Source: Candidatus Saccharimonadia bacterium (GTDB taxonomy: Bacteria > Patescibacteriota > Saccharimonadia > UBA4664). Taken from it: a stretch of DNA of 64,000 bases. Shown here piece after piece: positions 1 to 64,000 of this stretch. Position 1 is the first letter of the stretch; every line of letters begins with the position of its first letter. Below the pieces are notes generated by a model. That model was not told where the DNA came from. It did not search any database and saw only the letters and a program-made list of their open reading frames with translations. The position numbers were made by a program, and so were the translations under genes. The stretch lies in the NCBI GenBank assembly GCA_036488585.1, contig DASXHH010000009.1, forward strand, positions 366 to 64,365. Reading direction: 5' to 3'.

Positions 1-202
1 AACTAGCCCAGTCGCCGCGAGGGCCAGGGCAGTAAGCAGTTTTCTTGACGAGCTCCCTATACATATAAAACGCCGGGTGTTCAGACCTGTTCCTCACAAA
101 CTACTTACGCTTTTCATTATGAACTAATTGTGAACCATGCTCAAGTTAAAAAATGGCCATTTTTGACGTTCAGATAAGCAAGATAGTTAACTCCGGTAAA
201 GA

Positions 203-223
203 ATTTACTTATTAAGTAAATTA
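203..223. promoter_or_regulatory. Perfect 10-1-10 palindrome AATTTACTTA-t-TAAGTAAATT in the AT-rich upstream region of ORF 269-994; candidate operator for a dimeric regulator
   Basis: Read directly: the arms are exact reverse complements. It lies ~45 nt upstream of the GGAGAGGGGGTGAG Shine-Dalgarno and ATG at 269. Confidence 0.4.
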
Positions 224-268
224 TGGTTAAATAATTTCGAAATTCCACCGATATCCCCAGGAGAGGGG

Positions 269-994
269 GTGAGTGGCATGTCCATTGAGAACTCAGCGCT
301 TCCGCCGGTCTCTCAGGAGAGGGACCCGGAGGAAATCAGCCACTTCGGAAGATGGGCCATTAAGATCAGCCTGGATACTGCCCTGGGCATGTGGGCGGCT
401 CAGAAGCTGGCGTACCCGCTCCAAATAAAGATGGCTTCGCAGCCGCTGATACTGGTGATGCTGAACCCGATCGCTCCGGCGCTGGCCGACCTGCACGACC
501 ACTACAACTTCTGGCTCTATCTAACCATTGGCGGCTTGCGGTCGTGCATATTTATGCCGACTTCGTACTTTATGGGCCGCTACGGGAAGGAGTACGTGAA
601 GGCTCTGGCTGCTAAGCGCGAGCGCCGCACAGGCCGCCAGCTGATGTGGCCTGGTAAGGCCAGGCGTGGGATCGACCATGTGGTCAGCCCGGTCCGCGAT
701 TGGCTAACTAGCTTTGTAGCGGCCACACCGGTGCTGGCATACCCGTGGGTCTGGCTCAAGGGCCTAGGCCGATGGCTCAAGCCAAGGGTTTTGGACAACT
801 TCGCCAAATGGGGCTGGCTAATGGTCTTTATCCGGCCAAACCAATGGACGCTGATGGCTGCCGGCGCCAAGCGTATGAACCCCTGGGTGACTGGAGCGGC
901 AGCCGTTTCCGGCGAGCTAGCTTGGCTTGTGCTGGTGGCCTACATGGGCCAGCATATACCCCATATTGTGTTGAACATCTTCTCAATCTTTTAG
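269..994 (+). CDS. hypothetical protein (241 aa), Trp/Pro-rich, no recognisable domain
   Basis: Long ORF preceded by a GGAGAGGGGG Shine-Dalgarno and followed by an intrinsic terminator. Confidence 0.55.
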   Translation: MSGMSIENSALPPVSQERDPEEISHFGRWAIKISLDTALGMWAAQKLAYPLQIKMASQPLILVMLNPIAPALADLHDHYNFWLYLTIGGLRSCIFMPTSYFMGRYGKEYVKALAAKRERRTGRQLMWPGKARRGIDHVVSPVRDWLTSFVAATPVLAYPWVWLKGLGRWLKPRVLDNFAKWGWLMVFIRPNQWTLMAAGAKRMNPWVTGAAAVSGELAWLVLVAYMGQHIPHIVLNIFSIF

Positions 995-1031
995 ACCCCT
1001 TGTCGCCGTGCAAGGGGTCTTCACTTTTTAG
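995..1031 (+). terminator. rho-independent terminator (GACCCCTTG-loop-CAAGGGGTC followed by a T-run)
   Basis: Inverted repeat immediately after the TAG at 992-994, followed by TTCACTTTTTA. Confidence 0.7.
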
Positions 1032-1143
1032 TTTACCGTGCAGCGGATTTCGGCGATGAGAAGATGATGGCGCCACAGCACGGAGTTGAATCCAGACTTC
1101 CGGATGGGAGTTTTTCAAGTTCGATGTAAACGTAGCAATTGGC

Positions 1144-1178
1144 GTTCAGGCCGGCAGCTACACGCTGCCGGCCTGAAC
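1144..1178. terminator. 15-bp perfect stem-loop (GTTCAGGCCGGCAGC-tacac-GCTGCCGGCCTGAAC) between convergent genes
   Basis: Perfect inverted repeat downstream of the minus-strand gene 1190-1819. There is no T-run, so it is a hairpin-only terminator typical of high-GC genomes. Confidence 0.5.
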
Positions 1179-1189
1179 TATGGTTGTCC

Positions 1190-1819
1190 TCAGGCGGACC
1201 GTGGCATGAGCGGCGCAGCTGTGCGCCAGGCACGATCTGACAGCGGCTGAACACCGGTCTTGCGGAAGCCCTTGAGCTGCCGGTTGATTGCCAGGGCGAA
1301 ATACCCGGTCGCAAGGAGGGTACACAGACAGGTGAAGATAACGTAGAGGACGAAGCCGATGCTCCCGCCGGAGGCGAGACGGAACAGCTCCTGGTCGTTG
1401 AAGTACCTCTGCTGCTCGGTGTGGTTGAACAGGACCAGCGGGATCCACTTGCCGTGGCGCTGGGCGTGACACATCGTGACGACCTGGCCCGACCAAAGAT
1501 CGACGTTGAAGCCGGTCAGTGAGAAGCTACGCTCGCCCTGCTGGCCAACGAGCCGGAATGAATCGGTGCGCGTCACGTGCGTACCCCGGTTCACGATCAC
1601 CGCGTCGGAAGCCGACAGGTACGTAGCCGTATCGGTGACGGTGGTGGTCTGCGTGCTGCGCGCCCCATTCACAACTCCGGTGAAGGTTTGGATTGGGTAG
1701 CCAAGAACTTCGGTGCCGTCAGTGCTGACGACCATGGGCCTGTGGGCCTTCCGGATTCGTAGGAAGATGGGGATGCTGAAAACACAGCAGACCATCACAT
1801 ACGCGATGAACGCGGTCAA
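1190..1819 (-). CDS. hypothetical membrane protein (209 aa) with N- and C-terminal hydrophobic helices
   Basis: ORF with hydrophobic N-terminus (FIAYVMVCCVFSIPIFL) and C-proximal TM (FVLYVIFTCLCTLLATGYFALAI). Confidence 0.55.
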   Translation of the reverse strand: MTAFIAYVMVCCVFSIPIFLRIRKAHRPMVVSTDGTEVLGYPIQTFTGVVNGARSTQTTTVTDTATYLSASDAVIVNRGTHVTRTDSFRLVGQQGERSFSLTGFNVDLWSGQVVTMCHAQRHGKWIPLVLFNHTEQQRYFNDQELFRLASGGSIGFVLYVIFTCLCTLLATGYFALAINRQLKGFRKTGVQPLSDRAWRTAAPLMPRSA

Positions 1820-2128
1820 GGTTGTCCTCCTGCCTGCGTGGGCGGCGAGTTGCCGTCCAGGTGCGACGCCAAGACGTCCGGAAAATTTTAATATGGATTA
1901 GTCAATTAGTAAAGGCTTGGCTAAGGCTAAAAATTGTAGTGGACAGGGCTTGACTCCTGGGCACCACGCCTCGATTTGCGAGGTGAGTGATGCCCAGGAA
2001 GATGCGAGGACGCACAGTTGGATCAGCCGGCGCCGGAGATGCCGACGTTGTATACCACAAACTCCAGTCGAACTCTTGAAGTGGCTGGATCTGCTTAATC
2101 AGTATTGTGTCTCAATCGTTGAAGATAG

Positions 2129-2464
2129 CTAATAGGACGGCTTCGGAGCTCCAGTGGTAATATCGCACACCGATGAGTGGTTGCCCAAGCAAGCATTTAG
2201 CTTATTGATTTCGTATTGGTTGTATAGCCAAGCCTGCGAGGCTCCAGCGTTCGTAATGTCCTGATTATGAATAGTGGTGAAAAGAACGTAGTTAGTGAAT
2301 ATGAGACATAAAGCTAGGAGGCCAATGATGACGTCCCGAAGGTTGAGTTTATATTTTCGTTTTAACATAAATGCATTATACACTTTTAAGCATAAGAACA
2401 TTGGTGCGCCACACTTCCCAATTCTGGAACCATTTGTTGATAGCTTGCTGCGAGTCGACGTCAA
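2129..2464 (-). CDS. small hydrophobic hypothetical protein in an AT-rich (foreign-looking) segment
   Basis: ORF in a low-GC patch with one TM segment (IIGLLALCLIFTNYVLFTTI). It overlaps the tRNA-flank repeat copy at 2388-2409. The coding call is weak. Confidence 0.25.
   Translation of the reverse strand: MTSTRSKLSTNGSRIGKCGAPMFLCLKVYNAFMLKRKYKLNLRDVIIGLLALCLIFTNYVLFTTIHNQDITNAGASQAWLYNQYEINKLNACLGNHSSVCDITTGAPKPSY
2388..2409. repeat. 22-nt direct repeat of the tRNA-Leu 3'-flank/3'-end (aagcataagaacattggtgcgc), identical to 5085-5106
   Basis: Exact match by eye to the sequence spanning the tRNA-Leu 3' end. Confidence 0.7.
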
Positions 2465-2694
2465 GATAACGAAACTCGGCTTAGTTTACGAAGTCGATCA
2501 AGTTGTTGCCCGCCCGCTGGACGGAGATCCGGTCAAAAATGAACCACCTGAATGCTCAAACTCTTTGCTTAAGCGCTCGGGTGGTGCCGTCCTGGACACC
2601 ACGGGCGCTGTGTTGCACCGTGATGTCCAGGACTGGTACGCCGTTTCGACCCCCCGCAGGGATCGGCCCGAACGGCGACGGGCCGAGTTGTGGA

Positions 2695-3051
2695 TCAGTC
2701 GTGCTGATCCGGTCCGGGGCCGGGGGCCGGCGTGATGTACTCCGGCTCGGCCGGGAGCAGGACGCGCCCGGCTTCCTCGTTCAGGCGGCTCGCCACGAGT
2801 TCGGCCACGACGTTGACGTCGTTGTAGACGTCGTCGCCGGGGATCTCGAGCGATCCGAGGTTGAAGGCGAGCATGCCGTTGCGGCCGACATGGAAGTCGG
2901 CGCTCAGGAGTTCACCCGACGCCCGGAGGCGAGCAAGGACGTCCTCGAGGACGTCCCAGTCCCGCTCATCGGATGTGACCACGCCGGCCAGGTAGGTCGA
3001 ATCGTGGTCCCACTCGACGGTGAACGGGTTGGGGTTGGCGCTAACGGTCAT
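2695..3051 (-). CDS. hypothetical acidic protein (118 aa)
   Basis: ORF with good codon periodicity in GC-rich DNA, lying between two tRNA-fragment repeats. No recognisable domain. Confidence 0.45.
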   Translation of the reverse strand: MTVSANPNPFTVEWDHDSTYLAGVVTSDERDWDVLEDVLARLRASGELLSADFHVGRNGMLAFNLGSLEIPGDDVYNDVNVVAELVASRLNEEAGRVLLPAEPEYITPAPGPGPDQHD

Positions 3052-3117
3052 GACCTCTCCTTGGTATCGACAACCGTGCGTTGCTTATTATACCTTGTTT
3101 CGTATCTGGCGTCAAGT

Positions 3118-3140
3118 TGCGCGAGAGAGGAGTCGAACCT
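3118..3140. repeat. 23-nt direct repeat of the tRNA-Leu 3' half (tgcgcgagagaggagtcgaacct), identical to 5102-5124; att-like remnant
   Basis: Exact match to the acceptor-stem and T-arm 3' strand of the tRNA-Leu gene at 5099-5184. Confidence 0.8.
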
Positions 3141-3222
3141 TTTTCCAGATATAAAATTTCGAAAACACAAAAGGCGCCCAAACTGGGACTCTTCTTATTT
3201 TTAGATCTAAATTGGTGCGCGA

Positions 3223-3235
3223 GGGGTATTTAGAT
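3223..3235. repeat. 13-nt partial copy (attggtgcgcgag) of the tRNA-Leu 3' end and flank (matches 5097-5109)
   Basis: Short exact match. On its own it could be chance, but it is the third such copy within 1 kb. Confidence 0.4.
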
Positions 3236-3402
3236 GGAACTCTTTATGCCATGACATCTTGAGTTTGGGCAAGAAATTGACAGAACTGGGGTTGGGTATG
3301 ACAGGCGAAAAGTTGTTCTAACGATCTCGGATCCCTGTTGTACACTAAGCGTAAGCCTTGTGAGGGCTTGGAGAATACAAAAAATTAACAGGGGGACAAA
3401 AA

Positions 3403-4359
3403 ATGCCTCGCGAACTTGATATATTGCTACCCACCAAACTTAAGCCAGGTGATCGCGTCCGCTTCGTATCGCCGGCTAGCCCAGTGCCGAAGGGCGGGCT
3501 AGACAAGGCCGCGGAGGTACTCGAAGGTCTAGGCTTAGCGGTTGAGTACGGAGAGCATGTCTATGATGTGGATGAGACGATTGATTATCTGGCCGGTAAA
3601 GATGAATACCGGCTGGCAGATATTAATGATGCTCTGCGCGATCCTGGTATTAAGGCCATTATTGCTACTCGCGGCGGCAAAGGCGCCTACCGAATTGCTG
3701 ATGGCCTGGATTTTACTGCGGCACTCAAGCACCCAAAGTTAGTGGTTGGCTTTAGCGAAATAACCATTTTGCACATGGTCTTACTTAAGAACTGCGGGCT
3801 AGCCGGCATTCATGGCGCAGCGTGGGACGCTGAGAGGTTCGGCCAGGCGAGTGCTGCGTCATTTGTGAAGGCAGTCATGACCACTGAGCCCGTCACGGTT
3901 CATTCAACAGACAATGAGCATACGCATTTGCTTACGACCAAAGGCAAGGTAACAGGACGACTAATTGGCGGCAATCAGGATTCGATCGCTACAGGCGCCG
4001 GCTGGGCGCTGCCAAGTTTTGACGGCGCAATTTTGTTGCTCGAGGCGTTTAACTTGCGTCTGGGCCATATTGATCGACAACTGACCATGCTTCTAAAGAC
4101 GGGCATTTTTAAGAATATTGCTGGAGTGGCAATTGGTCAGTATACCAACTGCGGTGCCGCGAGTGATCCTACCGCCACTCCTGATGTGCGCTGTACCGAG
4201 ATTGAGATTTTGCGCGATCGCCTCGGTAGCTTAGGCGTGCCGATTTTGGGTGGATTGCCGTTAGGGCATGGAAAGTACCCGATTGCTGTTCCGATTGGTA
4301 CTATGGCGACGCTCGACGCAGACAACGGAGCTCTTACCGCCTCAGCGGGAGTTAAATAG
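3403..4359 (+). CDS. LD-carboxypeptidase (peptidase S66, LdcA/MccF-like)
   Basis: S66 family signatures in the protein: N-terminal VRFVSPAS, the DPGIKAIIATRGGKGAYRI block, and VVGFSEITILH (catalytic Ser context). Confidence 0.75.
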   Translation: MPRELDILLPTKLKPGDRVRFVSPASPVPKGGLDKAAEVLEGLGLAVEYGEHVYDVDETIDYLAGKDEYRLADINDALRDPGIKAIIATRGGKGAYRIADGLDFTAALKHPKLVVGFSEITILHMVLLKNCGLAGIHGAAWDAERFGQASAASFVKAVMTTEPVTVHSTDNEHTHLLTTKGKVTGRLIGGNQDSIATGAGWALPSFDGAILLLEAFNLRLGHIDRQLTMLLKTGIFKNIAGVAIGQYTNCGAASDPTATPDVRCTEIEILRDRLGSLGVPILGGLPLGHGKYPIAVPIGTMATLDADNGALTASAGVK

Positions 4360-4360
4360 C

Positions 4361-5035
4361 GTGACTCATCAAAAAGAAATACCAGCGCATCCAAGCGATC
4401 TCCAACCCCGAATTGTCCAAAAAGTATATCAACGGCGCGGTTCATTGTACGCATTTCCGACTCTTGATCCAACCAAGACTGCCCTGGTGGTGGTTGACCT
4501 AGATATGGGAACGGCTCGTGATGCTGCAAATCTGCAGCAGGTGGCCGACAACGTAAACGAGCTGGCGACTGCCTTGCGTGATCACGGTGGAACGGTTGCT
4601 TGGGTGATAACCCCAATCCAGAAACCAACTAAAAACTTCCAGGCGGTATTTGGAACGGCCGCGAGTAAGTTTGAGAATATGGGACGGCCGGGCGGGGCGG
4701 CGCATATGCTATGGCCAGAACTCAACCCACCCACAGACACCGATATACGAACTACCAAGTTGGGTCACAGCGCTTTCTTCCCCGGTAAATGTGATCTGAA
4801 TGAGAGGCTGAAAGCCAAGGGTATAGAGTCAATTTTGATCGTGGGGGCGGTCACCAACGTTTGCTGCGAAGCTTCGGCCCGCGATGCGGCGGAACTAGAT
4901 TACCAAGTCACCCTCATTTCTGACGCGATGGCAGGGCTGCCAGGGCTGATTCAGGGAACGCTCACGACATTTTTTCGTTGGTATGGTGACGTGCGAACCT
5001 CGCAGAACGTCATTCAACTCTTAAGCGAGAGTTGA
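4361..5035 (+). CDS. isochorismatase-family cysteine hydrolase
   Basis: ALVVVDLDMG motif and ILIVGAVTNVCCEASARDA (catalytic Cys region). A GTG start abuts the upstream stop; an ATG at 4268 would create a 92-nt overlap, so the start is ambiguous. Confidence 0.7.
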   Translation: MTHQKEIPAHPSDLQPRIVQKVYQRRGSLYAFPTLDPTKTALVVVDLDMGTARDAANLQQVADNVNELATALRDHGGTVAWVITPIQKPTKNFQAVFGTAASKFENMGRPGGAAHMLWPELNPPTDTDIRTTKLGHSAFFPGKCDLNERLKAKGIESILIVGAVTNVCCEASARDAAELDYQVTLISDAMAGLPGLIQGTLTTFFRWYGDVRTSQNVIQLLSES

Positions 5036-5098
5036 ATGAGAGTGATGGATGAATAAAAGCGAAAAAGACCTCACGAGGTCTTTAAAGCATAAGAACAT

Positions 5099-5184
5099 TG
5101 GTGCGCGAGAGAGGAGTCGAACCTCCACGTCCTTGCGGACACTAGTACCTGAAACTAGCGTGTCTACCATTCCACCACTCGCGC
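5099..5184 (-). tRNA. tRNA-Leu (anticodon CAG), class II with long variable arm, encoded CCA
   Basis: Reverse complement folds as a cloverleaf. Acceptor GCGCGAG/CTCGCGC; D-stem GTG/CAC; anticodon stem CTAGT/ACTAG with loop TTCAGGT (U33, CAG, G37); variable arm GTCC-gcaa-GGAC; T-loop TTCGACT; discriminator A plus CCA. Confidence 0.9.
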
Positions 5185-5236
5185 GGGTGGGCGTTAACTG
5201 GGTTACATTAGCATAATTTGGGGGCCTGGGGAAGAG

Positions 5237-6964
5237 TTAGCGAATCGGGATCAGACGGCGGCGGACGGTCCAGCGCTCCACGCCGTAGAAGCGGTCGGCC
5301 GGGGCGACTAGGCGGTGGGCCATTATGCCCGAAACATCGGAGCTGGCGGCATACACGTAAGCGGATTCGTAGAGAACGGCTGCGGGCGCGTCGGCGTCCC
5401 AGGCCTTGAGAAACTCCTCATATTTGCCCTGGCGCACAAGCGGGTCGGACTTCACGCGGCCGGATTCCAAAGCCGAGTCGGCGTCTAGGCTGGAGTAGCC
5501 GGAGAGATTAACACCGGGGTCTTTCGCCTGACTCGAGTGCCAGAATGAGTAGACATCGGGGTCGGAGCCGAGGTTCACGCCGTAGAGGAGCATTTGGAAG
5601 TTGCGCGGGCGCATGTAGGTTTGCTGAAGTTCGTTCTGATCGACGGCGGTAATACTGAGATTTATGCCGAGGGCCGACCACTGGTGCTGAATGTCTTTAG
5701 CGGCGAGCTCAAGCGGACTGCCCGCCAGGGTGACCAGCCTGAGGTGGAGCTGGCCGGGTTTGTAGCCGGCGGCAACCAGGGCTTTTTTGGCATCGGCAGA
5801 GCTGAGAGGGCCGGGGTAGTACTGGTTGGTATAGCCGGTTTGGCCCGGCAGGATGGGTTGAGTAACGGCCACGCCTTGGCCAGCCGAGGCCTGCTGCATG
5901 ACTTCGCCCCGGTCGATGGAGCGCGACAGGATGAGGCGCAAGGTTTTGTCCTTGAGCGTGGAGTCGCCGGTGGCGAAGAACAAAGTGGTCTCCTCGGGCA
6001 ATGTGAAGGTGTACTCGGTGAGTCCAACCGCCGACCGGGCCTGAGAGGCAACTTCGGGCTCGATGCGGCCCGGTGAAGTCACCTGGCGGGCGGCGTAGGC
6101 GGTGAGGGTTTGGGCCGGCGTGTCGTAGAATTTGAACATGAACTCGTCAAGTTTTGGCTTGCCAAAGTAATAATTGGGGTTGGCAGTGAGTTCAATTTCT
6201 TTGGCGGAGGGGGCAAAGGTTTTGAGCTTGAATGGGCCGGTACCCACAGGGTTCTGGTTGAAATCGGCCTCGCGCAACTGCGATGGCTCCACGTTTTCGA
6301 GCAAGTGCCGGGGAACGATGCCGACGGTGGTCGAATCGAGGAACGAATCGAGGGGCTGCGGCAGCTTCATGACCACGGTGTAATTATCGGGGGTGTCACA
6401 GGTGACGCCCTGCCAGGATGAAGCCAGCGGCGAACGGGAGTCGGGGTTTTGGATGGCGGTGAGGGTGAAGGCGACATCCGCAGAGGTGAACGGCACACCA
6501 TCGTGCCACTTGACGCCATGGCGCAGGTGGAAGGTGTAGGTTTTGCCGTCTGGCGAGACATCCCAGCTAGTGGCTAGATCCGGCACGTGCTGGCGGCGCG
6601 AGTTGTAACGGGTAAGGCCGGAGAAGACGAGACGATTAATATCGTCGGCGGTAGCTGATTCGGGAAGCAGCGGGTTGAGGGTTTGCACGGTGCCCACGGC
6701 CGCCTCGGTGTAGGTGCCGCCGGGAAAGCCGACCGCCGTGGTATAGAGCCGGTCGAGCGCACCCATTTGCTGCAGCAAGCCAACGAAGGCGACCGCCGCC
6801 AGCGCCCACCACAGCAGCAAGAAGCGCCGTACCACCCTCACCTGGTGCCATTTGCCCCAGATGTGGCGGTCTATGTAGTTGCGGGACCATTGGCGCCAGA
6901 TGCGGGTGTTGCGGCGCGCTCGACGCACCGCCCTGCGCCATCGGAACCGAAAATAGTTAAACAT
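5237..6964 (-). CDS. ABC transporter substrate-binding protein, family 5 (peptide/nickel/oligopeptide-binding type), with Arg-rich N-terminal extension and signal-anchor helix
   Basis: SBP_bac_5-type sequence along its length (WHDG..., KWHDGVPFTSADV). Its start lies 4 nt after the secG stop. Confidence 0.75.
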   Translation of the reverse strand: MFNYFRFRWRRAVRRARRNTRIWRQWSRNYIDRHIWGKWHQVRVVRRFLLLWWALAAVAFVGLLQQMGALDRLYTTAVGFPGGTYTEAAVGTVQTLNPLLPESATADDINRLVFSGLTRYNSRRQHVPDLATSWDVSPDGKTYTFHLRHGVKWHDGVPFTSADVAFTLTAIQNPDSRSPLASSWQGVTCDTPDNYTVVMKLPQPLDSFLDSTTVGIVPRHLLENVEPSQLREADFNQNPVGTGPFKLKTFAPSAKEIELTANPNYYFGKPKLDEFMFKFYDTPAQTLTAYAARQVTSPGRIEPEVASQARSAVGLTEYTFTLPEETTLFFATGDSTLKDKTLRLILSRSIDRGEVMQQASAGQGVAVTQPILPGQTGYTNQYYPGPLSSADAKKALVAAGYKPGQLHLRLVTLAGSPLELAAKDIQHQWSALGINLSITAVDQNELQQTYMRPRNFQMLLYGVNLGSDPDVYSFWHSSQAKDPGVNLSGYSSLDADSALESGRVKSDPLVRQGKYEEFLKAWDADAPAAVLYESAYVYAASSDVSGIMAHRLVAPADRFYGVERWTVRRRLIPIR

Positions 6965-6968
6965 GGGC

Positions 6969-7190
6969 TTACTTCTTTGAAAGAATGCTCAAAATTACAG
7001 ACAGAACGAGGATAACGGCCGTGATGATGGTGGCATTAAAAATTACAGCCTCAGCGCCACGACGGGAGCGGTAGTAGCTGGTATCGCCGCCGAAGGCCGC
7101 GCCCAAGCTCTGGCCGCGGGATTGGATGAGGATAAACATTATGGTGAGCAGCGCCGAAATGACGGTAATGATATTAAATATGTTCTTCAT
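6969..7190 (-). CDS. secG: preprotein translocase subunit SecG
   Basis: 73 aa with two TMs and the conserved LIQSRGQ(S/G)LG..FGG motif. Confidence 0.75.
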   Translation of the reverse strand: MKNIFNIITVISALLTIMFILIQSRGQSLGAAFGGDTSYYRSRRGAEAVIFNATIITAVILVLSVILSILSKK

Positions 7191-7542
7191 GCTTGGGCTC
7201 CAGAAGTTCAGTTAGCAGGTAGTTTACGATCCATACCACCACCGTGGCTAGGACTGCGGTCCAAAACGAGCGTAGGTGGAACTTGGGATAGATAACCGTC
7301 ACAAGATAGAGCATGAAGGCATTTATCACAAGGGTGAACAGCCCGAGCGTAAGTACAATGGCCGGTAGCGACAACAGCACCACCAACGGCCGAATGACGG
7401 CGTTGACCACCGAGAAGATGAGCGCAGCCACTACTAGAATGCTGAGCTTGTCGTTGTACTGAATGCTGCCCGTCATTAATTCGGCGGCAGCCCAGAGGCC
7501 GAGGAAGTTGACGAGCCAGCGCAAGATAAATTTGCGGATCAT
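7174..7542 (-). CDS. membrane protein of the phage-holin-4/DUF360 type (YvlD-like), 4 TM
   Basis: MIRKFILRWLVNFLGLWAAAEL... matches the usual N-terminus of this family. Overlaps secG by 17 nt. Confidence 0.55.
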   Translation of the reverse strand: MIRKFILRWLVNFLGLWAAAELMTGSIQYNDKLSILVVAALIFSVVNAVIRPLVVLLSLPAIVLTLGLFTLVINAFMLYLVTVIYPKFHLRSFWTAVLATVVVWIVNYLLTELLEPKHEEHI

Positions 7543-7691
7543 GACCCGACTATGTTAGCACAATTACCGCTTCTTGCGTAGGAGCTTGCCCAGCGAGAAC
7601 ACGCTCGCACCCGTTACCTTCATGCGAGGCGTGCGTTTGCGTTCGCGAGCGGCGGCCCGGCGGATGGCTTTGTCGATGTGATAGCCGCGGC

Positions 7692-8951
7692 TCATGATTT
7701 GGCTGATTTGCTTAATAGCTCTTCGAGCTGATCGGGGTCTGAAGGGATGTCGCGGGAGATAACTTCGCACCCACCGGTGGTGATGAGCAGATCGTCTTCG
7801 AGCCGTACCCCTATCCCCTCTGTTTTTAGGTAGAGGCCGGGCTCGCAGGTGATGACCATGCCGGGCTCGAGTGGGGCTCGGAAATCAGAGTTGTCATGGG
7901 CATCGAGGCCCATTTGATGAGAGATGTGACCGGGATAGTAGTTAAAAAGCGGACCTTTGAGGCCGAGTTTTTTGATTTCTTCGGTGAGGACCTCGCGCAT
8001 ATGGTTGTCGACGCTCACGATGGATTCGCCGGGTTTACAACGGGCGATACCAGCGAGCTGGGCCCGGCGCAGAGCCTCGTAAGTATCGCGCTGGCGCTTG
8101 GTGAATCGACCCGATACAGGGGCGACGCGGCTAATGTCTGAGGCATACCAGCCCATTTCGGCGCCGGTATCGAATAAGACGAGGTCGTGATCGCCGAGCG
8201 GAGCGTCATTTTTCATGTAATGGATGATGGTGGCATTACGGCCGGCGGCTACAATTGGCGTGAAGGCGTGGCCGGTGGCTCCGTGGCGTAGGTATTCGGC
8301 GGTGAGCTCGGCCTCAAGCGCGTATTCGGGCAGCCCCGGCGACATGGCCAACCACGCCCGCTCGAGGCCAGCCTTAGTGGTGGCGACGGCGCGGCGGATT
8401 TGCTCGATTTCGGCCGGGTCTTTAATTTGGCGGTGGTGGTTAAGCTGTGGTAGGGCGGAGCGGAGTTGGTGGAGAGGTGCTCGGCGGCGCAGTTCTCTGG
8501 CTCGGCGAGTAGCGGGCGAGGATTGGTGCGAATCGAGCGATTCGTCGGCATTGAGATAAACAGTGTGGTAACGCTCGAGTAATCGATTGAGCAGACGCGG
8601 CAGGTCCGAGAGCGGCATAACGGTTTTAATGCCAGATAGTTTTTCGGCCTGTCTTGGCGTGAGGCGCTCCCCTTCCCAGGTGCCCACAAAGTCGTTGGTA
8701 CCGCTCACGAACAACAACTGGCGGGCCTCAGGGTTAGAGTGACCGGGTACCAGCACCAGCACCGCCTCAGGTTCAGCGATGCCGGTGAGGTAGTAGAAGT
8801 TGGAGTCGGGGCGGAACGGATACTCGGCATCGGCGCTGCGCATGATTACATCGGACGTATCGATAATGGCGATAGCTTCGGGGCCGATAGCTTCCTCGAG
8901 TTTGGATCGGGCCGCGGCATGGAATTTCGGCGGCAGGGGTTCGTAGCGCAT
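7692..8951 (-). CDS. pepP: Xaa-Pro aminopeptidase (M24B, PepP-like)
   Basis: M24 pita-bread motifs: HGATGHAFTPIVAAG, DLVLFDTGAEMGWYASDISR, GHISHQMGLDAHD, LEDDLLIT. Confidence 0.8.
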   Translation of the reverse strand: MRYEPLPPKFHAAARSKLEEAIGPEAIAIIDTSDVIMRSADAEYPFRPDSNFYYLTGIAEPEAVLVLVPGHSNPEARQLLFVSGTNDFVGTWEGERLTPRQAEKLSGIKTVMPLSDLPRLLNRLLERYHTVYLNADESLDSHQSSPATRRARELRRRAPLHQLRSALPQLNHHRQIKDPAEIEQIRRAVATTKAGLERAWLAMSPGLPEYALEAELTAEYLRHGATGHAFTPIVAAGRNATIIHYMKNDAPLGDHDLVLFDTGAEMGWYASDISRVAPVSGRFTKRQRDTYEALRRAQLAGIARCKPGESIVSVDNHMREVLTEEIKKLGLKGPLFNYYPGHISHQMGLDAHDNSDFRAPLEPGMVITCEPGLYLKTEGIGVRLEDDLLITTGGCEVISRDIPSDPDQLEELLSKSAKS

Positions 8952-8984
8952 ACGCGTATTGTACCTGACGGTAGGCCGGCGGTC

Positions 8985-10076
8985 CTAAAATTGGCGCTGG
9001 ATGCAAAAGTTAGCCAGTTCGGTAAGGCGGGAGCGAGCGTCTCGGCCGAGACCGGCTTTAGACAGAGCCTGAAGGCTGGTTTTGAGGAACGACTCGGCTA
9101 GTTCCTGAGTTTTTTGGGGCGCGCCAGTGGCCCGCAGCAGCTCTCGTACCGCCTCAAGCTCGGCGGTGCCGGCGTTGCGATGACCCCAGAGCAGGCCAAG
9201 CTCACGCTTTTGAGCGGAGGTGGCAGCTGCAAGCGCGAAGTGGATGAGCACGGTGCGCTTGCCTTCTTGAAGGTCTGAGAGCACCGGCTTACCGAGCGCC
9301 TCCTCACGGCCAAATACGCCGAGCAGGTCGTCGGTAAGCTGGAAGGCCACGCCGAGGGCCTGGCCAAAGATGGCCAGCTCTCGTTGGGTGCTCTTGGTGG
9401 CGCCGGCAAGCTCTGCACCCACCAAAAGCGGTACTTCGAAGCTGTAGCAGGCGGTTTTGTAGCGGCAGACCCGCAGCAGGGTCTCGAGAGCGGGCGGGCT
9501 GATGGTCGGAAGGGCTGCAGCCACATCGGCGAGCTGGCCGCCCATCTCCTCAAACAGCATGCGCTGAACATGAGCCGCGGCGGCCAGTTTGCGCTCGGCC
9601 GGGAACGGCGCCGTGAGGATGGCCTCGAGTCCGAGGGCCATGGTGGCGTTGCCGGCGAGGAGGGCAAAAGACGAGGCCTGGTGCCAGGCTTCATCGGATT
9701 CGAGCCCCTGCTCCACAAAGCGGCGATGGTACACGCCTAGCACGTTGGGGCGACCATGACGGATGGTGTCGCGGTCGATAATATCGTCGTGAATGAGCAG
9801 AAAATTATGGAACAACTCCTGAGAGATGGCCGCTTGCAATGCCGGCTCGCGCTCGCTACCACCACAACCCTCATAGGCGGTCAGCATGATATACGGCCGC
9901 AAGCGCTTCCCACTGCCGAGCGCCTGATCACGCACCACCCCGAGCAGCTCGGCGTAACCGGGGTCGATTGGATGGGCCCGAGCAATGGCCGATTTGAGCA
10001 GGCGGCTCAGGTGCTCGTCAACCTGGGCCTTAAAGCCCCGCGGCATGACTTGGGGTTGGTCAGTTAAGTGCGGCAT
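8985..10076 (-). CDS. short-chain trans-polyprenyl diphosphate synthase (FPP/GGPP synthase-like)
   Basis: First Asp-rich motif FLLIHDDIIDRDTIRHGRP (aromatic at -5) and second motif FQLTDDLLGVFG. Start set at ATG 10076 (MPHLT...); the upstream 57 codons of the raw ORF look non-coding. Confidence 0.8.
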   Translation of the reverse strand: MPHLTDQPQVMPRGFKAQVDEHLSRLLKSAIARAHPIDPGYAELLGVVRDQALGSGKRLRPYIMLTAYEGCGGSEREPALQAAISQELFHNFLLIHDDIIDRDTIRHGRPNVLGVYHRRFVEQGLESDEAWHQASSFALLAGNATMALGLEAILTAPFPAERKLAAAAHVQRMLFEEMGGQLADVAAALPTISPPALETLLRVCRYKTACYSFEVPLLVGAELAGATKSTQRELAIFGQALGVAFQLTDDLLGVFGREEALGKPVLSDLQEGKRTVLIHFALAAATSAQKRELGLLWGHRNAGTAELEAVRELLRATGAPQKTQELAESFLKTSLQALSKAGLGRDARSRLTELANFCIQRQF

Positions 10077-10164
10077 AATACTAGTTTTGCATCTTGTGGT
10101 CAGTTTTAGGCCATAGTTAAGAAAAAGTTTATCTGGATACCCTATGCTTATGCTAAGGAGAGAT

Positions 10165-10833
10165 ATGCGAATTTTATTGGTTGAGGACGATAGGACCGTC
10201 GCCGAGACTCTCACCGAGGCTCTTGGCTGGTATTTCGTGGTCGACAATGCCTATAGTGGCTCTGAGACACTCGAAATGCTGTTTCAACATGCTTATGACC
10301 TAATAATCTTAGACTACACCCTGCCCGACATCCAGGCGCCACTGCTATACGAGCAGATCCGCAGTATCGACCAGACCGTGAAAGTGCTATTGGTAACGGG
10401 CAATGACAACGTGGAAGACAAGATTAAGATGTTGGACGCTGGAGCCGATGACTACGTGATAAAGCCGTTCGAGATCCGGGAGCTGCGTGCCCGCATCCGG
10501 GCGGTGCTGCGCCGAGGCAACCAACGGCCGGGGTCGTCGTTGATAGTGCTCGACGACCTGCAGGTGGACGTGGCGGGCCGGACGGTGAGACGCCGGGGCA
10601 TTGAGATCAAGCTGCAGCGCAAGGATTTCGATATCCTAGAGTACCTGTTGCGCAACCAAGGTCGGGTAGTGACGCGCGAGATGATTTTGAACCACGTCTG
10701 GACCAACCATAAAGAAAGTTCTGGCAATCTGGTGGACGTGCATATTAAGAAGATTCGCGACCAGATAGACAAACCATTCCAGCACCCGCTGATTCACACC
10801 GTGCCGGGAGTGGGTTATAAAATCGACACCTAG
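10165..10833 (+). CDS. two-component response regulator, OmpR/PhoB family (REC + winged helix)
   Basis: MRILLVEDD, DLIILDYTLPD and DYVIKPF in the receiver domain, with a C-terminal Trans_reg_C-like wing. AGGAGAG Shine-Dalgarno precedes ATG 10165. Confidence 0.9.
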   Translation: MRILLVEDDRTVAETLTEALGWYFVVDNAYSGSETLEMLFQHAYDLIILDYTLPDIQAPLLYEQIRSIDQTVKVLLVTGNDNVEDKIKMLDAGADDYVIKPFEIRELRARIRAVLRRGNQRPGSSLIVLDDLQVDVAGRTVRRRGIEIKLQRKDFDILEYLLRNQGRVVTREMILNHVWTNHKESSGNLVDVHIKKIRDQIDKPFQHPLIHTVPGVGYKIDT

Positions 10834-10881
10834 CAGCCGTGAGGCTTACAGGGTGAATTTAAACGAAAGGAGGTGATATGA

Positions 10882-10995
10882 ATGAGCGAAGTGATTAAGA
10901 AGGCCTTAACCGACAAGAGCGCCCGTAATACGGAAGCGCTCCGGGCGGTGGCCACCAAGGAGGTCGCGTCCCCCTGGGGCAGCGTTGACGTCTAA
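10882..10995 (+). CDS. 37-aa hydrophilic peptide (MSEVIKKALTDKSARNTEALRAVATKEVASPWGSVDV) with strong SD and its own terminator, lying between the RR and HK genes
   Basis: AAGGAGGTGA sits 8 nt upstream of the ATG. The ORF ends 4 nt before a textbook terminator. A 6-codon ORF (ATG 10878) precedes it. Confidence 0.4.
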   Translation: MSEVIKKALTDKSARNTEALRAVATKEVASPWGSVDV

Positions 10996-11001
10996 ATAAG
11001 C

Positions 11002-11031
11002 AGACTGGGCGCGGCTCCGCCCAGTCTTTTA
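11002..11031 (+). terminator. rho-independent terminator (AGACTGGGCG-loop-GCCCAGTCT-TTTT)
   Basis: Perfect 9-10 bp GC stem followed by a T-run. Confidence 0.8.
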
Positions 11032-11083
11032 TGAGAATAACAAAACGCTTATGCTTAAACTAATATGAACTATACTTTGTAAA

Positions 11084-12466
11084 ATGCTTTCCCGACTAAT
11101 CGAACGCACATATAAGCTATTCATTAAACCAAAAACGGCCGATGCCGAACAGCGGCGACAAGAGTTTATTCTAAACATTATTCTGACCGGCTCGTTTGTG
11201 CTGTCGCTGGTGGCACTGTTTGTGGTGATTTTGAATCTGGCGGCTGAGAGGGTGTCGTACACCGGCGAATCTCCGGGAATGGCAGTAGTGAGCGTGGCGC
11301 TATTCGGCGGGCTGCTGGCGATTTCCCGCGGCGGTCGGTTTAAGGTTTCGGGCTACACGATTGTGGCACTGTATTTAATGATGGCCTTTTATACCCTGTT
11401 CCGCTGGGGAATTTCGCTGGCGGAAGGCGTGCTACTGATGGCGCTGGTGCTGGTACTGGCCTGGATTTTGCTGGGGACAATCGGCGGCGTGGCGGCCACG
11501 GCTTTGGCGATGGGCGGGCTGATCGTGTTGGGTTACCTGCAGCAGGAACATTTAGTACATTTTGATTCGAGCTGGATGAAGACGCCCGGCAATATGAGCG
11601 ACGGAGTGACATTTTCGCTGACGTTGTGGGTGATTACTATTGTGTCTTGGCTAAGCAACCATGAAACCGAGCGCTCGCGGCGACGGGCGCAACGCAGTGA
11701 AGAGGAGCTGAGGCGGCAGCGCGACTTGCTCGAGGAGAAGGTGCGCGAGCGGACCCGGGAGTTGGAGATAGCCCAGCATGAGCAGCTTATGCAGATGTCG
11801 AAATTCGCGGAGTTCGGTCGGCTGACCTCGGGCATCGTACACGAACTGGTGTCGCCGTTAATGGCGGTGAGCGCCAACCTGCAGCAGATGAACAACCGGA
11901 CCGCCTCCGATAAGCTGCGCCGGGCCTTGGAGGGAACCAAGCGCATGGAGCGCTACATTCTGGCAGCCCGCAAACAGCTGCAGAACCAAGCCGAGGAAGC
12001 GGAATTTTCGGTCAGCCACGAAATTGAATCGGTGGTGGATTTTCTGGCGCCGTTGGCCAAAAAGCAACAGGTGAAAATTGAGTTTATAAAACTGGGCGAG
12101 CCGGAGCTGCGGGGTAGCGCCATTAAATTGCACCAGATAATGACCAACTTGGTATCGAACGCGTTGGACGCCTACGGAACGGCTGAAGTGGCGAGCCAAA
12201 AGCGGGTGGTGGTGGAGCTGGTACGGGCTGATAGCAATGTAATGATACGGGTGCAGGATTGGGGCACCGGAATAGCGGCGGAAAACTTAGACAAGATCTT
12301 TGAGCCGTTTTATACCACCAAGAGCTCCGACCAGGGGATGGGGTTGGGCTTGTCTTTGGTGAAGGAATACGTGGAGCAAGGGTTTGGCGGCGCAATCTCG
12401 GTGACCAGTGACGATGTAAACGGCACAGTGTTTGCGCTCAGACTGCCAATAAAACGAGCGGGCTAG
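11084..12466 (+). CDS. sensor histidine kinase (multi-TM sensor, HisKA + HATPase_c)
   Basis: N-terminal TM helices, H-box GIVHELVSPL, N-box LHQIMTNLVSNALDA, G-boxes DWGTGI and GMGLGLSLV. Confidence 0.9.
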   Translation: MLSRLIERTYKLFIKPKTADAEQRRQEFILNIILTGSFVLSLVALFVVILNLAAERVSYTGESPGMAVVSVALFGGLLAISRGGRFKVSGYTIVALYLMMAFYTLFRWGISLAEGVLLMALVLVLAWILLGTIGGVAATALAMGGLIVLGYLQQEHLVHFDSSWMKTPGNMSDGVTFSLTLWVITIVSWLSNHETERSRRRAQRSEEELRRQRDLLEEKVRERTRELEIAQHEQLMQMSKFAEFGRLTSGIVHELVSPLMAVSANLQQMNNRTASDKLRRALEGTKRMERYILAARKQLQNQAEEAEFSVSHEIESVVDFLAPLAKKQQVKIEFIKLGEPELRGSAIKLHQIMTNLVSNALDAYGTAEVASQKRVVVELVRADSNVMIRVQDWGTGIAAENLDKIFEPFYTTKSSDQGMGLGLSLVKEYVEQGFGGAISVTSDDVNGTVFALRLPIKRAG

Positions 12467-12496
12467 AATTTGGATCAGCGGCGTCGGAGGGAGCTG

Positions 12497-14422
12497 ATGC
12501 ATCGAGTGGCAGAGGAACAGCAACCGGAGGGATGGTTTACTAGTTGGTCGGCGCCAGAAGGTACAACACCTGGTCTGGGGGATGCGCGCCACGCTACCAC
12601 CTTTTTTACGTCCCTGGTGGCGGTCGCGCTGGCGGAGGTGGACGAACCCGAGGCGGAGGTGGTTCGACAACAGTCGGTGGACTGGCTGCTTGGGGAGCGC
12701 GGATCGCAGTGGTCGTTTAACTACTGGGCGCGCGGATCGGAAGAAGCCGCCGCTCTCCCCTACCCCGACGACTGGGACGACACCAGCTGCGCACTGGCGG
12801 CAATAATGCGGCTGCGGCCAGAGGCGGTGAGCGGTGGGGCGTTAGCAGCCATGGTGAATCTGCTCACCGCCACCGAGGTAGCCGAAGGCGGCCCCTACCG
12901 CACCTGGATGGTGAATGCGGAAGCTGGGCCCGAATGGCAGGACGTGGATGTGGCGGTGAATAGTAACATCGCCTATATGTTGAGCCTGCAGAAGGTAGAA
13001 TTACCGAGCTTGTCGGGATTGATAGAGCGGGCGATTGAGGCGAACGAGCTGCGGTCGCCGTATTACCCCACGAGCTACCCGCTAGTGTATTTTGCGTCGC
13101 GATGGTATCGGGGATCGGAAGCGGCGCGCTTGAGGGAATGGCTGAAGTTGCGCAAACGAAACGGCTGGTGGGGCGACCCGCTGCGGACCGCTCTAGCAAT
13201 AACCGCTAGCCTTAACCTGGGGGCGCGCCCGGAGGAGGTGGCGACGCCACTGGCAGTGCTGGCCGGACGGCCACTTGAGAGCTTAGCCCGGGCCTACCCC
13301 TTTTGCTATGATCCGGAGGCGGGCGGGCAACACTACGTAGCAGGGGCGTCGGCCCTGACCACCGCCCTAGTGTTGGAGGCGGACGCCAAGTACGAGCGGG
13401 CTGTGGCGACGACGGGGCGAGACAAGGCGGAGCACGGCGGGCGTGAGGCGGAGTCCGACCGGATTCACGAGCAGGTAGTGAGCCGAGTGCGAGAACGACT
13501 GAATGTTGCCGGGCCCGACCTGGCGGGGTCAGCCAGCTACATCATCGACCGGGTCACGCGGGATGATCCGGCACGGCAGGTAACGCTTCTACCCTGGGTG
13601 TTTCGGCGAGCACTGGGCGAGGCTGGCGAGACGGTTACGGACGAGCGGTTAGTGCTGCTGGGCGCCTTGAGCTTGTTGGGCTGGATGGCCTACACGATTT
13701 ACGACGATTTTCTCGATAACGAGGGTGAGCCCAAGCTACTGCCACTAGCTAACCTGGCCCTGCGCGAAGTGGTGGTGGCCTTCAATTCCGATACGGCCGG
13801 ATCTGGCCTGATGGCAATGGTGGTGCTCGACCTGATGGACGCGGCCAACGCCTGGGAGGTAAACCACTGCCGGGTGGCCAGCCAGGGCGAGCTACTGCGG
13901 GTGGCGCCGCCGGATTATGGCAATTTGGGCCGGCTGGCCGAACGGTCGATGGGTCACGCGCTCGGGGCTATGGTGATGATGTTGGATCTGGGGTATGGGG
14001 CTGACTCACGGGAGGTGGGCGCGGTGGAGGAGTTTTTCCGTCATTATTTAATTGCGCGACAACTCAACGATGAGGCTCACGACTGGAAACCGGACCTTCA
14101 AAGCGGCCATATCAACGCCGTCGGAGCGCGGCTGCTGGCGGCAGTGAGCAACCGCGGAGACAGCGTGGAACGGCTGTACGACGGGCTCGAGCAGGTGTTT
14201 TGGGAACAAGAGATCGGGCCGGTCTGTGAGCGGGTACTAGAGGAGTTAACGCTGGCGCGGGCGGCGCTGGCGCGGGCCGATGTGTCTCGTCCCGAGGAGC
14301 TGGAGGTGCTGCTCGAGCCAGTAGCTGCAGCCGCCCACCGGGCCCTAGAGGGGCAACGTCAAACATTGGATTTTTTGCAGGCCTATCGAGATAAAACCGG
14401 AAACGGTGGAAAAATACAGTAA
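12497..14422 (+). CDS. two-domain terpene-synthase-like protein: N-terminal alpha/alpha-toroid repeats (prenyltransferase/squalene-oxidase-type) + C-terminal alpha-helical isoprenoid-synthase-like domain with DDxxD
   Basis: N-terminal half has repeated helical-hairpin motifs (VDWLLGERGSQWSF; PYPDDWDDTSCALAAIMRL, which is DxDDT(A/S)-like; NGWWGDP). C-terminal half has IYDDFLD (DDxxD) and about 120 aa later QLNDEAHD (degenerate second Asp-rich/NSE-like motif). GGAGGGAG Shine-Dalgarno precedes ATG 12497. The domain assignment rests on motifs only. Confidence 0.45.
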   Translation: MHRVAEEQQPEGWFTSWSAPEGTTPGLGDARHATTFFTSLVAVALAEVDEPEAEVVRQQSVDWLLGERGSQWSFNYWARGSEEAAALPYPDDWDDTSCALAAIMRLRPEAVSGGALAAMVNLLTATEVAEGGPYRTWMVNAEAGPEWQDVDVAVNSNIAYMLSLQKVELPSLSGLIERAIEANELRSPYYPTSYPLVYFASRWYRGSEAARLREWLKLRKRNGWWGDPLRTALAITASLNLGARPEEVATPLAVLAGRPLESLARAYPFCYDPEAGGQHYVAGASALTTALVLEADAKYERAVATTGRDKAEHGGREAESDRIHEQVVSRVRERLNVAGPDLAGSASYIIDRVTRDDPARQVTLLPWVFRRALGEAGETVTDERLVLLGALSLLGWMAYTIYDDFLDNEGEPKLLPLANLALREVVVAFNSDTAGSGLMAMVVLDLMDAANAWEVNHCRVASQGELLRVAPPDYGNLGRLAERSMGHALGAMVMMLDLGYGADSREVGAVEEFFRHYLIARQLNDEAHDWKPDLQSGHINAVGARLLAAVSNRGDSVERLYDGLEQVFWEQEIGPVCERVLEELTLARAALARADVSRPEELEVLLEPVAAAAHRALEGQRQTLDFLQAYRDKTGNGGKIQ

Positions 14423-14448
14423 CGCGGCCGTGTTACGATTAAGCATTA

Positions 14449-15242
14449 TGAAGAAACTGAAACTGCTGGCCTACACATTGAGCCTAGCCGGAATGCTTGC
14501 AGCGGCGCCGGTGCTAGCGGCCAAACCAGCGGGAGCCGGCAAAATCGGCCCCGGCCTGGGCATGGACGTGTCTTATCCGCAATGCGGCAAGAGCCTACCG
14601 ACGACTCCGGCGTTTGCAGTGGTGGGCGTGAACGGGGGCGTGGCTAACAATTTCAACCGTTGTTTTAGCTCGGAGCTGACCTGGGCCGAGGGTGCCAGTG
14701 GTGGCACACAGCAGCCGAAGGTGTCAGTGTACGTAAACACCGGCAACCCCGGCGACGTGTTGGCCCAATACAATCTGGCCGATTGGCCGACCAGCACCAA
14801 CCCGGCCGATCCGTACGGCTCATGCATGGGCGTGTGGACCGATGACTTGGCCTGCTCTTGGGAGTACGGCTATGAGCGGGCGCAAGGCGATGTGGGTTAC
14901 GCCGGCAGTGGTGCGCGCAGATGGTGGCTGGACGTTGAGACTTCCAACAGCTGGACTATCGATGCCGCCAAAAATCGTGCAGCGCTCGAGGGCATGGTGT
15001 ATGGGCTGACTGAGGCCGGCGGCACGGTGGGGCTGTACTCCACGGCTGGTGCCTGGTCTAGCGTTGCAGGTGCCGTGCCCATGGCCAGTCCGCTGTACGC
15101 GTTGCCGGAGTGGCGACCGGGCGCCGAAACCCAGCGCCAGGCACAAAGCAATTGCAGCCTCTCCCCTCTTACTGGCGGTGGTCACATCACGCTCACACAA
15201 TACACCACCACGCTCGATTACGATTACAGCTGCATTAACTAA
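14449..15242 (+). CDS. secreted glycoside hydrolase-like protein (GH25/DUF1906-like TIM barrel), signal peptide
   Basis: Signal peptide MKKLKLLAYTLSLAGMLAAAPVLAA. GMDVSYPQCG... resembles the N-terminal catalytic strand of GH25 and Rv2525c-like proteins. Function uncertain. Confidence 0.5.
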
Positions 15243-16777
15243 GACGTAGTCATGTCGTCGGAAACGGGAGCTGGGTCGGCTGGTGACTCAACCGGGGCGC
15301 TACTGTGACCCAGGTGCTCCTTCACCACGGCGGCTTTAGCCGGGCCAATGGCGGCCGCTACCTCCTCCTGGGTGGCCTGCCGCACGCCGCGCACCGACCC
15401 GAAGCGCCGGATGAGCGTTTTGCGGGTGGCCGGGCCGATCCCGGGTATGGCATCGAGCAGGCTCTGGGTTTGGCGTTTGCCGCGTAGGATCGACTGGTAG
15501 GTAATGGCAAAACGGTGGGCTTCGTCACGCACCCGTTGCAGAAGTTTGAGCACATGGCTGGAGGGCGGTAGCAGGATGGTTTCGAAATCCTGGTTGGTGG
15601 TGACCCAAGCCTCGTCTTCGTAATGGCCCGGGTCAACCACGCGCGACTCTGGCCGGCGGCGAATTATTTCCTCCTCGCGCTTAGCCAGGCCGATAGCCGG
15701 AATGCCGAGCCCCATGGCATCGAGCACGCTGAGCGCGGCTGCCAGCTGACCCTTGCCGCCGTCAATCAGTAGCAGGTCGGGTTTGGGCCATTCTTCGAGG
15801 TGTTTGGGGCCGAAGCGGCGAGCGAGTACCTCGCGCATGTGGGCGAAATCATCGTTGCCGGCGAGGTGCATTTTGAAGCGGCGGTACTCGTCACGGTTGG
15901 GCACACCGTCCGAAAACACCACCATGCTGGCGACATTATCGGTGCCGCCGAGGTGTGAGATGTCGTAGGCCTCGATGCGACGAGGAATGCCCTTGAGCTC
16001 CAGCCGCTCGGACAGGCCGGTGAGCGCTTGGTCGCGGGTGAGGTCGAAGGCCTCTTTGTCGCCGAATACCATTTGCTTGCCAAACGCGCGTAGGTCGGCC
16101 AGCTGGTCGCGGCGGCGAGCGGCCTCTTCGTAGTGCTTGCGCCCCGCGAGTTGGGCCATTTCACGCTCAAGCTGGTCCATGAGCTTGGTCTGTTCGCCTT
16201 TTAGATAAAGTTCTAGCTTGCGAATGTTCTTGCGGTAATCGGCTACAGTGATCGCGCCTTCTTCCGGCCCCGGACACAGCCCCAGGTGGTATTGCAGGCA
16301 GCCGCGGGCGGGCCATTTGTCGTGTGTGACATACGGAAACACTTTGCGCAACATGCGCATGGCCCGGCGCAGAGCATCACTGGAAGTAAACGGTCCGTAG
16401 TAATGAGCCTTATCATCCAAGGGCCGGCGGACGTATGACACCACCGGAAATTCCTCCGCACTGATCTTCACATAAATGAAGTTTTTCTCGTCTTTCCAAT
16501 CGATGTTGTATTTGGGCTTGTAACGCTTTATGAACTCAGATTCCAGGAACAGCGCTTCGGCCTCACTGCCAGCGATGATCCATTCAGTGTCCGCAATTTC
16601 GGCCACTAGCAGCCGGGTCTTGGGGTCCTTGCGGCCATTCTGGAAGTAACTCATGACACGGTTTTTGAGCACGGCGGCTTTGCCGATGTAAATAATCTTT
16701 TTGTCGGCATCGCGATGGAAATACACACCAGGTTCGGCGGGTAGGGTTTTGAGTTTGGCTTTTAGAGCGTCGGTCAT
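15239..16777 (-). CDS. uvrC: excinuclease ABC subunit C
   Basis: N-terminal GIY-YIG (GVYFHRDADKKIIYIGKA...), UvrBC-interaction region, and C-terminal HhH (AIPGIGPATRKTLIRRFGSV). Confidence 0.9.
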   Translation of the reverse strand: MTDALKAKLKTLPAEPGVYFHRDADKKIIYIGKAAVLKNRVMSYFQNGRKDPKTRLLVAEIADTEWIIAGSEAEALFLESEFIKRYKPKYNIDWKDEKNFIYVKISAEEFPVVSYVRRPLDDKAHYYGPFTSSDALRRAMRMLRKVFPYVTHDKWPARGCLQYHLGLCPGPEEGAITVADYRKNIRKLELYLKGEQTKLMDQLEREMAQLAGRKHYEEAARRRDQLADLRAFGKQMVFGDKEAFDLTRDQALTGLSERLELKGIPRRIEAYDISHLGGTDNVASMVVFSDGVPNRDEYRRFKMHLAGNDDFAHMREVLARRFGPKHLEEWPKPDLLLIDGGKGQLAAALSVLDAMGLGIPAIGLAKREEEIIRRRPESRVVDPGHYEDEAWVTTNQDFETILLPPSSHVLKLLQRVRDEAHRFAITYQSILRGKRQTQSLLDAIPGIGPATRKTLIRRFGSVRGVRQATQEEVAAAIGPAKAAVVKEHLGHSSAPVESPADPAPVSDDMTTS

Positions 16778-16796
16778 AGGTTTATTATATCTGTTA

Positions 16797-16830
16797 TCAA
16801 AAAGACCCGCTTGCTGGCGGGCCTTTTGAA
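16797..16830. terminator. bidirectional intrinsic terminator (AAAA-GACCCGC-ttgctg-GCGGGCC-TTTT)
   Basis: Stem-loop flanked by A-run and T-run, downstream of the minus-strand gene 16848-17090. Confidence 0.6.
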
Positions 16831-16847
16831 TTTAAGGGCCAAGGGGT

Positions 16848-17090
16848 TTACACGGCTTCGTCCATGTCTTCGTCCTCGCTCGCCCGACCTCGAGCCTCAC
16901 CGCCCTTGCGGCCGGCCGCTTCTACATCTTCTTTCGGACGGTTGGCGAAGTTTCCAGGGTTGTTTTGCTTACCTTGCTTCTTGCCGATTTCTGAATAAAA
17001 CTCGGAACCGCGCTCGTTTCGGACCTTCTCTCCGCCCATCCTGCCGGCCTGCGAGGTGGTCATCGAACCGTCTTTGCTCTTGTCTGCCAT
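16848..17090 (-). CDS. KGG-repeat general stress protein (YciG/GsiB-like)
   Basis: 80 aa, hydrophilic, with repeated KGG-type units (GRKGGEARG, GKKQGKQ, GRMGGEK). Confidence 0.65.
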   Translation of the reverse strand: MADKSKDGSMTTSQAGRMGGEKVRNERGSEFYSEIGKKQGKQNNPGNFANRPKEDVEAAGRKGGEARGRASEDEDMDEAV

Positions 17091-17211
17091 ATACGGGATT
17101 TCTCCACTTAATTAAAGCGAAGATTAACAGCCTGGACCGGTGGAGTCACTTACGAAATTCACAAGAAGCCGGCGCCTGTTGGGCCCTAATATCATGGATA
17201 TAGCTTAGCCG

Positions 17212-17694
17212 TTAAAGGCTGGGTGAAGTGCCGATTTGACCTTGAATTTGCAATTCAGACCGAAAGCCAGGCTGGAGGGAATCGGGACCAGAGGCAGGTT
17301 GGTAGGCTGAGGTGGCCATAAGGGAGGCTGGGCTGCCAGCCTGGGCTTGCTGGATGCTGGTGGCAGGCTGCACGGTGAGATTGGGCTGTGCGGGGGTGGC
17401 GGCAAGACCGATAGCGGGAGTAGCGGCGGTGGCTGGCTGGATGGTGGCCTCAGCAATGGGAGTAGGCGGCTGGGTAGTGTCGGCGGTGCGGGATTGCAGA
17501 ATGAGTTGCCCAATGCCGGCGCCGGCTGCGATGGTGGCTAGCGCCCAGACAACCCAGAGCAATGGCTTCAGGCTCGACCGGCTGAGGCTAGGGACGACAA
17601 CTGAGCGCATCGGCGGCGCCAGAGTAAGTGATTCATGGAAGGGTTCGGGTTGATTTTGGGGGGGTTTGGTGGCTTTTGTCATGGCTTTCCTCAT
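17212..17694 (-). CDS. hypothetical membrane-anchored Pro/Thr/Ala-rich protein (160 aa)
   Basis: Single TM (LLWVVWALATIAAGAGIG) followed by a low-complexity PTA-rich tail. Confidence 0.5.
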   Translation of the reverse strand: MRKAMTKATKPPQNQPEPFHESLTLAPPMRSVVVPSLSRSSLKPLLWVVWALATIAAGAGIGQLILQSRTADTTQPPTPIAEATIQPATAATPAIGLAATPAQPNLTVQPATSIQQAQAGSPASLMATSAYQPASGPDSLQPGFRSELQIQGQIGTSPSL

Positions 17695-17775
17695 TGTTTC
17701 ACCCTCCGTAATTTCGGATAGTTTATAACGAGCAGCGCCATTTTGCTAGTTTCTAAAGCCAAAAAGCTTGGCTTA

Positions 17776-20640
17776 CTAGACGCGGGAGGGGGTTTTGGAG
17801 GTAGCAGGGGCGGACTTGGTGCCAGCCTCGAAGATGCGCTTGAGGTAGTGGCCGGTGTGGCTTTCGGCCACCCGCGCCACCTGCTCGGGCGTGCCTTGAG
17901 CGATAATCTGGCCGCCGCCGGAGCCGCCCTCTGGGCCCATGTCGATCAGCCAATCGGACGATTTGATGACGTCGAGGTTGTGCTCGATGATGAGCACCGA
18001 GTTGCCGGTGTCGACCAAGGCGTTTAGCACATGCAGTAGGCGGTTGACGTCCTCGAAGTGGAGGCCGGTGGTGGGCTCGTCGAGGATGTAGAGGGTGCGA
18101 CCGGTACTGCGGCGGGCCAGCTCGGTGGCCAGCTTGATACGCTGAGCCTCGCCACCGGAGAAGGTGGTGGCGGATTGGCCGAGGTGGATGTAGCCGAGGC
18201 CAACCTCGTTGAGCGTGGCAAATTTGCGGCGGATGGCGGGGATGTTCTCGAAGAACTTCACGGCCTCTTCCACGGTCATATCGAGCACGTCCGAGATGCT
18301 CTTGCCCTTGTATAGGATTTCCAGGGCTTCTCGGTTGTAACGCTTGCCCTTGCACTCTTCGCAGGTGACATAAACGTCGGGCAGGAAATGCATTTCGATC
18401 TTGATGATGCCGTCGCCACGGCAGAGCTCGCAGCGACCGCCTTTAACGTTGAAGCTAAAGCGGCCGGCCTTGTAGCCGCGGATTTTGGCCTCGGGGGTTT
18501 GGGCAAACAGCTCGCGGATGTCGGTGAAGACGCCGGTGTAGGTGGCGGGGTTAGAGCGCGGGGTGCGGCCGATGGGCGACTGGTCGACGGAGATGACCTT
18601 GTCGAGGTTTTTGAGGCCCTGGATTTCATCGTGACGCCCGGGTAGGTCACCGGCGCGGTGATATACCTGAGCTAGCTTTTTGGCCAGAATGTCGTTTACG
18701 AGGCTAGACTTGCCGGAGCCGGACACGCCGGTGACGGATACAAGCATGCCGAGCGGAATGCTGACGTCGACACCCTGGAGATTGTGCTCGCGGGCGTTCT
18801 TGACAATGAGTGATTTGCGGTTGCCGGTGCGTCGCTTGGCGGGAACGGGGATGGCTTTGGTGCCGCGCAGGTACTGGCCGGTGAGGCTATCTTCGACGGC
18901 GGCGACCTCGTCGGGGGTACCGGCGGCCACAACTTTGCCACCGTGCTCGCCGGCGGCAGGGCCGATATCGATGACATAGTCGGCCATGCGAATGGTGTCC
19001 TCGTCGTGCTCTACCACAATGACGGTGTTACCGAGGTCACGGAGGCGGCAGAGGGTGGCGATGAGGCGGTCGTTGTCGCGTTGGTGGAGGCCAATGCTGG
19101 GCTCGTCCAGGATGTAGAGCACGCCCATGAGGCTAGAGCCGATCTGGGTGGCCAGCCGGATGCGCTGAGCCTCGCCACCGGCCAGGGTGTTGGCGGAACG
19201 GTCGAGGGTGAGGTACTCGAGGCCGACGTCCTTGAGGAAGTCGAGACGAGCGCAAATTTCTTTGAGGATCTGGCGAGCAATTTGGGCCTCACGCGGACCG
19301 AGGTCGAGGGATTCGAACAGCTTGGTGGCCTCGCCAATGGAGAGCTGAGTCAGGTCAACGATGGACTTGCCGCCGACCGTCACGGCCAGAATTTCGGGCT
19401 TGAGGCGTTTGCCATGGCAGACCGGGCATTCGCGCTCGGCCATGTATTTCTCGATTTCTTTGCGGACAAAATCGGAGTCGGTTTCGTGGTAACGACGCTC
19501 CATGTTGGGTATCACACCCTCATAGGTGGTGCGGTAGGTGCGGCCGCCGGGACCACGCATGGAGATTTCGGTGTCACCAGCGCCGTAGAGCACCACACGC
19601 AGGTCGGCAGGTTTCATTTCGGAGACCGGGGCGTCGAGGGAGAAGCCGAAGGATTTGGCCACCCCTTCGAGCAACTTGACATACCAGTTCATGCGGCTGG
19701 TGGTCTTGGCCCACGGACGGATGGCGCCTTCGGACAGCGTAAGGCGGCGGTTGGGGATGACCAGCTCAGGGTCAACTTCGAGGCGGGATCCCAGGCCGGT
19801 GCAGTGCGGGCAGGCGCCGTGCGGCGAGTTGAAGGAGAAGTTGCGCGGGGCGATGTCGGGCAGCGATACCTCCCGGTGGACCGGACAGGCGTAATGCTCG
19901 GAATAGACCTGCTCCAACCCGGTGTCGGCTTGGAGCACCTTCACGATGCCGTCGCCGAGGTTTAAGGCCTGCTCGAGCGATTCAGTGAGGCGCTGGCGAA
20001 TTTCGAGGTCAACGGCCACGCGGTCGGCCACGGCCTCCACGGTATGCTTCTTTTGTTTGTCGAGTGCCGGAAATTCATCGATGCTGGTGATGGTTCCATC
20101 CACGCGCACGCGGGTGAAGCCGGCCTTTTTGAGTTCGGCCACCACGCCGCGGTGCTCACCTTTTTTGTCGTCGATAACGGGCGCCAGCAGCATAATACGA
20201 GTGCCTGCTGGCAATTCGAGGATTTGGTCGACGATTTGGGCGGGGGTTTGGCGAGTCACTTCGCGGCCGCAAATTGGGCAGTGCGGCACGCCCACCCGCG
20301 CGTAGAGCAGACGGAGGTAGTCGTACACCTCGGTGACGGTGCCGACGGTGGAGCGGGGATTGCGAGAGCTGGATTTTTGGTCGATAGAGATGGCGGGGCT
20401 AAGGCCGTCGATTTGGTCGACGTCGGGTTTCTCCATGAGGCCGAGGAATTGGCGGGCGTAGGCCGAGAGCGACTCCACGTAACGGCGTTGACCTTCCGCG
20501 TAGATGGTGTCGAATGCGAGCGATGATTTGCCGGAGCCGGACAGACCGGTGATTACTACAAGTTGGTCGCGCGGAATCTCGACATCAATGTTCTTGAGAT
20601 TATGTTCTCGCGCACCGCGCACTACGATCTTGTCTGTCAT
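17776..20640 (-). CDS. uvrA: excinuclease ABC subunit A
   Basis: Two ABC ATPase modules ([14 protein letters not shown]; [14 protein letters not shown]), zinc-finger CxxC motifs, and two signature motifs ([16 protein letters not shown]). Start at MTDKIVV with a GGGGAGG Shine-Dalgarno. Confidence 0.95.
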
Positions 20641-20767
20641 AGGCCTCCCCACCCCGAGCCAGAGCTCGGTATTACGAGGTGGAATTGTACACAAAAATTG
20701 CACGTTTGGCAATCCTGAAAGGCGCCAAAAGACACCGCTAGCAAGGTAGCGGCAATTGGCTATTTTC

Positions 20768-20796
20768 TTGACATTTCATCTTAAAGATTGTAATAT
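20768..20796 (+). promoter_or_regulatory. consensus sigma70-type promoter: TTGACA - 17 nt - TAATAT
   Basis: Exact -35 hexamer, 17-nt spacer and near-consensus -10 in the AT-rich divergent region. It would give a ~75-nt leader to ATG 20876 (SD ATAGGAGG). Confidence 0.6.
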
Positions 20797-20875
20797 GTAT
20801 TAACTCCAGCGATGTCTTTTGTGCTCGCTCGAGCGATCCTCTGAACATCCAATTCGAGACCTCTGATAGGAGGCA

Positions 20876-21901
20876 ATGATGCACGCAGAAACGAAACAGC
20901 CTGTGCCCTTGTGGCTCAGCATCTTTGACGAAAGCAAGACCGTTCGGAACTGGTTCAAGTGCGCGATCATCTTGTATGGGGCGGCTGTGTACCTGTTCCT
21001 GATCTTCGCCATCCATACCGGCCGCCCCGAGTTCGCCGTTCTTGGTGAGCTCATGGCATCCAACCTACCCGTGAATCTCATGGGATGGCTATATGAAGAC
21101 CGTGGCGAGTGGACCATAGAGTGCTACGATGGCGTGCGGCGAAATCAGCTCCAACGCCGCCTCGACCCGAGGGTCCAGTCATGGGCCTTCCTCGCCGACC
21201 TGGTGGGGGTGGCGCCAATGCTAGCGTTCGCGGCACTTACCTATCCGCACCTGCCCCACTTCATCCTGTTCAACGGGGCGTGGTGGGCCCAGGCGCTGTG
21301 GGTGGTGCTACCGGTGGCTCCAGCGATCTTCGGCTCGTGGAGCTTCCGGAAGGGTGAGACCGACGAGTACGATCCCCTTCGGTACTTCTCGTTCACTAAG
21401 TTGCTCCACAACGGGGTCGCTTTCAGCGTGCTATTCGCCGTCATCATCCACGTGCTGCCGATGCTCTTTACGGGGCTGATCTTCAGTCTGGTGACAGGAC
21501 ACTACCTGGTGGCCCTATGGGCGAGCCTCGGCCTGCTCGGGTTGGCCATCTGGGGAGCGGCGGCGTTTGGCGACGGCAAGCGGGGCGAGACCAGTCGCTA
21601 TCCGCTGGTAGCGAAACTGCTGCACCGGCAAGTGGACAAATGGGGACGAGGGCTCCCTGAGGAGATCACCGATATCCCAACCATGGCGGGGTTCTGGAAG
21701 GAGGACCCTGCTCGTGCTTCCATCTGGACGGACGTGTTCCATACCAGAAAGCTCATGCCGCGAATCCAGCGGCTGAGAGGACGGAAGCAAGAGCAGTACG
21801 ATCCGGTCCCATCCGGTACCAATCAGGAGCTGTCTCCGACCGACTACGACGAGCGCCAGCCACAAGAGTGGACGGGCGACGGGCCCAATAAGCCGGGCTA
21901 G
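20876..21901 (+). CDS. hypothetical polytopic membrane protein (341 aa), Trp-rich
   Basis: Multiple hydrophobic helices and a hydrophilic acidic C-terminus. No recognisable family. Confidence 0.6.
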   Translation: MMHAETKQPVPLWLSIFDESKTVRNWFKCAIILYGAAVYLFLIFAIHTGRPEFAVLGELMASNLPVNLMGWLYEDRGEWTIECYDGVRRNQLQRRLDPRVQSWAFLADLVGVAPMLAFAALTYPHLPHFILFNGAWWAQALWVVLPVAPAIFGSWSFRKGETDEYDPLRYFSFTKLLHNGVAFSVLFAVIIHVLPMLFTGLIFSLVTGHYLVALWASLGLLGLAIWGAAAFGDGKRGETSRYPLVAKLLHRQVDKWGRGLPEEITDIPTMAGFWKEDPARASIWTDVFHTRKLMPRIQRLRGRKQEQYDPVPSGTNQELSPTDYDERQPQEWTGDGPNKPG

Positions 21902-21926
21902 CAGCAATCAAGTTCAGAGGGTCATG

Positions 21927-21969
21927 GCGATCTCCGGGCGTTTCGCGCAAGCGGCGCCCGGAGATCGCA
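21927..21969 (+). terminator. 14-bp perfect stem-loop (GCGATCTCCGGGCG...CGCCCGGAGATCGC) after gene 20876-21901
   Basis: Perfect inverted repeat 25 nt after the stop. A T-run (GGGTGTTTTTTG) follows about 35 nt later. Confidence 0.55.
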
Positions 21970-22252
21970 ACCCCAGACTTAAATCGCACCCTACTTGATG
22001 TTGGGTGTTTTTTGTTATATAAAATGCGTGACCACAGATTGCATGATCTGGAAGCCCGGCTGGTCCTCGAACCAGATCCGGATGCAGTTTGCCGGCTGGG
22101 GCCCATTGCTCTGAGTTCAGGCAGCATACCTCAACGTGGACAGCCTCGAACGCCGCATATGTGACGTTCGACGGGTTGAGCGTCCAGCCGCCGAATCTGA
22201 ACGTATGCCCGCTATCGGTGACAACCTGCTGCGGGACACCCCGACATAGTAA

Positions 22253-22284
22253 AGCCCAGCCGCGAAGGCTGGGCGTTTTTTTGT
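22253..22284 (+). terminator. rho-independent terminator (GCCCAGCC-gcgaa-GGCTGGGC-GTTTTTTTG) closing a ~250-nt non-coding transcript
   Basis: 8-bp GC stem, 5-nt loop and a 7-T run. No protein-coding gene lies upstream on the + strand. Confidence 0.8.
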
Positions 22285-22303
22285 TATGGGGATAATTTCG
22301 TGA

Positions 22304-22352
22304 CGCCGGCCCGTCACCGCAGCGTAGGATAGCTGCGGTGACGGGCCGGGCG
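22304..22352. terminator. ~20-bp near-perfect stem-loop downstream of minus-strand gene 22370-23293
   Basis: GACGCCGGCCCGTCACCGCAGC-gtaggata-GCTGCGGTGACGGGCCGGGCGCC. No T-run, so a hairpin-only terminator. Confidence 0.55.
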
Positions 22353-22369
22353 CCGTACGGGTTGGCGGC

Positions 22370-23293
22370 TCAGGCCGTCGGGTGGAGCTGGGTCTCAAAG
22401 TGCGGGCGCACCTTCTTGACGAGCGCGTCGCGAATGGCGTCGCGGTCGGCCAGCAGGGTGCCGTGGGCAGAGCCGTCGTACTCGAACGCCAGCAGCCCGG
22501 GGTAGCTCCTGCTAGCTTCCCGGACCGACCGGTCGACGAGCACGACCTTGTCCAGGCTCTTGCCGTGGTGCTTGCGGAGGTTGAGGGTCACAACGTGACT
22601 CCCCGCCTCCGGCATGCGCCTGCCAAGGCCCTGGTAGAGGGCGATGAACTGGGCGTTTTGCAGCACCCACGGCGAATTCCTGGCTGCCCAGCGCATGTGC
22701 TTGAGCAATGCCCTTAGCTCGGTGCGGTCACCCTTCCAGTTGCGCTCCACGCGGTTCATTTCGTCCTGGGCCAACTTGGTGCCGAACCGCCGCGACAAAC
22801 CAATGCCGCGATGGGGGCTTAGCCACAGCGAGGCCGAAACGGCCATACGCTGCACGAGGCTAAGGAACTTGGCGGTCGGAGGGACCTCGGCCAGCACGAA
22901 CCCGATGCCGTCGTGACCGTGAGCGGCCACGTCGCGGCGGTAGGTCTGGTTGAGCTCCATGCCGCCACACGACCAGCCGACGTAAATCCGGCTACTACTG
23001 AGTTCTCGGCAAAGCCGGTCGGCCTCAGCGATGACGGCGGCGTGGAACGCCTTCTCGTGGCCGGGCCGGATGTGGCCGGTCACGATGAGACTGTCTTCGG
23101 GGTGGAGCTCGGGGATAAACCCGAACGCGCTCCAAGGTGCAATGCCTTTGCTCGGAAGGTTTCCGGTGGCGTGCACACAGGGGTCCATGAAGTACCCCGC
23201 CGCGACGATCCAGACCTTGCCGTGCTTGCCGCCAATGGGCTCGCCCGGGTACACAGCCAGGATCGGGTGGGTGGGAACCGTAGTGTAGGCCAT
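22370..23293 (-). CDS. alpha/beta-hydrolase fold protein (esterase/thioesterase-like), GWSCG nucleophile elbow
   Basis: GxSxG-type motif IYVGWSCGGMEL with His/Asp-containing C-terminal region. Confidence 0.6.
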   Translation of the reverse strand: MAYTTVPTHPILAVYPGEPIGGKHGKVWIVAAGYFMDPCVHATGNLPSKGIAPWSAFGFIPELHPEDSLIVTGHIRPGHEKAFHAAVIAEADRLCRELSSSRIYVGWSCGGMELNQTYRRDVAAHGHDGIGFVLAEVPPTAKFLSLVQRMAVSASLWLSPHRGIGLSRRFGTKLAQDEMNRVERNWKGDRTELRALLKHMRWAARNSPWVLQNAQFIALYQGLGRRMPEAGSHVVTLNLRKHHGKSLDKVVLVDRSVREASRSYPGLLAFEYDGSAHGTLLADRDAIRDALVKKVRPHFETQLHPTA

Positions 23294-23449
23294 CTGGCCT
23301 CACATCCCTTCGGAATCGAGGCCTGGTGTGGCCAAATATCAAACCGTACGACTGTCTTACGACTGAACTATTATACCATTTTATTCTGGTTTGGTCAATT
23401 TAGCGGTTATGGTTGAAGCGGTAAGGGTAAAGCAGGTAGCATAATAGTA

Positions 23450-24286
23450 ATGATCCGACACACCGTTACCATTCAGGGCAAGCAGGTATCGTATTGGGAG
23501 CGTAACCCCCACTTGCCCGTCACCATAGTGGCCCTGCATGGATTTCGCGGCAACCATAAGGGCCTCACCGAAATGTCCCAGCATCTGCAGGGCTACCGGG
23601 TGATCGTGCCGGACCTGCCGGGGTACGGGGAGTCGGAGGCGCTGGACGTGCCCCATACGCTGACAAATTACGCCGGATGGCTGGACCAGTTTGTGGGCGC
23701 GCTGGAACTAGAAGAATGGGTGAGCTGGAGCCATTCGTACAGCGGCTCAATTGCGCTCATTCAGGCCACCGAGGGTAAGCACCCGCCGGTGGCGGCGGTG
23801 AGCGTGTCACTGGCTGACGTGCGCCGTGATTTGGCCAGCGCTGCTAGCACGATCTACTACTGGCTGGGTCAATATCTGCCCCGGCGGTGGATCACGAGCC
23901 GCACGATTGATCACGCGGCCGGACGGTGGCTGTTTATGACGGTGACGCCGCGCCGCCGCAAAGTACTCCAGAAGCGGGGTGAGCGCAATTTGCCCATCTT
24001 GAACGCGAAGGTGGTGATTGAAGAATATCTGAGCTCAATGAGCACGCCGCTCGAGCCTTATGCGCGGCGACTAGAAATTCCGATGCTAATAATTGCTGGA
24101 GCCAAGGATGCGATCGTGCCACGACGCCGGCTAGAGAGATTGGTGACCCTAATGCCCAAGGGCTCGATACTGGTTATGCCAGACCAAGGCCATCTGGCGC
24201 CCATCGAGCGGCCGGCCGCTACCGCCACACTTACGAAGCGGTATCTAAGCGAACAGGCCGCTCTGGCGCGGCATCCCCGGTACTAA
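23450..24286 (+). CDS. alpha/beta hydrolase (278 aa)
   Basis: VTIVALHGFRGNHKG and WSHSYSGSIAL (GxSxG-like) with a C-terminal GHLAPIERP His region. Confidence 0.75.
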   Translation: MIRHTVTIQGKQVSYWERNPHLPVTIVALHGFRGNHKGLTEMSQHLQGYRVIVPDLPGYGESEALDVPHTLTNYAGWLDQFVGALELEEWVSWSHSYSGSIALIQATEGKHPPVAAVSVSLADVRRDLASAASTIYYWLGQYLPRRWITSRTIDHAAGRWLFMTVTPRRRKVLQKRGERNLPILNAKVVIEEYLSSMSTPLEPYARRLEIPMLIIAGAKDAIVPRRRLERLVTLMPKGSILVMPDQGHLAPIERPAATATLTKRYLSEQAALARHPRY

Positions 24287-24610
24287 ATTATTGACCGGGA
24301 GTACCCGTAGGTGCGCGAGGATGACTCCGCGGCGCGCTGGGTTGCTGCCAGGTTCGAGGATTCTCGGCGAACCCTAGCCGCCTCACCCTCTAGCTCGCGG
24401 GCGGCTCGGTCCAGGTCCGAGGATTGCCGGCGCATGTCATCGGCCTGTCGCTCCAGGTCATAGGCTGTTCTGTCCAGATCTCGTGGGTCCATATATCGCC
24501 CCTCCTTTAGTGAGGTCGGCTCATTATAGGGGAATCGCGGGGACCATCATTGGGTATTATGCCAAGATGGTAGGGTTGGTGCTGGCATTTTGCACAAGCG
24601 CTCGACCGAG

Positions 24611-26614
24611 CTAGCGACCGCGGACGGCTTTGCGAGGCTTGCGGGTAGCAGTACCGCCGAGCTCTTCGATCTGATCGCGCAAAGCTGCGGCTTTTTCGAA
24701 CTGGAGGTTTTCGGCGGCCATTTGCATCTGCTGAGTGAGCTCGGCGATGAGACGACCCCGCTCTTCTTTGGGAATGTCCTCGGGATGAATATCTTTAACG
24801 TCGGCTTTTTCGGCGGCTTCGGCGGTGCGCATACGCTCTCCCATCGCCTTCTTGATGCCTTCCGGTGTAATGCCGTGCTCTCGGTTGTAGGCCTCCTGGA
24901 TCTGCCGGCGGTGAGTGGTGGTGTCGATGGCCACACGCATGGCCGCGGTAGTGCGGTCGGCGTACATAATGACACGGCCCTCCACGTGGCGAGCGGCGCG
25001 GCCGATGGTCTGGATAAGGGCCGCTTCGCCGCGCAGGAAGCCTTCTTTGTCGGCGTCGAGGATGGCCACAAGCGACACCTCGGGCAGGTCGAGGCCCTCT
25101 CGCAAAAGGTTAATACCCACCAGCACGTCATACACGCCGGCGCGTAGGTCTTGCAAAATGTCGACACGGTCGAGGGTGTTGACCTCGGAATGCAGGTACT
25201 GGACCTTGATGCCGAGCTCCTGGAGGTACTCGGTGAGATCCTCGGACATGCGCTTGGTGAGGGTGGTAACGAGCACGCGCTGGCCCTTAGCGATGGTGGC
25301 GCGGATCTCGGCGATGAGGTCGTCGACCTGACCGCGTACCGGCCGCACGTCGATGGCCGGGTCGAGCAGGCCGGTGGGCCGGATTACTTGCTCTACCACC
25401 TGCGAGCTACGTGACAGCTCTAATTCGGCCGGTGTGGCCGACACGTAGACGGCTTGGTTGAGGTGGCGGTCGAATTCGGCGAACTTGAGCGGCCGGTTGT
25501 CGAGTGCGCTGGGCAAGCGGAAGCCGTATTCCACTAGGGTCTCCTTGCGGGCGCGATCGCCGTTGTACATGCCGCGCACCTGGGGCAAGGTGATGTGAGA
25601 TTCATCCACGAACAGCAGGAAGTCGTCGGGGAAGTAGTCGAGCAAGGTGGCGGGCTGTTCACCGGGCTCGCGTTCGGACAGGAAGCGGGAGTAGTTTTCG
25701 ATACCAGGTACCATGCCGGTCTCTTGGAGCATTTCCATATCGAACTTGGTGCGCTGCTTGAGGCGCTGGGCTTCAAGGTTTTTGCCGGCGGCTTCGAGCT
25801 GGAGTAGGCGGGCGTCGAGTTCCTCGCCGATCTTGGCGACGGCGCGCTGCAATTTTTCCTGGGGAGTGACGTAATGTTTGGCGGGAAAAACCTTAAGCTC
25901 GGAGCGGTCCTCTCCCACCTCGCCGGTGAGCGGGTCGACCGGACGGATGCGCTCAAGCTCGTCGCCAAAGAATTCCAGACGGTAGGCCTGCTCTTCGCCA
26001 ATCGGCCAGACGTCTACAACATCGCCGCGCACGCGGAATTTGCCGCGGGTGAAGTCGATGTCGTTGCGCTGATACTGGATGTCGGTAAGATGGCGGATCA
26101 TTTTGTCACGGAGGCGGGTTTGGCCTACCTTCACGTCGACGGTCATGGTGGTGTAGTCGGAAACGTTGCCGAGTCCGTAGATACAGCTCACAGAAGCCAC
26201 GATCAACACATCGCGACGCGTAAGCAGGCTCATGGTAGCGGCGTGGCGCAAGCGGTCGATTTCCTCGTTGATGGAACTGTCTTTCTCGATAAACGTGTCG
26301 GAGCGCGGAATGTAGGCCTCGGGTTGGTAGTAATCGTAATAACTCACAAAATATTGAACGGCATTGTCCGGGAAAAACTGCTTGAACTCGCCATAAAGCT
26401 GGGCGGCCAAGGTTTTGTTGTGGGACAGCACCAGAGTGGGCCGCTGAAGCTCTTGCACGATGTTGGCCATGGTGAAGGTCTTGCCGGAACCGGTCACACC
26501 CAAGAGAGTTTGCTCGCGATCGCCATGCTTAAGCCCGGCCACCAGCTGCTCGATGGCTTTGGGCTGGTCGCCGGCGGGGGCATAGTTGCTAACAAGTCTA
26601 AACTTTTGGTTCAT
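24611..26614 (-). CDS. uvrB: excinuclease ABC subunit B
   Basis: Helicase motifs ([16 protein letters not shown]), beta-hairpin region, and C-terminal UVR domain ([28 protein letters not shown]). Start at MNQKF. Confidence 0.95.
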
Positions 26615-26773
26615 TCGAGTAATTATAGCAGTTATTTGACATACCTGGTGATAAGTTTTATTCCAGTGCCAGATTGGGACAACACCCAATGTGCTGGCAA
26701 CTATGGACAAGTAGCGTGACCTCGGCACTAAGCCAAGAAGCAGCAAGCTTGAAAATTCGGAAGGAGCTGCCGC

Positions 26774-27601
26774 ATGGATACCCAGCTACTTACCCGTATA
26801 GAGCGCCCGCCCCGGCTGACCGTTGGCATACCAACGCGCAACGAGGAGAACACTATCGCGGTAGTGCTGAGCGACCTAGCTGCGGCGCTACGGAGAGAGC
26901 CGTCGCAGCTAATGGTGCTCGACGACAGCGACGACGACACGCCCGCTCAGGTACAAAGCGCTGTCTTCACAGAGCGAATCGGGGGACATCAGGTGGCGCT
27001 GCTGCACCGCGAGCGTGACGAGCGCAAAGGTGGACTCGCCTCCGAGGTACTACTCGGCCTCGAGATCGCCGGCCAGCAGGACGGTATGAAGTACTTCGCG
27101 CTCATGGACGGCGACGGCCAGCACGACCCGAAGGCCATTACCGACATGCTAGTTAAGATCGAGGAGACCGGCGCCGACATCGTGATCGCCAGCCGCTACA
27201 TCGAGGGTGGCCGGGCGACGGGCCTGAGTCCGGTCCGGGAGGTAGTGTCGCGAGCAGTAACACTACTCACTCGAGCCATTTTCCCGAAGCGGCTGGCCGG
27301 CGTGACTGACGTGGCCAGCGGCATGTTCATGGTGCGGCTGAAGTCGGTCGACACCAGGCCTGTATACGCCGATGGCTTTAAGATCCTGCTATCTCTGCTA
27401 GTCACGCACGACTGGTCCAAGGCCGAGGTAGCTTACGTATTCCGCGACCGGATCGCGGGCGAGAGTAAGGCCGGAGCCGCCGAGGGACTAAAGTTCCTGC
27501 GGCTGGTGGGCGCCCTGCGGCTGCGGTCGTGGCGCGAGCGCAGCCGGCAAGCGACAGAGAGGCTCTTCAAAGAGAGCATGAGCATCAAATCCCTCTTCTG
27601 A
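26774..27601 (+). CDS. GT2 polyprenol-phosphate sugar synthase (DPM1/GtrB/ArnC-like)
   Basis: [18 protein letters not shown] and MDGDGQHDP motifs typical of dolichol/undecaprenol-phosphate glycosyltransferases. GGAAGGAG Shine-Dalgarno. Confidence 0.8.
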
Positions 27602-27612
27602 CATCAGGAAGG

Positions 27613-29058
27613 ATGACAATGAAGAGTAAATGGTGGGTATCGCTACTGATACCGGCAGCGGCAGCGGTGCTAGTGACAAGTGCGCCGCCAGCCCAGGCCG
27701 GGATCGCCCAGCTCACTCGTTACCCCTACCTGACCGACGTGGTGCCGGCAGGTAGTACGGACAATGCAACGGTGAACTTCGCCACCGACCAAACAGTCAC
27801 TGCAGCCTACGCGACCATCGGACCGGTTGGCTCGTGCACAGGTACCAACCGCACGGGATCGAAGACCGCGATAGTCGTTAACGGCAAAGGTGAGTACCAG
27901 TGGAAGGTAAGGTTCACCGGACTAGCAGCCGCTTCAAATTACTGCTACCGGCTGCGGGCCGGAAGTCCAACGGCGCCCGGTCCTGATCTTCTGGGTACTG
28001 ACCCGTCACCGGTATTTATGGCTCCGGGCGGTAGCACCTCGTTCCAATTCGCCGTGATGGGCGACTGGGGCGATACAAACGCCGACGGATCCAACGCAGC
28101 TCAGGCCAGCCTGGACCAGCAGATCGCCTCTAGCGGCGCGCAATTTATGTTCGGCACCGGCGACACGGCCTACAACAGCGGCTCGCAATCGAACTACGGC
28201 GACCTGTTCCAGACCGGTTACCGGATTTCGGATGTGTTCCGGCAATCGTTCTTCGGGCAGGTTGGCGACCATATTCCGATATACAACGCGCTCGGCAACC
28301 ACGGAATGAGCTCCACCTTCCTGAATGTGTGGCCAGAGCCCTCGGCGCCATCGCTCTCTGGCGGGCGCTACCAGATGGACGCGTTCCCAAGTATCAACGG
28401 CTCGACAGCCGCGAGCTACCCGAGCGCATGGTACGCGTTCAGCGTGGGGTCAGCACGATTTTATGTACTGACAGCAGCCTGGGCCAACAGCAATGTTGGT
28501 ACAGGCAACATCTACAGCGACGACTACACGGCCCACTGGACCACCAACGCCGCTGAGTACCAGTGGCTAGCCGCAGATCTGGCAGCGCATCCTGGCGGAC
28601 TTAAGTTCGTATTCATGCACCTGCCGATGTACTCCGATTCCAGTACCGAGCACGCCGATACGTACTTGCACTCGGGCTCCACCGCCATGACGGACGCAAC
28701 GGGTGGCGTGGCCGCGCTGCTGTCCCAATACGGTGTGGATATCGTGTTCAACGGCCACGCTCATATATACGAGCGCAACTCCCGGTATCAGAGCGAGAGT
28801 TTCGTGTCGTACGTGACGGGCGGAGGTGGAAGCGTCCTCGAGCCGGTGGGAACCGGCGGGTGCGGCACCTACGATGCGTACGCCATCGGATGGTCGCCGA
28901 CTGCGCTCAAGGGCTACAAGTGCGGGGCAGCCATCGCGCCGAGTTCCGCCAGCCAGGTGTACCACTTCCTGCTCGTGAGCGTAAAAGGGCTAACCGTTTC
29001 GGTCACGCCGACGGCCTCTACGGGTCAGACCTTTGACGTCCAGACCTACTCCTTCTAG
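27613..29058 (+). CDS. secreted purple-acid-phosphatase-like metallophosphoesterase with N-terminal beta-sandwich domain
   Basis: Signal peptide, then the calcineurin-like motif series GDWGD, GDTAYN, GNHG and GHAHIYER. Confidence 0.75.
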   Translation: MTMKSKWWVSLLIPAAAAVLVTSAPPAQAGIAQLTRYPYLTDVVPAGSTDNATVNFATDQTVTAAYATIGPVGSCTGTNRTGSKTAIVVNGKGEYQWKVRFTGLAAASNYCYRLRAGSPTAPGPDLLGTDPSPVFMAPGGSTSFQFAVMGDWGDTNADGSNAAQASLDQQIASSGAQFMFGTGDTAYNSGSQSNYGDLFQTGYRISDVFRQSFFGQVGDHIPIYNALGNHGMSSTFLNVWPEPSAPSLSGGRYQMDAFPSINGSTAASYPSAWYAFSVGSARFYVLTAAWANSNVGTGNIYSDDYTAHWTTNAAEYQWLAADLAAHPGGLKFVFMHLPMYSDSSTEHADTYLHSGSTAMTDATGGVAALLSQYGVDIVFNGHAHIYERNSRYQSESFVSYVTGGGGSVLEPVGTGGCGTYDAYAIGWSPTALKGYKCGAAIAPSSASQVYHFLLVSVKGLTVSVTPTASTGQTFDVQTYSF

Positions 29059-29249
29059 GTGAAGGGGCAATGATTGGCGAAGCGGCGGCATAGAAACTGC
29101 CGCTTCGCCAACACTTTTTTGTAATTATTTCCAAATATACACCCCGCGGGCGTTGGTACGATGACGCCACCGTTTTCGGCAATAGCTCATTGAGAATATG
29201 GCAAAAAACAACCTTGGGACGATCGTCCCCACTTGCCCCCGGAGGCAAA

Positions 29250-30824
29250 ATGCTCAATGCATCGAACGCGGGCACAACGGTTGTCCCCGCACGCAGGCCG
29301 TTTGTAATGGTACTCACGGACCGCCGCCTACTCACAAGGGCTGCCTGGCTCATGGCTATCATGGGTGCGGGCGGCTTTTTGCGATTGTGGGACCTCGGCC
29401 GGATCGGCTTCAACAGCGACGAAGCCGTGTATACAGGCCAGGCCGCAGCACTAGCCGGCAATCCGCATCTACAGCCGCTATTCCCGGTGTTCCGGGCCCA
29501 TCCCCTGCTGTTTCAAGTGTTGCTGTCGCTGGTACTGCGTACCGGCACGAGCGACATCAAAGCGCGGATGGTAGCGGCGGCTTTTGGCATAGCAACCATC
29601 CTGGTGGTGTACCTGTTGGGCAAACTGCTCTATGGGGCGCCCGTGGGTATGGTGAGCGCAGCCATTATGGCTGTCACGCCTTACGGCGTGGTGGTAAGCA
29701 GGCAAGTACTGCTAGACGGACCGATGGCGTTCTTCGCTACCGTTACGCTCTACTGCCTGGCGCGATACTGCTTGGTGCGAGACCCGCGCTGGCTGTACGC
29801 GGCAGGCGCCATGATGGGCCTCACCATCCTAGCCAAAGAGACCGCCGCGCTGCTTCTCGTGGCCATCTTCGAATTCTTCGCTCTAGTTCGCACCCGGCGA
29901 CCCCGGTGGCGGGAATGGAGCGCGGCCCTGCTGATAATGATAGCGGTGGTGGCGGTATACGTGGCCGCCTTGGTGGTGGCACACCGAACGCACACAGGCG
30001 AGCAGTACTTTCTGTGGCAGAGCGCACGCCCGGCCAACCATTCCTACGGCTTCTACATCCGAGTGGTGCCGCCGGCCGTGGGCTGGGGCGTGATAGCCCT
30101 GGCCTTCGGCGGCGCGGCTTGGACTTGGCGGAGCAACGGGTGGCGGGAAGGGCTACTGTTGACATGGGTACTGGTGCCGGCCGCGGTGTTCTCACTGGTA
30201 GTAGCCATAAAAGGCTTCCAATACCTCGAGTTCATCGCTCCGGCCCTGAGCGTGCTGGCAGCCAGGACAGTCGTTTTGGCCCCGGTTCGGCATAAGCCCA
30301 GGCAGGCCCGGTTGGTGCAAATCGGCCGGGCGGCGGTGGGCGCATTGCTGCTCGTGAGCCTGGCGATCACCAGCTGGCAACAGCTCAACCCGGCGCCCAC
30401 CACCAGCTTCCTAGCGGGATCAGGTGGGCTGCCCGGCGGCCGGGAAACCGGCTACTGGGTAGACGGCCACGTGCCACAAGGTGGGCAACTACTGACGATC
30501 GGGCCATCAATGGCTAACGTGATTCAGTTTTATGGTCACCGGCGGACCTTGGCGCTATCAGTGAGCCCGAACCCGCTTGACCGCAACCCGTCCTACGAGC
30601 CAGTGGACAATCCGGACCAGCAACTCAGACAAGGAAACTTTCAGTACCTGGTATGGGACACCTTCAGTGCCCATCGCTCCCCCACTTTCTCATCCAAGCT
30701 ACTCAGTTACGTCAGCAAATACCATGGCGTAGCGGTGTACACACAGCTAATCCCGGTGAGACAGCGGGACGGACACACGTTCAAGACCCCGGTAATCGTG
30801 ATCTACGAGGTGATAAGCACGTGA
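29250..30824 (+). CDS. GT-C fold glycosyltransferase (PMT_2/ArnT/GT39-GT83-like), polytopic membrane
   Basis: FNSDEAVYTGQ (DE motif in the first loop), about 10 or more TMs, and a C-terminal soluble domain. GGAGG lies 5 nt before ATG 29250. Confidence 0.75.
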   Translation: MLNASNAGTTVVPARRPFVMVLTDRRLLTRAAWLMAIMGAGGFLRLWDLGRIGFNSDEAVYTGQAAALAGNPHLQPLFPVFRAHPLLFQVLLSLVLRTGTSDIKARMVAAAFGIATILVVYLLGKLLYGAPVGMVSAAIMAVTPYGVVVSRQVLLDGPMAFFATVTLYCLARYCLVRDPRWLYAAGAMMGLTILAKETAALLLVAIFEFFALVRTRRPRWREWSAALLIMIAVVAVYVAALVVAHRTHTGEQYFLWQSARPANHSYGFYIRVVPPAVGWGVIALAFGGAAWTWRSNGWREGLLLTWVLVPAAVFSLVVAIKGFQYLEFIAPALSVLAARTVVLAPVRHKPRQARLVQIGRAAVGALLLVSLAITSWQQLNPAPTTSFLAGSGGLPGGRETGYWVDGHVPQGGQLLTIGPSMANVIQFYGHRRTLALSVSPNPLDRNPSYEPVDNPDQQLRQGNFQYLVWDTFSAHRSPTFSSKLLSYVSKYHGVAVYTQLIPVRQRDGHTFKTPVIVIYEVIST

Positions 30825-32140
30825 AAGGTTACCGCATAATCGTGGACCTGGCACTAATGGCTGGGCTGGTAATATGGCCCCAAGCGGCTATAGCCAGCCC
30901 AGCTCCAGGGTCAGTCACACCCATCCAGCACCTCGTGGTGCTGATGCAATCCGGCCACTCCTTCGATAATTACTTCGGCACCTACCCAGGCGCCGATGGT
31001 ATCACTCAAGGAGTGTGCCTGCGCCCCGAGCTAAGCAAGACCAGCACTAACGGCTGCGTGCAGCCGTTCCATCTCGGCAATGAACCCGTTCAGGATCTCG
31101 AGCACAGCCTGAGCGTTTGGAGCCGCCAGTACGATAATGGCCTCATGGATGGTACAGTGGCGGCTTACCGGGCGCTGGGCCTGGGCACCAATACTCCCAT
31201 GGGCTATTACGACAGCCATGACCTGCCCTATTACTGGGGGGTGGCCCAGAACTATGTGCTATTCGACCACTTCTTTAGCTCGGCGCCCGTCGGGACCAGA
31301 CTCAACAGATTCTGGTGGGTTGCCGGGCGCTCCACTCCCGGCAACCTTGAGAGCCTCCCTAAAGGGGGCTACGGCAACATTCCAACCATCTTCGATCGGT
31401 TGGAGGCCGCCGGCGTGTCGTGGAAGTTCTACGTTCAGGGTTACCACCCGAATGTGACCTTCCGCTCCAACACCCGAGGCAAGAACTCCGAGCAGACGGC
31501 CTGGGTGCCACTGGTGGACTTTCCGCGGTTTGTAGATCAGCGAGAGCTGAATTCACACATTGTGGATATGAGCCAGTACTACACCGACCTCAACTCCGGC
31601 ACCCTGCCGGCGGTGGCGTTCATGACCTCGGCGCAGTCCAATGAGAGCCCGCCCGGTAACATCCAGGCGGGCCAACAGTTGGTGCGCCAGCTCACCACCA
31701 GCCTAGTCATGAGCCGCTATTGGCGTTCCAGCGCCTTTATGTGGACCTACGACGACTGGGGAGGCTGGTACGACCAAATGAAGCCGCCCCAGGGTTACGG
31801 TTTCCGGGTACCGGCGCTACTCATGAGCCCATACGCTAAAAAGGGCCAGGTTAACCACACAGTGCTTGATTACACGAGCATCCTGCGGTTTACCGAGTAC
31901 AACTGGCGGCTGGCACCACTGGCTAGTCGGGACTACCGGAGCAACAACCTGCTCAGTGCGTTCGACTTTACAGCTGGCCCACGCCCAGCCCAGCTGATCG
32001 GGCAAGCAGCCGTACTACCAGAAGCCAATGTCGCACCGGCTGTGTCAATTCTGTACCTACTCGCGATGGTGGTAGGGATTGCACTGGCACTGTGGGCATG
32101 GCTTACAACCCGATCGCCTGACGAGGTGATAAAAAAATGA
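30821..32140 (+). CDS. phosphoesterase-family protein (phospholipase C / AcpA acid phosphatase family), C-terminal TM anchor
   Basis: HLVVLMQSGHSFDNYFGTYPG matches the conserved ENRSFDHYFG region of PF04185. GTG start overlaps the upstream stop (GTGA). Confidence 0.7.
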   Translation: MKGYRIIVDLALMAGLVIWPQAAIASPAPGSVTPIQHLVVLMQSGHSFDNYFGTYPGADGITQGVCLRPELSKTSTNGCVQPFHLGNEPVQDLEHSLSVWSRQYDNGLMDGTVAAYRALGLGTNTPMGYYDSHDLPYYWGVAQNYVLFDHFFSSAPVGTRLNRFWWVAGRSTPGNLESLPKGGYGNIPTIFDRLEAAGVSWKFYVQGYHPNVTFRSNTRGKNSEQTAWVPLVDFPRFVDQRELNSHIVDMSQYYTDLNSGTLPAVAFMTSAQSNESPPGNIQAGQQLVRQLTTSLVMSRYWRSSAFMWTYDDWGGWYDQMKPPQGYGFRVPALLMSPYAKKGQVNHTVLDYTSILRFTEYNWRLAPLASRDYRSNNLLSAFDFTAGPRPAQLIGQAAVLPEANVAPAVSILYLLAMVVGIALALWAWLTTRSPDEVIKK

Positions 32141-33174
32141 AACTGCTAAGCCGCGGACTCGGCTTGGTGCTAGGACTGGTGCTCACGGGCGGTCTACTAA
32201 TAGTAGCCGCCCCACCAGCATTGGCCCAGCGCATAGTTACCCTCACCATAGTCACCGTACCGCACCTGCCCGCCGCCCGGTTCTCGTTTGACGGCCAGAG
32301 GGTGACCTCCGACAGCAAGGGAGTGGTGCGGCTATACGTACCGGCGAGCCGGAGCCCACATAAACTGCAATTGCTGACGCCTACGATAAGGAGTGGCGGG
32401 ACGCAAGCCCAGTTTGTGCGGTGGTGGGGGCAACCCAACCACGACCAAGATTACAAAACCAACCTTACAGGACTGTCGGTAGACCGTAGCGAACGACTAC
32501 AGGTAGCGTTCAGGGTAAGTTACCTGGTGAAATATCGCATGGTCAATCAAAACCATCAGCCCGTCGATTCCCGCCGCATCGAGCAGGTGGTGATCAAATC
32601 GGATACCGGTGAGCTCATTAATGTCCATGGAGGGCAAGCACGACTGACAGGCTACCGGCCGGCGCTCCAAAGCGGGACGATGGCCGAGAAGCAAGCGGTG
32701 TACTCGCTGTGGACGATCACCATTAACGGCTCGGATGCGATACACGCAGGCCAAATGCGATTCCTGCCCAGTCTGCCGCGCGATCAGAACCTGGAGTTTG
32801 TGATACCGCTCAAGAGTATCCAAATTACTGCCAGTGATCGGCTGCTCGGAAGGAGCGTGGGGAAGGCAGTGGTACTGACATTTCCAGACCACACATCAAC
32901 CACCATCCCGTTTGGCAGGAGCCACACGATAACGATCAATAACCTGGTACGAGGCAACTACCAAGTCCGACTGGTGGGCTCGAGTGGATTCGGTGGCAAC
33001 CGATCGCTCTCCCTGTCACGCAACCAGAATATAGTCCTTCGGGTCTGGAACTTCGAGGACTTCGCGCTGGTACTGCTAGTGCTGATTATTATCGTCACTA
33101 GCAGTCTGGTGGGTGGTCGGCTGGGACGACCCAGGCGCGCCCGACGCAAAAACGCTAAGGAGTCCGTGCCATGA
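32137..33174 (+). CDS. hypothetical secreted protein with C-terminal TM anchor (345 aa)
   Basis: Signal peptide, beta-rich body, and C-terminal LVLLVLIIIVTSSLVGG followed by a basic tail. Its ATG overlaps the upstream stop (ATGA). Confidence 0.6.
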   Translation: MKLLSRGLGLVLGLVLTGGLLIVAAPPALAQRIVTLTIVTVPHLPAARFSFDGQRVTSDSKGVVRLYVPASRSPHKLQLLTPTIRSGGTQAQFVRWWGQPNHDQDYKTNLTGLSVDRSERLQVAFRVSYLVKYRMVNQNHQPVDSRRIEQVVIKSDTGELINVHGGQARLTGYRPALQSGTMAEKQAVYSLWTITINGSDAIHAGQMRFLPSLPRDQNLEFVIPLKSIQITASDRLLGRSVGKAVVLTFPDHTSTTIPFGRSHTITINNLVRGNYQVRLVGSSGFGGNRSLSLSRNQNIVLRVWNFEDFALVLLVLIIIVTSSLVGGRLGRPRRARRKNAKESVP

Positions 33175-35339
33175 TGCGACTAATACGACGGCTGGGTCTG
33201 CTAACGGGCGCCATGATCGTGGCGCTATCTGTGACAGGCCTGGCGCCCGCCAGTGCCAGCTCTGGGCGACCCCCGGTGCTGGCCTACTACTACATCTGGT
33301 ATAACCAGGCGTCCTGGGGACATGGTAAGAGCGACTACCCGGCCCTAGGACGATATAATAGCGGCGACGCGAACATCATGCGCCAGCAGATCGAGCTGGC
33401 GAAGGGTGCGGGCATCGACGGCTTCATCGTGAGCTGGAAGGAGGCGCCCGACCTGGACGCGCGGCTGGCGACACTGGTGCAACTGGCACAGCAGGAGCAC
33501 TTTAAGCTGTCCGTCATCTACGAGGCACTGGATTACAACCGCCAGCCCCTGCCGGCGGCCAAGGTAGGCAGCGATCTGCAGTGGTTCGCAGCCCGCTACA
33601 GCAACAACCCAGTGTTTAACCTGTTCGGAAAGCCGCTGGTGATCTGGTCGGGAACGTGGATGTTCTCGCCCAGCGACATTCAAAAAGAAGTGGCGCCAGT
33701 GAGCAACCAGTTGCAGGTGCTGGCGTCGGAAAAAGACACTTCCGGATATCAACGACTGGCCGCGAGTGTCGCCGGTGACGCATACTACTGGTCGTCTGTG
33801 AACCCCTCCAGTAACCCCGGTTACGGCGTCAAACTGCACGACATGGCAAACATAGTTCACGCCGACCATGGGCTGTGGATTGCACCCTTTGCCCCTGGCT
33901 TCGATGCTCGGGACGTGGGCGGCCATGACGTGGTGTCGCGCAACGATGGCGACACACTAAGGACTGAGTACAGCACGGCGGTCACCTCCAGTCCTGATGC
34001 GCTGGGATTGATTAGCTGGAACGAGTACTCGGAGAATTCGGAGGTCGAACCCAGCCACAATACCGGCACGCTGTACCTGCGGGTACTACGCCAGCTCACT
34101 CACGGGCTCGGACCGAGCGCCGCTGAGCTGGGTATCGACTCCAGCGATTCCTCGGGCTCGGGCGGCGGCGGCCTGGCGCTACCCTTGCTAGGCCTGCTCG
34201 CGATACTGGTGCTCGTGACGATAGTGGGGATTCGCATGCGTGGCGGCCGCAACGACAACGACGAGGACGAGCCGCCTCCCCCACCACCGCGTCGCCGAGT
34301 TAGTTCAGGAAAGTTTCGAGCCGTAATGCGCCGCCGCGGGCTCGGACTCATCGTTGTGATGCTGGTGGCGCTGGTGCCGGCGGGAGCGACGGTGATTCCC
34401 AGCGACAAAGTCACTGAGACACCTCGTACAACGACGGCGGTGCCCGCGTCGGCGGTGGCTCATTACATGGGGCACATGCCGCCGGCCGGCAAAACCACAA
34501 TCACGATAGCCGCGGCCGGCGACATCGCCTGCACCGCGGGCGACCCGGATGCGGCTAACGCCCCGCTCTACAAAAACGATGTCTGCAAACAGCAGACCAC
34601 TGCCAACCTGATAACCAAGGTGATCCATCCGGATGCGGTGCTGCCGCTGGGCGACAACACCTATCCCAGCGGCAGCTTCAAAGGTTTCGAGCAGCTATAC
34701 GACCCGACATGGGGCAAGCTCAAGGCCATTACCTACCCAGTACCAGGTAACCATGAGTACGGCACGCCCGGAGCTAGCGGCTACTTCGCTTACTTCGGAA
34801 AGGCCGCCGGTATGCCAGGTCAGGGCTGGTACAGCTACAACATCGGCGACTGGCACATGGTGGCTCTCAACTCCGAGTGCGAGGATATTGGCGGCTGCGG
34901 CCGCGGGTCGCCCGAGGAGAGCTGGCTGCGGGCTGACCTGGCGGCCCATCCGGCGGCTTGCACGCTGGCCTACTGGCACAAGCCGCGTTGGAGCTCGGGC
35001 ACACACCACAGCAACGCCGCCTACAACGTCTTCTGGCAAGACTTGTACGCGGGCGGCGCTGACCTGGTGCTGGTCGGCCACGACCACGATTACGAGCGGT
35101 TCGCGCCGCTCGATCCCAGCGGAAAGGTGGATAACAACCGGGGAGTCCGGGAGATTGTAGCTGGCACCGGCGGCGACAGTCACTACCTCATACACACCCC
35201 GGTGAACGGTAGCCAGCGCCGCATCCAAGGAATATTTGGAGTGCTGGACCTAACGCTGCAACCACATGGTTACAGCTGGAAGTTTTTGGCGGAGCCAGGG
35301 GCGGGCGTGCTCGATTCTGGCTTGGCGGCCTGCCACTAA
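33171..35339 (+). CDS. fusion protein: N-terminal glycoside-hydrolase-like domain (GH99-like YYYxWY region) - TM - Pro/Arg-rich loop - TM - C-terminal calcineurin-like metallophosphoesterase
   Basis: PPVLAYYYIWYNQASW...GIDGFIVSW in the first domain. Two internal TMs (LALPLLGLLAILVLVTIVGI; LGLIVVMLVALVPAG). Second domain has GDIACT, GDNTY, GNHEYG and GHDHDYER. It is one uninterrupted ORF. Confidence 0.65.
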   Translation: MMRLIRRLGLLTGAMIVALSVTGLAPASASSGRPPVLAYYYIWYNQASWGHGKSDYPALGRYNSGDANIMRQQIELAKGAGIDGFIVSWKEAPDLDARLATLVQLAQQEHFKLSVIYEALDYNRQPLPAAKVGSDLQWFAARYSNNPVFNLFGKPLVIWSGTWMFSPSDIQKEVAPVSNQLQVLASEKDTSGYQRLAASVAGDAYYWSSVNPSSNPGYGVKLHDMANIVHADHGLWIAPFAPGFDARDVGGHDVVSRNDGDTLRTEYSTAVTSSPDALGLISWNEYSENSEVEPSHNTGTLYLRVLRQLTHGLGPSAAELGIDSSDSSGSGGGGLALPLLGLLAILVLVTIVGIRMRGGRNDNDEDEPPPPPPRRRVSSGKFRAVMRRRGLGLIVVMLVALVPAGATVIPSDKVTETPRTTTAVPASAVAHYMGHMPPAGKTTITIAAAGDIACTAGDPDAANAPLYKNDVCKQQTTANLITKVIHPDAVLPLGDNTYPSGSFKGFEQLYDPTWGKLKAITYPVPGNHEYGTPGASGYFAYFGKAAGMPGQGWYSYNIGDWHMVALNSECEDIGGCGRGSPEESWLRADLAAHPAACTLAYWHKPRWSSGTHHSNAAYNVFWQDLYAGGADLVLVGHDHDYERFAPLDPSGKVDNNRGVREIVAGTGGDSHYLIHTPVNGSQRRIQGIFGVLDLTLQPHGYSWKFLAEPGAGVLDSGLAACH

Positions 35340-35620
35340 CATGGCGAAACTGGGCCGGGGTGCAATTTTTGCCCCCGGCTCGGCCCCTCAGTCAATTGCT
35401 TGGGGGTATGAACGATTTTTGCGCAAAGGTGCGCTATTTTTTTAGGACTTATAGAGATGAGTGACAGTCGTGAGTGGTTTAGGTTTTACACAAGCCGTTT
35501 TTTTCAGAAAAAAGGGGCTGGGTTCGGGCACCTTTCGGGTGCAGGGGGATCTTTCACAACCAAGAGCACATGCTGCTCGTATCGAATCGTGCAAGTGAAG
35601 CAACGAGGAAGAGGCAGACC

Positions 35621-37510
35621 ATGTCTAATGCCATGCCACAAACACAGACCGCTACCGACACAGTGCCGGAGCCCCGGCTCTGGATTATGCGCCTCCTTAG
35701 TCACCGGTTTACGCGCGAGGCCATCAGCTGGGCTATCGTCGGACTCACCGGCGTAGCCGTAAACCAGCTCGCGCTCTGGGTGTTCGTGCAAATCGGCCTT
35801 GGACTGTGGCTAGCCAACATCCTGAACACGCCGGTCTCGACCACCTGGAATTTCTGGTGGATCGAGAAGCAGGTATACCACAGTAGCCGTCACCATCGAC
35901 TACGCCGGTTCGCCGGCGTGCTAGCAATCAACACATCGCTACTCCTGGTGCAGGGGCCGATGCTCATCTTTCTCATCGAGGTGCTACATAAGCACTATCT
36001 GACGGCCAACCTGCTCACACTCGCGCCGCTGTGGATCGTGCGCATGCTGTTGAGCCGGACGCTCTGGTTCAACACGTTCACGTCGGCGATGGCCGGCGCC
36101 GGCACCATTACCGACATCCCGGACACCATCGACCCAGACGAGCGCCGCGGTCCGGCGCGCCTAATCGAAGACGATGAAGTGCGGGGGTACCTCTACCGGA
36201 ACCATCTGCGCTGGAAGCCGCGCGGCCACCGGCGTAGGTTCTTCTACGACGTACATGGTTTGGTCCGGATCGTGAGCGATGTGCGCCTGCCAGAGCTGAC
36301 CGTATTCCAGATACAGCTGCACAACAAGAAGCGAATCGAGAGATTCGTGAAGCGCAGTCAGATTAAGATCGCGCGAGGGCGAGTCGGCAACACCACGCCG
36401 CGACGGCGGGTTGAGGCTTACCGAGTGAATGGTAAGCTGTTTAGCTACCTGGAACAATGTGGTAACCTCGGCGCCAACTTCCATGTTTCCCATAAGCACG
36501 GCGGGGAGCGCGTTCAGATTCGGGTGAGCCCACTGCTGGCTGGATCACCGCATGTGCTATACACCAACGTGGTGGAGGCCGTACTGCGCTTTATGTTGGC
36601 GCAGCGCGGGTACATGCTACTGCATTCGGCTACCATGGAGCTCGATGGGCGCGGAGTAATGCTGTCCGCCCGCACGGACACCGGCAAAACCGGCACAGTC
36701 CTGCGGATGCTAGCGGAACACGGGGACCGTATCCGGTTCCTATCCGACGACATGACCATCGTGAATGCCAAGGGTGAAGCCTGGTGTTACCCCAAGCCGC
36801 TAACTATTAGCTCGCACACACTGCGGGCCGTGAACCGCAAGGCGCTGAACCGATGGCAGCGAGTATTCCTGCCTGTCCAGAGCCGGATCCATTCCAAGAG
36901 CGGCCGAGGGTTCGCATTCCTGCTGGCCAAGCTCAACCTGCCGATTATGTCGATCAACTGCCTGACGCAGATGATCATCCCGCCACCCAAGTACTGGGTG
37001 GACGAACTGGTGCCGTGTCGAATCGCCAGACAGACCAAAGTGAAGCACTTGTTTATCATCGAGCGCGGCCACCAGATGAGCGAGCGCCCGATCGGGTGCT
37101 ACGAGGCTGTGGACGTCATGTTGGCTAACACCGAAGACGCCTACGGCTTCCCACCGTTCGCGATACTGGCGCCGGCCCTCACTCTCGGCGAGATCAACAA
37201 CCTAGTGCTGCGGACACGTGAGCGCGAGATCCTTAACGAGTTCCTGCGCTACATTCCTGTCACCAATCTGGTCGACCCCAACTTTGGTTGGGCCGATCGC
37301 ATTCCGGCGGCGCTGGCCAAGGGTGCACTGCCGAGTTTCCTCGTCCAGCACCAGATTGACAGCGAGCAGCTTCTGGCTCGCCAGGCGGTGCAGTCGGCGC
37401 CAGAGCTGCCGGCACTGGACGGGAGCCATGTGCCAGCCAACGGTACGGTCCTCAGGGGCGTGGTCGTGAAGATAATCAATGCCGAAAACGGTAACCAGGC
37501 GGAGGGGTAG
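35621..37510 (+). CDS. GtrA-like membrane domain fused to a large cytoplasmic domain with P-loop-like motif (AxxxxGKT; HprK/kinase-like?)
   Basis: N-terminal 4-TM GtrA-type region (AISWAIVGLTGVAVNQLALWVFV... WNFWW). C-terminal ~480 aa contains LSARTDTGKTGTVL and an RFLSDD segment. Confidence 0.6.
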   Translation: MSNAMPQTQTATDTVPEPRLWIMRLLSHRFTREAISWAIVGLTGVAVNQLALWVFVQIGLGLWLANILNTPVSTTWNFWWIEKQVYHSSRHHRLRRFAGVLAINTSLLLVQGPMLIFLIEVLHKHYLTANLLTLAPLWIVRMLLSRTLWFNTFTSAMAGAGTITDIPDTIDPDERRGPARLIEDDEVRGYLYRNHLRWKPRGHRRRFFYDVHGLVRIVSDVRLPELTVFQIQLHNKKRIERFVKRSQIKIARGRVGNTTPRRRVEAYRVNGKLFSYLEQCGNLGANFHVSHKHGGERVQIRVSPLLAGSPHVLYTNVVEAVLRFMLAQRGYMLLHSATMELDGRGVMLSARTDTGKTGTVLRMLAEHGDRIRFLSDDMTIVNAKGEAWCYPKPLTISSHTLRAVNRKALNRWQRVFLPVQSRIHSKSGRGFAFLLAKLNLPIMSINCLTQMIIPPPKYWVDELVPCRIARQTKVKHLFIIERGHQMSERPIGCYEAVDVMLANTEDAYGFPPFAILAPALTLGEINNLVLRTREREILNEFLRYIPVTNLVDPNFGWADRIPAALAKGALPSFLVQHQIDSEQLLARQAVQSAPELPALDGSHVPANGTVLRGVVVKIINAENGNQAEG

Positions 37511-37640
37511 ATGGCAAGACAAAGAGAAGAGCTCTAACCAACCAAAGCCACCCGGGTGCCTCGAGTGGCACCCATGCAGTTGCAAGAGAGCGGTCACGCT
37601 CTCTTGCAACTGCCAGTCAACTAGAACTTATTCATGAATA

Positions 37641-38309
37641 TTATTCCGTGGGCTCGGAAAGGCCTTGGCTGTGCAGAAACCGTTCGTGAATTTCGAGGGC
37701 CTCGTCGGCAATCTCCTGCGGATCGGAGGCGCCACGGAAGATAAACTTTTCTTCGGCGCCAGCCGATTCAATCTCCACATCGCCGTAATTGAAGATGGTT
37801 CGGGCAATGCCCTTGCGAGTGCCGGTGACGTCCTGAACACGCACGAAGGCTACCTGCGAAATCCGATGGCTAAACAGTCCGTATTGCTCGGCCACTAGCA
37901 GGTGAACGTTAGTAAAGATGAGCACATTGCGCTGATATACGAACAGTCCGATTAGAAAAATAAGGGCCGCCAGCACCAGCAAGATCACCACGAGTGCGAA
38001 AACCATGAGACGCGGGAACGGGATGGTATCCGGGTAGCGTCCCTCGCCAAACGCGAACGCGAGGGCTACCAGTATAAGCAGAACCGATGTGAACAACGTG
38101 GGCAATAGAGTGAGCGGATGACGGTGAATAATTCGGGTGATTTGCTCACCGGGATCTAGATCGAAGCCATAGGGCGTGGGAGTCTCGCCGGGCTCGGGCA
38201 ATTCGCCCGTTTCGGCCGAGTGCCCGACGGTTGGACCCGGCTGCTCGGGGGCCGGTGGCTGGGCTTGAGCCGGCGATTGGTTGGGCGTTGGAATGGGAGT
38301 TTGGTCCAT
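37641..38309 (-). CDS. bacterial PH-domain (bPH_2/YdbT-like) membrane protein
   Basis: Two TMs followed by a PH-like region (VLIFTNVHLLVAEQYGLFSHRISQVAFVRVQDV...IFNYGDVEIES). Confidence 0.6.
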   Translation of the reverse strand: MDQTPIPTPNQSPAQAQPPAPEQPGPTVGHSAETGELPEPGETPTPYGFDLDPGEQITRIIHRHPLTLLPTLFTSVLLILVALAFAFGEGRYPDTIPFPRLMVFALVVILLVLAALIFLIGLFVYQRNVLIFTNVHLLVAEQYGLFSHRISQVAFVRVQDVTGTRKGIARTIFNYGDVEIESAGAEEKFIFRGASDPQEIADEALEIHERFLHSQGLSEPTE

Positions 38310-38324
38310 GGTAAAGCTATTATA

Positions 38325-39491
38325 CTACCCGACTTTGCCGAAGCCAGATGCCATTAAATTGAGTATCACCAGGGTGAGGCCGGAGAGCTGAGCGGCGGCG
38401 AACAGGCGGTAACGGGGGCTACGCCAGCGCGACAGACCCTTGCGCCATACCACCATGTGTGTGGCCGCGTACACGACGAGCAGCAGCAATAGCAGCATGA
38501 GCGTGGCCTGGGTATTCCAGCTGAGGGTGGCCACAACGGATAGTGGACGGAACAGACTATAGGCCTGAGGCTTGGGAGCCAAGGTGCCCGCTGGCGCCGG
38601 CGAGATTTCGCCGCTCACGACCGGCGGCGTGCCGATAGGCGTGGGCACTGGAGTGGGCGTAGGAACCGGGGTCGACACTGGAGTGGAGGCGGGGGTGGAG
38701 GCGGCGGCCACAGTGGGTCGTGGGGTGGTGGCCGGTGCTGGTGCTGCGGCCACCGGCTGGGCGGCTGTGGCGCCATAATGCGCCACCACCAACGTGGTCG
38801 GCTCGTTGGCCTGGGCTACTGGTGCGGTGCAGGTGGGCGTGGTGTAAGCCGAGCTGCCGCTCGAGGGAATGCTGTCGTAGGGCGACTGGCCGTTTTCCAC
38901 CGCGAAGCCGACGTCGGTATAGTGAGGATTGAGGATGTTGGCGCGGTGGCCGGGCGAATTCATCCAGCCATCCATCACGCCCTGGGCGGTGTCGAAGTCT
39001 TTAGCCAGGTTTTCGCCAGCGTAGGTGTAGTTGTAGCCAGCCAGCGTAAACCAGTGCCAGGGTTGGACGCAGGCCGGGCTGACATGGTTCCAGTAGTCGT
39101 TTGCGAACATGTCTTGGGCCTTCATGGAGGCGGAATTGTTAAGTCGCGCGTCCATGCGCAGAGCGGGCAAGCCACCTGCGGCGCGCTGTTGGTTGGTGAG
39201 ATCGAGCAGCTGGGTGGGCGTGATGCTGCCGGTGGCGTAGGACAGCACGTTACCGCCATTGGTGCTGCCGGCACCTTTCACTATAGGGGTCGGGGCGGAA
39301 TGGTGGATGGCCGTCGCCAGCGCGGAGGCTTGCAACCCGACGATTAGCACGGCCATCAGGGCCAGGCCGGGCAGACGGATCAAGTGGGGGCGATGGTCGT
39401 TGTGGGTATGCGGTACCAACCAGCGCTTGGCGTGACGCGCGAGGTGGTGATGCAACCGAACGGGTTGAGTTTTGCGCTTAGGTGTTCGCAT
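38325..39491 (-). CDS. secreted CAP/SCP/PR-1 domain protein with PT-rich linker and C-terminal TM segments
   Basis: CAP motifs (LLDLTNQQRAAGGLPAL; GENLA; GHRANILNPHYTDVGFAV). Low-complexity PVPTPTPVPTP linker. Confidence 0.7.
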   Translation of the reverse strand: MRTPKRKTQPVRLHHHLARHAKRWLVPHTHNDHRPHLIRLPGLALMAVLIVGLQASALATAIHHSAPTPIVKGAGSTNGGNVLSYATGSITPTQLLDLTNQQRAAGGLPALRMDARLNNSASMKAQDMFANDYWNHVSPACVQPWHWFTLAGYNYTYAGENLAKDFDTAQGVMDGWMNSPGHRANILNPHYTDVGFAVENGQSPYDSIPSSGSSAYTTPTCTAPVAQANEPTTLVVAHYGATAAQPVAAAPAPATTPRPTVAAASTPASTPVSTPVPTPTPVPTPIGTPPVVSGEISPAPAGTLAPKPQAYSLFRPLSVVATLSWNTQATLMLLLLLLVVYAATHMVVWRKGLSRWRSPRYRLFAAAQLSGLTLVILNLMASGFGKVG

Positions 39492-39545
39492 AAAATGCCT
39501 ACGTTAATTGTACACAGTCTTTTTGCTGAGGTGTACCATGAGATC

Positions 39546-40268
39546 ATGGAAGTTCTTACGGTTAAGAAGTTATACAAACAGTACGGGCGGGCCGAAGCCG
39601 CTCGCGACATCAGTTTTTCAGTCGCAGAGGGTGAAATATTTTCGCTGGTGGGCCCTAACGGTGCAGGCAAATCAACCACTTTGCGTATGATCGCAACGAT
39701 CCTGCGGCCGACTGCGGGTGAGATTAAGATTGCTGGGCACGATGTACAGCAGGAGTCCGGGAAGGTCCGTGAATTAATTACCTACTTGCCAGAGGAATCG
39801 GGAGCATACAAAGCGCTAACAGGCCGGGCTTACCTTAAATTCATGGCAGGTCTGTATAGTACCGATGCGGCGAAGCAGCATGAGTACGTGCACAAAGCCG
39901 AAGAAATCACCGACTTGGGCGAGAAGTTAGATACCAAGATCGGCACTTACAGCAAGGGCATGACGCGTAAGCTACTGCTGGCCAGGGCCATGATGACTGC
40001 TCCGAGACTGGCGATACTGGATGAGCCGACCAGCGGGTTGGACGTGCTCAACTCGCTGGAGATCCGCAAATTGATCCGGCGGTTGGCCGAGCACGGCACA
40101 GCGGTACTGCTGTCGAGCCACAATATGCTCGAAATTGAATATTTATCCGACCGGATAGGCCTGATCGTGAGCGGACAACTAAAGGAAGTGGGGACGGCTG
40201 AGGCGCTCAAGTCTAAGCACAAGGCCCGGAACCTGGAAGAGGTATTTTTGAAGGTGGCACAGGCATGA
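39546..40268 (+). CDS. ABC transporter ATP-binding protein (ABC-2/NatA-like)
   Basis: Walker A GPNGAGKST, signature YSKGMTRK, Walker B LAILDEPTSGLD, H-loop. Confidence 0.9.
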   Translation: MEVLTVKKLYKQYGRAEAARDISFSVAEGEIFSLVGPNGAGKSTTLRMIATILRPTAGEIKIAGHDVQQESGKVRELITYLPEESGAYKALTGRAYLKFMAGLYSTDAAKQHEYVHKAEEITDLGEKLDTKIGTYSKGMTRKLLLARAMMTAPRLAILDEPTSGLDVLNSLEIRKLIRRLAEHGTAVLLSSHNMLEIEYLSDRIGLIVSGQLKEVGTAEALKSKHKARNLEEVFLKVAQA

Positions 40269-41527
40269 AACGATTTATGGTGCTGCTGGGCAAAGAGTTG
40301 CGGGAACTCCTGACACCGCAGACGATTTTGCCGATAGTGCTGGTAATTTTGGCCTTCATCGGACTGGGCAAGGTTCTTTCCCAACAGAGCAAGGTGGCGA
40401 GCAAACCCCAGCCGGTGCTGGTGGTGGACCACGATAGCACACCAGCCTCAGCGGCAGTGGCGAAGCTACTGAAGGCGAGCAACTTTGATGTGACCCAGCA
40501 AGCCAGCGACCCGGATTTCAGTCAGAACATTGCCCAAAAAGCGGTGGTAGTGATTCCGGCGGGTTTTGGACGCGACCTGGCTGCCGGCAAGCAGACCACC
40601 CTCGAGACTTACACGGTGCAGAGTGGGTTTTCGCTGGCCAAGATAGCCAACGCCACCCTCCTGACCGGCTTAACAGCCCAACTAAATACTGCCTTGGCAG
40701 CAAGCCGGATAGCGCAAATCGCACCCCGTCTGGACCCGACCAAGGTGCTGGCGCCAGTAAAGAACGACGAGCACATAGTGGCAAATGGCAAAGTGGCGAA
40801 TATTAGCCCCGACAAAATTGCCGCCTATTTGGGCTCCCAGATCACCTTCGTGCCGGTGATACTATTCATTGTGATCGTATTTGCCGGCCAAATGGTGGCT
40901 ACGGCCATGGCGAACGAGAAAGAGAATAAGACGCTGGAGACGCTGCTGTCGCTACCGATTTCGCGGACCACGATTGTCGGGGCAAAAATGCTGGCAGCCG
41001 CCATTGTGGCCGGCGCGACGGCCGTGGCCTACATTTATGGTCTTCATAGTCTGCAGTCGTCTTTCACCGGCGGCGTGGCAGTGGACGATGCCACCAAGGC
41101 GGCGGCAAGCCAGTTGGGGCTGACCCTCTCGACCAGCAGCTATGTAATGCTAGGTGTAGCTTTGTTTCTTGGGATACTGGCGGCTTTGGCGATCGCGCTG
41201 GTGCTCGGAGCATTCGCCGATAACATCAAGAGCATCCAGGCGCTAATTATGCCGCTGCTACTGCTACTATTAGTGCCGTACCTCGCAACGATGGCGACCG
41301 ACATCCAGACACTGCCTGGCTGGTTCAGGGGCGTGCTTTATGTGATTCCCTTCACCTACACCTTCCAGGCCATGCCCAACTTGTACCTCCACAACTATGG
41401 CTTGGTAGCCCTTGGCAGCCTGTATGAGTTGGTGTTTTTCATAGTGTTTATGGTAATAGCGGGGCGACTGTTCGCTTCCGACCGGCTACTAACGCTGCGT
41501 CCGGGCAGCTTGTTTTCGAGGAAATAA
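40265..41527 (+). CDS. ABC-2 family transporter permease
   Basis: N-terminal TM, large extracytoplasmic loop, and 5 C-terminal TMs. Overlaps the ATPase gene by 4 nt (ATGA). Confidence 0.8.
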   Translation: MKRFMVLLGKELRELLTPQTILPIVLVILAFIGLGKVLSQQSKVASKPQPVLVVDHDSTPASAAVAKLLKASNFDVTQQASDPDFSQNIAQKAVVVIPAGFGRDLAAGKQTTLETYTVQSGFSLAKIANATLLTGLTAQLNTALAASRIAQIAPRLDPTKVLAPVKNDEHIVANGKVANISPDKIAAYLGSQITFVPVILFIVIVFAGQMVATAMANEKENKTLETLLSLPISRTTIVGAKMLAAAIVAGATAVAYIYGLHSLQSSFTGGVAVDDATKAAASQLGLTLSTSSYVMLGVALFLGILAALAIALVLGAFADNIKSIQALIMPLLLLLLVPYLATMATDIQTLPGWFRGVLYVIPFTYTFQAMPNLYLHNYGLVALGSLYELVFFIVFMVIAGRLFASDRLLTLRPGSLFSRK

Positions 41528-41532
41528 GCAGA

Positions 41533-43209
41533 CTACTGGCCGGCTTGAGGCGTAACCTCAGCTAGGGCCTGAGCCATCGTGAGGTTGGCGAGGCCGGCGT
41601 TGTGAACGGTAGTCATTTCGGTGGTGAAGTCGGCGGGCGTGGTGTTGTACTCGCCGGCTGCGGGATCGGTGCTGACCTGGTGGTAAACCAAGATGAGCCA
41701 GGTATGATCGGCCGCCGCCTGGTTGATCCAGGCTTGGACCTGGGCCGGAGTGGTGGTGTTGGTGATGTTTTGGACCCGCAACCGGTAGATGTCGAGGTCG
41801 TCTTTCGAGTTGTAACCGGGATCGGTGGTACGCTGTGAGGCGTAATACTGCTGAATCGCGGCGACGGTGCGGTTGTCGTAGGTGCCGTAGGGCGAGGCGA
41901 AATCGGTGACGGGACTACCAAGAACGCTCTGGAGCTTAGTTTGGCTGTTTTTGAGCTCGTTGGTCAGCCGAGTGGCCCCAAGTGTGGTGAGATCGGGGTG
42001 AGTGACCGTGTGTGAGCCAATCTCCATGCCGGCGGCCTTTAGAGCCTTCACCTGGGCCGCAGTCATATAGTCGGGCTGAGAGGTGAGGTTTCCAGAAATG
42101 ATGTAGAAGGTGCCATGTAGGCCGTTTTGCTGCAGGATGGGCAAGGCATTAGTGTACTGATTAGTAAAACCATCGTCGAGGGTGACAGTGACAAGGCCGC
42201 GACTGAAGCCAGTGGGATGGTACTGCGACATGGCATAGTCGTCGGTTTGGAGCCAGCCGTTGGAGTAGAGCAGGTGCATCACCGAGGCGGAGACGGCGCC
42301 GGCGGGCATGTCGTACTCAAGACGCTCCTTGGTCCAGCCCACGGTCTTTAAAGCTGAGCCCATGTAGAGATACTGGGTAGAGCCATCTTGCATGGTAACG
42401 GCGATGTCGACTTCGGTGGCCACATTGGATTGGTACCAGTCGGTGAAGAGGTAATGGCCGCCGGCGACTACGGGTTGGGGCTGGTACATCCAGTTGGCGG
42501 TGCCGCTCTGGTAATTCGACAGTGTGACCTTGAGGCTATGGGTGCCGGTGTGGCCGGAATTCAAATAGGCAAAAGCGTGGGTATTGGTGCCCCAGACAGT
42601 CTTTGTCCAAGAGTTGGGCTGACCGCCTGTGTTGGCTTCGACCGAGGGGTTGGGTACGCCGGAGGCAACTGCAGAACTGGCGTTGGTGAGCGAGAAGTTG
42701 TCGGTGGCGAGGGTGCCGTTGGCCGCAATTAGATGGAAAATTGTAATGAATTTGGCGTTCGCTGGGGCGGTGAAGTTGGCACTCACCTGCTGCCAGCTGG
42801 AACTCGCAGGCACGGTTTGGAGATCGAGATAGGTGTAATTGCCGGAGCCGTCATCGGACTGCACAACCACCGAGGTGCCAACGGTAGCGTGGTAGTAGTC
42901 GCTAAAAGCGTACTGCTGGCTACCGCTGACCGCCACCGGGGTGAAGTACCACTTAGCGTCTCCGCTCTGGTAGCCGGACATGGTAATACCGAGGGCGTGC
43001 GAGCCGTCCTGGGCGCCGGACGCTAGGTAGCTAAAAGTGGCCGTGCCGGTGCCCCATTGGCCTTGGCTCCAGCCCGTGGGCTGACCGGCCGAGGCGGTTT
43101 CGGCCGAGGGGTTAGCGATGATATTGGTGGAGGCAGATGCAGGGTTAATTGGCAACAACAAACTAACCGCCAGCAGTCCAGCCGCCGTGATGCGCGAAAA
43201 CAGTTTCAA
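41533..43209 (-). CDS. secreted polysaccharide deacetylase (CE4/NodB domain) with two N-terminal CBM-like beta-sandwich repeats
   Basis: NodB motifs VTVTLDDGF, HGTFYIISG and IGSHTVTHPDLT. Two ~140-aa repeats each ending in ...TDDY/TDNF. Signal peptide. TTG start preceded by AAAGGAAG. Confidence 0.8.
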   Translation of the reverse strand: MKLFSRITAAGLLAVSLLLPINPASASTNIIANPSAETASAGQPTGWSQGQWGTGTATFSYLASGAQDGSHALGITMSGYQSGDAKWYFTPVAVSGSQQYAFSDYYHATVGTSVVVQSDDGSGNYTYLDLQTVPASSSWQQVSANFTAPANAKFITIFHLIAANGTLATDNFSLTNASSAVASGVPNPSVEANTGGQPNSWTKTVWGTNTHAFAYLNSGHTGTHSLKVTLSNYQSGTANWMYQPQPVVAGGHYLFTDWYQSNVATEVDIAVTMQDGSTQYLYMGSALKTVGWTKERLEYDMPAGAVSASVMHLLYSNGWLQTDDYAMSQYHPTGFSRGLVTVTLDDGFTNQYTNALPILQQNGLHGTFYIISGNLTSQPDYMTAAQVKALKAAGMEIGSHTVTHPDLTTLGATRLTNELKNSQTKLQSVLGSPVTDFASPYGTYDNRTVAAIQQYYASQRTTDPGYNSKDDLDIYRLRVQNITNTTTPAQVQAWINQAAADHTWLILVYHQVSTDPAAGEYNTTPADFTTEMTTVHNAGLANLTMAQALAEVTPQAGQ

Positions 43210-43279
43210 CCTGCTTCCTTTCAGTTATTTAGATATGAAGACGCGGGGGCTGACCCCCGGTAAATAAGGCGACTCTGGC

Positions 43280-43387
43280 TTAGTGTAGCCCTGCCCAAAG
43301 CAAAAACTGTCTGCCAGTGAATACAAACTGGTAGATCAATAATGCAGCGAGAACAGCTACGCCAATCCAGGTGATCCAGCGCTGCAT
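43280..43387 (-). CDS. 35-aa single-TM peptide (MQRWITWIGVAVLAALLIYQFVFTGRQFLLWAGLH)
   Basis: Its ATG lies 4 nt after the stop of the upstream peptide gene, in operon orientation. There is no SD of its own, so it may be coupled to the upstream gene or spurious. Confidence 0.25.
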   Translation of the reverse strand: MQRWITWIGVAVLAALLIYQFVFTGRQFLLWAGLH

Positions 43388-43391
43388 GGTA

Positions 43392-43571
43392 TTAGCGCTT
43401 AAACATTGCCTGGGCCATGTATACAACTGCCCAAGTCGCAAGACCAGCGGCAGCAGCGACAGCCACGTGGGTAGCCGAGCTCATACCGGTCTGGGGCAAA
43501 ACAGTGGTACAGGCAGCGGCGGCGCCACCGGCGATGGTGCAGGAACCTAGAACTTGTCCGTTTCCGTACAT
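43392..43571 (-). CDS. 59-aa peptide with LPQTG + hydrophobic segment + KR tail (cell-wall sorting-signal-like), Cys/Thr/Gly-rich N-terminus
   Basis: GAAAGGAAAG Shine-Dalgarno 4 nt upstream of the ATG. Sits between the GT2 and CE4 genes on the same strand. MYGNGQVLGSCTIAGGAAAACTTV-LPQTG-MSSATHVAVAAAAGLATWAVVYMAQAMF-KR. Confidence 0.45.
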   Translation of the reverse strand: MYGNGQVLGSCTIAGGAAAACTTVLPQTGMSSATHVAVAAAAGLATWAVVYMAQAMFKR

Positions 43572-43585
43572 TGCTTTCCTTTCAG

Positions 43586-44671
43586 TTAATTATTACTTAC
43601 CGCTTCAGTCGCGATGCGGTATCGGCGCCCAGCGGTGCTCCAGCCTGGTGTGGCCGAGCGGAATTTGTGCTGGACGACGATTTCGTACCACGCCCTGAAG
43701 AAGGCAAACAGGTTTACAAATCGCAGGATGTAGAAGAACGGGAAGCCGGAAATCACGTCGGCGCGGTTGTTAACGCCGGCAGCCCAGACGGTGATGCCAA
43801 AGAAGATAGTGAGGTCAGTAAGGAACATGAGCGAGACGGGGCCATAATTTTGCCCCCACCAGGCCAGAAATGGCAGGATGGTGATCTCGGCCAACAGGAT
43901 GAGCTCTTCGGCTACCATCCACAACATATAGCCGTCGACGCGGTGAGGCCGCAGACCGATTTTGTGGCGCAACATAACCTGCCAGGCGCCACGATACCAG
44001 CGCATCACCTGTTTGAAGTAGTCACTGAAGTCCTTGGGATCTTGGGTGAAGGCTTTGGCTTGCGGGATGAAGGCGATCTTGCCGAGTTTCTTGCGGTGAA
44101 TCTGGATGGTGAGGTCCATATCCTCGGTCAGGGATTCGGAATTGAAGTCGAGGTGCTCCAGGATGTCGGTGCGATAAATGCAGGTGGCGCCGGGAATGAC
44201 AGGGATGGCGCCGATGGCGGCCTGAATGCGGCGCATCACCTCAAGGCCAAGCGTGTACTCGAAGGTGCGGTATTTGGAGATCCAGCCGGCCTTGATGCTC
44301 TGGAGATGTCCGGTGGCGGCACAGTATTTGGTGGACAGGCGATTGGTAAGCTCGGCAAAGTAGTTTGGACCAAAGACGCCGTCGGCGTCAGCGATGTGGA
44401 CCCACTCGTAACGATCGGCGATACCGAAGTACTTCAAGCCGCTGAGAATGGCAACGCCCTTGCCGCTTTGGGGCTGCTGAATTACGTGGCCGTCGTCAAG
44501 CATTAGATATGCCAGATCGACGGTCCAGTCGGTGGAGCCGTCGGAGACCAAGAAGATGTCCTCGCGAGGTTGGCCAGCATCAAGAGCCGAGCGAATGGTG
44601 TCGGCGACCACCATCTGCTCGTTGTGGGCTGGAATCAGCAAAGCAAGTTTTCGCTTAGGACTGCGATCCAT
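43586..44671 (-). CDS. processive family-2 glycosyltransferase (PgaC/IcaA/NodC/cellulose-synthase-like)
   Basis: DAD (HIADADGV), TED (SLTEDMDLT) and QxxRW (QVMRWYRG) motifs, with C-terminal TM helices. Confidence 0.85.
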   Translation of the reverse strand: MDRSPKRKLALLIPAHNEQMVVADTIRSALDAGQPREDIFLVSDGSTDWTVDLAYLMLDDGHVIQQPQSGKGVAILSGLKYFGIADRYEWVHIADADGVFGPNYFAELTNRLSTKYCAATGHLQSIKAGWISKYRTFEYTLGLEVMRRIQAAIGAIPVIPGATCIYRTDILEHLDFNSESLTEDMDLTIQIHRKKLGKIAFIPQAKAFTQDPKDFSDYFKQVMRWYRGAWQVMLRHKIGLRPHRVDGYMLWMVAEELILLAEITILPFLAWWGQNYGPVSLMFLTDLTIFFGITVWAAGVNNRADVISGFPFFYILRFVNLFAFFRAWYEIVVQHKFRSATPGWSTAGRRYRIATEAVSNN

Positions 44672-44734
44672 TGCTACACCCTTTCGTGTGATGAAACATC
44701 ATACCGAAATTTGGTCATTTTGTCAAAGCCTACT

Positions 44735-46123
44735 TTAATGCTTAAGCTGTGGTTGGAGTTCTGCATAAGCGTCGTGTACAGTCTTCACCGAAATGCCGGA
44801 CGCGACGACTTTTTGCATGTCGTGAGCAAAGTCGACGTTGTTGCGAGAGAAGGGCGAGCCGGAGGTGTCGACCTGGTGGTACACGAGGATCAGCCAGGCA
44901 TGGTTGGCCTTGGCGGCGTCGAGCCAGCCCTGCAGTTGCTGAGGAGTAGTGTTAACGCTCATATTTACAACCTTGAGCTCGTAAGGGTTGAAGTGGTCGG
45001 CGGTGTTGAGGCCAGTGTCGGTGGAGCGGGCGGTTTGGTAGAGGCCCTTGATAGCGGTTGTGGTACGGACGTTATAGGTGCCATACGGGGCAGCGAAGTC
45101 GGTAGCGGGGTTGTAGCATTTGCTAATAGCGTTGTGCGGAATCGTCAGTTCAGTCCCCAGCTGTTTGTCATTTTGCTTGGTGAGATCGGGGTGAGTGAGG
45201 GTGTGAGATGCGATTTCGTGGCCGGCATTGCGGAAGTCGTAGATATCGCTGGCGGTTTCATAGCCCTTAGTGCCCAGAATGCCGGTCACGATGTACTGCG
45301 TGGAGACCACCCCGTACTGCTTCATGATCGGCAGGGCGTTGGCGTGGGCGCTCTCCCAGCCGTCGTCGAAGGTGATCGAAACCAGCGGCTGCTTAAACTG
45401 GGCTGACGGTGTGGCGGCCTGCAAGGAGTAATCGTCGGTCTCGAGGGCGCCGGCTCGGTCGAGGGTGTGAGATACCATGGCCTGATGCACGTTGCCAGGA
45501 ACGGCAAAGCGCACCGTGTACTGGGTCCAGTTGGTGGAGGACGGAATGGTGCCGAGGCTGTAGTAGCGCTGGTTACCCTGGTCGTCCTTGAACTGGAGGG
45601 TGACATGGGTGGTGACGTTGGAGCGGTAATAATCGCTGAACTGATAGTAGCCGTTTGGCTGGACGCTCGTGAGACCAGTGAACCAGTCGGCAGTACCGTC
45701 CTTGAAGTCGGTGATGTCAATGCGCAGCGCGCGACCGGAGTCGTGGCCCAATACTTGGGTAAACCTGGCATTGTTGTTGCCGGTGTGGTTGTTGTACCAA
45801 CTGGTGGGATTGCCGGCGCTAAGGGTTTCGACGCCGGGGTTCGGGATCAGGTTGGGGCCAGAGGTGGTGACCGGCTGCTGGATGGTGAGCGCGGTGTCGG
45901 ACTCAGAGTCGGTGGCTTGTGACGAGTTGGCGGCGCTGGGAGCATCGGCCACTAAGGCGCCAGGTGCGTTGGTACGGCCCAGGAAGGCGCCGGCTCGGCA
46001 GCGACTCTCATTAATCATCTGGACCGGGTTAACGCCGGCATAACCGACCTGAAACGATCCAAAGCCGCCGATAATTGCGGCAGCGACAAATATGACAATG
46101 CGCTTAGAGAAATGTATGGCCAT
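44735..46123 (-). CDS. secreted polysaccharide deacetylase (CE4/NodB) with one N-terminal CBM-like domain
   Basis: VSITFDDGWESAHANALPIM, HEIASHTLTHPDLT, signal peptide. Confidence 0.8.
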   Translation of the reverse strand: MAIHFSKRIVIFVAAAIIGGFGSFQVGYAGVNPVQMINESRCRAGAFLGRTNAPGALVADAPSAANSSQATDSESDTALTIQQPVTTSGPNLIPNPGVETLSAGNPTSWYNNHTGNNNARFTQVLGHDSGRALRIDITDFKDGTADWFTGLTSVQPNGYYQFSDYYRSNVTTHVTLQFKDDQGNQRYYSLGTIPSSTNWTQYTVRFAVPGNVHQAMVSHTLDRAGALETDDYSLQAATPSAQFKQPLVSITFDDGWESAHANALPIMKQYGVVSTQYIVTGILGTKGYETASDIYDFRNAGHEIASHTLTHPDLTKQNDKQLGTELTIPHNAISKCYNPATDFAAPYGTYNVRTTTAIKGLYQTARSTDTGLNTADHFNPYELKVVNMSVNTTPQQLQGWLDAAKANHAWLILVYHQVDTSGSPFSRNNVDFAHDMQKVVASGISVKTVHDAYAELQPQLKH

Positions 46124-46237
46124 GGTTCATAATCACAAAAGGATTAATCACCATACATTTTATCTGGTGTTTTGTCAACTGCGGCTACGTACTATTTGGG
46201 GCTTGGGAGCACGTAGCCCGCTCTTTTAGAAGCTTGT

Positions 46238-46882
46238 CTACTGGCAGCGGTGGTATTCAAGGGAAATGCGGAAACTGACCGGCTGGGTGAGCTTGGGCGT
46301 TTTGGCAATGAAATAGCGGTTGGTGGCAGTATTGGCAACAGGACAGGTCACAGTGGGAACGGTGAGCGTAGCGTCGACGGTAGTACCGGCGGAGCTGGCG
46401 ATGACGCCGGTGACCTTGAGACCGTAACCGTTGGTGAGCTCGCGGCCACTGGAGAGAGAAACGATGTCGGAGGAGTTAAAGTCGACCGGCAGGATGGGCG
46501 GAATCGAGGGCAGGCCGCTGTGTACTTGGTCCCAATACTGCTGCCAGGCGGCCTGAGTAGTGATAACTTCCTGGCGCTTGGGATAGTTGCCGCCGCTATC
46601 TCCTTCTACCATGAGTTCGAACGGCAAAGTTTGGCCGGCGGGCTCCGTTGGCGTCGTGATGGCATCGCCCAGGAAGGCGCGATGGCCGTCGCTGCAGGCG
46701 GGCGGATTGGTGTCGGTAACGATATAGCCTGCCTGGGTACACTGCGCGAACGAGGTGATGGGCGGCGCCATGCGGCCGCGAAACGCCCAGGATGCCAGCG
46801 CCGACACCACGAATAGGCCTAAGATGGCACCTCCGGCGAGGATTTGTTGACGGCGGCTAAGCGTTCGCAGAGTGATGGCCAC
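46238..46882 (-). CDS. hypothetical N-terminally anchored extracytoplasmic protein (214 aa)
   Basis: One TM (ILAGGAILGLFVVSALASWAF). No confident family assignment. Confidence 0.5.
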   Translation of the reverse strand: MAITLRTLSRRQQILAGGAILGLFVVSALASWAFRGRMAPPITSFAQCTQAGYIVTDTNPPACSDGHRAFLGDAITTPTEPAGQTLPFELMVEGDSGGNYPKRQEVITTQAAWQQYWDQVHSGLPSIPPILPVDFNSSDIVSLSSGRELTNGYGLKVTGVIASSAGTTVDATLTVPTVTCPVANTATNRYFIAKTPKLTQPVSFRISLEYHRCQ

Positions 46883-46884
46883 GA

Positions 46885-47481
46885 TTATAGCTCTTTGGTG
46901 AGGTCCGGCAGTTTACGGTTTTTTTCTTCTATGAGGTCGATGAGGTCGTCGACGAGCGCAGCGGGATCGTGATTGAAAATAATGCCGGTGCGGGCGCGCT
47001 TGGCGGATTTAAGCACGCGCTCGACCTCCTCGGTCATGCCACCGGAGCCGAGCAACACCCCAATGGGTTTGCGCTCCTCGATGGCGATGGTGAGCTCGTT
47101 TAAGGTGCCGATGCGGCCACCCACCATCACCACGGCGTCGGAGCTGCGCACGAGCAGCAGGTTGCGGCCAGTGTACTCGAAACCGGTAAAGAGGATGGTG
47201 TCGAAGGCGTCGACCGGTAGCTGGTATTTTTTGACGTGGGCAATACGACTAGCTGCCGGCGAGAAGCCGATGGAGCTGACGGTGTCGGGTGCGGCCTCTT
47301 TGGCGGCCACGGCGGCATAGTACGGCAGGCCGCGGGTGGCGCCGGAGATCACGAGGTGGCCGCGCCGCACTATTTCGCGGGCAGCCTCGGCGGCCAATTG
47401 CTTGCCCATCTCAATGCTCGGCCCGCGGGCGGCACCAGACACGCAGATCTGGTAGCGAATTTTACTAGCTTTCTGGGTCAC
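46885..47481 (-). CDS. LOG-family / TIGR00725-like Rossmann-fold nucleotide-binding protein
   Basis: ICVSGAARG, VISGATRGLPYYAA and VVMVGGRIGTLNELT motifs of the LOG/YvdD/SLOG superfamily. GTG start overlaps the upstream stop by 1 nt. Confidence 0.7.
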   Translation of the reverse strand: MTQKASKIRYQICVSGAARGPSIEMGKQLAAEAAREIVRRGHLVISGATRGLPYYAAVAAKEAAPDTVSSIGFSPAASRIAHVKKYQLPVDAFDTILFTGFEYTGRNLLLVRSSDAVVMVGGRIGTLNELTIAIEERKPIGVLLGSGGMTEEVERVLKSAKRARTGIIFNHDPAALVDDLIDLIEEKNRKLPDLTKEL

Positions 47482-48725
47482 TATTTAGACCTCACCAGGA
47501 CTTCGGGCTTAATGACGGCATTATCGAGCTTTTCGAGCAATTGCTCCTCGAGCACCTTCTCGCCCATGTAGCGGGCAAATACCTCGTTCCAGAGCGATTC
47601 GCGGAAGTGGTAGAGGTAACGGTCTTGATATGACACAGCGTTGGAGTAACCGAAGCTAAGGTCAAACAGGTTGAAGGTGACGGTGTCGTGGGCGGGACCC
47701 TTAAGGACGGCCACGTAGTCCATGCCTTGCCAGAAATCTAGCTCAGGGTCAATCTCGTACAGCACCTCTTCGGCCCGGCGCCAATGTAGGTCTTCGGGTT
47801 GAAGGTGGGGCTCAAAGATTTCCGGGTGCTTTTCGTTCGTAAGCTTGCCGAAGTAGCGCTGAATGACACGCCAGTGAATACGGGTGGTGTCGGCGATTTT
47901 AACGTGAGCGGGGTCGGCGATGAGCGTGTCGGAAACAATGGCACCAAAATTCTTCTTGGCTTGCATGAGCTTAAAGAACGAACTGTAGAGGCGCACCTCG
48001 TTGAAGTAATGGCACAGCAGCGGGAGAACTTTGAGGGTAATGCCAGGCATATGGGTTTCGACCATGGGCATAACGGCGATGGCGCCCATTTCCTTGGAAT
48101 GCGTGATGTTATGGCGCTTCTTGGCAATGAAGTGCTCAGCGATATCGCCCCACTTTTCAACCGCGAACGGTACTACCTTAATGGGCCGGGTCTCAAAGTC
48201 CGTGGGCTCGAGGTCGAGATAGAGGCGATCGAAGTCGTTAAGCCAGGCGGGGTCTTCGGCGAAACGCAGGGCCAGGATAAGTTCGTAGATGTTTTCCTGT
48301 TCGAGTAGCCGTGACACCAGATGGTAACCGAGGCGTTCCATAATAGCCATGGGCGGCATGTGGCGCAGCATCTCGCGAGCCTTGTCTTCTTTCAGGAACC
48401 AACCGGACTTAGGTAACGGGGCGGCTTCAGCGGCTTTCACGATGAGCGGGATCATCTCGCGCAGATCGGTGGGGTCAGTGCCGCCAATGGAGCGGGCGGC
48501 GTGGTCATCGTCGGCGGCCACCTTTTTAATGAGGGCATCGTAGAGCTCGGGGCCGGTGGCATCTGGGCCGAGGCCGAGCCGTTTGGCGTGCGAGGCAGCT
48601 TTTTCGGTGATTTCAGCGGTGAGCTTGGCATCAACCCCTTTTTGGTGCGTTAAGAGTTCTAGCTGGTGAAGCGCATGATCGAATAGCGGTTCCTTGGCTT
48701 GTAGAAATCGTCCCAGATTAGACAT
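47481..48725 (-). CDS. hypothetical protein (~414 aa), no recognisable domain, translationally coupled between PfkB kinase and LOG-family genes
   Basis: Good GGAGG Shine-Dalgarno 6 nt before ATG 48725. Overlaps both neighbours. Confidence 0.6.
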   Translation of the reverse strand: MSNLGRFLQAKEPLFDHALHQLELLTHQKGVDAKLTAEITEKAASHAKRLGLGPDATGPELYDALIKKVAADDDHAARSIGGTDPTDLREMIPLIVKAAEAAPLPKSGWFLKEDKAREMLRHMPPMAIMERLGYHLVSRLLEQENIYELILALRFAEDPAWLNDFDRLYLDLEPTDFETRPIKVVPFAVEKWGDIAEHFIAKKRHNITHSKEMGAIAVMPMVETHMPGITLKVLPLLCHYFNEVRLYSSFFKLMQAKKNFGAIVSDTLIADPAHVKIADTTRIHWRVIQRYFGKLTNEKHPEIFEPHLQPEDLHWRRAEEVLYEIDPELDFWQGMDYVAVLKGPAHDTVTFNLFDLSFGYSNAVSYQDRYLYHFRESLWNEVFARYMGEKVLEEQLLEKLDNAVIKPEVLVRSK

Positions 48726-49701
48726 TACCAACCTCCGTTACCTTAAGCTTCATGCGTTTGATGCGCCCCGTCTTGAGAATACCGGTCTTGGCGCCCATTT
48801 GGGCCACCACGCTCGAGGCGTTGGCGCTGGCGAGCGACAGAGCGTCTTCGATGGGTAGACCCTTGGACAGTGCGGCCACGAATCCAGAGCCAAAGGCATC
48901 ACCGGCGCCGGTGCGATCCACCACCTTCACCTTCTGGTACTGACCAGCTTGGTAGAGCTTACCGTCCGCTGAGGCGTAGGAGCCGGACGCGCCATTGGTG
49001 CCGACCACATAGGGGCAGGTGTCGGCAGCGCGGAGCACGGTGTCTTTGAGGTTGTCGCCACCAAACAGAGTGGCAAGCTCCTCGGCATTGGCCTTGAGCA
49101 CGGTAACGAGAGGAAGCAGGGCGCGCAGTTTCTTGGCTTGGGCGAGTTCACCGTTGCCGGGGTCGAGAGCCACTTGGATGCCACGATTGTTGGCGTGTTT
49201 GAGCAGACGCCCGAGCAAATCTAGGTTGCCGGCCAACGAGGTAATGTAAAACCAATCGGCCTCGAGGGTGCGGATCGCGATGTCGCGAGCGCCGAGAGCG
49301 TGGGAGGGGCCTCGATAGACCAGCACGGTGCGTTCACCGGTGGGCGCCACCAACAGGACCGAGAAACCGGTGTTTAGGCGCGGGTCGTAGACAATGCGAT
49401 CGGTCGACACACCCTCTCGACGCAGCGCACGCACCACTTCCCCGCCCGCTGGGTCGTGGCCGATTTTACCGATATAGCCGGCCTCAAGACCTTGGCGGGC
49501 GAAGGTGACGGCTGCATTGGTGGCGCCGCCGCCAGTGTCGAAGTAGACATTATCGAGCTCGAGCTTGGCGCCGAGCGGGAATTGTTCAACGTAATCCCGG
49601 GTGCGAACATCGCGCCGGGCATGGAGCGCCTTGCCGGTCAGGAAGACATCCTGAGTGGCGGCGCCAAATGTGAGAATTTTGACATTCACCTCTGCCATCA
49701 C
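48718..49701 (-). CDS. PfkB-family carbohydrate/nucleoside kinase (ribokinase-like)
   Basis: DTGGGATNAAV (substrate-binding GG) and the C-terminal DRTGAGDAFGSGFVAAL ATP/anion-hole motif. Confidence 0.85.
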   Translation of the reverse strand: MMAEVNVKILTFGAATQDVFLTGKALHARRDVRTRDYVEQFPLGAKLELDNVYFDTGGGATNAAVTFARQGLEAGYIGKIGHDPAGGEVVRALRREGVSTDRIVYDPRLNTGFSVLLVAPTGERTVLVYRGPSHALGARDIAIRTLEADWFYITSLAGNLDLLGRLLKHANNRGIQVALDPGNGELAQAKKLRALLPLVTVLKANAEELATLFGGDNLKDTVLRAADTCPYVVGTNGASGSYASADGKLYQAGQYQKVKVVDRTGAGDAFGSGFVAALSKGLPIEDALSLASANASSVVAQMGAKTGILKTGRIKRMKLKVTEVGNV

Positions 49702-49825
49702 ATCTGATGATAGCAGTTATGTTTGGAAAAAAATAGTTGGTTTATAAAACTGATTAATTGATTTTTTGAGCTTTTGCTTGTATAGTTATGTCTTGTACAT
49801 AACGTACGTATAGCGTCGAGAGGAC

Positions 49826-50389
49826 GTGAGGATAATTAAGCGCGTAAGGCTCTGGATCGTAACGGCTGTCTTCGCGGCAGCTTGCATGGCGAGCAGCGGA
49901 TGTTGGCACCCGTTTACCACCTACATGCCCAACGTGCCGACGACATCCGGACCGCTAAATCCGCTACAGCAATGCTCGCAGCCGGATGGGGCCAATGCCT
50001 ACCTCGAGCTGGATGTCGAATCGCCCGACCGAATCAAGACCGTTGGCCGAGCCTTGGTCTTTACCCAGAAGCACGGCTGGGAGACGGCGCCGGCGGGGCT
50101 GATCACATTGCAATTGGTACGAATCGACGACGTTGGCCACTCGCTGCTGAGTTGGCAGACCGATTTGCATCGCATCGACTGGATGGGCGCGGCCTACCAA
50201 AGCTGGCCTGGCAGCACTCAGGTGAACACCCTGCATCCAGATGTCCTGAACAACCAGGAATTTACGGAACAAGTGATAGTTCACCCAGTGGTGGGCGAGC
50301 GGTTTGCGGTGTGGGCGGCTTTGCCCCGAGGTGCCGTGCAGGGCCTCAGCTGCTATGCGACCAACGGTCGCCAGGCGTTCCTTACCTAA
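49826..50389 (+). CDS. hypothetical lipoprotein-like secreted protein (187 aa)
   Basis: Signal peptide with lipobox-like AACMASSGC. Confidence 0.5.
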   Translation: MRIIKRVRLWIVTAVFAAACMASSGCWHPFTTYMPNVPTTSGPLNPLQQCSQPDGANAYLELDVESPDRIKTVGRALVFTQKHGWETAPAGLITLQLVRIDDVGHSLLSWQTDLHRIDWMGAAYQSWPGSTQVNTLHPDVLNNQEFTEQVIVHPVVGERFAVWAALPRGAVQGLSCYATNGRQAFLT

Positions 50390-50538
50390 CCCCTCACACT
50401 TGGCGGCGCGGACACCAGTCTGCGCCGCCAAAGCCGCAATTATTCAAACAGACCCCCAGCCCGGGGGTTTTGTGGTTTTTGACATTGTGGCGTCCAAGCC
50501 GAGCATGTGACATACATACATAACGTGAAGAGTGGCGT

Positions 50539-51024
50539 ATGCAAAGGAAATTCCGGGTGCTAGTGGTCGTGGTGGCCACAGCCGCGGCGATTTGGGGCAG
50601 CGTGTGGTGGGTTCGATATGCCTACGTGAAGCCGCCGAGGCCTGTGGCTATGACATTACCGGCAGGAGGCCCGGTGGTGATTGTGAATGGCCTGAGTATT
50701 ACGCAAAACTGCCGCCTCCCAAACGACACGATTATTACCGATTGCCCAGAGGAGGTGGCGGAGGGCGAAGTAGTGCCAGTGGGGGCCAGCCCGGTACCGG
50801 TGCCGACGCAGGGTGTGGCCGAGGAACCGGAGGCGACGTTAACTCCGGAACCCGAGACAGCCGTAGGCGGGGCAGAGCCGTGCATTACGCCGCCGGGTGC
50901 GATCTTTTCGCCGAGCTGTGCGGCCCCGCCTGGCAGCGCAGTGTTTAGCGGCGGAGGTGGGGGTGGTGGTGCACCTCAACCCTGCGTCACGCCGGCGGGC
51001 GCGATCTTTTCGCCTGGTTGCTAG
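50539..51024 (+). CDS. hypothetical membrane-anchored protein with duplicated C-terminal C(I/V)TP(P/A)GAIFSP(S/G)C motif and Gly-run
   Basis: N-terminal TM, acidic Pro/Glu-rich linker, and two near-identical Cys-flanked 15-mers. Confidence 0.5.
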   Translation: MQRKFRVLVVVVATAAAIWGSVWWVRYAYVKPPRPVAMTLPAGGPVVIVNGLSITQNCRLPNDTIITDCPEEVAEGEVVPVGASPVPVPTQGVAEEPEATLTPEPETAVGGAEPCITPPGAIFSPSCAAPPGSAVFSGGGGGGGAPQPCVTPAGAIFSPGC

Positions 51025-51304
51025 CGCGATTATTGAAACGAATTGGGACTGGGCGAGGCTGTGACGCCCGGCTGCAGACTACGTGTGGGCGATGGGCTCG
51101 GGCTGGGTGAGGCCGCGTCACTGGGGCTGGGCGACACGCTCGCGCTCGGGGTTGGTGACGGCGACGGAGTCGGGTTGGGCAAGCCTAGGAGCGCTGGCCT
51201 GGCCGAGGCGTGCCACCGCATAGATGATGGCGATCATAATGAGAATGCCGGCAAAAATGGCAACCGCGATGCTATCGGCATAGCCGCGTTCGCGTATGGA
51301 TTTT

Positions 51305-52198
51305 TTAGCGTGCCTTGCCACTGGAACCAAAGATGTCCATTTTGTTCTCAACTACGGCCTGAATAGCTTCGATAACGGGAGGCATGAGCTTTACGACAGC
51401 GAACTCGGTGGGGTGCTCGGCCAGCACTTTTTCGAGATTGGTGCGGAAGGCCTTGCGCATCTCAGAGTTGATGTTGATCTTGGAGATGCCACGTTGGACA
51501 GCTCCACGAAAATCGTCTTCGGGAGTGCCGGAGCCGCCGTGAAGCGATAGGTAGGCGGCGTCGGGGACGTCGGCGCGGATTTGCTCGAGCAGGTCCAGGT
51601 GCAACTGCTTGGGTACCGGGTAGAGGCCGTGGAGGTTGCCGATGGCGACTGCGAAGGTGTCGATGCCGGTGTCGTTAATGAACTTCACGGCCTCTTCGGG
51701 CTTCGTGAAGTATTTTTTGATGTCATCGTAGTCGATAGCTTCGGTGTGGACGTTGGAGCTGCCGCCGAAGTAGTGCGGCTCGCTCTCTACCAGTGCGCCG
51801 GTGGTCTTGGCGTAATCCACCACCTCTTTGGTGGCTGCGGTAATTTCGGCATCGGAGGCGTCACGCTTGGCTTGGCTGAGGTCGATGTGAATGAACTCGA
51901 ACCCGGCGTCGATACCGGCCTTGGCAGCCTCCACGCTGGGGCTGTGGTCGAGGTTCACGAACATTTGGATGCCATATTCGGCGCGGTAATTGTCGACCAT
52001 ACAGCGGACGTTCTGGAGGCCAAGTGCCTCGACCTCGCCGGCACTCACCTCCACTAGCACCGGCGACTTCTTGGCAGCGGCAGCTTTGGCGACAGCGATA
52101 AGGGTTTCCTGGTTGTCGATATTAAAGGCACCGAGGGCAAATTTTTCGGCTTTAGTGCGGGCGTACAGTTCACGAGCAGCTAGGATGTTGGGTTTCAT
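51305..52198 (-). CDS. fba: class II fructose-bisphosphate aldolase
   Basis: ALGAFNIDN, MFVNLDHS, IHIDLS, SLHGGSG motifs of the class II FBA/tagatose-bisphosphate aldolase family. Confidence 0.9.
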   Translation of the reverse strand: MKPNILAARELYARTKAEKFALGAFNIDNQETLIAVAKAAAAKKSPVLVEVSAGEVEALGLQNVRCMVDNYRAEYGIQMFVNLDHSPSVEAAKAGIDAGFEFIHIDLSQAKRDASDAEITAATKEVVDYAKTTGALVESEPHYFGGSSNVHTEAIDYDDIKKYFTKPEEAVKFINDTGIDTFAVAIGNLHGLYPVPKQLHLDLLEQIRADVPDAAYLSLHGGSGTPEDDFRGAVQRGISKININSEMRKAFRTNLEKVLAEHPTEFAVVKLMPPVIEAIQAVVENKMDIFGSSGKAR

Positions 52199-52367
52199 AC
52201 CTTAAGTTTACACCTGATTTTAAGCAAAAACGGCTTTCGTTCGTAAAGCTCTTGGAATATTGCAAAACTCACAATATTGTGCTATAATTATGTGCGTTGG
52301 AACTTGAAATTTCACCTCCCACATATACCTGGAAGACTCCGCAGTTCCTCGGAAAGGACCATGTACG

Positions 52368-52847
52368 ATGTACGCAACCATGCACAGCTCTGCCCGGCAG
52401 ACCACTCCCGAGCAGCGCATCGCCGGGCTGCTTATGGCAGCCGGTATGGTAGTGGGTCTGTTCTTTCTGTCGTCCTGGGGCCTCGCTACGCACCCCGCGT
52501 GGCAGCGCCCAGTTGTGGTGACAGTCGTCGGGCAGCCCGCAGTGGTCTGTACCACTGACGCCTGTCAGGAGAACGCCGACGTTGAAATCGCTGGATCCGA
52601 TAATACCTTCACCCTCTGGGGCTTGAAGGACCAATACGGCTCAGGCGACCAGATTAAGGCCTACGGCCTAATCGGCAACAACTACGGGACTGACGGGACC
52701 TCGATCATCGCAGTCTCCCAGAACCCCTACCCGCACGAGTACAGCATCTGGCCCCGGATCTCCGGATTCGTGGTCGCCTGCATCATCGGCCTCTGCTTCT
52801 TCATCTGGGGACTCTACCTGGTCTTCCGACCCACCTACAGGAGGTGA
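52368..52847 (+). CDS. hypothetical two-TM membrane protein (159 aa)
   Basis: TM at N-terminal third and C-terminus, with a Cys-containing extracytoplasmic domain. Confidence 0.5.
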   Translation: MYATMHSSARQTTPEQRIAGLLMAAGMVVGLFFLSSWGLATHPAWQRPVVVTVVGQPAVVCTTDACQENADVEIAGSDNTFTLWGLKDQYGSGDQIKAYGLIGNNYGTDGTSIIAVSQNPYPHEYSIWPRISGFVVACIIGLCFFIWGLYLVFRPTYRR

Positions 52848-53046
52848 TATCTCCCCCGTCCAACGACTGGCCGGTGGCGACGCATTCAATGCGCTCGCCC
52901 CGGCCTTTTCGCTTTAGGGAGACTGAACCGAGGTGCAATGGCGGGCATAAGCGTCATTGACAAAGTAATAATCTTAGTGTATTATATACAGAAGCTTTAC
53001 CGCTTGTTCATCCTGAGTTTAGGCAAACACCCTGAGGGGACGCAAA

Positions 53047-53613
53047 GTGAACATTCCGGTTCGTAATGTGGCGCTAGCCGGGCTCGGCGCCGCGTTGACA
53101 GTGATCGTGGCCGCGATCTTCGGTCTCGGCTTCAACCACTCAACCACCTACGTCACTACCCCGGCTAACGGCCACGCAGTCAACACTGGCCAGCAGTCGG
53201 TTGGCGGCAGCCCTTCTGCAAGCGCGTTGCCGGCCCGCCCCTGGGTAGTGTCGACCGTGGACGAAGGGACTACCCGTATGTCCTGCGCTCTCGGTCTCGT
53301 ACCGATGGACTTGCCGGTAGGCAGCCACGTCGACCCGCACGCTACCTACAACCTGACTGCCGACATCGCGTACGGGGGTGCTCAGACCGACGTCCGCCTC
53401 GCCATACATCACGCGCCCACAGCCATCGTGGCCATGATCGTTCATGCGAGCGGACCCAACGCCAACGGGCACAGCAACGACACGGAACACGACATCAACC
53501 TCAAGTCAGGCGGAAGCCTCGGGGTGCTAGTCGATACGCCCAGCAGCGTCTACGATGGCTATAACGGCATGTACAAGATCACATCGTTGGAGCTGTGTGC
53601 CGCCGCAGCTTAG
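53047..53613 (+). CDS. hypothetical N-terminally anchored secreted protein (188 aa)
   Basis: TM/signal anchor VALAGLGAALTVIVAAIFGL. Followed by a strong terminator. Confidence 0.5.
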   Translation: MNIPVRNVALAGLGAALTVIVAAIFGLGFNHSTTYVTTPANGHAVNTGQQSVGGSPSASALPARPWVVSTVDEGTTRMSCALGLVPMDLPVGSHVDPHATYNLTADIAYGGAQTDVRLAIHHAPTAIVAMIVHASGPNANGHSNDTEHDINLKSGGSLGVLVDTPSSVYDGYNGMYKITSLELCAAAA

Positions 53614-53622
53614 GACGAACGT

Positions 53623-53675
53623 GCCCGGTGGGACCTCTGTAACAGGAGGGTCCCACCGGGCCACTTTCGTTTTAT
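53623..53675. terminator. bidirectional intrinsic terminator (13-bp stem GCCCGGTGGGACC/GGTCCCACCGGGC + T-run)
   Basis: Perfect inverted repeat between convergent genes, followed by CACTTTCGTTTTA on the + strand. Confidence 0.8.
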
Positions 53676-53679
53676 GAAG

Positions 53680-54072
53680 TTATTTCGCTAAACGCTGGGC
53701 TACGAAATTACAGGCGACATAGTACAGACCGAAGAGCAGGTACATCACAAACATAAAGAGGGTGAGCTGGGTGGTGTTGTGAATGGAACCGGCGACGAGA
53801 CGGACCAGCAGTTGAGCGGTGAGTTCGGCCAGGACCATGGCGATGACAGTGGCCACTATGATGGCTTTGAACGAACGCTTGGCGCCGAGGGTAATGGTAG
53901 TGAGGATGGCTATGCCAAAGCCGTAGACGACAGCGCTGATGACGATGCCGAGGGTCTCGGCCAGGAGTTGGCTATTCATGACGGGCACGAAGGTTGAGGC
54001 TTTACTGCTCAGCCAGAAGAAGGCCATGCCGGCGACGAAGCTAACGATAAATTGGATTTCGCCTTTGGACAT
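53680..54072 (-). CDS. hypothetical 4-TM membrane protein (130 aa)
   Basis: Four hydrophobic helices. No family recognised. Confidence 0.5.
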   Translation of the reverse strand: MSKGEIQFIVSFVAGMAFFWLSSKASTFVPVMNSQLLAETLGIVISAVVYGFGIAILTTITLGAKRSFKAIIVATVIAMVLAELTAQLLVRLVAGSIHNTTQLTLFMFVMYLLFGLYYVACNFVAQRLAK

Positions 54073-54110
54073 GGTAAGAGCTTAGGCGACCGCGGGCGAA
54101 CTGTCGAGTA

Positions 54111-55097
54111 TTAATGTTTGCGCTTCAGGAGGTCTTTGGCATGGGCGGCAATGTGCCTGGCAGTGAGTCCGAAGTGCTCCAGGAGCTCGTCAGGAGCGCC
54201 GGACTCGCCGAAGCGATCAGCCATGCCCACACGCACCATTGGGACCGGGTAGTGGTCGGCCAACGCCTCGGCCACGGCGCCACCCAGACCGCCGGCAATT
54301 TGGTGCTCTTCGGCTGTAATGACGGCACCGGTCTTGCGGGCACTTGAGGTGATGGTGATCGTGTCGAGTGGCTTGATGACGGCGGCGTTTATGACCTCGG
54401 CCTCAATACCCTGTTGTTCGAGCTGATGTGCGGACATGAGCGCCTGGTATACCATGGTGCCGCAGGCCACAATCGTGAGGTCGGTGCCGGAGCGCAGCAC
54501 TTGAGCCTTGGAAAGCGAGAACGGGGTGGCGTCAGTGGTGATGACCGGGGTTTTCTCGCGTGCCAGCCTGATGTAAGCCGGACCCTTCTGATGAGCGAGT
54601 GCGATGGTGGCCTTGGCGGCCTCAACGGAGTCGGCTGGGGCGACCACGGTCATGTGAGGCAGCACGCGCATGAGAGCAATGTCTTCGAGCATCTGGTGGG
54701 TGGCCCCGTCTGGACCCACAGACACGCCGGCGTGCGAGCCCACCACCTTAACGTTGGTCTGGTTAAGGCAAACGGTGGTGCGAATTTGCTCCCAGTTGCG
54801 GCCGGGTGAGAAGGCGGCATAGCTAGAGATGAACGGCGTCTTGCCGGCTAGCGCCATCCCGGCCGCGACGGTCACCAAGTTTTGCTCGGCAATACCGATC
54901 TCCACGAAGCGCTCAGGGAAGCTTTTGGCGAACTCGTTCATCTTGGTGGACTCGGTAAGGTCGGCGCAGAGAGCCACGACGTTTTTATCGCGAGTGCCGG
55001 CCTCGAGCAGTCCACGGCCAAAACCAGCCCGGATTGGCTCCTGTTTGATTTCGGGGCTCGAGAGGTCGCGGACCAGGTGTTGCTGCGGATCAATCAT
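54111..55097 (-). CDS. tktB: transketolase, C-terminal subunit (pyrimidine-binding + C-terminal domains)
   Basis: FVEIGIAEQN, GSHAGVSVGPDGATHQ, and C-terminal domain. A separate gene from the N-terminal subunit. Confidence 0.9.
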   Translation of the reverse strand: MIDPQQHLVRDLSSPEIKQEPIRAGFGRGLLEAGTRDKNVVALCADLTESTKMNEFAKSFPERFVEIGIAEQNLVTVAAGMALAGKTPFISSYAAFSPGRNWEQIRTTVCLNQTNVKVVGSHAGVSVGPDGATHQMLEDIALMRVLPHMTVVAPADSVEAAKATIALAHQKGPAYIRLAREKTPVITTDATPFSLSKAQVLRSGTDLTIVACGTMVYQALMSAHQLEQQGIEAEVINAAVIKPLDTITITSSARKTGAVITAEEHQIAGGLGGAVAEALADHYPVPMVRVGMADRFGESGAPDELLEHFGLTARHIAAHAKDLLKRKH

Positions 55098-55256
55098 GGT
55101 CTAATAATACTTGTGCTTTTAGAAAATTACAAAACGCTTATGGCAAGCCAACTGATAGGGGCACTCGCTGGCTATTGATTTTTCTCCGTTATTATGCTAA
55201 CGTTTACATAGGCAATAAGCACAAGCGTCTTCACCGTCTTTCCGAGAGGAAAACAA

Positions 55257-55526
55257 ATGACAATGACAAGGACTGTTGCCGCTTTCGTGGGCACGCTGCC
55301 GACCGACATGATCGACGGCCCGCCCACCGATGCCCTCCAGCTAGTGCTGAACAAGCTCAGCTGCGACATCGACAGCACGCCATTCTGGCACTTCCTCTAC
55401 TACGCGGACATGCTCGCGAACGGGACCGAGATCCACCGTCTCGCCGAGAGCTACGCCGACGCAGATGACAAGGCCAAAGTCCAACGTGCGAAGAACAAGC
55501 TCGCGGTGACCGCCGCCGCCCGCTAG
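55257..55526 (+). CDS. hypothetical small protein (89 aa) encoded on the opposite strand between the two transketolase subunit genes
   Basis: GAGAGGAAAACAA Shine-Dalgarno region before the ATG. No family recognised. Confidence 0.4.
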   Translation: MTMTRTVAAFVGTLPTDMIDGPPTDALQLVLNKLSCDIDSTPFWHFLYYADMLANGTEIHRLAESYADADDKAKVQRAKNKLAVTAAAR

Positions 55527-55636
55527 CGGACCACCGCCCGTCCCACCGGGCACCCGTCCGCACTGCCGCCCATGGGGGACCTACTGCGCACGCGCAGCTA
55601 GCGTCCCTCCTGGGCGGTTCTTCAATTTAGGAGCAA

Positions 55637-56509
55637 TTATTCGTGCTCGGAGCGGATTTGGCCGCCGAGGGTGCGCAGTTCATGTAGAGCCACGCGGGCC
55701 TGATCCTTCTTCTCGGGGTCGCCGGGTAGACTGAGCGTGCCGGGCGGATTGCCATGCCAGTGATAGTCGTATTCCATGTAGTCGACACCCTTGCCGGGGA
55801 TGGTGTGGGCGATGATGGCCACCGGTGACTCAACCACCGCCTTGGCTAGGTTGCAGGCGTCGATGATGGCCTGCATGTTGTGGCCGTCGATTTCGATAAC
55901 ATGCCAGCCGAAGACCGCGAATTTCTTAGCTATATCGCCGAGCGGCATGATTTGCTCGGTGGGGCCGTCGATTTGGATGTTATTGCGGTCGATGATGGCG
56001 GTAAGGTTGGCAAGCTTGTACTTGGCCGCAAACATCACGGCTTCCCAGATATTGCCTTCGTCGAGCTCACCGTCGCCAGTAACGCAATAGACGTGAGCGC
56101 GAGAGCTGTCCATGCGTAGGGCTAGAGCGTGTCCGGCGGCCTGACTGAGGCCGGAGCCGAGCGGGCCCGAGGTGGATTCGAGGCCGGGCAGGCGCAAGCG
56201 TTCAGGGTGACCCTGGAGGCGGGAGCCGAGTTTGCGCAGAGTTTTGAGCTCCGACACCGGAAAGTAACCGGCTCGAGCCATGGTGGCGTAGCGGACCGGT
56301 ACACAATGGCCGTTGGAGAGAAACAGGCGGTCGCGGTCGGGCCAATCGGGTTGTTTTGGCCGATGGCTCATGACCTCGAAGTAGAGGGCGGTAAAGACGT
56401 CGGCGAGGCCGAGCGGGCCGGCGCTATGGCCACTCCCCGCTTCCACGAGCATCTTGACGATGTCTTGGCGGATTTCGTTGGCCTGGAGCTCGAGCTGCTT
56501 GTGGGTCAT
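55637..56509 (-). CDS. tktA: transketolase, N-terminal subunit (TPP-binding)
   Basis: GSGHSAGPLG, GHCVP and VTGDGELDEGNIWEA (TPP-binding GDG...N) motifs. Confidence 0.9.
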   Translation of the reverse strand: MTHKQLELQANEIRQDIVKMLVEAGSGHSAGPLGLADVFTALYFEVMSHRPKQPDWPDRDRLFLSNGHCVPVRYATMARAGYFPVSELKTLRKLGSRLQGHPERLRLPGLESTSGPLGSGLSQAAGHALALRMDSSRAHVYCVTGDGELDEGNIWEAVMFAAKYKLANLTAIIDRNNIQIDGPTEQIMPLGDIAKKFAVFGWHVIEIDGHNMQAIIDACNLAKAVVESPVAIIAHTIPGKGVDYMEYDYHWHGNPPGTLSLPGDPEKKDQARVALHELRTLGGQIRSEHE

Positions 56510-56558
56510 GCGTTAATCATAAGCCGTTTCGAGAGCTTTGAGGAGAGCTTGCCGATCT

Positions 56559-57197
56559 TCATGAAGTGCCCTCGGCGATGGCCTCGATGGCGACGTAGGC
56601 AATCTCGGGATCGACGGAGTCTTGGATAAACGAGCCGACGTCAAGCAGGTCGGCGCCGGCTTCTACGGCCAGGCGGGCGGTTTCCTGATTAAGCCCACCG
56701 TCCACGGCGATCTCAAGGTTGGGGTTGATGGCACGGGCTTGGCCGATCTTTTCGAGGCAGTCGCCGCGGAACTCGCCGCCATTGTGTCCGAGCCGGCCGG
56801 TAAACACCACCAGGTGGCTCACGGTTGAGAGTACGTCTTTGACCTGATCGATGGTGGTCTCGGTTTTAATGGCGAGCCCCACGCGGATTTCGAGCTGGCG
56901 CAGTTCTTTGAAGAAAGCTTCGCGGTCGAACGGCGCCTCATAGTGCACGATGACGAGCTGAGGCTGGAGGGCAATGATGTTTTCGAGCTGGGATTCCGGA
57001 TGGGCCATCATGAGATGAAGATCGAACGGCACGCCGTCGATATCGTAGACCTGAGTGAGACCAACCGATTTTTGATCCTCGAACACACCGTCGGCCACGT
57101 CAATATGCAGACGTTTGGCAAACGGCTTCACGTTGTTGATGCGGTGGGCATAGTCTTCGGGAGTGGTGGCGAGAATGGTGGGCGCGACACTAGCCAT
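56559..57197 (-). CDS. rpe: ribulose-phosphate 3-epimerase
   Basis: IAPTILA..D, HIDVADG, LHLMM, VDGGLN motifs. Start ATG 57197 (GGAGGAG SD) overlaps the rpiB stop by 8 nt. The upstream 57 codons of the raw ORF were rejected. Confidence 0.85.
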   Translation of the reverse strand: MASVAPTILATTPEDYAHRINNVKPFAKRLHIDVADGVFEDQKSVGLTQVYDIDGVPFDLHLMMAHPESQLENIIALQPQLVIVHYEAPFDREAFFKELRQLEIRVGLAIKTETTIDQVKDVLSTVSHLVVFTGRLGHNGGEFRGDCLEKIGQARAINPNLEIAVDGGLNQETARLAVEAGADLLDVGSFIQDSVDPEIAYVAIEAIAEGTS

Positions 57198-57636
57198 AGA
57201 GCTCCTCCAACTCATCGAGGCGCCGAAGGTACTTGGGGTCGGATTTGAATTCGGTGGCGAGCCAGGCATCGACCATGTCCAAGGCGGCCTCTTCGGCGAC
57301 AAACCGGGCCGGGAGCACGAGCACATTGGAGTTGTCGTCGGCGCGGGCGGCTTTGGCGGAGTCGGCATTCCAGGCTAGGGCGGCGCGCACGCCGTTTACG
57401 CGATTGGCGGCCATACTCATCCCCTGCCCCGAGCCACAGATCAAGACGCCGCGGTCGTCCTCGTCGGCGCCGAGAATTTTGGCAGCTAGGGCGTAGGCAT
57501 AGCGCGGGTAGTCATCGTCATCGTCGAGCGTTTTCGCGCCCACATCTTCAACTTCATACCCGTTGTGAATGAGGTGCTCTTTGAGCTGGTTTTTCAGTTC
57601 ATAGCCGGCATGGTCGGCGCCGAGAAATATCTTCAT
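57190..57636 (-). CDS. rpiB: ribose-5-phosphate isomerase B
   Basis: MKIFLGADHAGYELK and CGSGQGMSMAANR (RpiB/LacAB family). Confidence 0.9.
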   Translation of the reverse strand: MKIFLGADHAGYELKNQLKEHLIHNGYEVEDVGAKTLDDDDDYPRYAYALAAKILGADEDDRGVLICGSGQGMSMAANRVNGVRAALAWNADSAKAARADDNSNVLVLPARFVAEEAALDMVDAWLATEFKSDPKYLRRLDELEELYG

Positions 57637-57715
57637 ACTGCTAGCTTACGATAAGCGTTGGTACTTTGCCACCAGCGGACGCCCAATTGAGGTGTCCGCT
57701 GGGCAGGAGCAATTA

Positions 57716-58726
<1,011 letters not shown>

Positions 58727-58813
58727 AATATCCGTGTTTTATCCCGTTTGTCGGTTTAACTATATGAGCAATAGCGGTTTGGGTCAATCTGATGAGAATA
58801 TTGCGAGACAGCC

Positions 58814-58849
58814 GCGCCCCCGGCCGCACAATAACGCGGCCGGGGGCGC
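58814..58849. terminator. 14-bp perfect GC hairpin (GCGCCCCCGGCCGC-acaataac-GCGGCCGGGGGCGC), hairpin-only terminator downstream of gene 58875-59297
   Basis: Perfect inverted repeat in the gap/membrane-protein intergenic region. No T-run. Confidence 0.5.
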
Positions 58850-58874
58850 AGGGGGAAGAGGAGAACGGCGCCCT

Positions 58875-59297
58875 TCAGTGGCCAACTACGACGTTGTACA
58901 CCCATTGTCCGAGGCCGGTGCTAGCCACGAACAGCAGGAAGCCCAAGAAGGCGACTACAACGAACGTTCTCGAGCCCTTGGCGATGAGCACAAGTATGAC
59001 GAGCGCGACCACCATGATCCAGCCCAAGGCCGAAAAGTTGGTATTGATCAGGCTGTAGGGATCGGGCGCAGCGATATGGAACGCCCGCAGGATGGCGGCA
59101 TGAATAGCCAAACCGGGACCGGTGGCAGCCAGGACAACGCCCGCAAACGCGGCCAGGACAGCGGCAGCCTTGTCGCCCAGGCCCCTGGCCTTGGCGATAG
59201 CGATGATGGCAAGCCCTAGCGCCACTAGGCCAAGGACGTCGTTCCAGCCGAGGTGCTTGATCACCGACGGCTCCCTTCCGTGGATTTTCAATTCCAA
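58875..59297 (-). CDS. hypothetical 4-TM membrane protein (140 aa)
   Basis: Four hydrophobic helices. No family recognised. Confidence 0.5.
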   Translation of the reverse strand: MELKIHGREPSVIKHLGWNDVLGLVALGLAIIAIAKARGLGDKAAAVLAAFAGVVLAATGPGLAIHAAILRAFHIAAPDPYSLINTNFSALGWIMVVALVILVLIAKGSRTFVVVAFLGFLLFVASTGLGQWVYNVVVGH

Positions 59298-59432
59298 CCC
59301 TGGTTTAGAGTTGGCGTAGTTATTTTCAAATTCTTAGCGGGTAATGTAAATGTTTTTTAACACATTTACGCGATGGGCAGAGATTTTTCCTTGACATAAG
59401 TAAAAAAGAGGTGTATAAAGTGCTAGCGTTCC

Positions 59433-59879
59433 ATGGCCAAAAATCTAGGTCAAGGAGGTCCCATGAGCGCAAGAAATCCGGACAGACCGGACAGAGCTGA
59501 AGTGTCCAGGCGTCCAGCCAGGCCGTTCAGTTGGCCGGCAGCCATCGGGCTAGTTCTGGTGTTGGTGGTTGTCGGGTTCCTGTTCTCGGCCCTACACGTC
59601 GGGAGCTTGGCGATTCACCTGACCCAGTTCCTCATCGCGTTGGCGACGGCGGCGTACTGGCGGGGAACGAACCGCGACGGCTGGCTTTTGCTAGTGGCCG
59701 TCACCCTGGTCGCCGGCCTGAACAGCCTGCCCATCGGTCAGTGGACCCTGCTCCTGGATGTGCTGGCGGTGATCGGTACGTACGTCTACGGACGGCACCG
59801 GCGATCCGCAGCCATCAGCCCCCAGGGCCCCGGCAACACGCAGCCCATCGACCCCGGAGTCCACGGACCCAACGCCTGA
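59433..59879 (+). CDS. hypothetical membrane protein (148 aa)
   Basis: Basic N-terminus, three TMs, and a Pro/Gly-rich tail. Confidence 0.5.
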   Translation: MAKNLGQGGPMSARNPDRPDRAEVSRRPARPFSWPAAIGLVLVLVVVGFLFSALHVGSLAIHLTQFLIALATAAYWRGTNRDGWLLLVAVTLVAGLNSLPIGQWTLLLDVLAVIGTYVYGRHRRSAAISPQGPGNTQPIDPGVHGPNA

Positions 59880-59897
59880 CCGGGTCGCCCCCCCTAC

Positions 59898-59946
59898 GCC
59901 CGGCCGGACCCGCTTCATGCGGGACCGGCCGGGCGCTGAAGTTTTT
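59898..59946. terminator. bidirectional intrinsic terminator (16-bp stem GCCCGGCCGGACCCGC/GCGGGACCGGCCGGGC + GAAGTTTTTA)
   Basis: Perfect inverted repeat between convergent genes, followed by a T-run. Confidence 0.8.
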
Positions 59947-59963
59947 ATAGGCTGACTAGAGAG

Positions 59964-60497
59964 TTACCACCACTTGTCGGACTGGGCCCGCTCGGAGCAT
60001 TCGCGGATGATCTTCCAGGCCTCGTCCGGGCCCAGGATGCCGCGCACGTTGGTGCCGCCCTTTTTGAGATCCTTGTAGTGGTTGAAGTGATGGGTAATTT
60101 GTTTCTTCCATTGCTCACCCAGCTCGTCCACATGCTTGATCTCGCCATAATGCCGGTCGTCTGAGGGTACGGCCACCACTTTATGGTCATTTTCGCCGTC
60201 GTCTTCGAAGTCGACCAGCCCGATTACACGGCACTCCTCTACCACCAAGCCCATCGGCAACGGCTCGCCGGTGACTAACAGTACATCGAGCTCATCGCCG
60301 TCCTCGTCGAGGGTTTGCGGTATAAAACCATAGTTTACGGGTTTGGCGAAAATGCCCGGCTCCACGCGATCCAGAATAAAGTAGCCCTTCTTGCGGGCCC
60401 ATTCGGCCTTGAGCATCGAACCCTTAGGGATCTCGATTACAGCAGTGATATAGTCGCCGTCTTTGCCAAAAGTGATGTCATTAAAAGGATAACTCAT
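59964..60497 (-). CDS. ppa: inorganic pyrophosphatase (family I)
   Basis: IEIPKGS, YGFIPQTLDEDGDELDVLLV, DHKVVAV motifs. Start at MSYPF (ATG 60497). Confidence 0.9.
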   Translation of the reverse strand: MSYPFNDITFGKDGDYITAVIEIPKGSMLKAEWARKKGYFILDRVEPGIFAKPVNYGFIPQTLDEDGDELDVLLVTGEPLPMGLVVEECRVIGLVDFEDDGENDHKVVAVPSDDRHYGEIKHVDELGEQWKKQITHHFNHYKDLKKGGTNVRGILGPDEAWKIIRECSERAQSDKWW

Positions 60498-60679
60498 GGG
60501 TCTCCAGATGTTAGTTTTCGCGAACATCATAACACGACCAGATTCCTGATTGCTGGCTGAGCTTGGGCGTTTTGCCAAAGGTAGGGAATACCATGGACTA
60601 AGTATTGGAGGAACTACCATTATCCTAATAACCTCGAGACAGCTATTTTTAGTTGGCAATTAATGTGGAGGAACGCGAT

Positions 60680-60943
60680 ATGTTCTGGACAATTGTGACC
60701 TGGATCATTCTCGGGGCGCTCGCGGGATGGATCGCAAGCATTATTACCGGCACCAACGCCCAAGTGAACGGCGTGATGAACGTGGTGGTCGGTATAATCG
60801 GGGCGTTCATCGGCGGCCTGGTGCTGCAGCTCCTAGGCGCCGGCACCCCCAGCGGCTTCAACCTGGCGAGCCTGCTGACCGCCATCCTAGGCGCGGTAAT
60901 CCTGCTGTCGCTGGTGCGGGCTTTCCGGCGCGACACCCTGTAG
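60680..60943 (+). CDS. GlsB/YeaQ/YmgE-family (transglycosylase-associated) small stress membrane protein
   Basis: 87 aa with G-rich TM helices (ILGALAGWIAS; VVVGIIGAFIGG). GTGGAGG SD. Confidence 0.7.
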   Translation: MFWTIVTWIILGALAGWIASIITGTNAQVNGVMNVVVGIIGAFIGGLVLQLLGAGTPSGFNLASLLTAILGAVILLSLVRAFRRDTL

Positions 60944-60963
60944 ACAGTTACCAGTAGCGCGCA

Positions 60964-61000
60964 AAACGGCCCCGCTTTTCATGGCGGGGCCGTTTTTTTT
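60964..61000. terminator. bidirectional rho-independent terminator (AAAACGGCCCCGC-ttttcatg-GCGGGGCCGTTTTTTTT)
   Basis: Perfect stem with an A-run upstream and an 8-T run downstream. Confidence 0.9.
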
Positions 61001-61010
61001 GGGACTAGCG

Positions 61011-61262
61011 CTAGGCGAGGCCGAGTTCTTGAGTGAGGCGGGGCTGGTCGAAACCGATGATGCCCACTTTTTGACCATCGTCTTTGGTGATGACGGTGAA
61101 CGGCACTCCCATCTGGCCCGATAGGTGGACCATTTCGTGTGCGGCCTGCTCATCTGCTTCTACGTTCACATCCTCGAATTTCACCCCTTTTTCGGTCAGA
61201 AATTTCATTTCAGCTTTGCAGAAGGCGCACCAGGTAGTGGAATAAATTTTAACGTTTGGCAT
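61011..61262 (-). CDS. glutaredoxin-like protein (NrdH/mycoredoxin-type thiol-disulfide oxidoreductase)
   Basis: 83 aa, CxxC active site (WCAFC), and the downstream GVPFTVI motif of the glutaredoxin fold. Confidence 0.8.
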   Translation of the reverse strand: MPNVKIYSTTWCAFCKAEMKFLTEKGVKFEDVNVEADEQAAHEMVHLSGQMGVPFTVITKDDGQKVGIIGFDQPRLTQELGLA

Positions 61263-61316
61263 AGTAATGATTGTTCTCCTATATTCACTATACCAAATGA
61301 AGCAATAGGGGGCTGT

Positions 61317-61946
61317 CTAGTTGGTGGTAGCTGGGGCAGCGGTGGAGTCGCCGAGCACTTGAGACTTGGCGGGAGCGGGCTGGATCGTGGGGGTGGGGCT
61401 CGGACTGGGAGTAGGACTCGGTGTGACCGCCGGGCTGGGCGTGGGCATGGGCATGGGCATGGGGCTGGCTAGCGGCATGGGCGTCGATGCGGGCGGGGCC
61501 GGCACAGGCGTGGTAGTGGTTTGCACGCTGGAAGCCTTGGGCTGAGCCACTCGTTTGATGGCGGTGAGTCGCATGTCGCGCTGGGCCGGCTGGGCTGCTG
61601 CGGGGCTGAGACCGGGCGAGGGCACCAGCTGGCTGCGAGCAATGCCCGTGTGGTTGACCGTATGCTGCGGTGCCGGCTGGTGGCCCAGGAGGCTCGCAAC
61701 CGTCTTGCTGCCGACCGACAGCAACGCCACCGCGCCACCAATGGCGGCCAAGATGATAAAGAAGCGGGGCATGTGAATACGCAGGAAATGACGCCGCAGG
61801 TTAATGGTTTTTTTAACTTTTTCGAGATCGGTGCCCCTGAGGTAGTTAGAGAGATGATTGAAGGGCACACGCAGGCTGCGGCCGTCCTTGAATGACAGCA
61901 GCACTATCTTATCGGTTTCTATACTGTAGTTGACCAATTCACTCAT
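61317..61946 (-). CDS. hypothetical protein: small N-terminal cytoplasmic domain, one TM, Pro/Ala/Thr/Met-rich extracellular tail
   Basis: TM FFIILAAIGGAVALLSV and low-complexity PMPMPMPTPSP repeats. Confidence 0.5.
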   Translation of the reverse strand: MSELVNYSIETDKIVLLSFKDGRSLRVPFNHLSNYLRGTDLEKVKKTINLRRHFLRIHMPRFFIILAAIGGAVALLSVGSKTVASLLGHQPAPQHTVNHTGIARSQLVPSPGLSPAAAQPAQRDMRLTAIKRVAQPKASSVQTTTTPVPAPPASTPMPLASPMPMPMPTPSPAVTPSPTPSPSPTPTIQPAPAKSQVLGDSTAAPATTN

Positions 61947-62049
61947 GCGGGCATGGTAGCACTAAGCGGTATGGCCGTCATTTGTTGAAAGTTCCTAAGG
62001 ATAAGAATTGTTGGCTTAATCTGGGGACAAAGGGCTGTGGAAAAAGAAA

Positions 62050-62217
62050 TTATCCGTGGACTAATTTATAGGCACCCCAGATTCCCACGATTCCGCCAAT
62101 GGTGCTGAGCAGGATGCCCCAGCCCGAGAAGTCGCTGGCGTGCCAGAGCCCGGGAACCAACCCGCCGAGGGTGGCGCCGATACCTCCACCGAGGTAGTAC
62201 AGGCTCTTGTTGCTCAC
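62050..62217 (-). CDS. 55-aa Gly-rich membrane peptide, GlsB/YeaQ-like, GTG start overlapping galU stop (GTGA)
   Basis: MSNKSLYYLGGGIGATLGGLVPGLW...GILLSTIGGIVGIWGAYKLVHG with GxxxG-rich helices. Translationally coupled to galU. Confidence 0.4.
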   Translation of the reverse strand: MSNKSLYYLGGGIGATLGGLVPGLWHASDFSGWGILLSTIGGIVGIWGAYKLVHG

Positions 62218-63122
62218 GCGAGCTGGGCCTTTTGAGCTAGCTTGTCTTTGAGGTAGCGCTCAAAGTCGGGCGCGATGGTCGGGTCATCGAGGGCGACATC
62301 CACGATGGCTTCGAGGTACTTCTGCTTGTTACCAGCGTCGTGCCAACGACCGTCGATGACGCGGGCAATTACCTGGCCGTCGTGGTCTTTGGCGAAATGG
62401 TTGATGGCGTTGGCCAGCACTAGCTCGCCGGACTTGTCGGGCTCAAGCTCGTTGACGTATTTCATCATTTCGGGAGTGAAGATGTAGCCGGCGGTGCTGG
62501 CGAAGACCTTGCCGTCGTGTTGGGGGGCATCGGCGGGGTCGGGCTTCTCGATAAGGCCAGAGAGCTCGAGGGAATGGTCGTCGATGACGCGCTTAATGTC
62601 AGCCACGCCGTAGTTTTTGGCCCGGCTCTGCTCCACCGGCACCACCGCGATTACCGGTTGCTGGTACTGATTGAAGGCCTCCATGAGCTGAACGGCGCGC
62701 GGCACCTGGGAGTTGAAGAAATCATCGGCGAACAAGACGAGGAACGGCTCGTTTTCGAGCAAGTGGGCAGCGTTGAGCACGGGCGTGGCGTTGCCGTAGA
62801 GACCTTTTTGGCGCAGGTAAATGAAGTTACCTAGCTCGGCCACCTTCTCCATGCGCTCGGCGAGCTCGACTTTGCCGTCTTTGCGCAGTTTTTGCTCCAG
62901 CTCGTACTGGTGGTCGAAGTGATCCTCGATGGTGCGCTTGTTGGCGCTGCCGACGATAATGATGTCGGTAATGCCGGCGGCAACAGCCTCCTCGACGACG
63001 TACTGAATGATGGGCTTGTCAATGATGGGCAGCATTTCCTTGGGCATGGCCTTGGTCATAGGCAGGAAGCGCGTGCCTAGGCCGGCGGCGGCGATGACGG
63101 CCTTGGTAACTTTTTTCGGCAT
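62214..63122 (-). CDS. galU: UTP--glucose-1-phosphate uridylyltransferase
   Basis: AVIAAAGLGTRFLPMTKAMPKEMLP (GalU signature), with VEKP-type downstream motifs. AAGGAGAG SD before ATG 63122. Confidence 0.9.
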   Translation of the reverse strand: MPKKVTKAVIAAAGLGTRFLPMTKAMPKEMLPIIDKPIIQYVVEEAVAAGITDIIIVGSANKRTIEDHFDHQYELEQKLRKDGKVELAERMEKVAELGNFIYLRQKGLYGNATPVLNAAHLLENEPFLVLFADDFFNSQVPRAVQLMEAFNQYQQPVIAVVPVEQSRAKNYGVADIKRVIDDHSLELSGLIEKPDPADAPQHDGKVFASTAGYIFTPEMMKYVNELEPDKSGELVLANAINHFAKDHDGQVIARVIDGRWHDAGNKQKYLEAIVDVALDDPTIAPDFERYLKDKLAQKAQLA

Positions 63123-63153
63123 TGTCTCTCCTTGGTACAAACGCAGTTTACTA

Positions 63154-64000
63154 CTAGAGCTGGGTCCGGAAAAGGTTAGCGCCAGCTTCGGCAAGCCGTG
63201 CCAGACGGCCGCGCTGAGGCCAAGTGGCGGGCTGGATGTGCGTGGCGTGCTCGAGGTCGGTGCGGAAACTGCGGTCGAGAGCGGCCACTAGCTCGAGGTC
63301 AGTGACGGCGACATTGAGCTCGTCGTTGAGGACCAGCGAGCGATCGTCGAGGTTGGTCGAGCCGATGGTGGCCCAGGATGAGTCGGCGGTAATAATTTTG
63401 CCATGGTGCATGCCACGATACTCGTAAAGCTTAACGCTACCCGCCAGCAGCTGGGCGTAGGAGGCACGGCCGGCTTGGCGGGTGATTTTGTGGTTGGTGA
63501 GCGGGCCGTTGGTGAGCACCCGCACATCCACGCCGCGGCCAGCCGCCCGGATGAGGCCGGCGATAATCTGTTCCGAGGGCACGAAGTAGGCCGAGGTGAT
63601 CCAGAGACGCTCCCGCGACTGGTCGATCACCGCGTGCACCAGCTTCTCCATGCTGGTAGGGCGGAGACGCCGGCCGGCGGTGCTGGAGACGACTTGGACA
63701 GCAGTATGGCCGTTTATGGGGACTGGCGGGTGGTCGGGGAGCTGCTCGCCGGCGCATTCGGCCCAGTTTTCGGCGAAACTCGCACGCAAATCCGCGCAGG
63801 CCGGGCCCGTGATGCGGCAGTGGGTTTCGCGCCAATGATGGGCGTCCTGGCCGGCGCCAGTCCACTCGTCGGCGATGCCAACGCCGCCAGTGAAGCTGAT
63901 GTTGCCATCAACGATCAGAATTTTGCGGTGGCTACGGTTATTGAATTTTTGGAGGTAGGGCCAACGCACCGGCCTAAACCAGCCGAGCTTCACTCCGGCG
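63154..64000 (-). CDS. phospholipase D/cardiolipin-synthase family protein, C-terminal part (gene continues beyond window end)
   Basis: HKD motif HRKILIVDGNISFTGGVGIADEW. The ORF is open to the window edge, so it is partial. Confidence 0.7.
   Translation of the reverse strand, partial: AGVKLGWFRPVRWPYLQKFNNRSHRKILIVDGNISFTGGVGIADEWTGAGQDAHHWRETHCRITGPACADLRASFAENWAECAGEQLPDHPPVPINGHTAVQVVSSTAGRRLRPTSMEKLVHAVIDQSRERLWITSAYFVPSEQIIAGLIRAAGRGVDVRVLTNGPLTNHKITRQAGRASYAQLLAGSVKLYEYRGMHHGKIITADSSWATIGSTNLDDRSLVLNDELNVAVTDLELVAALDRSFRTDLEHATHIQPATWPQRGRLARLAEAGANLFRTQL

Follow-up and report, generated by a model that had tools for sequence, protein, structure and literature searches.

A conserved, undescribed envelope cassette with glycosylation, kinase-like and phosphoesterase components, found rearranged in a Saccharimonadia genome

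The glycosylation of LTA uses a trio of GT2, GtcA and GT-C proteins (PMC7389260, PMC8035078). Secreted proteins of Actinobacteria are mannosylated through Ppm1 and Pmt (PMC5882110). A three-component system described in connection with phosphorylated lipid-linked sugar intermediates in the mycobacterial DPPR-to-DPR arabinan route provides a further precedent (PMC11127046), and the return of the carrier lipid is known to require dedicated factors (PMC9876793). The locus considered here lies in a stretch of 64,000 nucleotides (the window) from a Candidatus Saccharimonadia bacterium. A preliminary description of this DNA had pointed out a run of seven + strand open reading frames combining GT2, GtrA and GT-C proteins with secreted phosphoesterases. 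That observation is confirmed for 7/7 reading frames, in coordinates and in domains, and its interpretation is partly supported. The features of the run are as follows.

26774–27601, + strand: GT2 (PF00535, E 9e-18; 275 aa, no TM helix)
27613–29058, + strand: PAP-like metallophosphoesterase (Metallophos E 1e-8; Pur_ac_phosph_N 25 bits, below cut-off)
29074–29121, + strand: terminator-like hairpin in the PAP/GT-C gap (15-bp stem, 10 G-C pairs, T6 tail)
29250–30824, + strand: GT-C of the PMT_2 type (PMT_2 E 1e-21; PMT E 1e-11)
30821–32140, + strand: PF04185 protein (PLC/AcpA, alkaline-phosphatase superfamily; E 1e-63; start GTG)
32137–33174, + strand: hypothetical protein, the predicted stalk (signal peptide, three Ig-like domains, C-terminal TM helix)
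33171–35339, + strand: GH99-like and metallophosphoesterase fusion (Glyco_hydro_71, Glyco_hydro_99 and Metallophos matches)
35420–35450, + strand: weak terminator-like hairpin in the gap before the GtrA gene (5-bp stem, T7 tail)
35621–36130, + strand: GtrA/DPMS-type four-helix TM domain (PF04138, E 2e-12)
36137–37510, + strand: HprK/PEPCK-like P-loop domain fused to GtrA (weak NCBIfam matches; AF2/Foldseek)

The last two domains belong to one gene (35621–37510, + strand). Overlapping GTGA/ATGA codons are confined to three junctions (30821/30824, 32137/32140 and 33171/33174); they link the GT-C gene through PF04185 and the hypothetical protein to the GH fusion, and terminator-like hairpins, placed more narrowly at 29074–29111 and 35420–35434, lie on both sides of this block. 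The PAP-like gene (realistic start 27613/27619, end 29058) is placed 11 nt downstream of GT2 without overlap, and a gap of 230–280 nt, which holds the weaker hairpin, precedes the GtrA gene. Since these hairpins split the run, it probably forms three transcription units. The single overlap-joined operon proposed earlier is thus not retained: the overlaps are real from GT-C to the GH fusion, but not for the PAP-like gene, which is followed by the stronger hairpin.

The run is a rearranged copy of a conserved envelope cassette. The same gene order was found in 16 genome loci of Chloroflexota and Actinomycetota. A set that recurs in one order in two phyla, and on metagenome contigs numbering in the hundreds, far exceeds what chance would produce. 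Roughly 100 genomic and metagenomic loci were surveyed, divided at a PF04185 identity of 40% and counted where assessable. Where identity was at least 40% (75 loci), a PMT_2-type GT-C lies upstream in 45/47 loci and the P-loop domain in 33/33; the hypothetical protein follows downstream in 46/51 and the GH99-like hydrolase in 33/37. The 25 loci below this threshold are mostly solitary, with a GT-C upstream in 5/21 assessable cases. This PF04185 subfamily is therefore essentially confined to the cassette. A literature search found no published description of it, in line with the earlier remark that the combination corresponds to no standard system. The carriers are mainly free-living soil Actinomycetota and Chloroflexota, which leaves the suggested scavenging from a host unsupported; Streptosporangiaceae bacterium NEAU-GS5 is a cultured carrier.

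The proposed polyprenyl-phosphate-sugar logic of GT2, GtrA and GT-C was upheld: the three parts are co-conserved, and some relatives have them in a single polypeptide, as in P0135 (1310 aa), which joins GT2, GtrA, the P-loop domain and PMT_2. GT2 carries the acidic motifs LDDSDDD (26918–26938) and DGDGQHD (27107–27127), and its sole PDB match is the Pyrococcus dolichol-P-mannose synthase (DPMS) 5mlz (E 5e-23). The GtrA family profile matches the TM domain of the same structure (E 5e-24). The two proteins thus resemble a split version of the Pyrococcus enzyme, and these matches identify them as the likely catalytic and membrane domains, respectively, of a DPMS-type polyprenyl-phosphate-hexose synthase. 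In most relatives GT2 forms one protein with GtrA and the P-loop domain; in the window the GT2 and GtrA genes stand at opposite ends of the run. The sugar is most likely mannose, because the only solved relative of both domains is a dolichol-P-mannose synthase and because the GH domain retains the GH99 ExxE pair.

The most unusual part of the cassette is the HprK/PEPCK-type domain. The preliminary description recognized GtrA correctly and overlooked this domain, although it makes up about 400 of the 629 residues as a separate cytoplasmic unit. It contains LLHSA (36617–36631), the Walker A motif ARTDTGKT (36668–36691) and LSDDMT (36740–36757). The His, Walker A and Asp-Asp elements make up the catalytic signature of HprK; they do not vary among 120 homologues or across the cassette loci. 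The NCBIfam matches (HprK-related kinase A, ScmC and HprK) are weak: for no named HprK family does the score come near the curated cut-off (25 bits vs. 200). The AF2 model (pLDDT 86) matches ATP-PEPCK (1.6e-5) and HprK/P (5e-4) in Foldseek, a moderate match with TM of about 0.43. In relatives the domain is fused to GT2 and GtrA and sometimes to GT-C as well (P0135); P0155, P0160 and P0216 join GtrA, the P-loop domain and GT-C. It appears to be a cytoplasmic phosphotransferase domain of the HprK/PEPCK fold, always attached to the synthase.

The GT-C protein has about 9–10 TM segments and a C-terminal ectodomain. Its NSDEAVY "DE" motif (29412–29432) is kept in 54/54 loci where it is readable. 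Its family profile shows no more than a distant relationship to yeast Pmt1, STT3 and Pmt4; the best PDB match, yeast Pmt1, reaches only E 5e-5. The protein does not group with characterised housekeeping transferases, and the genes are co-conserved, so that the grounds for refutation set out in the preliminary description fail. A domain search found no match to the bacterial PMT C-terminal domain.

PF04185, the sole core phosphoesterase, has a signal peptide, an ectodomain and a C-terminal TM anchor, and its GTG start overlaps the GT-C stop codon. Alignment to AcpA 2d1g and PLCs, together with a motif survey, shows that the window copy reads QSGHSFD (30947–30967) where the family has QENxSFD, and has thus lost the Glu-Asn metal dyad, whereas VGTRLNR (31289–31309), the region of the Thr nucleophile, and YDDWGG (31748–31765) are retained. 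Three secreted phosphoesterases are present as reported, but this one, lacking two metal ligands, may be inactive. About one cassette copy in three, the window's among them, lacks catalytic residues, and in several actinobacterial copies the loss goes further, yet the cassette persists; in such lineages PF04185 may serve as a partner without catalytic activity. Loci in which the dyad is lost have a PAP or metallophosphoesterase gene in 8/9 cases, and those with an intact dyad in 6/17, a link that is only suggestive, as the Fisher test (p = 0.014) ignores phylogeny among related loci. A phosphoesterase step appears integral to the cassette, since PF04185 is translationally coupled to GT-C and since PAP/metallophosphoesterase genes accompany the dyad-less copies. 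The richness in phosphoesterases noted earlier holds for PF04185 as a core part; the PAP-like enzyme and the small metallophosphoesterase are recurrent accessories, found in about half of the loci with variable presence and position. The PAP-like protein of the window carries a signal peptide and has one hydrophobic segment only, at the N-terminus; its N-terminal domain is FN3-like, and its set of metal motifs is complete (GDWGD, GDTAY, GNHG, GHAHIYER). In relatives such enzymes occur as fusions with polysaccharide-lyase, fn3 or CBM-type modules.

The hypothetical protein has no Pfam or NCBIfam match. Its AF2 model (pLDDT 86) finds B. anthracis TIE 6fwv (7e-11) as the best Foldseek match, plus Gram-positive pilins, which points to a tail-anchored surface stalk of three tandem Ig-like (CnaB/pilin-type) beta-sandwich domains; a signal peptide precedes these, and a basic tail follows the TM helix. 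The fusion next to it comprises a signal peptide, a GH99-like TIM-barrel, a TM hairpin (~34176–34406, two helices around a Pro-rich cytoplasmic loop) and a metallophosphoesterase ectodomain with the motifs GD, GDNTY, GNHEY and GHDHDYER (34509–35099). It was correctly reported as a fusion of a GH-like domain, without the GH99 identity that points to mannose. The catalytic motif is WNEYSEN (34017–34037), and alignment to BxGH99 4ad1 shows that E333 and E336, the GH99 catalytic pair, are conserved. The active-site motif is EWHE in GH99 vs. DYGE in GH71 (PMC11025385). In Pfam, GH71 (alpha-1,3-glucanase) scores level with GH99, so that a glucan may be the glycan in question. One relative (L103) carries this GH and metallophosphoesterase fusion too; in most, the two are separate genes. 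A signal peptide and C-terminal anchor are conserved for PF04185, the stalk protein and the GH.

We read the cassette, with a probability of about 0.5, as a polyprenyl-phosphate-mannose glycosylation module with a kinase-like domain and outer phosphoesterases. Its core would consist of the split DPMS-type synthase, the HprK/PEPCK-fold domain, GT-C and three tail-anchored proteins: PF04185, the stalk protein and the GH99-like hydrolase. On the inner face, the synthase would put a hexose on polyprenyl phosphate, and its kinase-like domain would phosphorylate the lipid-linked sugar. The donor would be flipped through the membrane, and GT-C would pass the sugar to an acceptor close to the membrane, which may be a lipoglycan or glycopolymer or else the stalk protein. 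On the outer face, the phosphoesterases would then take off or edit the phosphate, and the GH99-like enzyme would trim or free alpha-mannoside chains. A specific phosphate-on/phosphate-off step is a tentative element that we regard as doubtful. The analysis itself establishes the identities of the domains, their catalytic motifs and topology, the gene fusions and the co-conservation; mannose, the kinase substrate, the phosphate cycle and the acceptor are inferred. The substrate of the kinase domain is a guess, because the known HprK family acts on protein or peptide serines, neither lipids nor sugars.

The phosphoesterases might instead recycle the carrier lipid. After the GT-C reaction, PF04185 or a metallophosphoesterase would strip the polyprenyl phosphate set free on the outer face to neutral polyprenol, which would flip back unaided, be re-phosphorylated by the P-loop domain and be handed directly to GT2. 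The coupling of PF04185 to a polyprenyl-phosphate-releasing GT-C and the fusion of the kinase-like domain to an enzyme consuming polyprenyl phosphate would fit, as would the tail anchor of PF04185, whose relatives act on lipid phosphoesters at membranes, and the swapping of phosphoesterase families, as expected of simple monoester hydrolysis. Free undecaprenol and undecaprenol kinase are present in Gram-positive bacteria, and the dedicated factors for carrier return also speak for such a role. Recycling nevertheless seems improbable to us, since the PAP-like accessories are soluble and secreted, with fusion modules that suit a polymer better than a membrane lipid, and since it offers no role for the GH99-like enzyme or the stalk protein; moreover, we know of no lipid kinase of HprK/PEPCK-like fold. 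Protein O-mannosylation, with the stalk, PF04185 and GH as substrates or cargo of GT-C and the P-loop domain as a protein serine kinase or regulator, is likewise an unlikely explanation. The PMT/PMT_2 matches, the DE motif, invariant as in PMTs, the DPMS-like donor synthase, the serine specificity of HprK-family enzymes and the Ppm1/Pmt precedent argue for it. So does the stalk protein of one relative (L004), which carries at its N-terminus a long Ser/Thr/Pro-rich stretch of the kind that typically holds O-mannosylation sites. No such stretch was found in the window's secreted proteins, however, and GT-C is distant from solved PMTs and lacks the match to the bacterial PMT C-terminal domain. 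A cargo role also fails to explain the conserved catalytic motifs of GH and most PF04185 copies or the recurrent extra phosphoesterases.

PF04185 shares with LtaS its place in the alkaline-phosphatase superfamily and the use of a Ser/Thr nucleophile, and it could accordingly be an LtaS-like phosphotransferase that moves phospho-headgroups of membrane lipids to a growing teichoic-acid-like polymer glycosylated by GT-C. This corresponds to the phosphate-containing surface polymer suggested in the preliminary description. The retained nucleophile region, the membrane anchor, the coupling to GT-C and the parallel with the LTA trio are consistent with this. We hold it to be quite improbable: the frequent loss of catalytic residues is hard to square with a polymerase, the multi-TM domain of LtaS is absent from the cassette PF04185, and the P-loop domain is given no role. 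It is very unlikely that ordinary phosphate-starvation scavenging enzymes stand beside a glycosylation operon by chance, although PF04185, PAP and metallophosphoesterases are typical phosphate-scavenging exoenzymes, two of the families come and go between loci, and a hairpin separates PAP from the GT-C block. PF04185 is almost cassette-only, overlaps the GT-C stop codon and, unlike a pure scavenging enzyme, is kept after metal-ligand loss, and the small metallophosphoesterase is fused to GH in two loci. The glycosylation module with a kinase-like domain is thus our preferred reading. The cassette is widespread in bacteria yet undescribed, and it probably builds or edits a phosphate-bearing mannose coat at the cell surface.

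The seven plus-strand ORFs that the preliminary description had assigned at 26774-37510 all stand, each backed by Pfam/NCBIfam, and independent gene calls on matching metagenome contigs agree with the starts chosen for PAP, GT-C and PF04185. The run and its divergent neighbour read as follows.

24611-26746, minus strand: uvrB, divergent from the cassette run
First cassette ORF, plus strand: GT2 glycosyltransferase (PF00535)
Realistic start 27613 or 27619, plus strand: purple-acid-phosphatase-like (PAP-like) metallophosphoesterase
Realistic start 29250, plus strand: GT-C transferase (PMT_2/PMT)
Realistic start GTG 30821, plus strand: PF04185 phosphoesterase (E 1e-63)
Between the PF04185 and GH-metallophosphoesterase genes, plus strand: stalk protein, no family match
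One ORF, plus strand: GH71/GH99-like domain, then a metallophosphoesterase (Pfam)
Last ORF, plus strand: GtrA_DPMS_TM protein (Pfam)

The last ORF turned out to be more than the GtrA protein described earlier: GtrA comprises only residues ~55-167, and the remaining ~400 residues, which had been missed, form a P-loop domain with weak NCBIfam matches to HprK-related kinase A, ScmC and HprK. Upstream, uvrB lies with uvrC and uvrA at 15239-26746 on the minus strand, inside the 11.5 kb before the cassette, with orphan ORFs and an alpha/beta hydrolase between them. Convergent with the cassette end, 37641-39491 (minus strand) encodes a membrane protein of bPH/Yip1-like type and a 388-aa protein with a CAP (cysteine-rich secretory protein) domain; these two genes are not conserved beside the cassette in relatives.

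Of the start/stop overlaps claimed in the preliminary description, three were found, GTGA at 30821-30824, ATGA at 32137-32140 and ATGA at 33171-33174; the PAP gene is not joined in this way. Directly after PAP there is a strong terminator-like hairpin at 29074-29111, part of a near-perfect intrinsic terminator at 29074-29121 (15-bp stem with 10 G-C pairs, 8-nt loop, T6 tail), followed by an AT-rich spacer of 130 nt before the GT-C gene. This arrangement suggests that the PAP gene was inserted together with GT2 as a unit of its own. A weaker hairpin with a T7 tail lies at 35420-35434, 5' of the GtrA gene. Since the hairpins at 29074 and 35420 interrupt the run, a single operon was rejected for the window, and the genes probably form three transcription units: GT2-PAP, GT-C-PF04185-stalk-GH/metallophosphoesterase, and GtrA-P-loop. 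Rfam and tRNA scans gave nothing relevant within the cassette region. A compositional island was also rejected, the GC content of the cassette (0.59-0.61) being like that of the flanking DNA.

A genome scan with GT-C revealed 16 loci in MAGs of Chloroflexota (Anaerolineae, Limnocylindria, Chloroflexia) and Actinomycetota (Jatrophihabitans, Gaiellaceae, Acidimicrobiales, Mycobacterium sp.). In tblastn searches with the window proteins the order [GT2-GtrA-P-loop] - GT-C - PF04185 - stalk - GH recurs, and the same order with overlapping genes appears on three further Pfam-annotated metagenome contigs. Scanning JGI metagenomes with the PF04185 alignment gave at least 80 loci, and relatives are encoded by at least 554 of the first 600 pattern matches. 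Neighbours were counted at the 75 loci whose PF04185 is at 40% identity or more to that of the window. Upstream of PF04185, GT-C is present at 45 of the 47 assessable loci and the P-loop domain at all 33; downstream, the stalk protein is present at 46/51 and GH at 33/37. At the 25 loci below 40% identity PF04185 is mostly solitary, with GT-C upstream in 5 of 21 assessable cases. The contrast between the two sets marks out a cassette-specific PF04185 subfamily. Together with gene fusions, the recurring order and neighbour counts show that GT2, GtrA and GT-C are co-located and co-inherited.

The window sequence has matches in a JGI metagenome contig and in a Logan assembly, and its proteins are HEY2003991-97 in NCBI, from a MAG labelled Candidatus Saccharimonadia bacterium. 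The gene content is compatible with this label, which is NCBI's: uvrABC, a transketolase in two parts, genes of glycolysis and of the pentose-phosphate pathway, and numerous orphans. The C-terminal and N-terminal transketolase halves are separate minus-strand genes (54111-55097 and 55637-56509), in a block that also holds ribulose-P 3-epimerase, GAPDH, class II FBP aldolase and a PfkB kinase. Locus L103 (673-11060 of JGI Ga0075425_100007607; GC 65% vs. 59% in the window), the cassette's closest relative, shares the PAP insertion and the GH-metallophosphoesterase fusion, and carries an intact 867-aa GT2-GtrA-P-loop gene at its front. Identity between the two is 66-70% for PAP, GT-C, PF04185, GH and the metallophosphoesterase and 59% for the stalk protein, and goes down to 51% for the P-loop domain, 37% for GtrA and 31% for GT2. 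Because of this sharp fall, the synthase/kinase module of the window looks to have been split, moved, and either replaced (swapped) or subject to fast evolution. A complete overlap-coupled cassette, with a 956-aa PAP-like protein, is also present in a cultured actinomycete, Streptosporangiaceae bacterium NEAU-GS5, on contig JAGFNW010000005.1 of assembly GCA_017592665.1.

GT2 matches PF00535 (E 9e-18), and among solved structures its one relative is the catalytic domain of the Pyrococcus dolichol-P-mannose synthase, PfDPMS (5mlz; E 5e-23). This enzyme is also matched, in its four-helix membrane domain, by the GtrA section of the family profile (E 5e-24). As both match domains of one protein, GT2 and GtrA are, judged by sequence, the two halves of a DPMS-type synthase, split and standing at opposite ends of the window run. 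A GtrA_DPMS_TM domain is thus present as the earlier description had it, yet it is not a free small protein, being fused to the P-loop domain. The synthase would make polyprenyl-P-mannose at the inner face; mannose is the likely sugar, to which the DPMS-like synthase and the GH99 motif both point. A polyprenyl synthetase gene at 8985-10247 (minus strand) is a possible source of carrier lipid, although in relatives it shows no linkage to the cassette.

The P-loop domain reaches no curated HprK-family threshold in NCBIfam: it scores 25.4 bits against a cut-off of 200 for TIGR04352 (HprK-related kinase A), 18 against 125 for ScmC and 16 against 240 for TIGR00679. Its Walker A motif AxTDTGKT is invariant in the 120 best homologues (120/120); in the alignment it is preceded by an invariant His (LLHSA) and followed by an invariant Ser-Asp-Asp. 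The catalytic elements of HprK/P come in this same succession of His, Walker A and Asp-Asp. An AlphaFold (AF2) model (pLDDT 86, pTM 0.86) submitted to Foldseek retrieved ATP-dependent PEPCK as the best match (E 1.6e-5, TM about 0.43), followed by HprK/P (E 5e-4). The domain is therefore a member of the PEPCK/HprK P-loop superfamily within no named family. With HprK/P and the HprK-related kinases of RiPP clusters (TIGR04352, ScmC) it shares the His, Walker A, Asp-Asp signature and the PEPCK-like fold; it differs from them in scoring far under their cut-offs and in an extra N-terminal beta-domain, owing to which PEPCK is the best overall match. Unlike the RiPP-cluster kinases, it is tethered to the membrane by GtrA within a glycosylation pathway, and no peptide substrate gene is found at the cassette.

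An exhaustive search for the P-loop domain gave 862 clusters at 50% identity, 156 of them with an E of 1e-30 or better. It occurs alone or as GtrA+P-loop, GT2+GtrA+P-loop, GT2+GtrA+P-loop+GT-C and GtrA+P-loop+GT-C. Among predicted single polypeptides, the homologue P0135 (1310 aa) joins all four parts, and P0155, P0160 and P0216 join GtrA, P-loop and GT-C. These fusions tie the P-loop domain functionally to the donor synthase and to GT-C, and place it in the cytoplasm, between the GtrA C-terminus and the GT-C N-terminus.

GT-C matches PMT_2 (E 1e-21) and has about 9-10 TM segments. The acidic motif N[ST]DE[AST]VY in its first outer loop is kept in all 54 readable loci. Against PMT domains only the N-terminal PMT/PMT_2 region matches, with no PMT_4TMC or MIR match. 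The family profile is only distantly akin to yeast Pmt1, STT3A and Pmt4 (E 5e-5 to 8e-4; Pmt1 over ~100 residues), which sets GT-C outside the characterised housekeeping transferases; no clustering with any of them was seen.

The GH domain exceeds the cut-offs of both Glyco_hydro_99 (41.5 bits vs. 33) and Glyco_hydro_71 (42.6 bits vs. 34), and aligns to the Bacteroides GH99 endo-alpha-mannanase BxGH99 (4ad1) with an E of 7e-11. The active-site motif is EWHE in GH99 and DYGE in GH71 (PMC11025385). In the alignment to 4ad1 the catalytic ExxE pair is kept, SWNEYSENSEVEP standing opposite SFNEWHEGSQIEP: SFNEWHEG of 4ad1 corresponds to SWNEYSEN of the window, so that both catalytic glutamates, E333 and E336 in BxGH99, are conserved. 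The motif WNE[FY][ST]E is kept in 42/42 readable loci.

The stalk protein has a signal peptide, ~280 conserved residues, a C-terminal TM helix and a basic tail. Its model (pLDDT 86) shows three beta-sandwiches in tandem, similar to the TIE protein of B. anthracis and to the pilin/CnaB-type stalk domains of Gram-positive bacteria; relatives have an extra N-terminal Big_3_5 Ig domain, and one adds LysM. A word-based search gave 3 homologues and a profile search 13, a small number explained by fast divergence. In the homologue from a Jatrophihabitans MAG (L004:12843-14450; start codon uncertain), a Ser/Thr/Pro-rich repeat of ~150 residues (TPSDTSTPTPSDTS...), typical of an O-mannosylation acceptor region, lies ahead of the conserved domains. 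A signal peptide and a C-terminal anchor are common to PF04185, the stalk protein and GH, also in relatives, while PAP has a signal peptide only.

The window PF04185 protein is a full-length domain match (215.8 bits vs. the Pfam cut-off of 23). It shares the nucleophile Thr and the Asp-Asp motif with the PLC/AcpA acid phosphatases of this family, from which it is set apart as a distinct cassette-bound subfamily with a C-terminal TM anchor. The Glu and Asn of the motif QENxSFD are metal ligands in AcpA and the PLCs, with residue roles as in the AcpA structure. The window has QSGHSFD where AcpA has QENNSFD and the PLCs QENRSFD, which replaces the Glu-Asn dyad by Ser-Gly; the nucleophile and Asp-Asp are kept (VGTRLNR opposite GPTNPNR, YDDWGG opposite YDDSDG). 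The motif could be read in 72 cassette copies whose PF04185 reaches at least 40% identity; the dyad is EN in 46 of them and GD, GG, SN, SG or similar in 26. The PF04185 of L019 is an example with the dyad intact, and some actinobacterial copies are also without one Asp of the DD pair. On these motifs PF04185 is a probable pseudo-enzyme in several lineages, though retained. Since the copies are kept despite the probable loss of activity, a structural or binding role alongside GT-C is suggested.

Both window metallophosphoesterases, PAP and the domain at the C-terminal end of the GH fusion, match Metallophos and have the full set of metal-binding motifs (GDxG, GDxxY, GNH[DE] and GHxH). PAP-like and small metallophosphoesterases are accessory members, occurring at 8 of the 9 assessable loci with a degenerate dyad (window counted) vs. 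6 of the 17 with an intact one (Fisher p = 0.014, only suggestive as the loci are treated as unrelated). Strict replacement of inactive PF04185 by these enzymes was rejected, the larger sample having left only this tendency.

PAP-like enzymes of relatives appear as fusions with polysaccharide-lyase or fn3 modules, and large secreted CBM96-bearing proteins often adjoin the cassette. Very large secreted proteins lie beside it at four unrelated relatives' loci (L013:15135-19397, L019:19909-22556, L021:17396-19744 and L020:18489-), with CBM96, cadherin-like/Big_9, beta-helix or fn3 domains. The window itself holds a second envelope-sugar cluster at 41533-46123 (minus strand), like a chitin- or PNAG-type synthase/deacetylase set, in which polysaccharide deacetylases (41533-43209 and 44735-46123) flank a processive-type GT2 (43586-44671); the former has a weak CBM_4_9 match under the Pfam cut-off.

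A working scheme can be built on the parts of the cassette and on their observed catalytic motifs, sidedness, co-inheritance and fusions. At the inner face the synthase would load mannose onto polyprenyl-P, and the attached kinase-fold domain would phosphorylate a hydroxyl of a membrane-proximal substrate. At the outer face GT-C would transfer the sugar, anchored PF04185 or substituting metallophosphoesterases would remove or edit the phosphate, and the GH99-like enzyme would trim or release alpha-mannoside chains, the stalk protein serving as scaffold or acceptor. Our preferred reading is that a lipid-linked donor or product is phosphorylated, the phosphate being added inside and removed outside. 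Three points speak for it: the unusual features that stay constant in the cassette are two, a cytoplasmic kinase and phosphoesterases at the outer face; the phosphoesterase family is interchangeable; and soluble polymer-directed PAP fusions can apparently substitute. That the P-loop domain is the first HprK/PEPCK-fold kinase with a lipid-linked substrate (polyprenyl-P-mannose, or else polyprenol itself) is a tentative proposal to which we give a probability of roughly one in four.

The same kinase and phosphoesterases could serve a dephosphorylation/rephosphorylation loop of the carrier lipid; as to the substrate, polymer-bound phosphate fits better than lipid phosphate, given the PAP fusions and the CBM96 proteins nearby. 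A system dedicated to protein O-mannosylation, in which the kinase acts on protein, would draw on the likeness to actinobacterial and eukaryotic Ppm1 (DPMS)/Pmt O-mannosylation, with which the cassette shares the DPMS-like donor synthase, the PMT/PMT_2 match and the DE motif. However, GT-C is distant from the solved PMTs (E 5e-5) and without their extra domains, and we know of no kinase-like or phosphoesterase parts in Ppm1/Pmt systems; the cassette is an additional dedicated module, whose hosts presumably also have housekeeping Ppm1/Pmt. PF04185 might instead have an LtaS-like phosphotransferase role, which would employ its conserved nucleophile and have to accommodate the departure from PLC/AcpA in about a third of copies, where the dyad is replaced (Ser-Gly in the window; GG/GD/SN etc.). 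Least compatible with the data is the view that phosphate-scavenging genes are merely adjacent: phosphoesterases do stand in the run, but PF04185 keeps its neighbours across the loci counted.

The favoured phosphate-on, phosphate-off reading has a likeness in the mycobacterial decaprenyl-P-ribose-5-P to DPR route and pentofuranose three-component systems, where a lipid-linked sugar bears an extra phosphate that a dedicated phosphatase takes off before or around GT-C transfer (PMC11127046); a three-component system has been described in connection with phosphorylated lipid-linked sugars that are intermediates in the making of mycobacterial arabinan (PMC11127046). In these pathways, however, the phosphate comes with the PRPP donor and is removed in the cytoplasm, whereas in the cassette it would be added by a kinase-fold domain, and the phosphoesterases lie outside the cytoplasm. 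There is no relation between the enzyme families either (UbiA-type and PAP2/HAD vs. GT2, HprK-fold and PF04185/metallophosphoesterase).

The GT2/GtrA/GT-C logic is well known. In GtrA/GtrB/Gtr* of Shigella and Salmonella phages, CsbB/GtcA/YfhO of lipoteichoic acid and ArnC/ArnT, a GT2 makes the polyprenyl-P-sugar as in the cassette, and a GtrA-family four-helix module, an outer-face GT-C and clustered genes are further likenesses. The GtrA module of these three-component systems is a free small flippase, whereas that of the cassette matches the membrane domain of a DPMS-type synthase and always comes with the ~400-residue P-loop domain. The obligatory PF04185, the Ig-like stalk and the GH99-like hydrolase are not known from any of the described systems. 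The Actinoplanes gsf 'GtrA-dependent' cluster consists of other genes. Literature searches yielded no account of the cassette; set against what they found, the additions to GT2/GtrA/GT-C appear new, namely the obligatory domain of HprK/PEPCK fold, the dedicated subfamily of PF04185, the GH99-like enzyme and the Ig-like stalk.

GT-C lipid-carrier glycosylation is a central route of bacterial envelope decoration, and to our knowledge neither a built-in domain of kinase fold nor an obligatory phosphoesterase at the outer face is part of any described version. Common as it is, the cassette occurs in abundant soil phyla with poorly known envelopes; as the cultured NEAU-GS5 carries it, the question can be tested directly. 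Should the kinase act on a lipid-linked sugar or on the carrier lipid, this would be a new activity for the fold and a new logic of carrier-lipid control or recycling. If the proposal is true, the result would be a 'phosphate-gated' glycosylation cycle, in which phosphate added at the cytoplasmic face is taken off by dedicated outer-face phosphoesterases, yielding an anionic phosphomannan-type envelope polymer in soil Actinomycetota, Chloroflexota and at least one Saccharimonadia-labelled MAG.

Follow-up and report, generated by a model that had tools for sequence, protein, structure and literature searches.

A GtrA/DPMS-type membrane domain fused to a PEPCK/HprK-superfamily kinase-like domain in a candidate extracytoplasmic glycosylation operon of Saccharimonadia

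The window analyzed here, a stretch of 64,000 nucleotides from a Saccharimonadia bacterium, carries at positions 35621-37510 of the plus strand a gene for a 629-aa protein in which a GtrA/DPMS-type transmembrane domain is fused to a kinase-like domain of the PEPCK/HprK superfamily. The gene occupies a single uninterrupted open reading frame (35570-37510, plus strand). Its ATG at 35621 has the sequence GGAAGAGG, which resembles a ribosome-binding site, just upstream; the identical NCBI protein P0001 is modelled with a start four codons downstream of this ATG and is 625 aa long. A putative terminator-like hairpin with a T-run, found by consensus scan at 35421-35434 (plus strand), lies within the 280 bp that separate the upstream operon, and with it the remainder of the cluster, from the fusion gene. 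A promoter scan, uninformative for this lineage, revealed no sigma-70-like site upstream of the gene, and Rfam and tRNA scans gave no match near it. A fusion or assembly artefact was ruled out: the reading frame is continuous, and complete genomes of cultured strains encode proteins built in the same way.

The N-terminal domain (aa 38-150; 35732-36070, plus strand), which a preliminary description of the locus had assigned to the GtrA family, scored 48.1 bits with Pfam PF04138 (GtrA_DPMS_TM), whose gathering cut-off is 26.1 bits (E = 1.6e-12, profile positions 3-117 of 117). AlphaFold2 predicted four long helices at aa 18-57, 61-86, 93-120 and 126-158, with block-mean pLDDT values mostly between 77 and 97 over aa 31-140. 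The module aligned to the membrane domain of P. furiosus DPMS (PDB 5mlz, residues 255-370; E = 9e-6), and this domain was the only match in a phmmer search of the full-length protein against the PDB. No GT2 domain was found on the same polypeptide in a Pfam search of the open reading frame. A GT2 gene, putatively for the catalytic subunit of a polyprenyl-phosphate-sugar synthase, is located at 26774-27601 (plus strand). Its product showed a Pfam GT2 match and 36% identity to aa 39-268 of the GT2-GtrA-kinase triple fusion P0019 (E = 7e-36); its best NCBIfam match was the polyprenyl-P-GalNAc synthase PpgS, well below the cut-off. The window GT2 thus appears to be simply the GT2 part of a GT2-GtrA-kinase polypeptide that has been split off. 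In most relatives the equivalent of this protein is the C-terminal part of a GT2-GtrA-kinase polypeptide, with GtrA as the membrane domain of the GT2 synthase fused to it. Here, too, the module should therefore probably be seen as the membrane part of a polyprenyl-P-sugar synthase and not as a flippase acting on its own. The family assignment of the preliminary description therefore stands, but not its view of GtrA proteins as normally stand-alone and flippase-type, since fusions are normal for the DPMS type. The C-terminal domain is predicted to be cytoplasmic because the four helices bring the chain back to that side of the membrane.

The two domains are connected by a disordered linker (aa 154-201; 36080-36223, plus strand), for which block-mean pLDDT was about 36-56 across aa 151-200 and fell below 50 at aa 154-177, 194-197 and 199-201. 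The soluble part had been estimated at some 480 aa; the folded domain comprises only about 360 aa (aa 205-567; 36233-37321, plus strand; pLDDT mostly above 85), the remainder belonging to the linker and to a disordered tail at aa 591-629. When modelled in isolation, the domain reached a pLDDT of 85.9 and a pTM of 0.86, and all Foldseek matches among the top 50 listed from the PDB were PEPCK or HprK/P entries. The PEPCK matches had TM-scores of 0.35 to 0.45, 8 to 10% identity and E-values of 1e-5 or weaker, with about 400 to 440 aligned columns in most of them, covering both lobes. Profile alignment to E. coli PckA with hhalign gave E = 1.6e-4 at a probability of 51%. A search of PDB sequences with the C-domain profile (alignment A2) yielded no match even at E-values up to 10, so that PEPCK and HprK were reached by fold comparison and hhalign only. 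The HprK/kinase-like or nucleotide-binding fold anticipated for the C-terminus is supported, as a P-loop fold of the HprK/PEPCK kind, by these structural matches and by those to the HprK-related NCBIfam models.

Both motifs singled out earlier in this domain are present, and further conserved positions fall into register with PckA. The Walker A P-loop ARTDTGKTG (aa 350-358; 36668-36694, plus strand), aligned to GLSGTGKT of PckA, contains the pattern [AG]xxxxGK[ST] at A350-T357, and structure prediction placed its GKT in the canonical strand-loop-helix position of a nucleotide-binding fold (strand 344-350, loop, helix 356-367; pLDDT of at least 90). RFLSDD (aa 372-377; 36734-36751, plus strand) lies at the end of strand 371-375 and aligns with the IGDD motif of PckA. 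LLHSAT (36617-36634, plus strand), conserved in alignments A1 and A2, and YPKPLTIS (36788-36811, plus strand), opposite CYAK of PckA, complete the series. The hhalign register pairs H335 with PckA H232, K356-T357 with K254-T255, D376-D377 with D268-D269 and K392 with K288; as far as alignment can tell, the domain thereby keeps the full phosphoryl-transfer set of H335, K356/T357, D376/D377 and K392. PEPCK activity itself was ruled out, T315 and N316 taking the place of the substrate/Mn lysines K212 and K213 of PckA when the ungapped hhalign register is extended. A family-specific insert (aa 405-452; 36833-36976, plus strand) was recognized by hydrophobic moment, charge and conservation. It consists of two cationic amphipathic helices (hydrophobic moment 0.60 and 0.45, charge +3 each) and one hydrophobic helix, includes QSRxHSKxGR conserved in A1 and A2, and is a possible membrane- or phosphate-binding element.

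Relatives of the domain are numerous. Among the fetched proteins, 446 contained a near-full domain; Walker A was present in 440 of these, DTGK[ST] in 439, xDD in 438 and [FY]PK in 434. The strict H[SGC]A pattern was found in 353/446, the His itself being nearly invariant in A1 and A2, and the P-loop is degenerate in a few members (P0200, P0227). Because Walker A, xDD and [FY]PK are kept in nearly all relatives, the kinase-like domain is likely to be catalytically active. The whole architecture recurred at 42-53% identity in each of the 119 other matches listed, the window's own protein left out, and the domain was carried by at least 574 species-level genome matches, those listed including Streptomyces, Micromonospora and other Actinomycetota; separate searches also detected it in Anaerolineales and Nitrososphaeraceae. 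The fusion is therefore not unique to this genome. The kinase was a separate soluble protein in 295 of the 505 proteins fetched, and the fused forms comprised GtrA-Kin (155), GT2-GtrA-Kin (35), GT2-Kin (13) and GtrA-Kin-GT-C (3), with one case each of GT2-GtrA-Kin-GT-C, Kin-GtrA, GT2-Kin-GtrA and Kin-GT-C. Fusions of kinase and GT-C are represented by P0122, P0142, P0147 and P0203. Where the kinase gene is separate, it adjoins or overlaps the end of a GT2-GtrA gene (L088, L090), and in every locus examined the kinase domain was either fused or adjacent. Stand-alone kinase proteins are mis-annotated in databases as 'dolichol-phosphate mannosyltransferase', a label that has been propagated. The claim that the fusion matches no described family holds for the literature, in which no publication on the GtrA-kinase fusion or its kinase family was found; databases, on the other hand, contain many of these proteins, and PF27840 already touches the domain.

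The window positions 26774-37510 hold the full conserved gene set, all on the plus strand: GT2 polyprenyl-P-sugar synthase, kinase, GT-C transferase, PLC/AcpA-like phosphoesterase, a protein of no assigned family, GH99/71-like hydrolase and metallophosphoesterase. Following the GT2 gene, 27529-29058 encodes a secreted, purple-acid-phosphatase-like metallophosphoesterase (Pfam Metallophos and Pur_ac_phosph_N; signal peptide) and 29190-30824 a polytopic GT-C glycosyltransferase of the PMT_2/ArnT-like type (Pfam PMT_2, E = 1.2e-21). The gene at 30821-32140 encodes a PF04185 phosphoesterase of the PLC/AcpA type (Pfam E = 1.2e-63; TIGR03396, TIGR03397) with a signal/anchor and a C-terminal transmembrane anchor; its likely start, GTG 30821, overlaps the stop of the GT-C gene (GTGA). 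At 32137-33174 follows an ecto-protein with predicted signal peptide and C-terminal transmembrane anchor, without a Pfam or NCBIfam match and with an orthologue in 45/83 loci. The gene at 33171-35339 combines, according to Pfam and transmembrane prediction, a GH71/GH99-like domain, two transmembrane segments and a metallophosphoesterase domain; a GH99-like orthologue was present in 55/83 loci. Among the 61 loci in which the sequence extends for 8 kb or more to either side of the kinase, GT2 was found in 60, GT-C in 57, GH in 54, a metallophosphoesterase relative in 51 and an ecto-phosphoesterase (PF04185 or metallophosphoesterase) in 59, the two full-flank loci with no phosphoesterase nearby being L024 and L087. 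The same neighbors surround the kinases of the stand-alone clade, in which the members with a name belong to Anaerolineales, and in Nitrososphaeraceae the kinase lies beside GT2-GtrA together with a metallophosphoesterase (L085/L086) or GT-C (L087). The GH99-metallophosphoesterase fusion, a CBM96-metallophosphoesterase fusion in L022 and the C-terminal membrane anchors of the PF04185, GH99 and family-less ecto-proteins suggest that the operon makes a phosphate-bearing extracellular glycan. Mannose is suggested as its sugar by a ManC-like nucleotidyltransferase gene inside the L090 operon and by the resemblance of cluster proteins to GH99/GH71 and PMT.

Three-component systems of GT2, GtrA and GT-C are the standard model for the decoration of surface polymers outside the membrane, and they are not known to need an ATP-using enzyme past sugar activation. 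The window cluster contains the same set (GT2 26774-27601, GT-C 29190-30824, GtrA 35732-36070) as GtrB-GtrA-GtrV, CsbB-GtcA-YfhO and PpgS-Rv3789-Rv3779, with a GtrA module that matches the membrane domain of P. furiosus DPMS, but it adds a PEPCK/HprK-like kinase, ecto-phosphoesterases, a GH and the anchored family-less protein, which the descriptions of the three-component prototype consulted here do not mention. That the PEPCK/HprK-superfamily domain is integral to the glycosylation operon can be stated with high confidence. The Actinoplanes gsf 'GtrA-dependent' cluster was rejected as a precedent; its GtrA is a 121-aa stand-alone protein, and neither kinase nor GT-C is present (PMC13390465).

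As to the kinase, PckA (PDB 1aq2, 1k3c, 1yvy) was the best structural match, with His, P-loop, DD and Lys in register, but PckA has 540 aa versus about 360 aa for the window domain, and the metabolic context is unlike that of PEPCK. HprK/P (PDB 1kkl, 1knx, 1ko7) has in common with it the P-loop kinase core of the PEP-carboxykinase-like fold and the order His ... G-K-[ST] ... D-D, and gave weak, repeated HMM and Foldseek matches. It lacks the extra N-terminal beta lobe and the roughly 50-aa cationic/hydrophobic insert, however, and sits with PTS genes, whereas the window protein is membrane-tethered in a glycan operon. HprK/P model scores were 12.1 bits against a cut-off of 33.3 for PF07475 and 16.3 against 240 for TIGR00679, and Pfam detected no HprK N-terminal domain in the fusion protein. 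The nearest sequence models were ScmC and HprK-related A/B (TIGR04249, TIGR04352, TIGR04355). HprK-related NCBIfam models matched 16 of 20 family members in addition to the window protein, and for the ScmC/HprK-related A/B models E-values went down to 1e-8 among relatives. The window protein itself scored 18-26 bits against cut-offs of 125-200, with 25.5 bits against 200 for TIGR04352, HprK-related kinase A (E = 6.3e-6, profile positions 84-167 only), and 18.1 bits against a curated 125 for TIGR04249, ScmC. PF27840, labelled ScmC, is a precomputed match on the P0001 entry and is flagged 'weak' on actinobacterial relatives; in the literature, the name ScmC returned unrelated acronyms only. From the model descriptions we take TIGR04249, TIGR04352 and TIGR04355 to be defined by peptide-maturation or GAK cassettes, unlike the window family with its GT2/GtrA/GT-C neighbors. 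We regard the C-domain as a family of its own, and a new one, within the PEPCK/HprK P-loop kinase superfamily.

The best explanation of these observations is a polyprenyl-phosphate-sugar synthase whose membrane subunit, the fusion protein, also carries a cytoplasmic P-loop phosphotransferase; this kinase would be a dedicated fourth component of a GT2/GtrA/GT-C extracytoplasmic glycosylation operon. Fusions in several domain orders and the adjacency of the separate genes speak for a functional coupling of the kinase with GT2, GtrA and GT-C. In such a scheme the four-helix GtrA/DPMS domain would dock the separate GT2 (26774-27601) and hold the lipid carrier, while the kinase would use ATP to phosphorylate a lipid-linked intermediate on the cytoplasmic face, the likeliest target being a sugar hydroxyl of the polyprenyl-P-hexose, probably mannose, newly made by GT2. 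The phosphorylated lipid-sugar would then be flipped and transferred by GT-C to a membrane-proximal acceptor, and the anchored PF04185 phosphoesterase, the metallophosphoesterases and the GH99/71-like hydrolase would process the phosphoglycan outside. The combination of an inside kinase with outside phosphatases would follow the logic of LpxK with LpxE/LpxF, in which the lipid A 4'-kinase, a membrane-tethered P-loop enzyme, acts on the cytoplasmic face and the phosphatases on the outer face; DgkA-type undecaprenol kinase and the dolichol kinase Sec59 are carrier kinases likewise paired with outer-face lipid phosphatases. All three are functional analogies only, no kinship in sequence or fold being expected.

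The chances that the substrate is a lipid-linked species, either sugar or carrier, may be put at about even; phosphorylation of the sugar of polyprenyl-P-hexose in particular is a more tentative proposal. A protruding phospho-sugar head group would be a fitting substrate for a soluble two-lobed domain that bears a cationic amphipathic insert and hangs on a flexible tether of about 50 aa. Against a lipid-sugar kinase, HprK/P, ScmC and HprK-related A/B act on proteins or adjoin peptide-maturation genes, and the homology to PEPCK is, as modelled, remote at the fold level (TM 0.35-0.45, hhalign 51%). We know of no precedent for phosphorylated polyprenyl-P-hexoses made by a kinase; in decaprenyl-P-ribose-5-P, the known phospho-lipid-sugar, the phosphate comes from PRPP. 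In addition, one operon would add and then remove the same phosphate, L024 and L087 lack a phosphoesterase, the window gene is set apart by 280 bp and a hairpin, and some P-loops are degenerate.

Alternatively, the kinase may serve carrier regeneration by re-phosphorylating polyprenol beside the GT2 that uses polyprenyl-P, in an ATP-driven cycle. The polyprenol would arise when PF04185 dephosphorylates polyprenyl-P after GT-C transfer, or by PLC-type cleavage of the polyprenyl-P-sugar as a sugar-1-phosphate donor, and would flip back unaided. This agrees with a kinase that is always fused or adjacent to a polyprenyl-P-consuming enzyme and occurs together with an ecto-phosphoesterase in 59/61 loci, and with an anchored PLC/AcpA-type phosphoesterase whose gene lies directly 3' of GT-C and overlaps its stop; the precedent is provided by Sec59 and the DgkA-type undecaprenol kinase. 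The polyprenol and dolichol kinases known so far are integral to the membrane, however, and a bare polyprenol hydroxyl would be hard to reach for a soluble domain of the cleft type held by a flexible linker. Moreover, GT-C releases polyprenyl-P, which cells normally reuse without dephosphorylation, and the glycan-directed metallophosphoesterases fused to CBM96 and GH99 would be left unexplained. We consider this reading rather unlikely. The same holds for the wider proposal that the domain is the first PEPCK-fold lipid kinase, for polyprenol/dolichol or polyprenyl-P-hexose, in an ATP-driven 'phosphate in, phosphate out' cycle with the anchored PLC/AcpA-like ecto-enzyme, which we regard as a minority view. 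In its boldest form the ecto-enzyme would take mannose-1-phosphate from polyprenyl-P-mannose to build a phosphomannan-like surface polymer, and the kinase would recycle the freed polyprenol. On this proposal the Nitrososphaeraceae module would provide archaea with a lipid-carrier kinase that had so far escaped identification.

A regulatory Ser/Thr kinase of proteins or peptides, modelled on HprK/P or the capsule BY-kinases, would phosphorylate the synthase, GT-C, another protein or itself and so switch glycan synthesis, the ecto-phosphoesterases playing an unrelated role. Family matches at the sequence level are solely to HprK/P, HprK-related A/B and ScmC, which are protein or peptide kinases or tied to peptide maturation; the His/GK[ST]/DD set is common to HprK/P, although the residue-level alignment was to PckA; and, much as in Wzc and CapA/CapB, the domain may be fused to its membrane partner or encoded apart from it. 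Yet all family scores are far under their cut-offs, the HprK N-terminal domain is absent and the two-lobed domain fits PEPCK better than HprK, most of the PEPCK matches extending across some 400 columns or more. A cytoplasmic phosphatase partner is not conserved, and the ecto-phosphoesterases in 59/61 loci would go unexplained, so that we judge a regulatory role, too, to be improbable.

Still less probable is a soluble small-molecule kinase that phosphorylates a free sugar or metabolite, for instance for an NDP-sugar, or a nucleotide-binding sensor of the energy state. PEPCK, the best structural match, works on a small metabolite, one operon includes the ManC-like nucleotidyltransferase, and degenerate P-loops occur in a few members; a kinase of free metabolites needs neither an obligatory membrane tether nor the fusions to GT2, GtrA or GT-C seen in at least five architectures, however, and the substrate/Mn lysines of PEPCK are not conserved (T315/N316 for K212/K213). 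ATP-driven or ATP-gated flipping, in which the P-loop domain powers or gates translocation of the lipid-linked sugar by GtrA, could draw on the direct GtrA fusion, the conserved Walker A and the fact that GtrA proteins have no known energy source, but this energized translocation, as first put forward, is unsupported and very improbable: the solved structures matched are kinases or carboxykinases and thus phosphotransferases rather than motor ATPases, the linker of about 50 aa is disordered, the domain order is interchangeable (Kin-GtrA, GT2-Kin-GtrA), the kinase is separate and soluble in 295/505 proteins, and the GtrA module here is of the DPMS type.

Here the three-component system has, as its fourth component, a conserved, often covalently fused PEPCK/HprK-superfamily kinase in Actinomycetota, Anaerolineales, Saccharimonadia and ammonia-oxidizing archaea, almost always with ecto-phosphoesterases alongside. 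Should its substrate be the carrier or the sugar linked to it, the kinase would add a new step to lipid-carrier biology and found a new class of kinases for lipids or lipid-sugars. Well-studied antibiotic producers would then be expected to have an uncharacterized surface glycan that probably bears phosphate, and since genetically tractable actinomycetes carry the system, the proposal is directly testable.

The target gene (window 35621-37510, plus strand) lies within a single unbroken open reading frame, 35570..37510 on the plus strand, and from the ATG at 35621, directly preceded by GGAAGAGG, encodes a protein of 629 aa. The identical database copy, P0001, is 625 aa long, lies on a 157.6-kb contig and carries the label 'GtrA family protein [Candidatus Saccharimonadia bacterium]'. 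Pfam placed GtrA_DPMS_TM at aa 38-150 (E=1.6e-12, 48.1 bits with a cut-off of 26.1); judged by its sequence, the membrane module is a genuine PF04138 member. The sole PDB sequence match of the protein was 5mlz, the membrane domain of Pyrococcus furiosus dolichyl-phosphate mannose synthase. AlphaFold2 modelling of the full-length protein with 48 aligned relatives as input (pLDDT 79.7) gave four long helices (aa 18-158), a disordered linker (aa 154-201), a well-predicted soluble domain (about aa 205-567) and a disordered tail (aa 591-629). The preliminary description of a GtrA module followed by a large soluble domain with ARTDTGKTG (aa 350-358) and RFLSDD (aa 372-377) is thus borne out by the reading frame, Pfam and AlphaFold2, except for the length of about 480 aa given for the soluble domain, the folded part of which is about 360 aa in the AlphaFold2 model.

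Weak yet consistent matches to the C-terminal domain came solely from sequence models of the HprK group, namely TIGR04352 HprK-related kinase A (E=6e-6), ScmC (E=1e-3), HPr(Ser) kinase (E=4e-3), HprK-related B (E=0.03) and Pfam Hpr_kinase_C (E=0.14). When 20 diverse relatives were searched, 16 matched TIGR04352, 15 ScmC, 12 HprK-related B and 5 HPr(Ser) kinase, with a best E of 1e-8, and every HprK-group score was far under its family cut-off. PF27840, a newer Pfam model labelled ScmC, is recorded on some proteins of the family. Modelled alone (pLDDT 85.9, pTM 0.86), the domain had as its 50 best PDB structure matches exclusively ATP- or GTP-dependent PEP carboxykinases or HprK/P, with E 1.4e-5 at best, TM-scores mostly of 0.35-0.45 and alignments mostly of 400-530 columns. 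The full-length model matched the same PEP carboxykinase and HprK/P families, together with DPMS for its membrane part. A profile of 20 relatives was aligned with E. coli PckA (E=1.6e-4, probability 51%), in which LLH(335)S of the target corresponded to MH(232)CS of PckA, TDTGK(356)T(357) to SGTGK(254)T(255), LSD(376)D(377) to IGD(268)D(269) and CYPK(392) to CYAK(288). AlphaFold2 predicted the Walker A motif within a strand (344-350), loop and helix (356-367), and the DD pair at the end of the next strand (371-375). The HprK- or kinase-like nucleotide-binding fold suggested earlier is therefore supported by the HprK-group models, the PDB structure matches and the PckA alignment. Identity as a PEPCK was rejected because T315/N316 occupy the positions of PckA K212/K213.

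Among the 446 near-full domains fetched, Walker A was kept in 440, DTGK[ST] in 439, xDD in 438 and [FY]PK in 434. The strict H[SGC]A pattern was found in 353/446, the His being nearly invariant in alignments, and P-loops were degenerate in 2 of 20 aligned relatives. By its motifs the family is most probably catalytically active. The domain has its catalytic core in common with HprK/P, ScmC, HprK-related kinases A and B and PEPCK, but falls outside the membership of each when judged by that group's own criteria, and we conclude that it constitutes a family of its own in the PEP-carboxykinase-like/HprK superfamily of P-loop kinases.

The full-length query retrieved 2495 proteins. Among the matches listed, own protein aside, 119 of 119 were 42-53% identical and all but one spanned 84-95% of the query; some full-length relatives carried an extra N-terminal GT2 domain. 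An exhaustive search of 1.84 billion cluster representatives with the C-terminal domain gave 838 matches at E <=1e-3 and 156 at <=1e-30, and a one-genome-per-species scan gave at least 574 loci. The best 80 of these were nearly all from Actinomycetota (Streptomyces, Micromonospora, Dactylosporangium, Actinoplanes, Agromyces, Blastococcus, Jatrophihabitans and Propionibacteriaceae), the remaining one being a Saccharimonadales MAG with the closest relative. Stand-alone kinases formed large clades in Nitrososphaeraceae/Nitrosopumilus archaea, and a second stand-alone clade included Anaerolineales. In 505 fetched proteins, the kinase domain (Kin) was alone in 295, fragments among them, and otherwise occurred as GtrA-Kin (155), GT2-GtrA-Kin (35), GT2-Kin (13), GtrA-Kin-GT-C (3) and, once each, GT2-GtrA-Kin-GT-C (P0122, 1310 aa), Kin-GtrA, GT2-Kin-GtrA and Kin-GT-C. 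The fusion architecture is thus widespread and not unique to this genome, and its several domain orders argue for selection on physical proximity, not for one accident.

The closest relative, P0002 (contig CAZGZY010000031.1, locus L004), shows 47% identity over its full length and 54% within the kinase domain, which follows a tandem pair of GtrA modules. L004 and window 35621-39491 have downstream bPH_2 and CAP-domain genes in common. In the window these genes (37641-39491, minus strand) are convergent to the target gene; one encodes a YdbT-like bPH_2 membrane protein, the other a CAP/SCP-domain protein whose linker is rich in Pro and Thr. The minus strand also has a terminator-like hairpin at 37547-37569. 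Many stand-alone kinases without a glycosyltransferase domain, among them P0224, P0301 and P0160, bear the JGI label 'dolichol-phosphate mannosyltransferase', which looks carried over from fused forms. Across window 1-64000, GC skew was above zero in nearly all 2-kb bins and cumulative skew climbed steadily, which probably puts the entire window on a single replichore. A single tRNA, Leu-CAG (5099-5184), was present, and no other Rfam family was found in 1-64000.

The target gene is the last of a same-strand cluster. It begins with a GT2 (26774-27601, plus strand), the best NCBIfam match of which was a polyprenyl-P-sugar synthase, far under the cut-off. In the triple fusion P0019, this GT2 matched residues 39-268 (36% identity, E=7e-36) and ended where the GtrA part of P0019 starts; by this alignment, the GT2-GtrA-kinase protein is therefore encoded as two genes in this genome. 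There follow, all on the plus strand, a secreted metallophosphoesterase (27529-29058), a GT-C of PMT_2 type (29190-30824), a PF04185 phosphoesterase of PLC/AcpA type (to 32140), a conserved ecto-protein without assigned family (32137-33174) and a protein with a GH71/GH99-like domain, two TM segments and a second metallophosphoesterase (33171-35339). The mechanical reading frame of the PF04185 gene shares 172 nt (30653-30824) with the GT-C gene. A GTG at 30821 sits in the GT-C stop overlap (GTGA), 5' of the signal/anchor, and is probably the real start because this overlap matches the 4-nt overlaps between the downstream genes. The ecto-protein has 345 aa and matched nothing in Pfam or NCBIfam; its counterparts elsewhere have 454-464 aa and faint Big/CarboxypepD_reg-like matches. 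The 33171-35339 protein starts with a signal peptide, and a Pro/Arg-rich loop splits its TM segments. Its GH71/GH99-like and metallophosphoesterase domains are separate genes in other genomes, and their fusion implies a common substrate for the two, perhaps a phosphoglycan. In the window and three other loci, the PF04185, ecto- and GH99-like proteins carry a signal peptide and a C-terminal membrane anchor, and no TM segment was found in the kinase.

In 83 related loci searched by tblastn for the proteins of the window, the kinase had near it a GT2 in 79, a GT-C in 67, PF04185 in 60, a GH99-like protein in 55, a metallophosphoesterase in 51 and a counterpart of the ecto-protein in 45. The commonest order was GT2-GtrA-Kin, GT-C, PF04185, ecto-protein, GH99-like, metallophosphoesterase. 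When only the 61 loci flanked on each side by 8 kb or more were counted, a GT2 was present in 60, a GT-C in 57, either phosphoesterase in 59 and a GH in 54; kinase and ecto-phosphoesterases co-occur near-obligately. Independent gene calls revealed the same operon with 4-nt gene overlaps on an actinobacterial-type contig, and again in the separate-kinase clade, where the kinase gene abuts or overlaps the GT2-GtrA end. One separate-kinase operon contains a ManC-like nucleotidyltransferase. A variant cluster in Dactylosporangium has GH5 in place of GH99 and a CBM96-metallophosphoesterase, and in Nitrososphaeraceae the kinase adjoins GT2-GtrA and a metallophosphoesterase, or GT-C and GT2. CBM96 modules recur beside the operon (L022 16030-18822; L001 18489 onward; L089 10235-15968), carried by a metallophosphoesterase, a beta-helix/NosD-like protein and a glyoxal-oxidase-like protein, a hint of some specific polymer, which may be anionic. 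In L090, the region about 4 kb upstream of the operon (1755-5136) contains a PEP synthase/PPDK-type gene (PPDK_N, PEP-utilizers domains) together with its regulator, a DUF299 kinase/pyrophosphorylase (PF03618). DUF299 enzymes are HprK-like in mechanism; the neighbourhood is probably coincidental. Outside Saccharimonadia-type MAGs the operon is mostly actinobacterial, and Actinomycetota are known hosts of Saccharibacteria, so that an old horizontal transfer or mis-binning is possible.

The cluster fits the definition of the three-component GT2/GtrA/GT-C system but adds the kinase and ecto-phosphoesterases, which the descriptions of the prototype consulted do not mention. A literature search that reached few subscription journals found no description of the kinase family or operon.

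With four helices following a cytoplasmic GT2, the kinase domain would be cytoplasmic, a location that the GT2-Kin-GtrA order also requires. Its substrate we infer in every respect. We favour phosphorylation of a lipid-linked intermediate on the cytoplasmic side of the membrane, most likely on the sugar of the polyprenyl-P-hexose from the adjoining GT2. A polyprenol kinase, which would regenerate the carrier once it had been dephosphorylated outside or cleaved in the manner of a PLC, is a main rival, but a soluble, flexibly tethered cleft-type domain should find a protruding phospho-sugar head group easier to reach than the hydroxyl of a bare polyprenol. The other main rivals are an HprK-like protein kinase regulating the synthase and a soluble-metabolite kinase or nucleotide sensor. 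The lipid-linked sugar is preferred because the kinase is most tightly coupled to the synthase, because the GH- and CBM96-metallophosphoesterase fusions imply a phosphate-bearing glycan, and because a family-specific insert (aa 405-452) includes two cationic amphipathic helices that may rest on the membrane or serve to bind phosphate. An ATPase driving flipping is the least likely reading.

By analogy, LpxK with LpxE/LpxF offers a precedent for the logic of an inside kinase and an outside phosphatase. The ManC, GH99/71 and PMT similarities hint at mannose as the sugar. Once phosphorylated, the lipid-linked sugar would be exported and transferred by the GT-C, and the hydrolase and anchored phosphoesterases would carry out the processing outside.

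Follow-up and report, generated by a model that had tools for sequence, protein, structure and literature searches.

The locus lies in a 64-kb window (the whole stretch of DNA analyzed, 64,000 nucleotides) from a Candidatus Saccharimonadia bacterium. The preliminary description of this DNA read it as a deacetylase, a family-2 glycosyltransferase, two micro-peptides and a second deacetylase, in that order, and we confirmed all five genes and their positions, each on the minus strand; two promoter-like sites are listed with them:

46150-46178, minus strand: promoter-like site upstream of CE4A (TTGACA, 17 nt, TATGGT; 10 of 12 consensus matches, a pattern match only)
44735-46123, minus strand: CE4A, predicted 462-aa NodB/CE4 deacetylase
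44698-44726, minus strand: promoter-like site within the 63 nt that separate CE4A from GT2 (TTGACA, 17 nt, TATGAT; 11 of 12 consensus matches, again a pattern match only)
43586-44671, minus strand: GT2, 361-aa processive-type family-2 glycosyltransferase
43392-43571, minus strand: pep1, predicted 59-aa passenger-less LPXTG micro-protein
43280-43387, minus strand: pep2, 35-aa single-helix micro-protein
41533-43209, minus strand: CE4B, predicted 558-aa secreted deacetylase

The module recurs widely in Saccharibacteria, and this locus is one copy of it. An early guess that the organism might be an epibiont proved right, because it is a Saccharimonadia bacterium.

PMT-like and GtrA-like genes also lie within the window. 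In some related loci, murA and murB are found upstream of GT2.

The predicted synthase and deacetylases

GT2 scores above the Pfam cut-offs for Glyco_tranf_2_3, Glyco_trans_2_3 and Glycos_transf_2, and it has the complete motif set of processive synthases (D, DxD, TED, QxxRW). Across 52 homologs, D44, D95-A96-D97, T182-E183-D184 and Q221/R224/W225 are invariant, bearing out the initial identification of a processive GT2 with DAD, TED and QxxRW motifs; equally invariant are W344, R349 and R350 of a further motif near the C-terminus, W344-S-T-A-G-R349-R350-Y. The top curated family is PgaC_IcaA (NCBIfam TIGR03937), with a score of 93.9 bits that falls far short of the 422.3-bit equivalog cut-off. 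The second-best NCBIfam match is TIGR03111 (XrtG-associated GT2) at 47 bits, and the NodC (TIGR04242) and CelA models reach 32.7 bits (against a cut-off of 550) and 32 bits, respectively. Scored with a GT2-family profile, a Streptomyces MatB-like protein reaches 103 bits, IcaA 98, PgaC 74 and BcsA 26; the identity of GT2 to PgaC, IcaA and the MatB-like protein is 24-30%.

The AlphaFold2 model of GT2 (pLDDT 91) has hyaluronan synthase as its closest solved fold (TM 0.77-0.79), with chitin synthases and BcsA next. Hyaluronan synthase is also the top PDB sequence-profile match (E 1e-9), and PcManGT, an archaeal mannosyltransferase of similar size, matches the fold with a TM of 0.64-0.66. The glycosyltransferase domain begins at residue 8, whereas the aligned region begins only at residue 76 of PgaC and residue 46 of IcaA, and neither the model nor the alignment places a membrane helix N-terminal to it. 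Three long helices follow toward the C-terminus (residues 244-273, 277-300 and 304-333), the last of which, by its hydropathy, may cross the membrane or lie on it. The chain stops about 11 residues past a gating-loop-like motif, W344..G348-R349-R350, that aligns with the gating-loop W of hyaluronan synthase, an enzyme in which the WGTSGRK/R gating loop is essential (PMC11750622). The C-terminal ends of PgaC and IcaA also carry RWVSPDRG and TWTSPDRG, respectively. GT2 shares with the class I hyaluronan synthases of Chlorella virus and Xenopus (7sp7, 8smn) a W-x-T-x-G-R-K/R gating-loop-type motif after the last interface helix, but it has TED instead of GDDR, lacks equivalents of TM1-2 and TM5-6 by alignment, and gives no sign of a second sugar donor. 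Assignment of GT2 as a class I hyaluronan synthase was ruled out by the missing GDDR and the lack of six membrane helices.

CE4A and CE4B are paralogs (38% identity), and both exceed the 23.1-bit gathering cut-off of Polysacc_deac_1 (PF01522), with 74.9 and 94.2 bits, respectively; both are predicted to be exported NodB-type deacetylases. CE4A comprises an N-terminal hydrophobic anchor (19-aa hydropathy maximum 2.03), a Ser/Ala-rich linker, a CBM4/9/22-like β-sandwich (∼91-235) and the CE4 domain (∼243-459). CE4B, which starts at a TTG codon with the ribosome-binding site CTGAAAGGAAG on its 5' side, comprises a signal peptide (likely cleaved after ASA), two CBM4/9/22-like β-sandwiches and a CE4 barrel (339-555). 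In the AlphaFold2 model of CE4B (pLDDT 89.7), the sandwiches span residues ∼30-176 and ∼185-330 ahead of the barrel; the top solved match in Foldseek is the tandem CBM22-1/CBM22-2 of Xyn10C (4xup, E 1e-16), and further matches are CBM4-2 (4bj0) and the CE4 structures 7ax7, 4hd5 and 4v33. The one or two CBM-like β-sandwiches recognized earlier in these proteins are thus a single copy in CE4A and two copies in CE4B. Their CBM_4_9 (PF02018) scores, 20 bits in CE4A and 23 bits in CE4B, lie just under the 25.9-bit cut-off with the fold itself in agreement, and many homologs of these proteins carry PF02018. The best-known ligands of CBM4/9/22 modules are xylan and glucan.

Set against the canonical CE4 motifs (TFDDG, H(S/T)xxH, RxPY, DxxD(W/Y) and LxH), these proteins show TFDDG or TLDDG, HTLTH or HTVTH, and LILVYH (CE4A reads TFDDG, HTLTH, LILVYH); the third motif is AAPYG or ASPYG, with no Arg, and the fourth is degenerate. 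Both proteins retain the Asp-His-His metal site as well as the catalytic Asp and His, and D345, D346, H400, H404 and H510 are invariant. HfsH (NF050820), the Caulobacter holdfast deacetylase, is the best NCBIfam match of both domains (88 bits for CE4A, 77 for CE4B); IcaB and PgaB score lower, and the PdaB, PdaA and PgdA models also match, at 28-53 bits. The PDB sequence matches include many solved peptidoglycan deacetylases, and the two domains are as similar to HfsH, BA0330/BC0361 and acetylxylan esterases as they are to PNAG deacetylases. HfsH acts on a GlcNAc-containing adhesin. Both CE4 domains match nearly the whole HfsH model, but their scores are far under its 400-bit cut-off, and HfsH has neither a signal peptide nor a CBM, unlike the exported, multidomain CE4A and CE4B.

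A CE4 gene adjoins GT2 in 70 of 80 loci (54 of 59 where the sequence extends for 3 kb or more to each side), in several gene orders and often translationally coupled to it through overlapping stop and start codons. Among the closest known systems are the PNAG systems PgaABCD of E. coli, IcaADBC of staphylococci and MatAB of Streptomyces (PMC5972031). They have in common with GT2 the motifs D, DxD, TED and QxxRW as well as W-x-S/T-x-x-R-G/R at the C-terminal end, they supply its best family and pairwise scores, and their synthases, like GT2, are partnered with a CE4 deacetylase and followed by genes for small membrane proteins; MatB is a CE4-GT2 fusion, matching the tight coupling of the two genes here. 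The Ica/Pga/Nod logic first proposed for the locus is therefore retained for its Ica/Pga part (PgaC_IcaA 94 bits, compared with 33 for NodC and 32 for CelA; CE4 adjoining in 70 of 80 loci) but with clear departures. GT2 remains below the 422-bit cut-off and has no N-terminal membrane helices of the PgaC type; the CE4 domains are closer to HfsH than to IcaB or PgaB and carry CBM4/9/22-like modules; the PgaA porin, IcaC and the glycoside hydrolase domain are absent, and the module additionally has an LPXTG component and a sortase.

Two micro-proteins and a sortase neighborhood

The pep1 gene starts 15 nt past the GT2 stop codon, with the ribosome-binding site AAAGGAAAG 5' of its ATG. Its product consists of a 24-aa Gly/Ala/Thr-rich uncharged stub, LPQTG, the conserved helix AVAAAAGLATWAVVY and a KR tail; it passes the 15.9-bit cut-off of TIGR01167 (LPXTG_anchor) with 17.7 bits, and its NCBI name is LPXTG cell wall anchor protein. 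Only 24 residues stand ahead of LPQTG, with no N-terminal signal peptide and no passenger domain. Judged from its sequence, pep1 is an LPXTG protein that has no passenger and amounts to scarcely more than a tag for cell-wall sorting. It has the full sorting signal of Gram-positive sortase anchoring (LPxTG, hydrophobic helix, basic tail) but differs from the substrates of those systems in offering a stub only, without a passenger or a classical signal peptide, and in the conservation of its post-cleavage helix.

A pep1 homolog lies within ∼3 kb of GT2 in 64 of 79 independent loci (HMM, E down to 1e-25), and this linkage spans GT2 identities of 40-70% and survives rearrangements. The placement varies, pep1 being found after GT2, before CE4 or in a sortase operon, and in 15 loci it is on the opposite strand downstream of GT2. 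Of 64 family sequences, 63-64 retain L, P, T and G of the motif, which follows a median of 21 residues (range 11-30) that are uncharged and moderately hydrophobic; a search of 1.84 billion representatives gave 43 matches, 35 of them with lengths of 52-75 aa. In close relatives the helix after LPXTG is better conserved than the stub, with a pattern (A..A...GL..W[GA]..Y) absent from generic sorting signals, and in one lineage (L008) LPxTG is gone and the helix is kept.

The ATG of pep2 is at 43387, 4 nt past the pep1 stop codon. A 53-aa ORF starting at TTG is the less likely version of this gene, since it overlaps pep1, and the 35-aa ATG version is preferred. The protein has a short N-terminus (MQR here, a basic MKR in most relatives), one hydrophobic helix (hydropathy 2.19) and a YH-type motif, here YQ. 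Free-standing pep2 occurs in 20 of 79 independent loci (21 of 80 including the window's own copy); in more than 20 loci its homologs come directly after pep1 or directly after the stop codon of GT2 (HMM E 1e-17 to 1e-7), and in seven distant loci pep2-like ORFs begin at the GT2 stop codon. In other clades the GT2-coupled CE4 protein has a pep2-like helix as its N-terminal anchor (29, 22 and 16 bits, compared with 1-5 for control anchors). By their conservation, pep1 and pep2 are real genes and not chance ORFs, because their homologs recur across loci with HMM E-values down to 1e-25 and 1e-17, respectively. The two micro-peptides of the preliminary description hold up in this respect, with pep2 shortened from 53 to 35 aa; what had been missed is that pep1 is a putative LPXTG sortase substrate.

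Both genes occupy the position of IcaD and PgaD without resembling them, as had been noticed from the outset: BLASTP comparison of either micro-protein with PgaD of E. coli and IcaD of S. hominis gave no match better than E 0.9. A small membrane subunit is what one would look for directly 3' of the synthase gene, as in the Pga and Ica systems, but here there are two separate single-helix peptides.

The sortase was missing from the earlier picture, and it belongs to the conserved neighborhood of over half of the related loci: a Pfam Sortase gene adjoins GT2 in 45 of 79 (56-96 bits, cut-off 26.6). No sortase gene lies in the 64-kb window, and in the window-like clade (at least 55% GT2 identity) none of 8 loci has one within 6 kb of GT2. 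In locus L066, pep1 is directly upstream of the sortase gene, on the same strand and opposite to GT2, and other LPXTG proteins are nearly absent from GT2 loci. The GT2-adjacent sortases match none of the NCBIfam classes A-F. PEP-CTERM/exosortase systems, including the one with the XrtG-associated GT2 TIGR03111, in which genes for a protein-sorting transpeptidase and its short-tagged substrates accompany those for polysaccharide synthesis, offer a conceptual analogy only, their transpeptidase family and sorting motif being unrelated to those here. That pep1 is hardly more than a sorting signal hints at a link, so far undescribed, between sortase and polysaccharide synthesis. Cultivated Saccharibacteria encode several sortases (PMC10633639 supplement).

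Proposed mechanism and its alternatives

The observed gene content, motifs, predicted folds, conservation and gene neighborhood lead us to favor, with reasonable though far from full confidence, a module made up of a PNAG-like synthase and its deacetylases, in which the micro-proteins complete the membrane part and one of them is processed by sortase. The product is probably a partly deacetylated GlcNAc-type surface polymer, most likely made by a synthase-dependent route and partially de-N-acetylated outside the cell; its linkage may be β-1,6, β-1,4 or of another type. We infer from the same observations the identity of the donor sugar, the type of linkage, the formation of a complex, the cleavage by sortase and the acceptor that sortase uses. 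The cytoplasmic GT-A domain of GT2 would polymerize a UDP-sugar, most likely UDP-GlcNAc, and the chain would be threaded through a membrane channel. Without N-terminal helices like those of PgaC and hyaluronan synthase, and with its end right after the gating-loop-like motif, GT2 has too few helices for such a channel, and the single helices of pep2 and pep1 probably provide the rest. PgaD and IcaD, which are separate two-helix subunits, are thought to provide missing synthase helices in their own systems. Outside the cell, membrane-anchored CE4A and secreted CE4B, with its two carbohydrate-binding modules, would bind the polymer and strip some of its acetyl groups, turning it cationic and sticky. 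Sortase most likely cuts pep1 at LPQT|G and attaches its short, hydrophobic stub either to the wall or to a different amine, and the envelope would thereby be linked with the synthase complex or with the product.

It is quite unlikely, in our judgment, that these genes are mere neighbors, with the CE4 proteins serving as PgdA/PdaA-like peptidoglycan deacetylases that protect or remodel the cell's own wall or that of a host, and GT2 making an unrelated polymer such as a β-glucan. The CE4 matches to PdaB, PdaA and PgdA models and to solved peptidoglycan deacetylases fit that account, as do the glucans and xylans that are the usual ligands of CBM4/9/22 folds and the murA and murB genes upstream of GT2 in some loci. 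However, separate pathways would not readily explain why CE4 adjoins GT2 in 70 of 80 loci, through several gene orders and often with overlapping stop and start codons; moreover, the scores of GT2 with PNAG synthases are three- to fourfold those with cellulose synthase, and the best CE4 family, HfsH, is a deacetylase of polysaccharide and not of peptidoglycan. We regard as very unlikely a GT2 that is no polymerase at all but a GtrB/DPMS-like enzyme placing one sugar onto polyprenyl phosphate for later decoration of a wall polymer or protein: TED, QxxRW and the C-terminal W..GRR are invariant hallmarks of processive synthases, the nearest sequence relatives are IcaA, PgaC and MatB, and hyaluronan synthase (TM 0.79) is a better fold match than PcManGT (TM 0.64-0.66), even though the latter is a good match of like size, GT2 is small (361 aa) with few membrane helices, and PMT-like and GtrA-like genes are present in the window.

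A further alternative concerns pep1, which might be an ordinary sortase substrate or a sortase regulator, tied to GT2 neither physically nor functionally, the synteny being inherited, while pep2 alone or oligomerization of GT2 completes the synthase. Its variable position (after GT2, before CE4 or in a sortase operon) and the lack of a nearby sortase in the window clade are compatible with this, and small membrane proteins that modulate sortase have a precedent in SafA (PMC9282373). We nevertheless find it rather doubtful, given that pep1 stays within ∼3 kb of GT2 in 64 of 79 independent loci, at GT2 identities of 40-70% and despite rearrangements, that its helix has a conserved pattern (A..A...GL..W[GA]..Y) unlike generic sorting signals, and that L008 keeps this helix without LPxTG.

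Beyond the favored reading of a PNAG-like synthase completed by micro-proteins, GT2, CE4, sortase and pep1 might form one machine that covalently anchors the synthase-made polysaccharide, a proposal that we put forward as a rather long shot. Deacetylation by the CE4 enzymes would bare GlcN amines along the GlcNAc polymer as it emerges, and a GlcN amine or lipid II would be the nucleophile that resolves the sortase thioester with the synthase-docked pep1 peptide, leaving the polymer attached to the wall or to a hydrophobic peptide anchor. If true, covalent anchoring would amount to a sortase pathway with a glycan as its cargo instead of a protein, and to a candidate attachment device of epibiotic Saccharibacteria.

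Gene order and surroundings of the module

The module comprises five genes, all on the minus strand:

44735-46123, minus strand: CE4A, exported NodB-type deacetylase, 462 aa
43586-44671, minus strand: GT2, processive-type family-2 glycosyltransferase, 361 aa
43392-43571, minus strand: pep1, passenger-less LPXTG micro-protein, 59 aa
43280-43387, minus strand: pep2, single-helix micro-protein, 35 aa
41533-43209, minus strand: CE4B, exported NodB-type deacetylase, 558 aa

CE4A has a sigma-70-like site upstream, another falls within the 63-nt gap ahead of GT2, and the ribosome-binding context CTGAAAGGAA is common to pep1 and CE4B, upstream of each. Only 4 nt separate the pep1 stop codon from the pep2 ATG, a spacing that suggests translational coupling. 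Between pep2 and CE4B lies a GC-rich hairpin (CGGGGG-TCAG-CCCCCG, 43244-43259, minus strand), which has no clear U-tract and was not flagged by the terminator scan; it could attenuate read-through into CE4B. A search of positions 41000-47500 returned no riboswitch or other RNA family at E ≤ 1.

The neighbouring ABC-2 transporter (39384-41527) and the CAP-domain, PrcB-like, SLOG and PfkB kinase genes were not counted as parts of the module, because they stay adjacent to it in only about 5-6 close relatives. Directly upstream of CE4A is a gene for a 214-aa exported protein (46238-46882, minus strand) with a weak match to the dentilisin subunit PrcB (28 bits versus a cut-off of 125); among the related loci from other genomes (numbered L), L008 and L014 have it in the same place, and L013 carries an inverted copy. 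The CAP/SCP-domain protein (38325-39491, minus strand) combines a Pro/Thr-rich linker with membrane helices at its C-terminus, and is followed by a bPH_2-like membrane protein (37641-38309); L003, L005, L008 and L014 also have this pair close to the module. A second envelope-glycan cluster (26774-37510) lies upstream: it encodes a 275-aa GT2, Metallophos/purple-acid-phosphatase-like and PF04185 phosphoesterases, a PMT_2-type membrane glycosyltransferase, a fusion of GH71/GH99-like and Metallophos domains, and a GtrA-like-domain protein of 646 aa. Ordinary housekeeping genes occupy 15239-26746, where uvrC, uvrA and uvrB fall within about 11 kb with unrelated ORFs between them.

The synthase compared with known polymerases

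The Pfam search assigns the synthase to GT2 families, and its residues D44, DAD95-97, TED182-184 and Q221/R224/W225 do not vary among 52 homologs. To place it relative to NodC, chitin synthases and hyaluronan synthases, we combined family-model scores, profile scores and the ranking of folds. The preliminary description had read the locus as an operon of the Ica/Pga type: this is supported as a way of working and is not supported as family membership. The best curated NCBIfam family, PgaC_IcaA, reaches 94 bits against a cut-off of 422 (NodC, 33 bits; CelA, 32 bits). The profile of the GT2 family scores highest with a Streptomyces bifunctional CE4-GT2 protein (MatB-like, 103 bits), followed by IcaA (98), PgaC (74) and BcsA (26); the product of MatAB is PNAG (PMC5972031). 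The AlphaFold2 model (pLDDT 91) is closest in fold to hyaluronan synthases (TM 0.77-0.79), then to chitin synthases and BcsA.

The protein begins at the start of the GT domain with no preceding segment, whereas PgaC has 75 additional N-terminal residues and IcaA about 45. Past QxxRW, three long helices are followed by an invariant W344..G348-R349-R350 near the C-terminus; PgaC likewise finishes on RWVSPDRG and IcaA on TWTSPDRG. In the PDB profile alignment, W344 aligns to the Trp of the WGTRG gating loop of the Chlorella virus hyaluronan synthase; this loop, which connects interface helix 3 and TM5, is essential in hyaluronan synthases (PMC11750622). From the same alignment we infer that GT2 may correspond to the core of a hyaluronan synthase minus TM1-2 and TM5-6, a step that stays qualified because hydropathy cannot tell whether helix 304-333 crosses the membrane.

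The micro-proteins and the sortase

The small genes occupy the position of pgaD and icaD, as had been proposed, and on comparison neither pep1 nor pep2 proved homologous to PgaD or IcaD, which bears out the lack of resemblance seen earlier. An HMM search found a pep1 homolog in 64 of 79 independent loci. All members share one layout: an initial Met, often with Tyr-Gly next to it; a stub that is uncharged and rich in Gly, Ala, Thr and Val (median 21 aa); then, except in L008, LPxTG; a helix patterned A..A...GL..W[GA]..Y; and a basic tail. The L, P, T and G of the sorting motif are retained in 63-64 of the 64 members, and pep1 passes the LPXTG anchor model, in keeping with its NCBI name. Searched against 1.84 billion representative proteins, the pep1 profile gave 43 matches, 35 of them full-length in proteins of 52-75 aa; pep1 is therefore a discrete mini-protein family and not a set of generic anchors. 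Among close relatives conservation is higher past the cleavage site than in the stub, and the homolog in the L008 MAG (7079-7258) has TLSQND in place of LPxTG while keeping the conserved helix (VVWGLIY) and basic tail. Thus the pep1 helix has a role of its own.

Homologs of pep2, usually MKR, one helix and a YH motif, directly follow pep1 in the window-like clade, and in seven distant loci pep2-like ORFs begin at the GT2 stop codon. In other clades the GT2-coupled CE4 protein is anchored at its N-terminus by a related helix (29, 22 and 16 bits versus 1-5 for control anchors), a relation that is suggestive only. Together, these positions and anchors point to a pep2-type helix that stays with the synthase. 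Pep1 and pep2 could add two helices to a synthase with very few of its own.

Other readings of the small genes were weighed. Chance ORFs are ruled out, as both are conserved across loci, and pep2 is read as the 35-aa ATG form, which fits the homologs, rather than as a 53-aa TTG ORF overlapping pep1. A pilin-like polymerizing role for pep1 is unlikely: the stub Lys is absent in 26 of 64 members, including the pep1 of the window.

Clustering of all locus ORFs revealed a third conserved family, which 45 of 79 loci carry convergent to or adjoining GT2. Its members are sortases (Pfam PF04203, 56-96 bits; TLxTC or TxQTC motifs) that fit none of the NCBIfam sortase classes. In 15 loci pep1 and GT2 are on opposite strands, with pep1 downstream of GT2, and in L066, the one of these that was checked, pep1 immediately precedes the sortase gene on the same strand. 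Hardly any other LPXTG proteins are encoded within the loci. In the window-like clade, to which CAVRET010000002.1 and CAVUEQ010000001.1 belong, none of 8 loci has a sortase within 6 kb of GT2, and a motif search and tblastn found none in the 64-kb window; in cultivated Saccharibacteria there are several, including an essential one (PMC10633639, supplement). The sortase may anchor the stub to the wall, tie the polymer to peptide through GlcN amines, or control the synthase.

What is new is that a polysaccharide synthase is paired here with a sortase and a passenger-less LPXTG protein. We found no described counterpart of an LPXTG protein so paired with a synthase and a sortase of its own, and searches of the literature on sortases, LPXTG proteins or deacetylases of Saccharibacteria and Patescibacteria gave no account of the module. 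The essential Southlakia EPS locus SEML1_0081-0083 is a Wzx/Wzy-type system and was ruled out as the module.

Deacetylases, distribution and significance

CE4A and CE4B are paralogs (38% identity) with one and two copies, respectively, of the N-terminal CBM-like module. The CE4B model (pLDDT 89.7) comprises a signal helix, two beta-sandwiches matching tandem CBM22 and CBM4-2, and a CE4 barrel matching 7ax7, 4hd5 and 4v33. The metal-binding and catalytic residues are invariant, and motif 3 lacks Arg. The best curated family for the CE4 domains is the holdfast deacetylase HfsH (88 and 77 bits versus a cut-off of 400); IcaB and PgaB score much lower. Full-length CE4B homologs (42-45% identical; three CBM repeats and CE4) occur in L084 (Dactylosporangium sp. 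NBC_01737, CP109153.1, 4587-10157), divergent to a distant QxxRW-type GT2 (395 aa, 21% identity to that of the window) and a CBM_3-domain membrane protein. Actinomycetota are hosts of Saccharibacteria, and these homologs may reflect gene exchange between the two or an older shared module.

Scanning species-representative genomes gave 391 GT2 relatives, and the best 80 of these are almost all from Saccharibacteria; a protein identical to the GT2 of the window was found in a Candidatus Saccharimonadia MAG and in a JGI contig of 77 kb. Of the 59 loci that extend 3 kb or more to either side, 54 have CE4, 50 have pep1, 35 have the sortase and 15 have a free pep2. Contigs labelled Bacillota (L025), Parcubacteria (L068) and Nevskiaceae (L082) carry a complete Saccharibacteria-type module (pep1, CE4, GT2, sortase) and are probably mis-binned or mis-labelled. 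In many distant loci (e.g. L026, 3240-5830), the genes immediately upstream of GT2 are murB and a murA with an N-terminal HTH_3 fusion; the fusion was counted in 28 loci (L026 and 27 more) and murB in 14. To our knowledge, a DNA-binding domain fused to a UDP-GlcNAc-using enzyme is unusual.

The way of life of Saccharibacteria is attachment to other bacteria, and knowledge of their surface make-up and of their means of holding on is scant. Present in hundreds of species-level genomes of the group, the module is a candidate for producing a cationic, sticky surface glycan. With its synthase reduced to one catalytic protein and two micro-proteins, it could reveal which membrane helices a processive GT2 needs. 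If a sortase does anchor or control a glycan, the known roles of sortases would be widened, and envelope assembly in the candidate phyla radiation would gain a testable handle.
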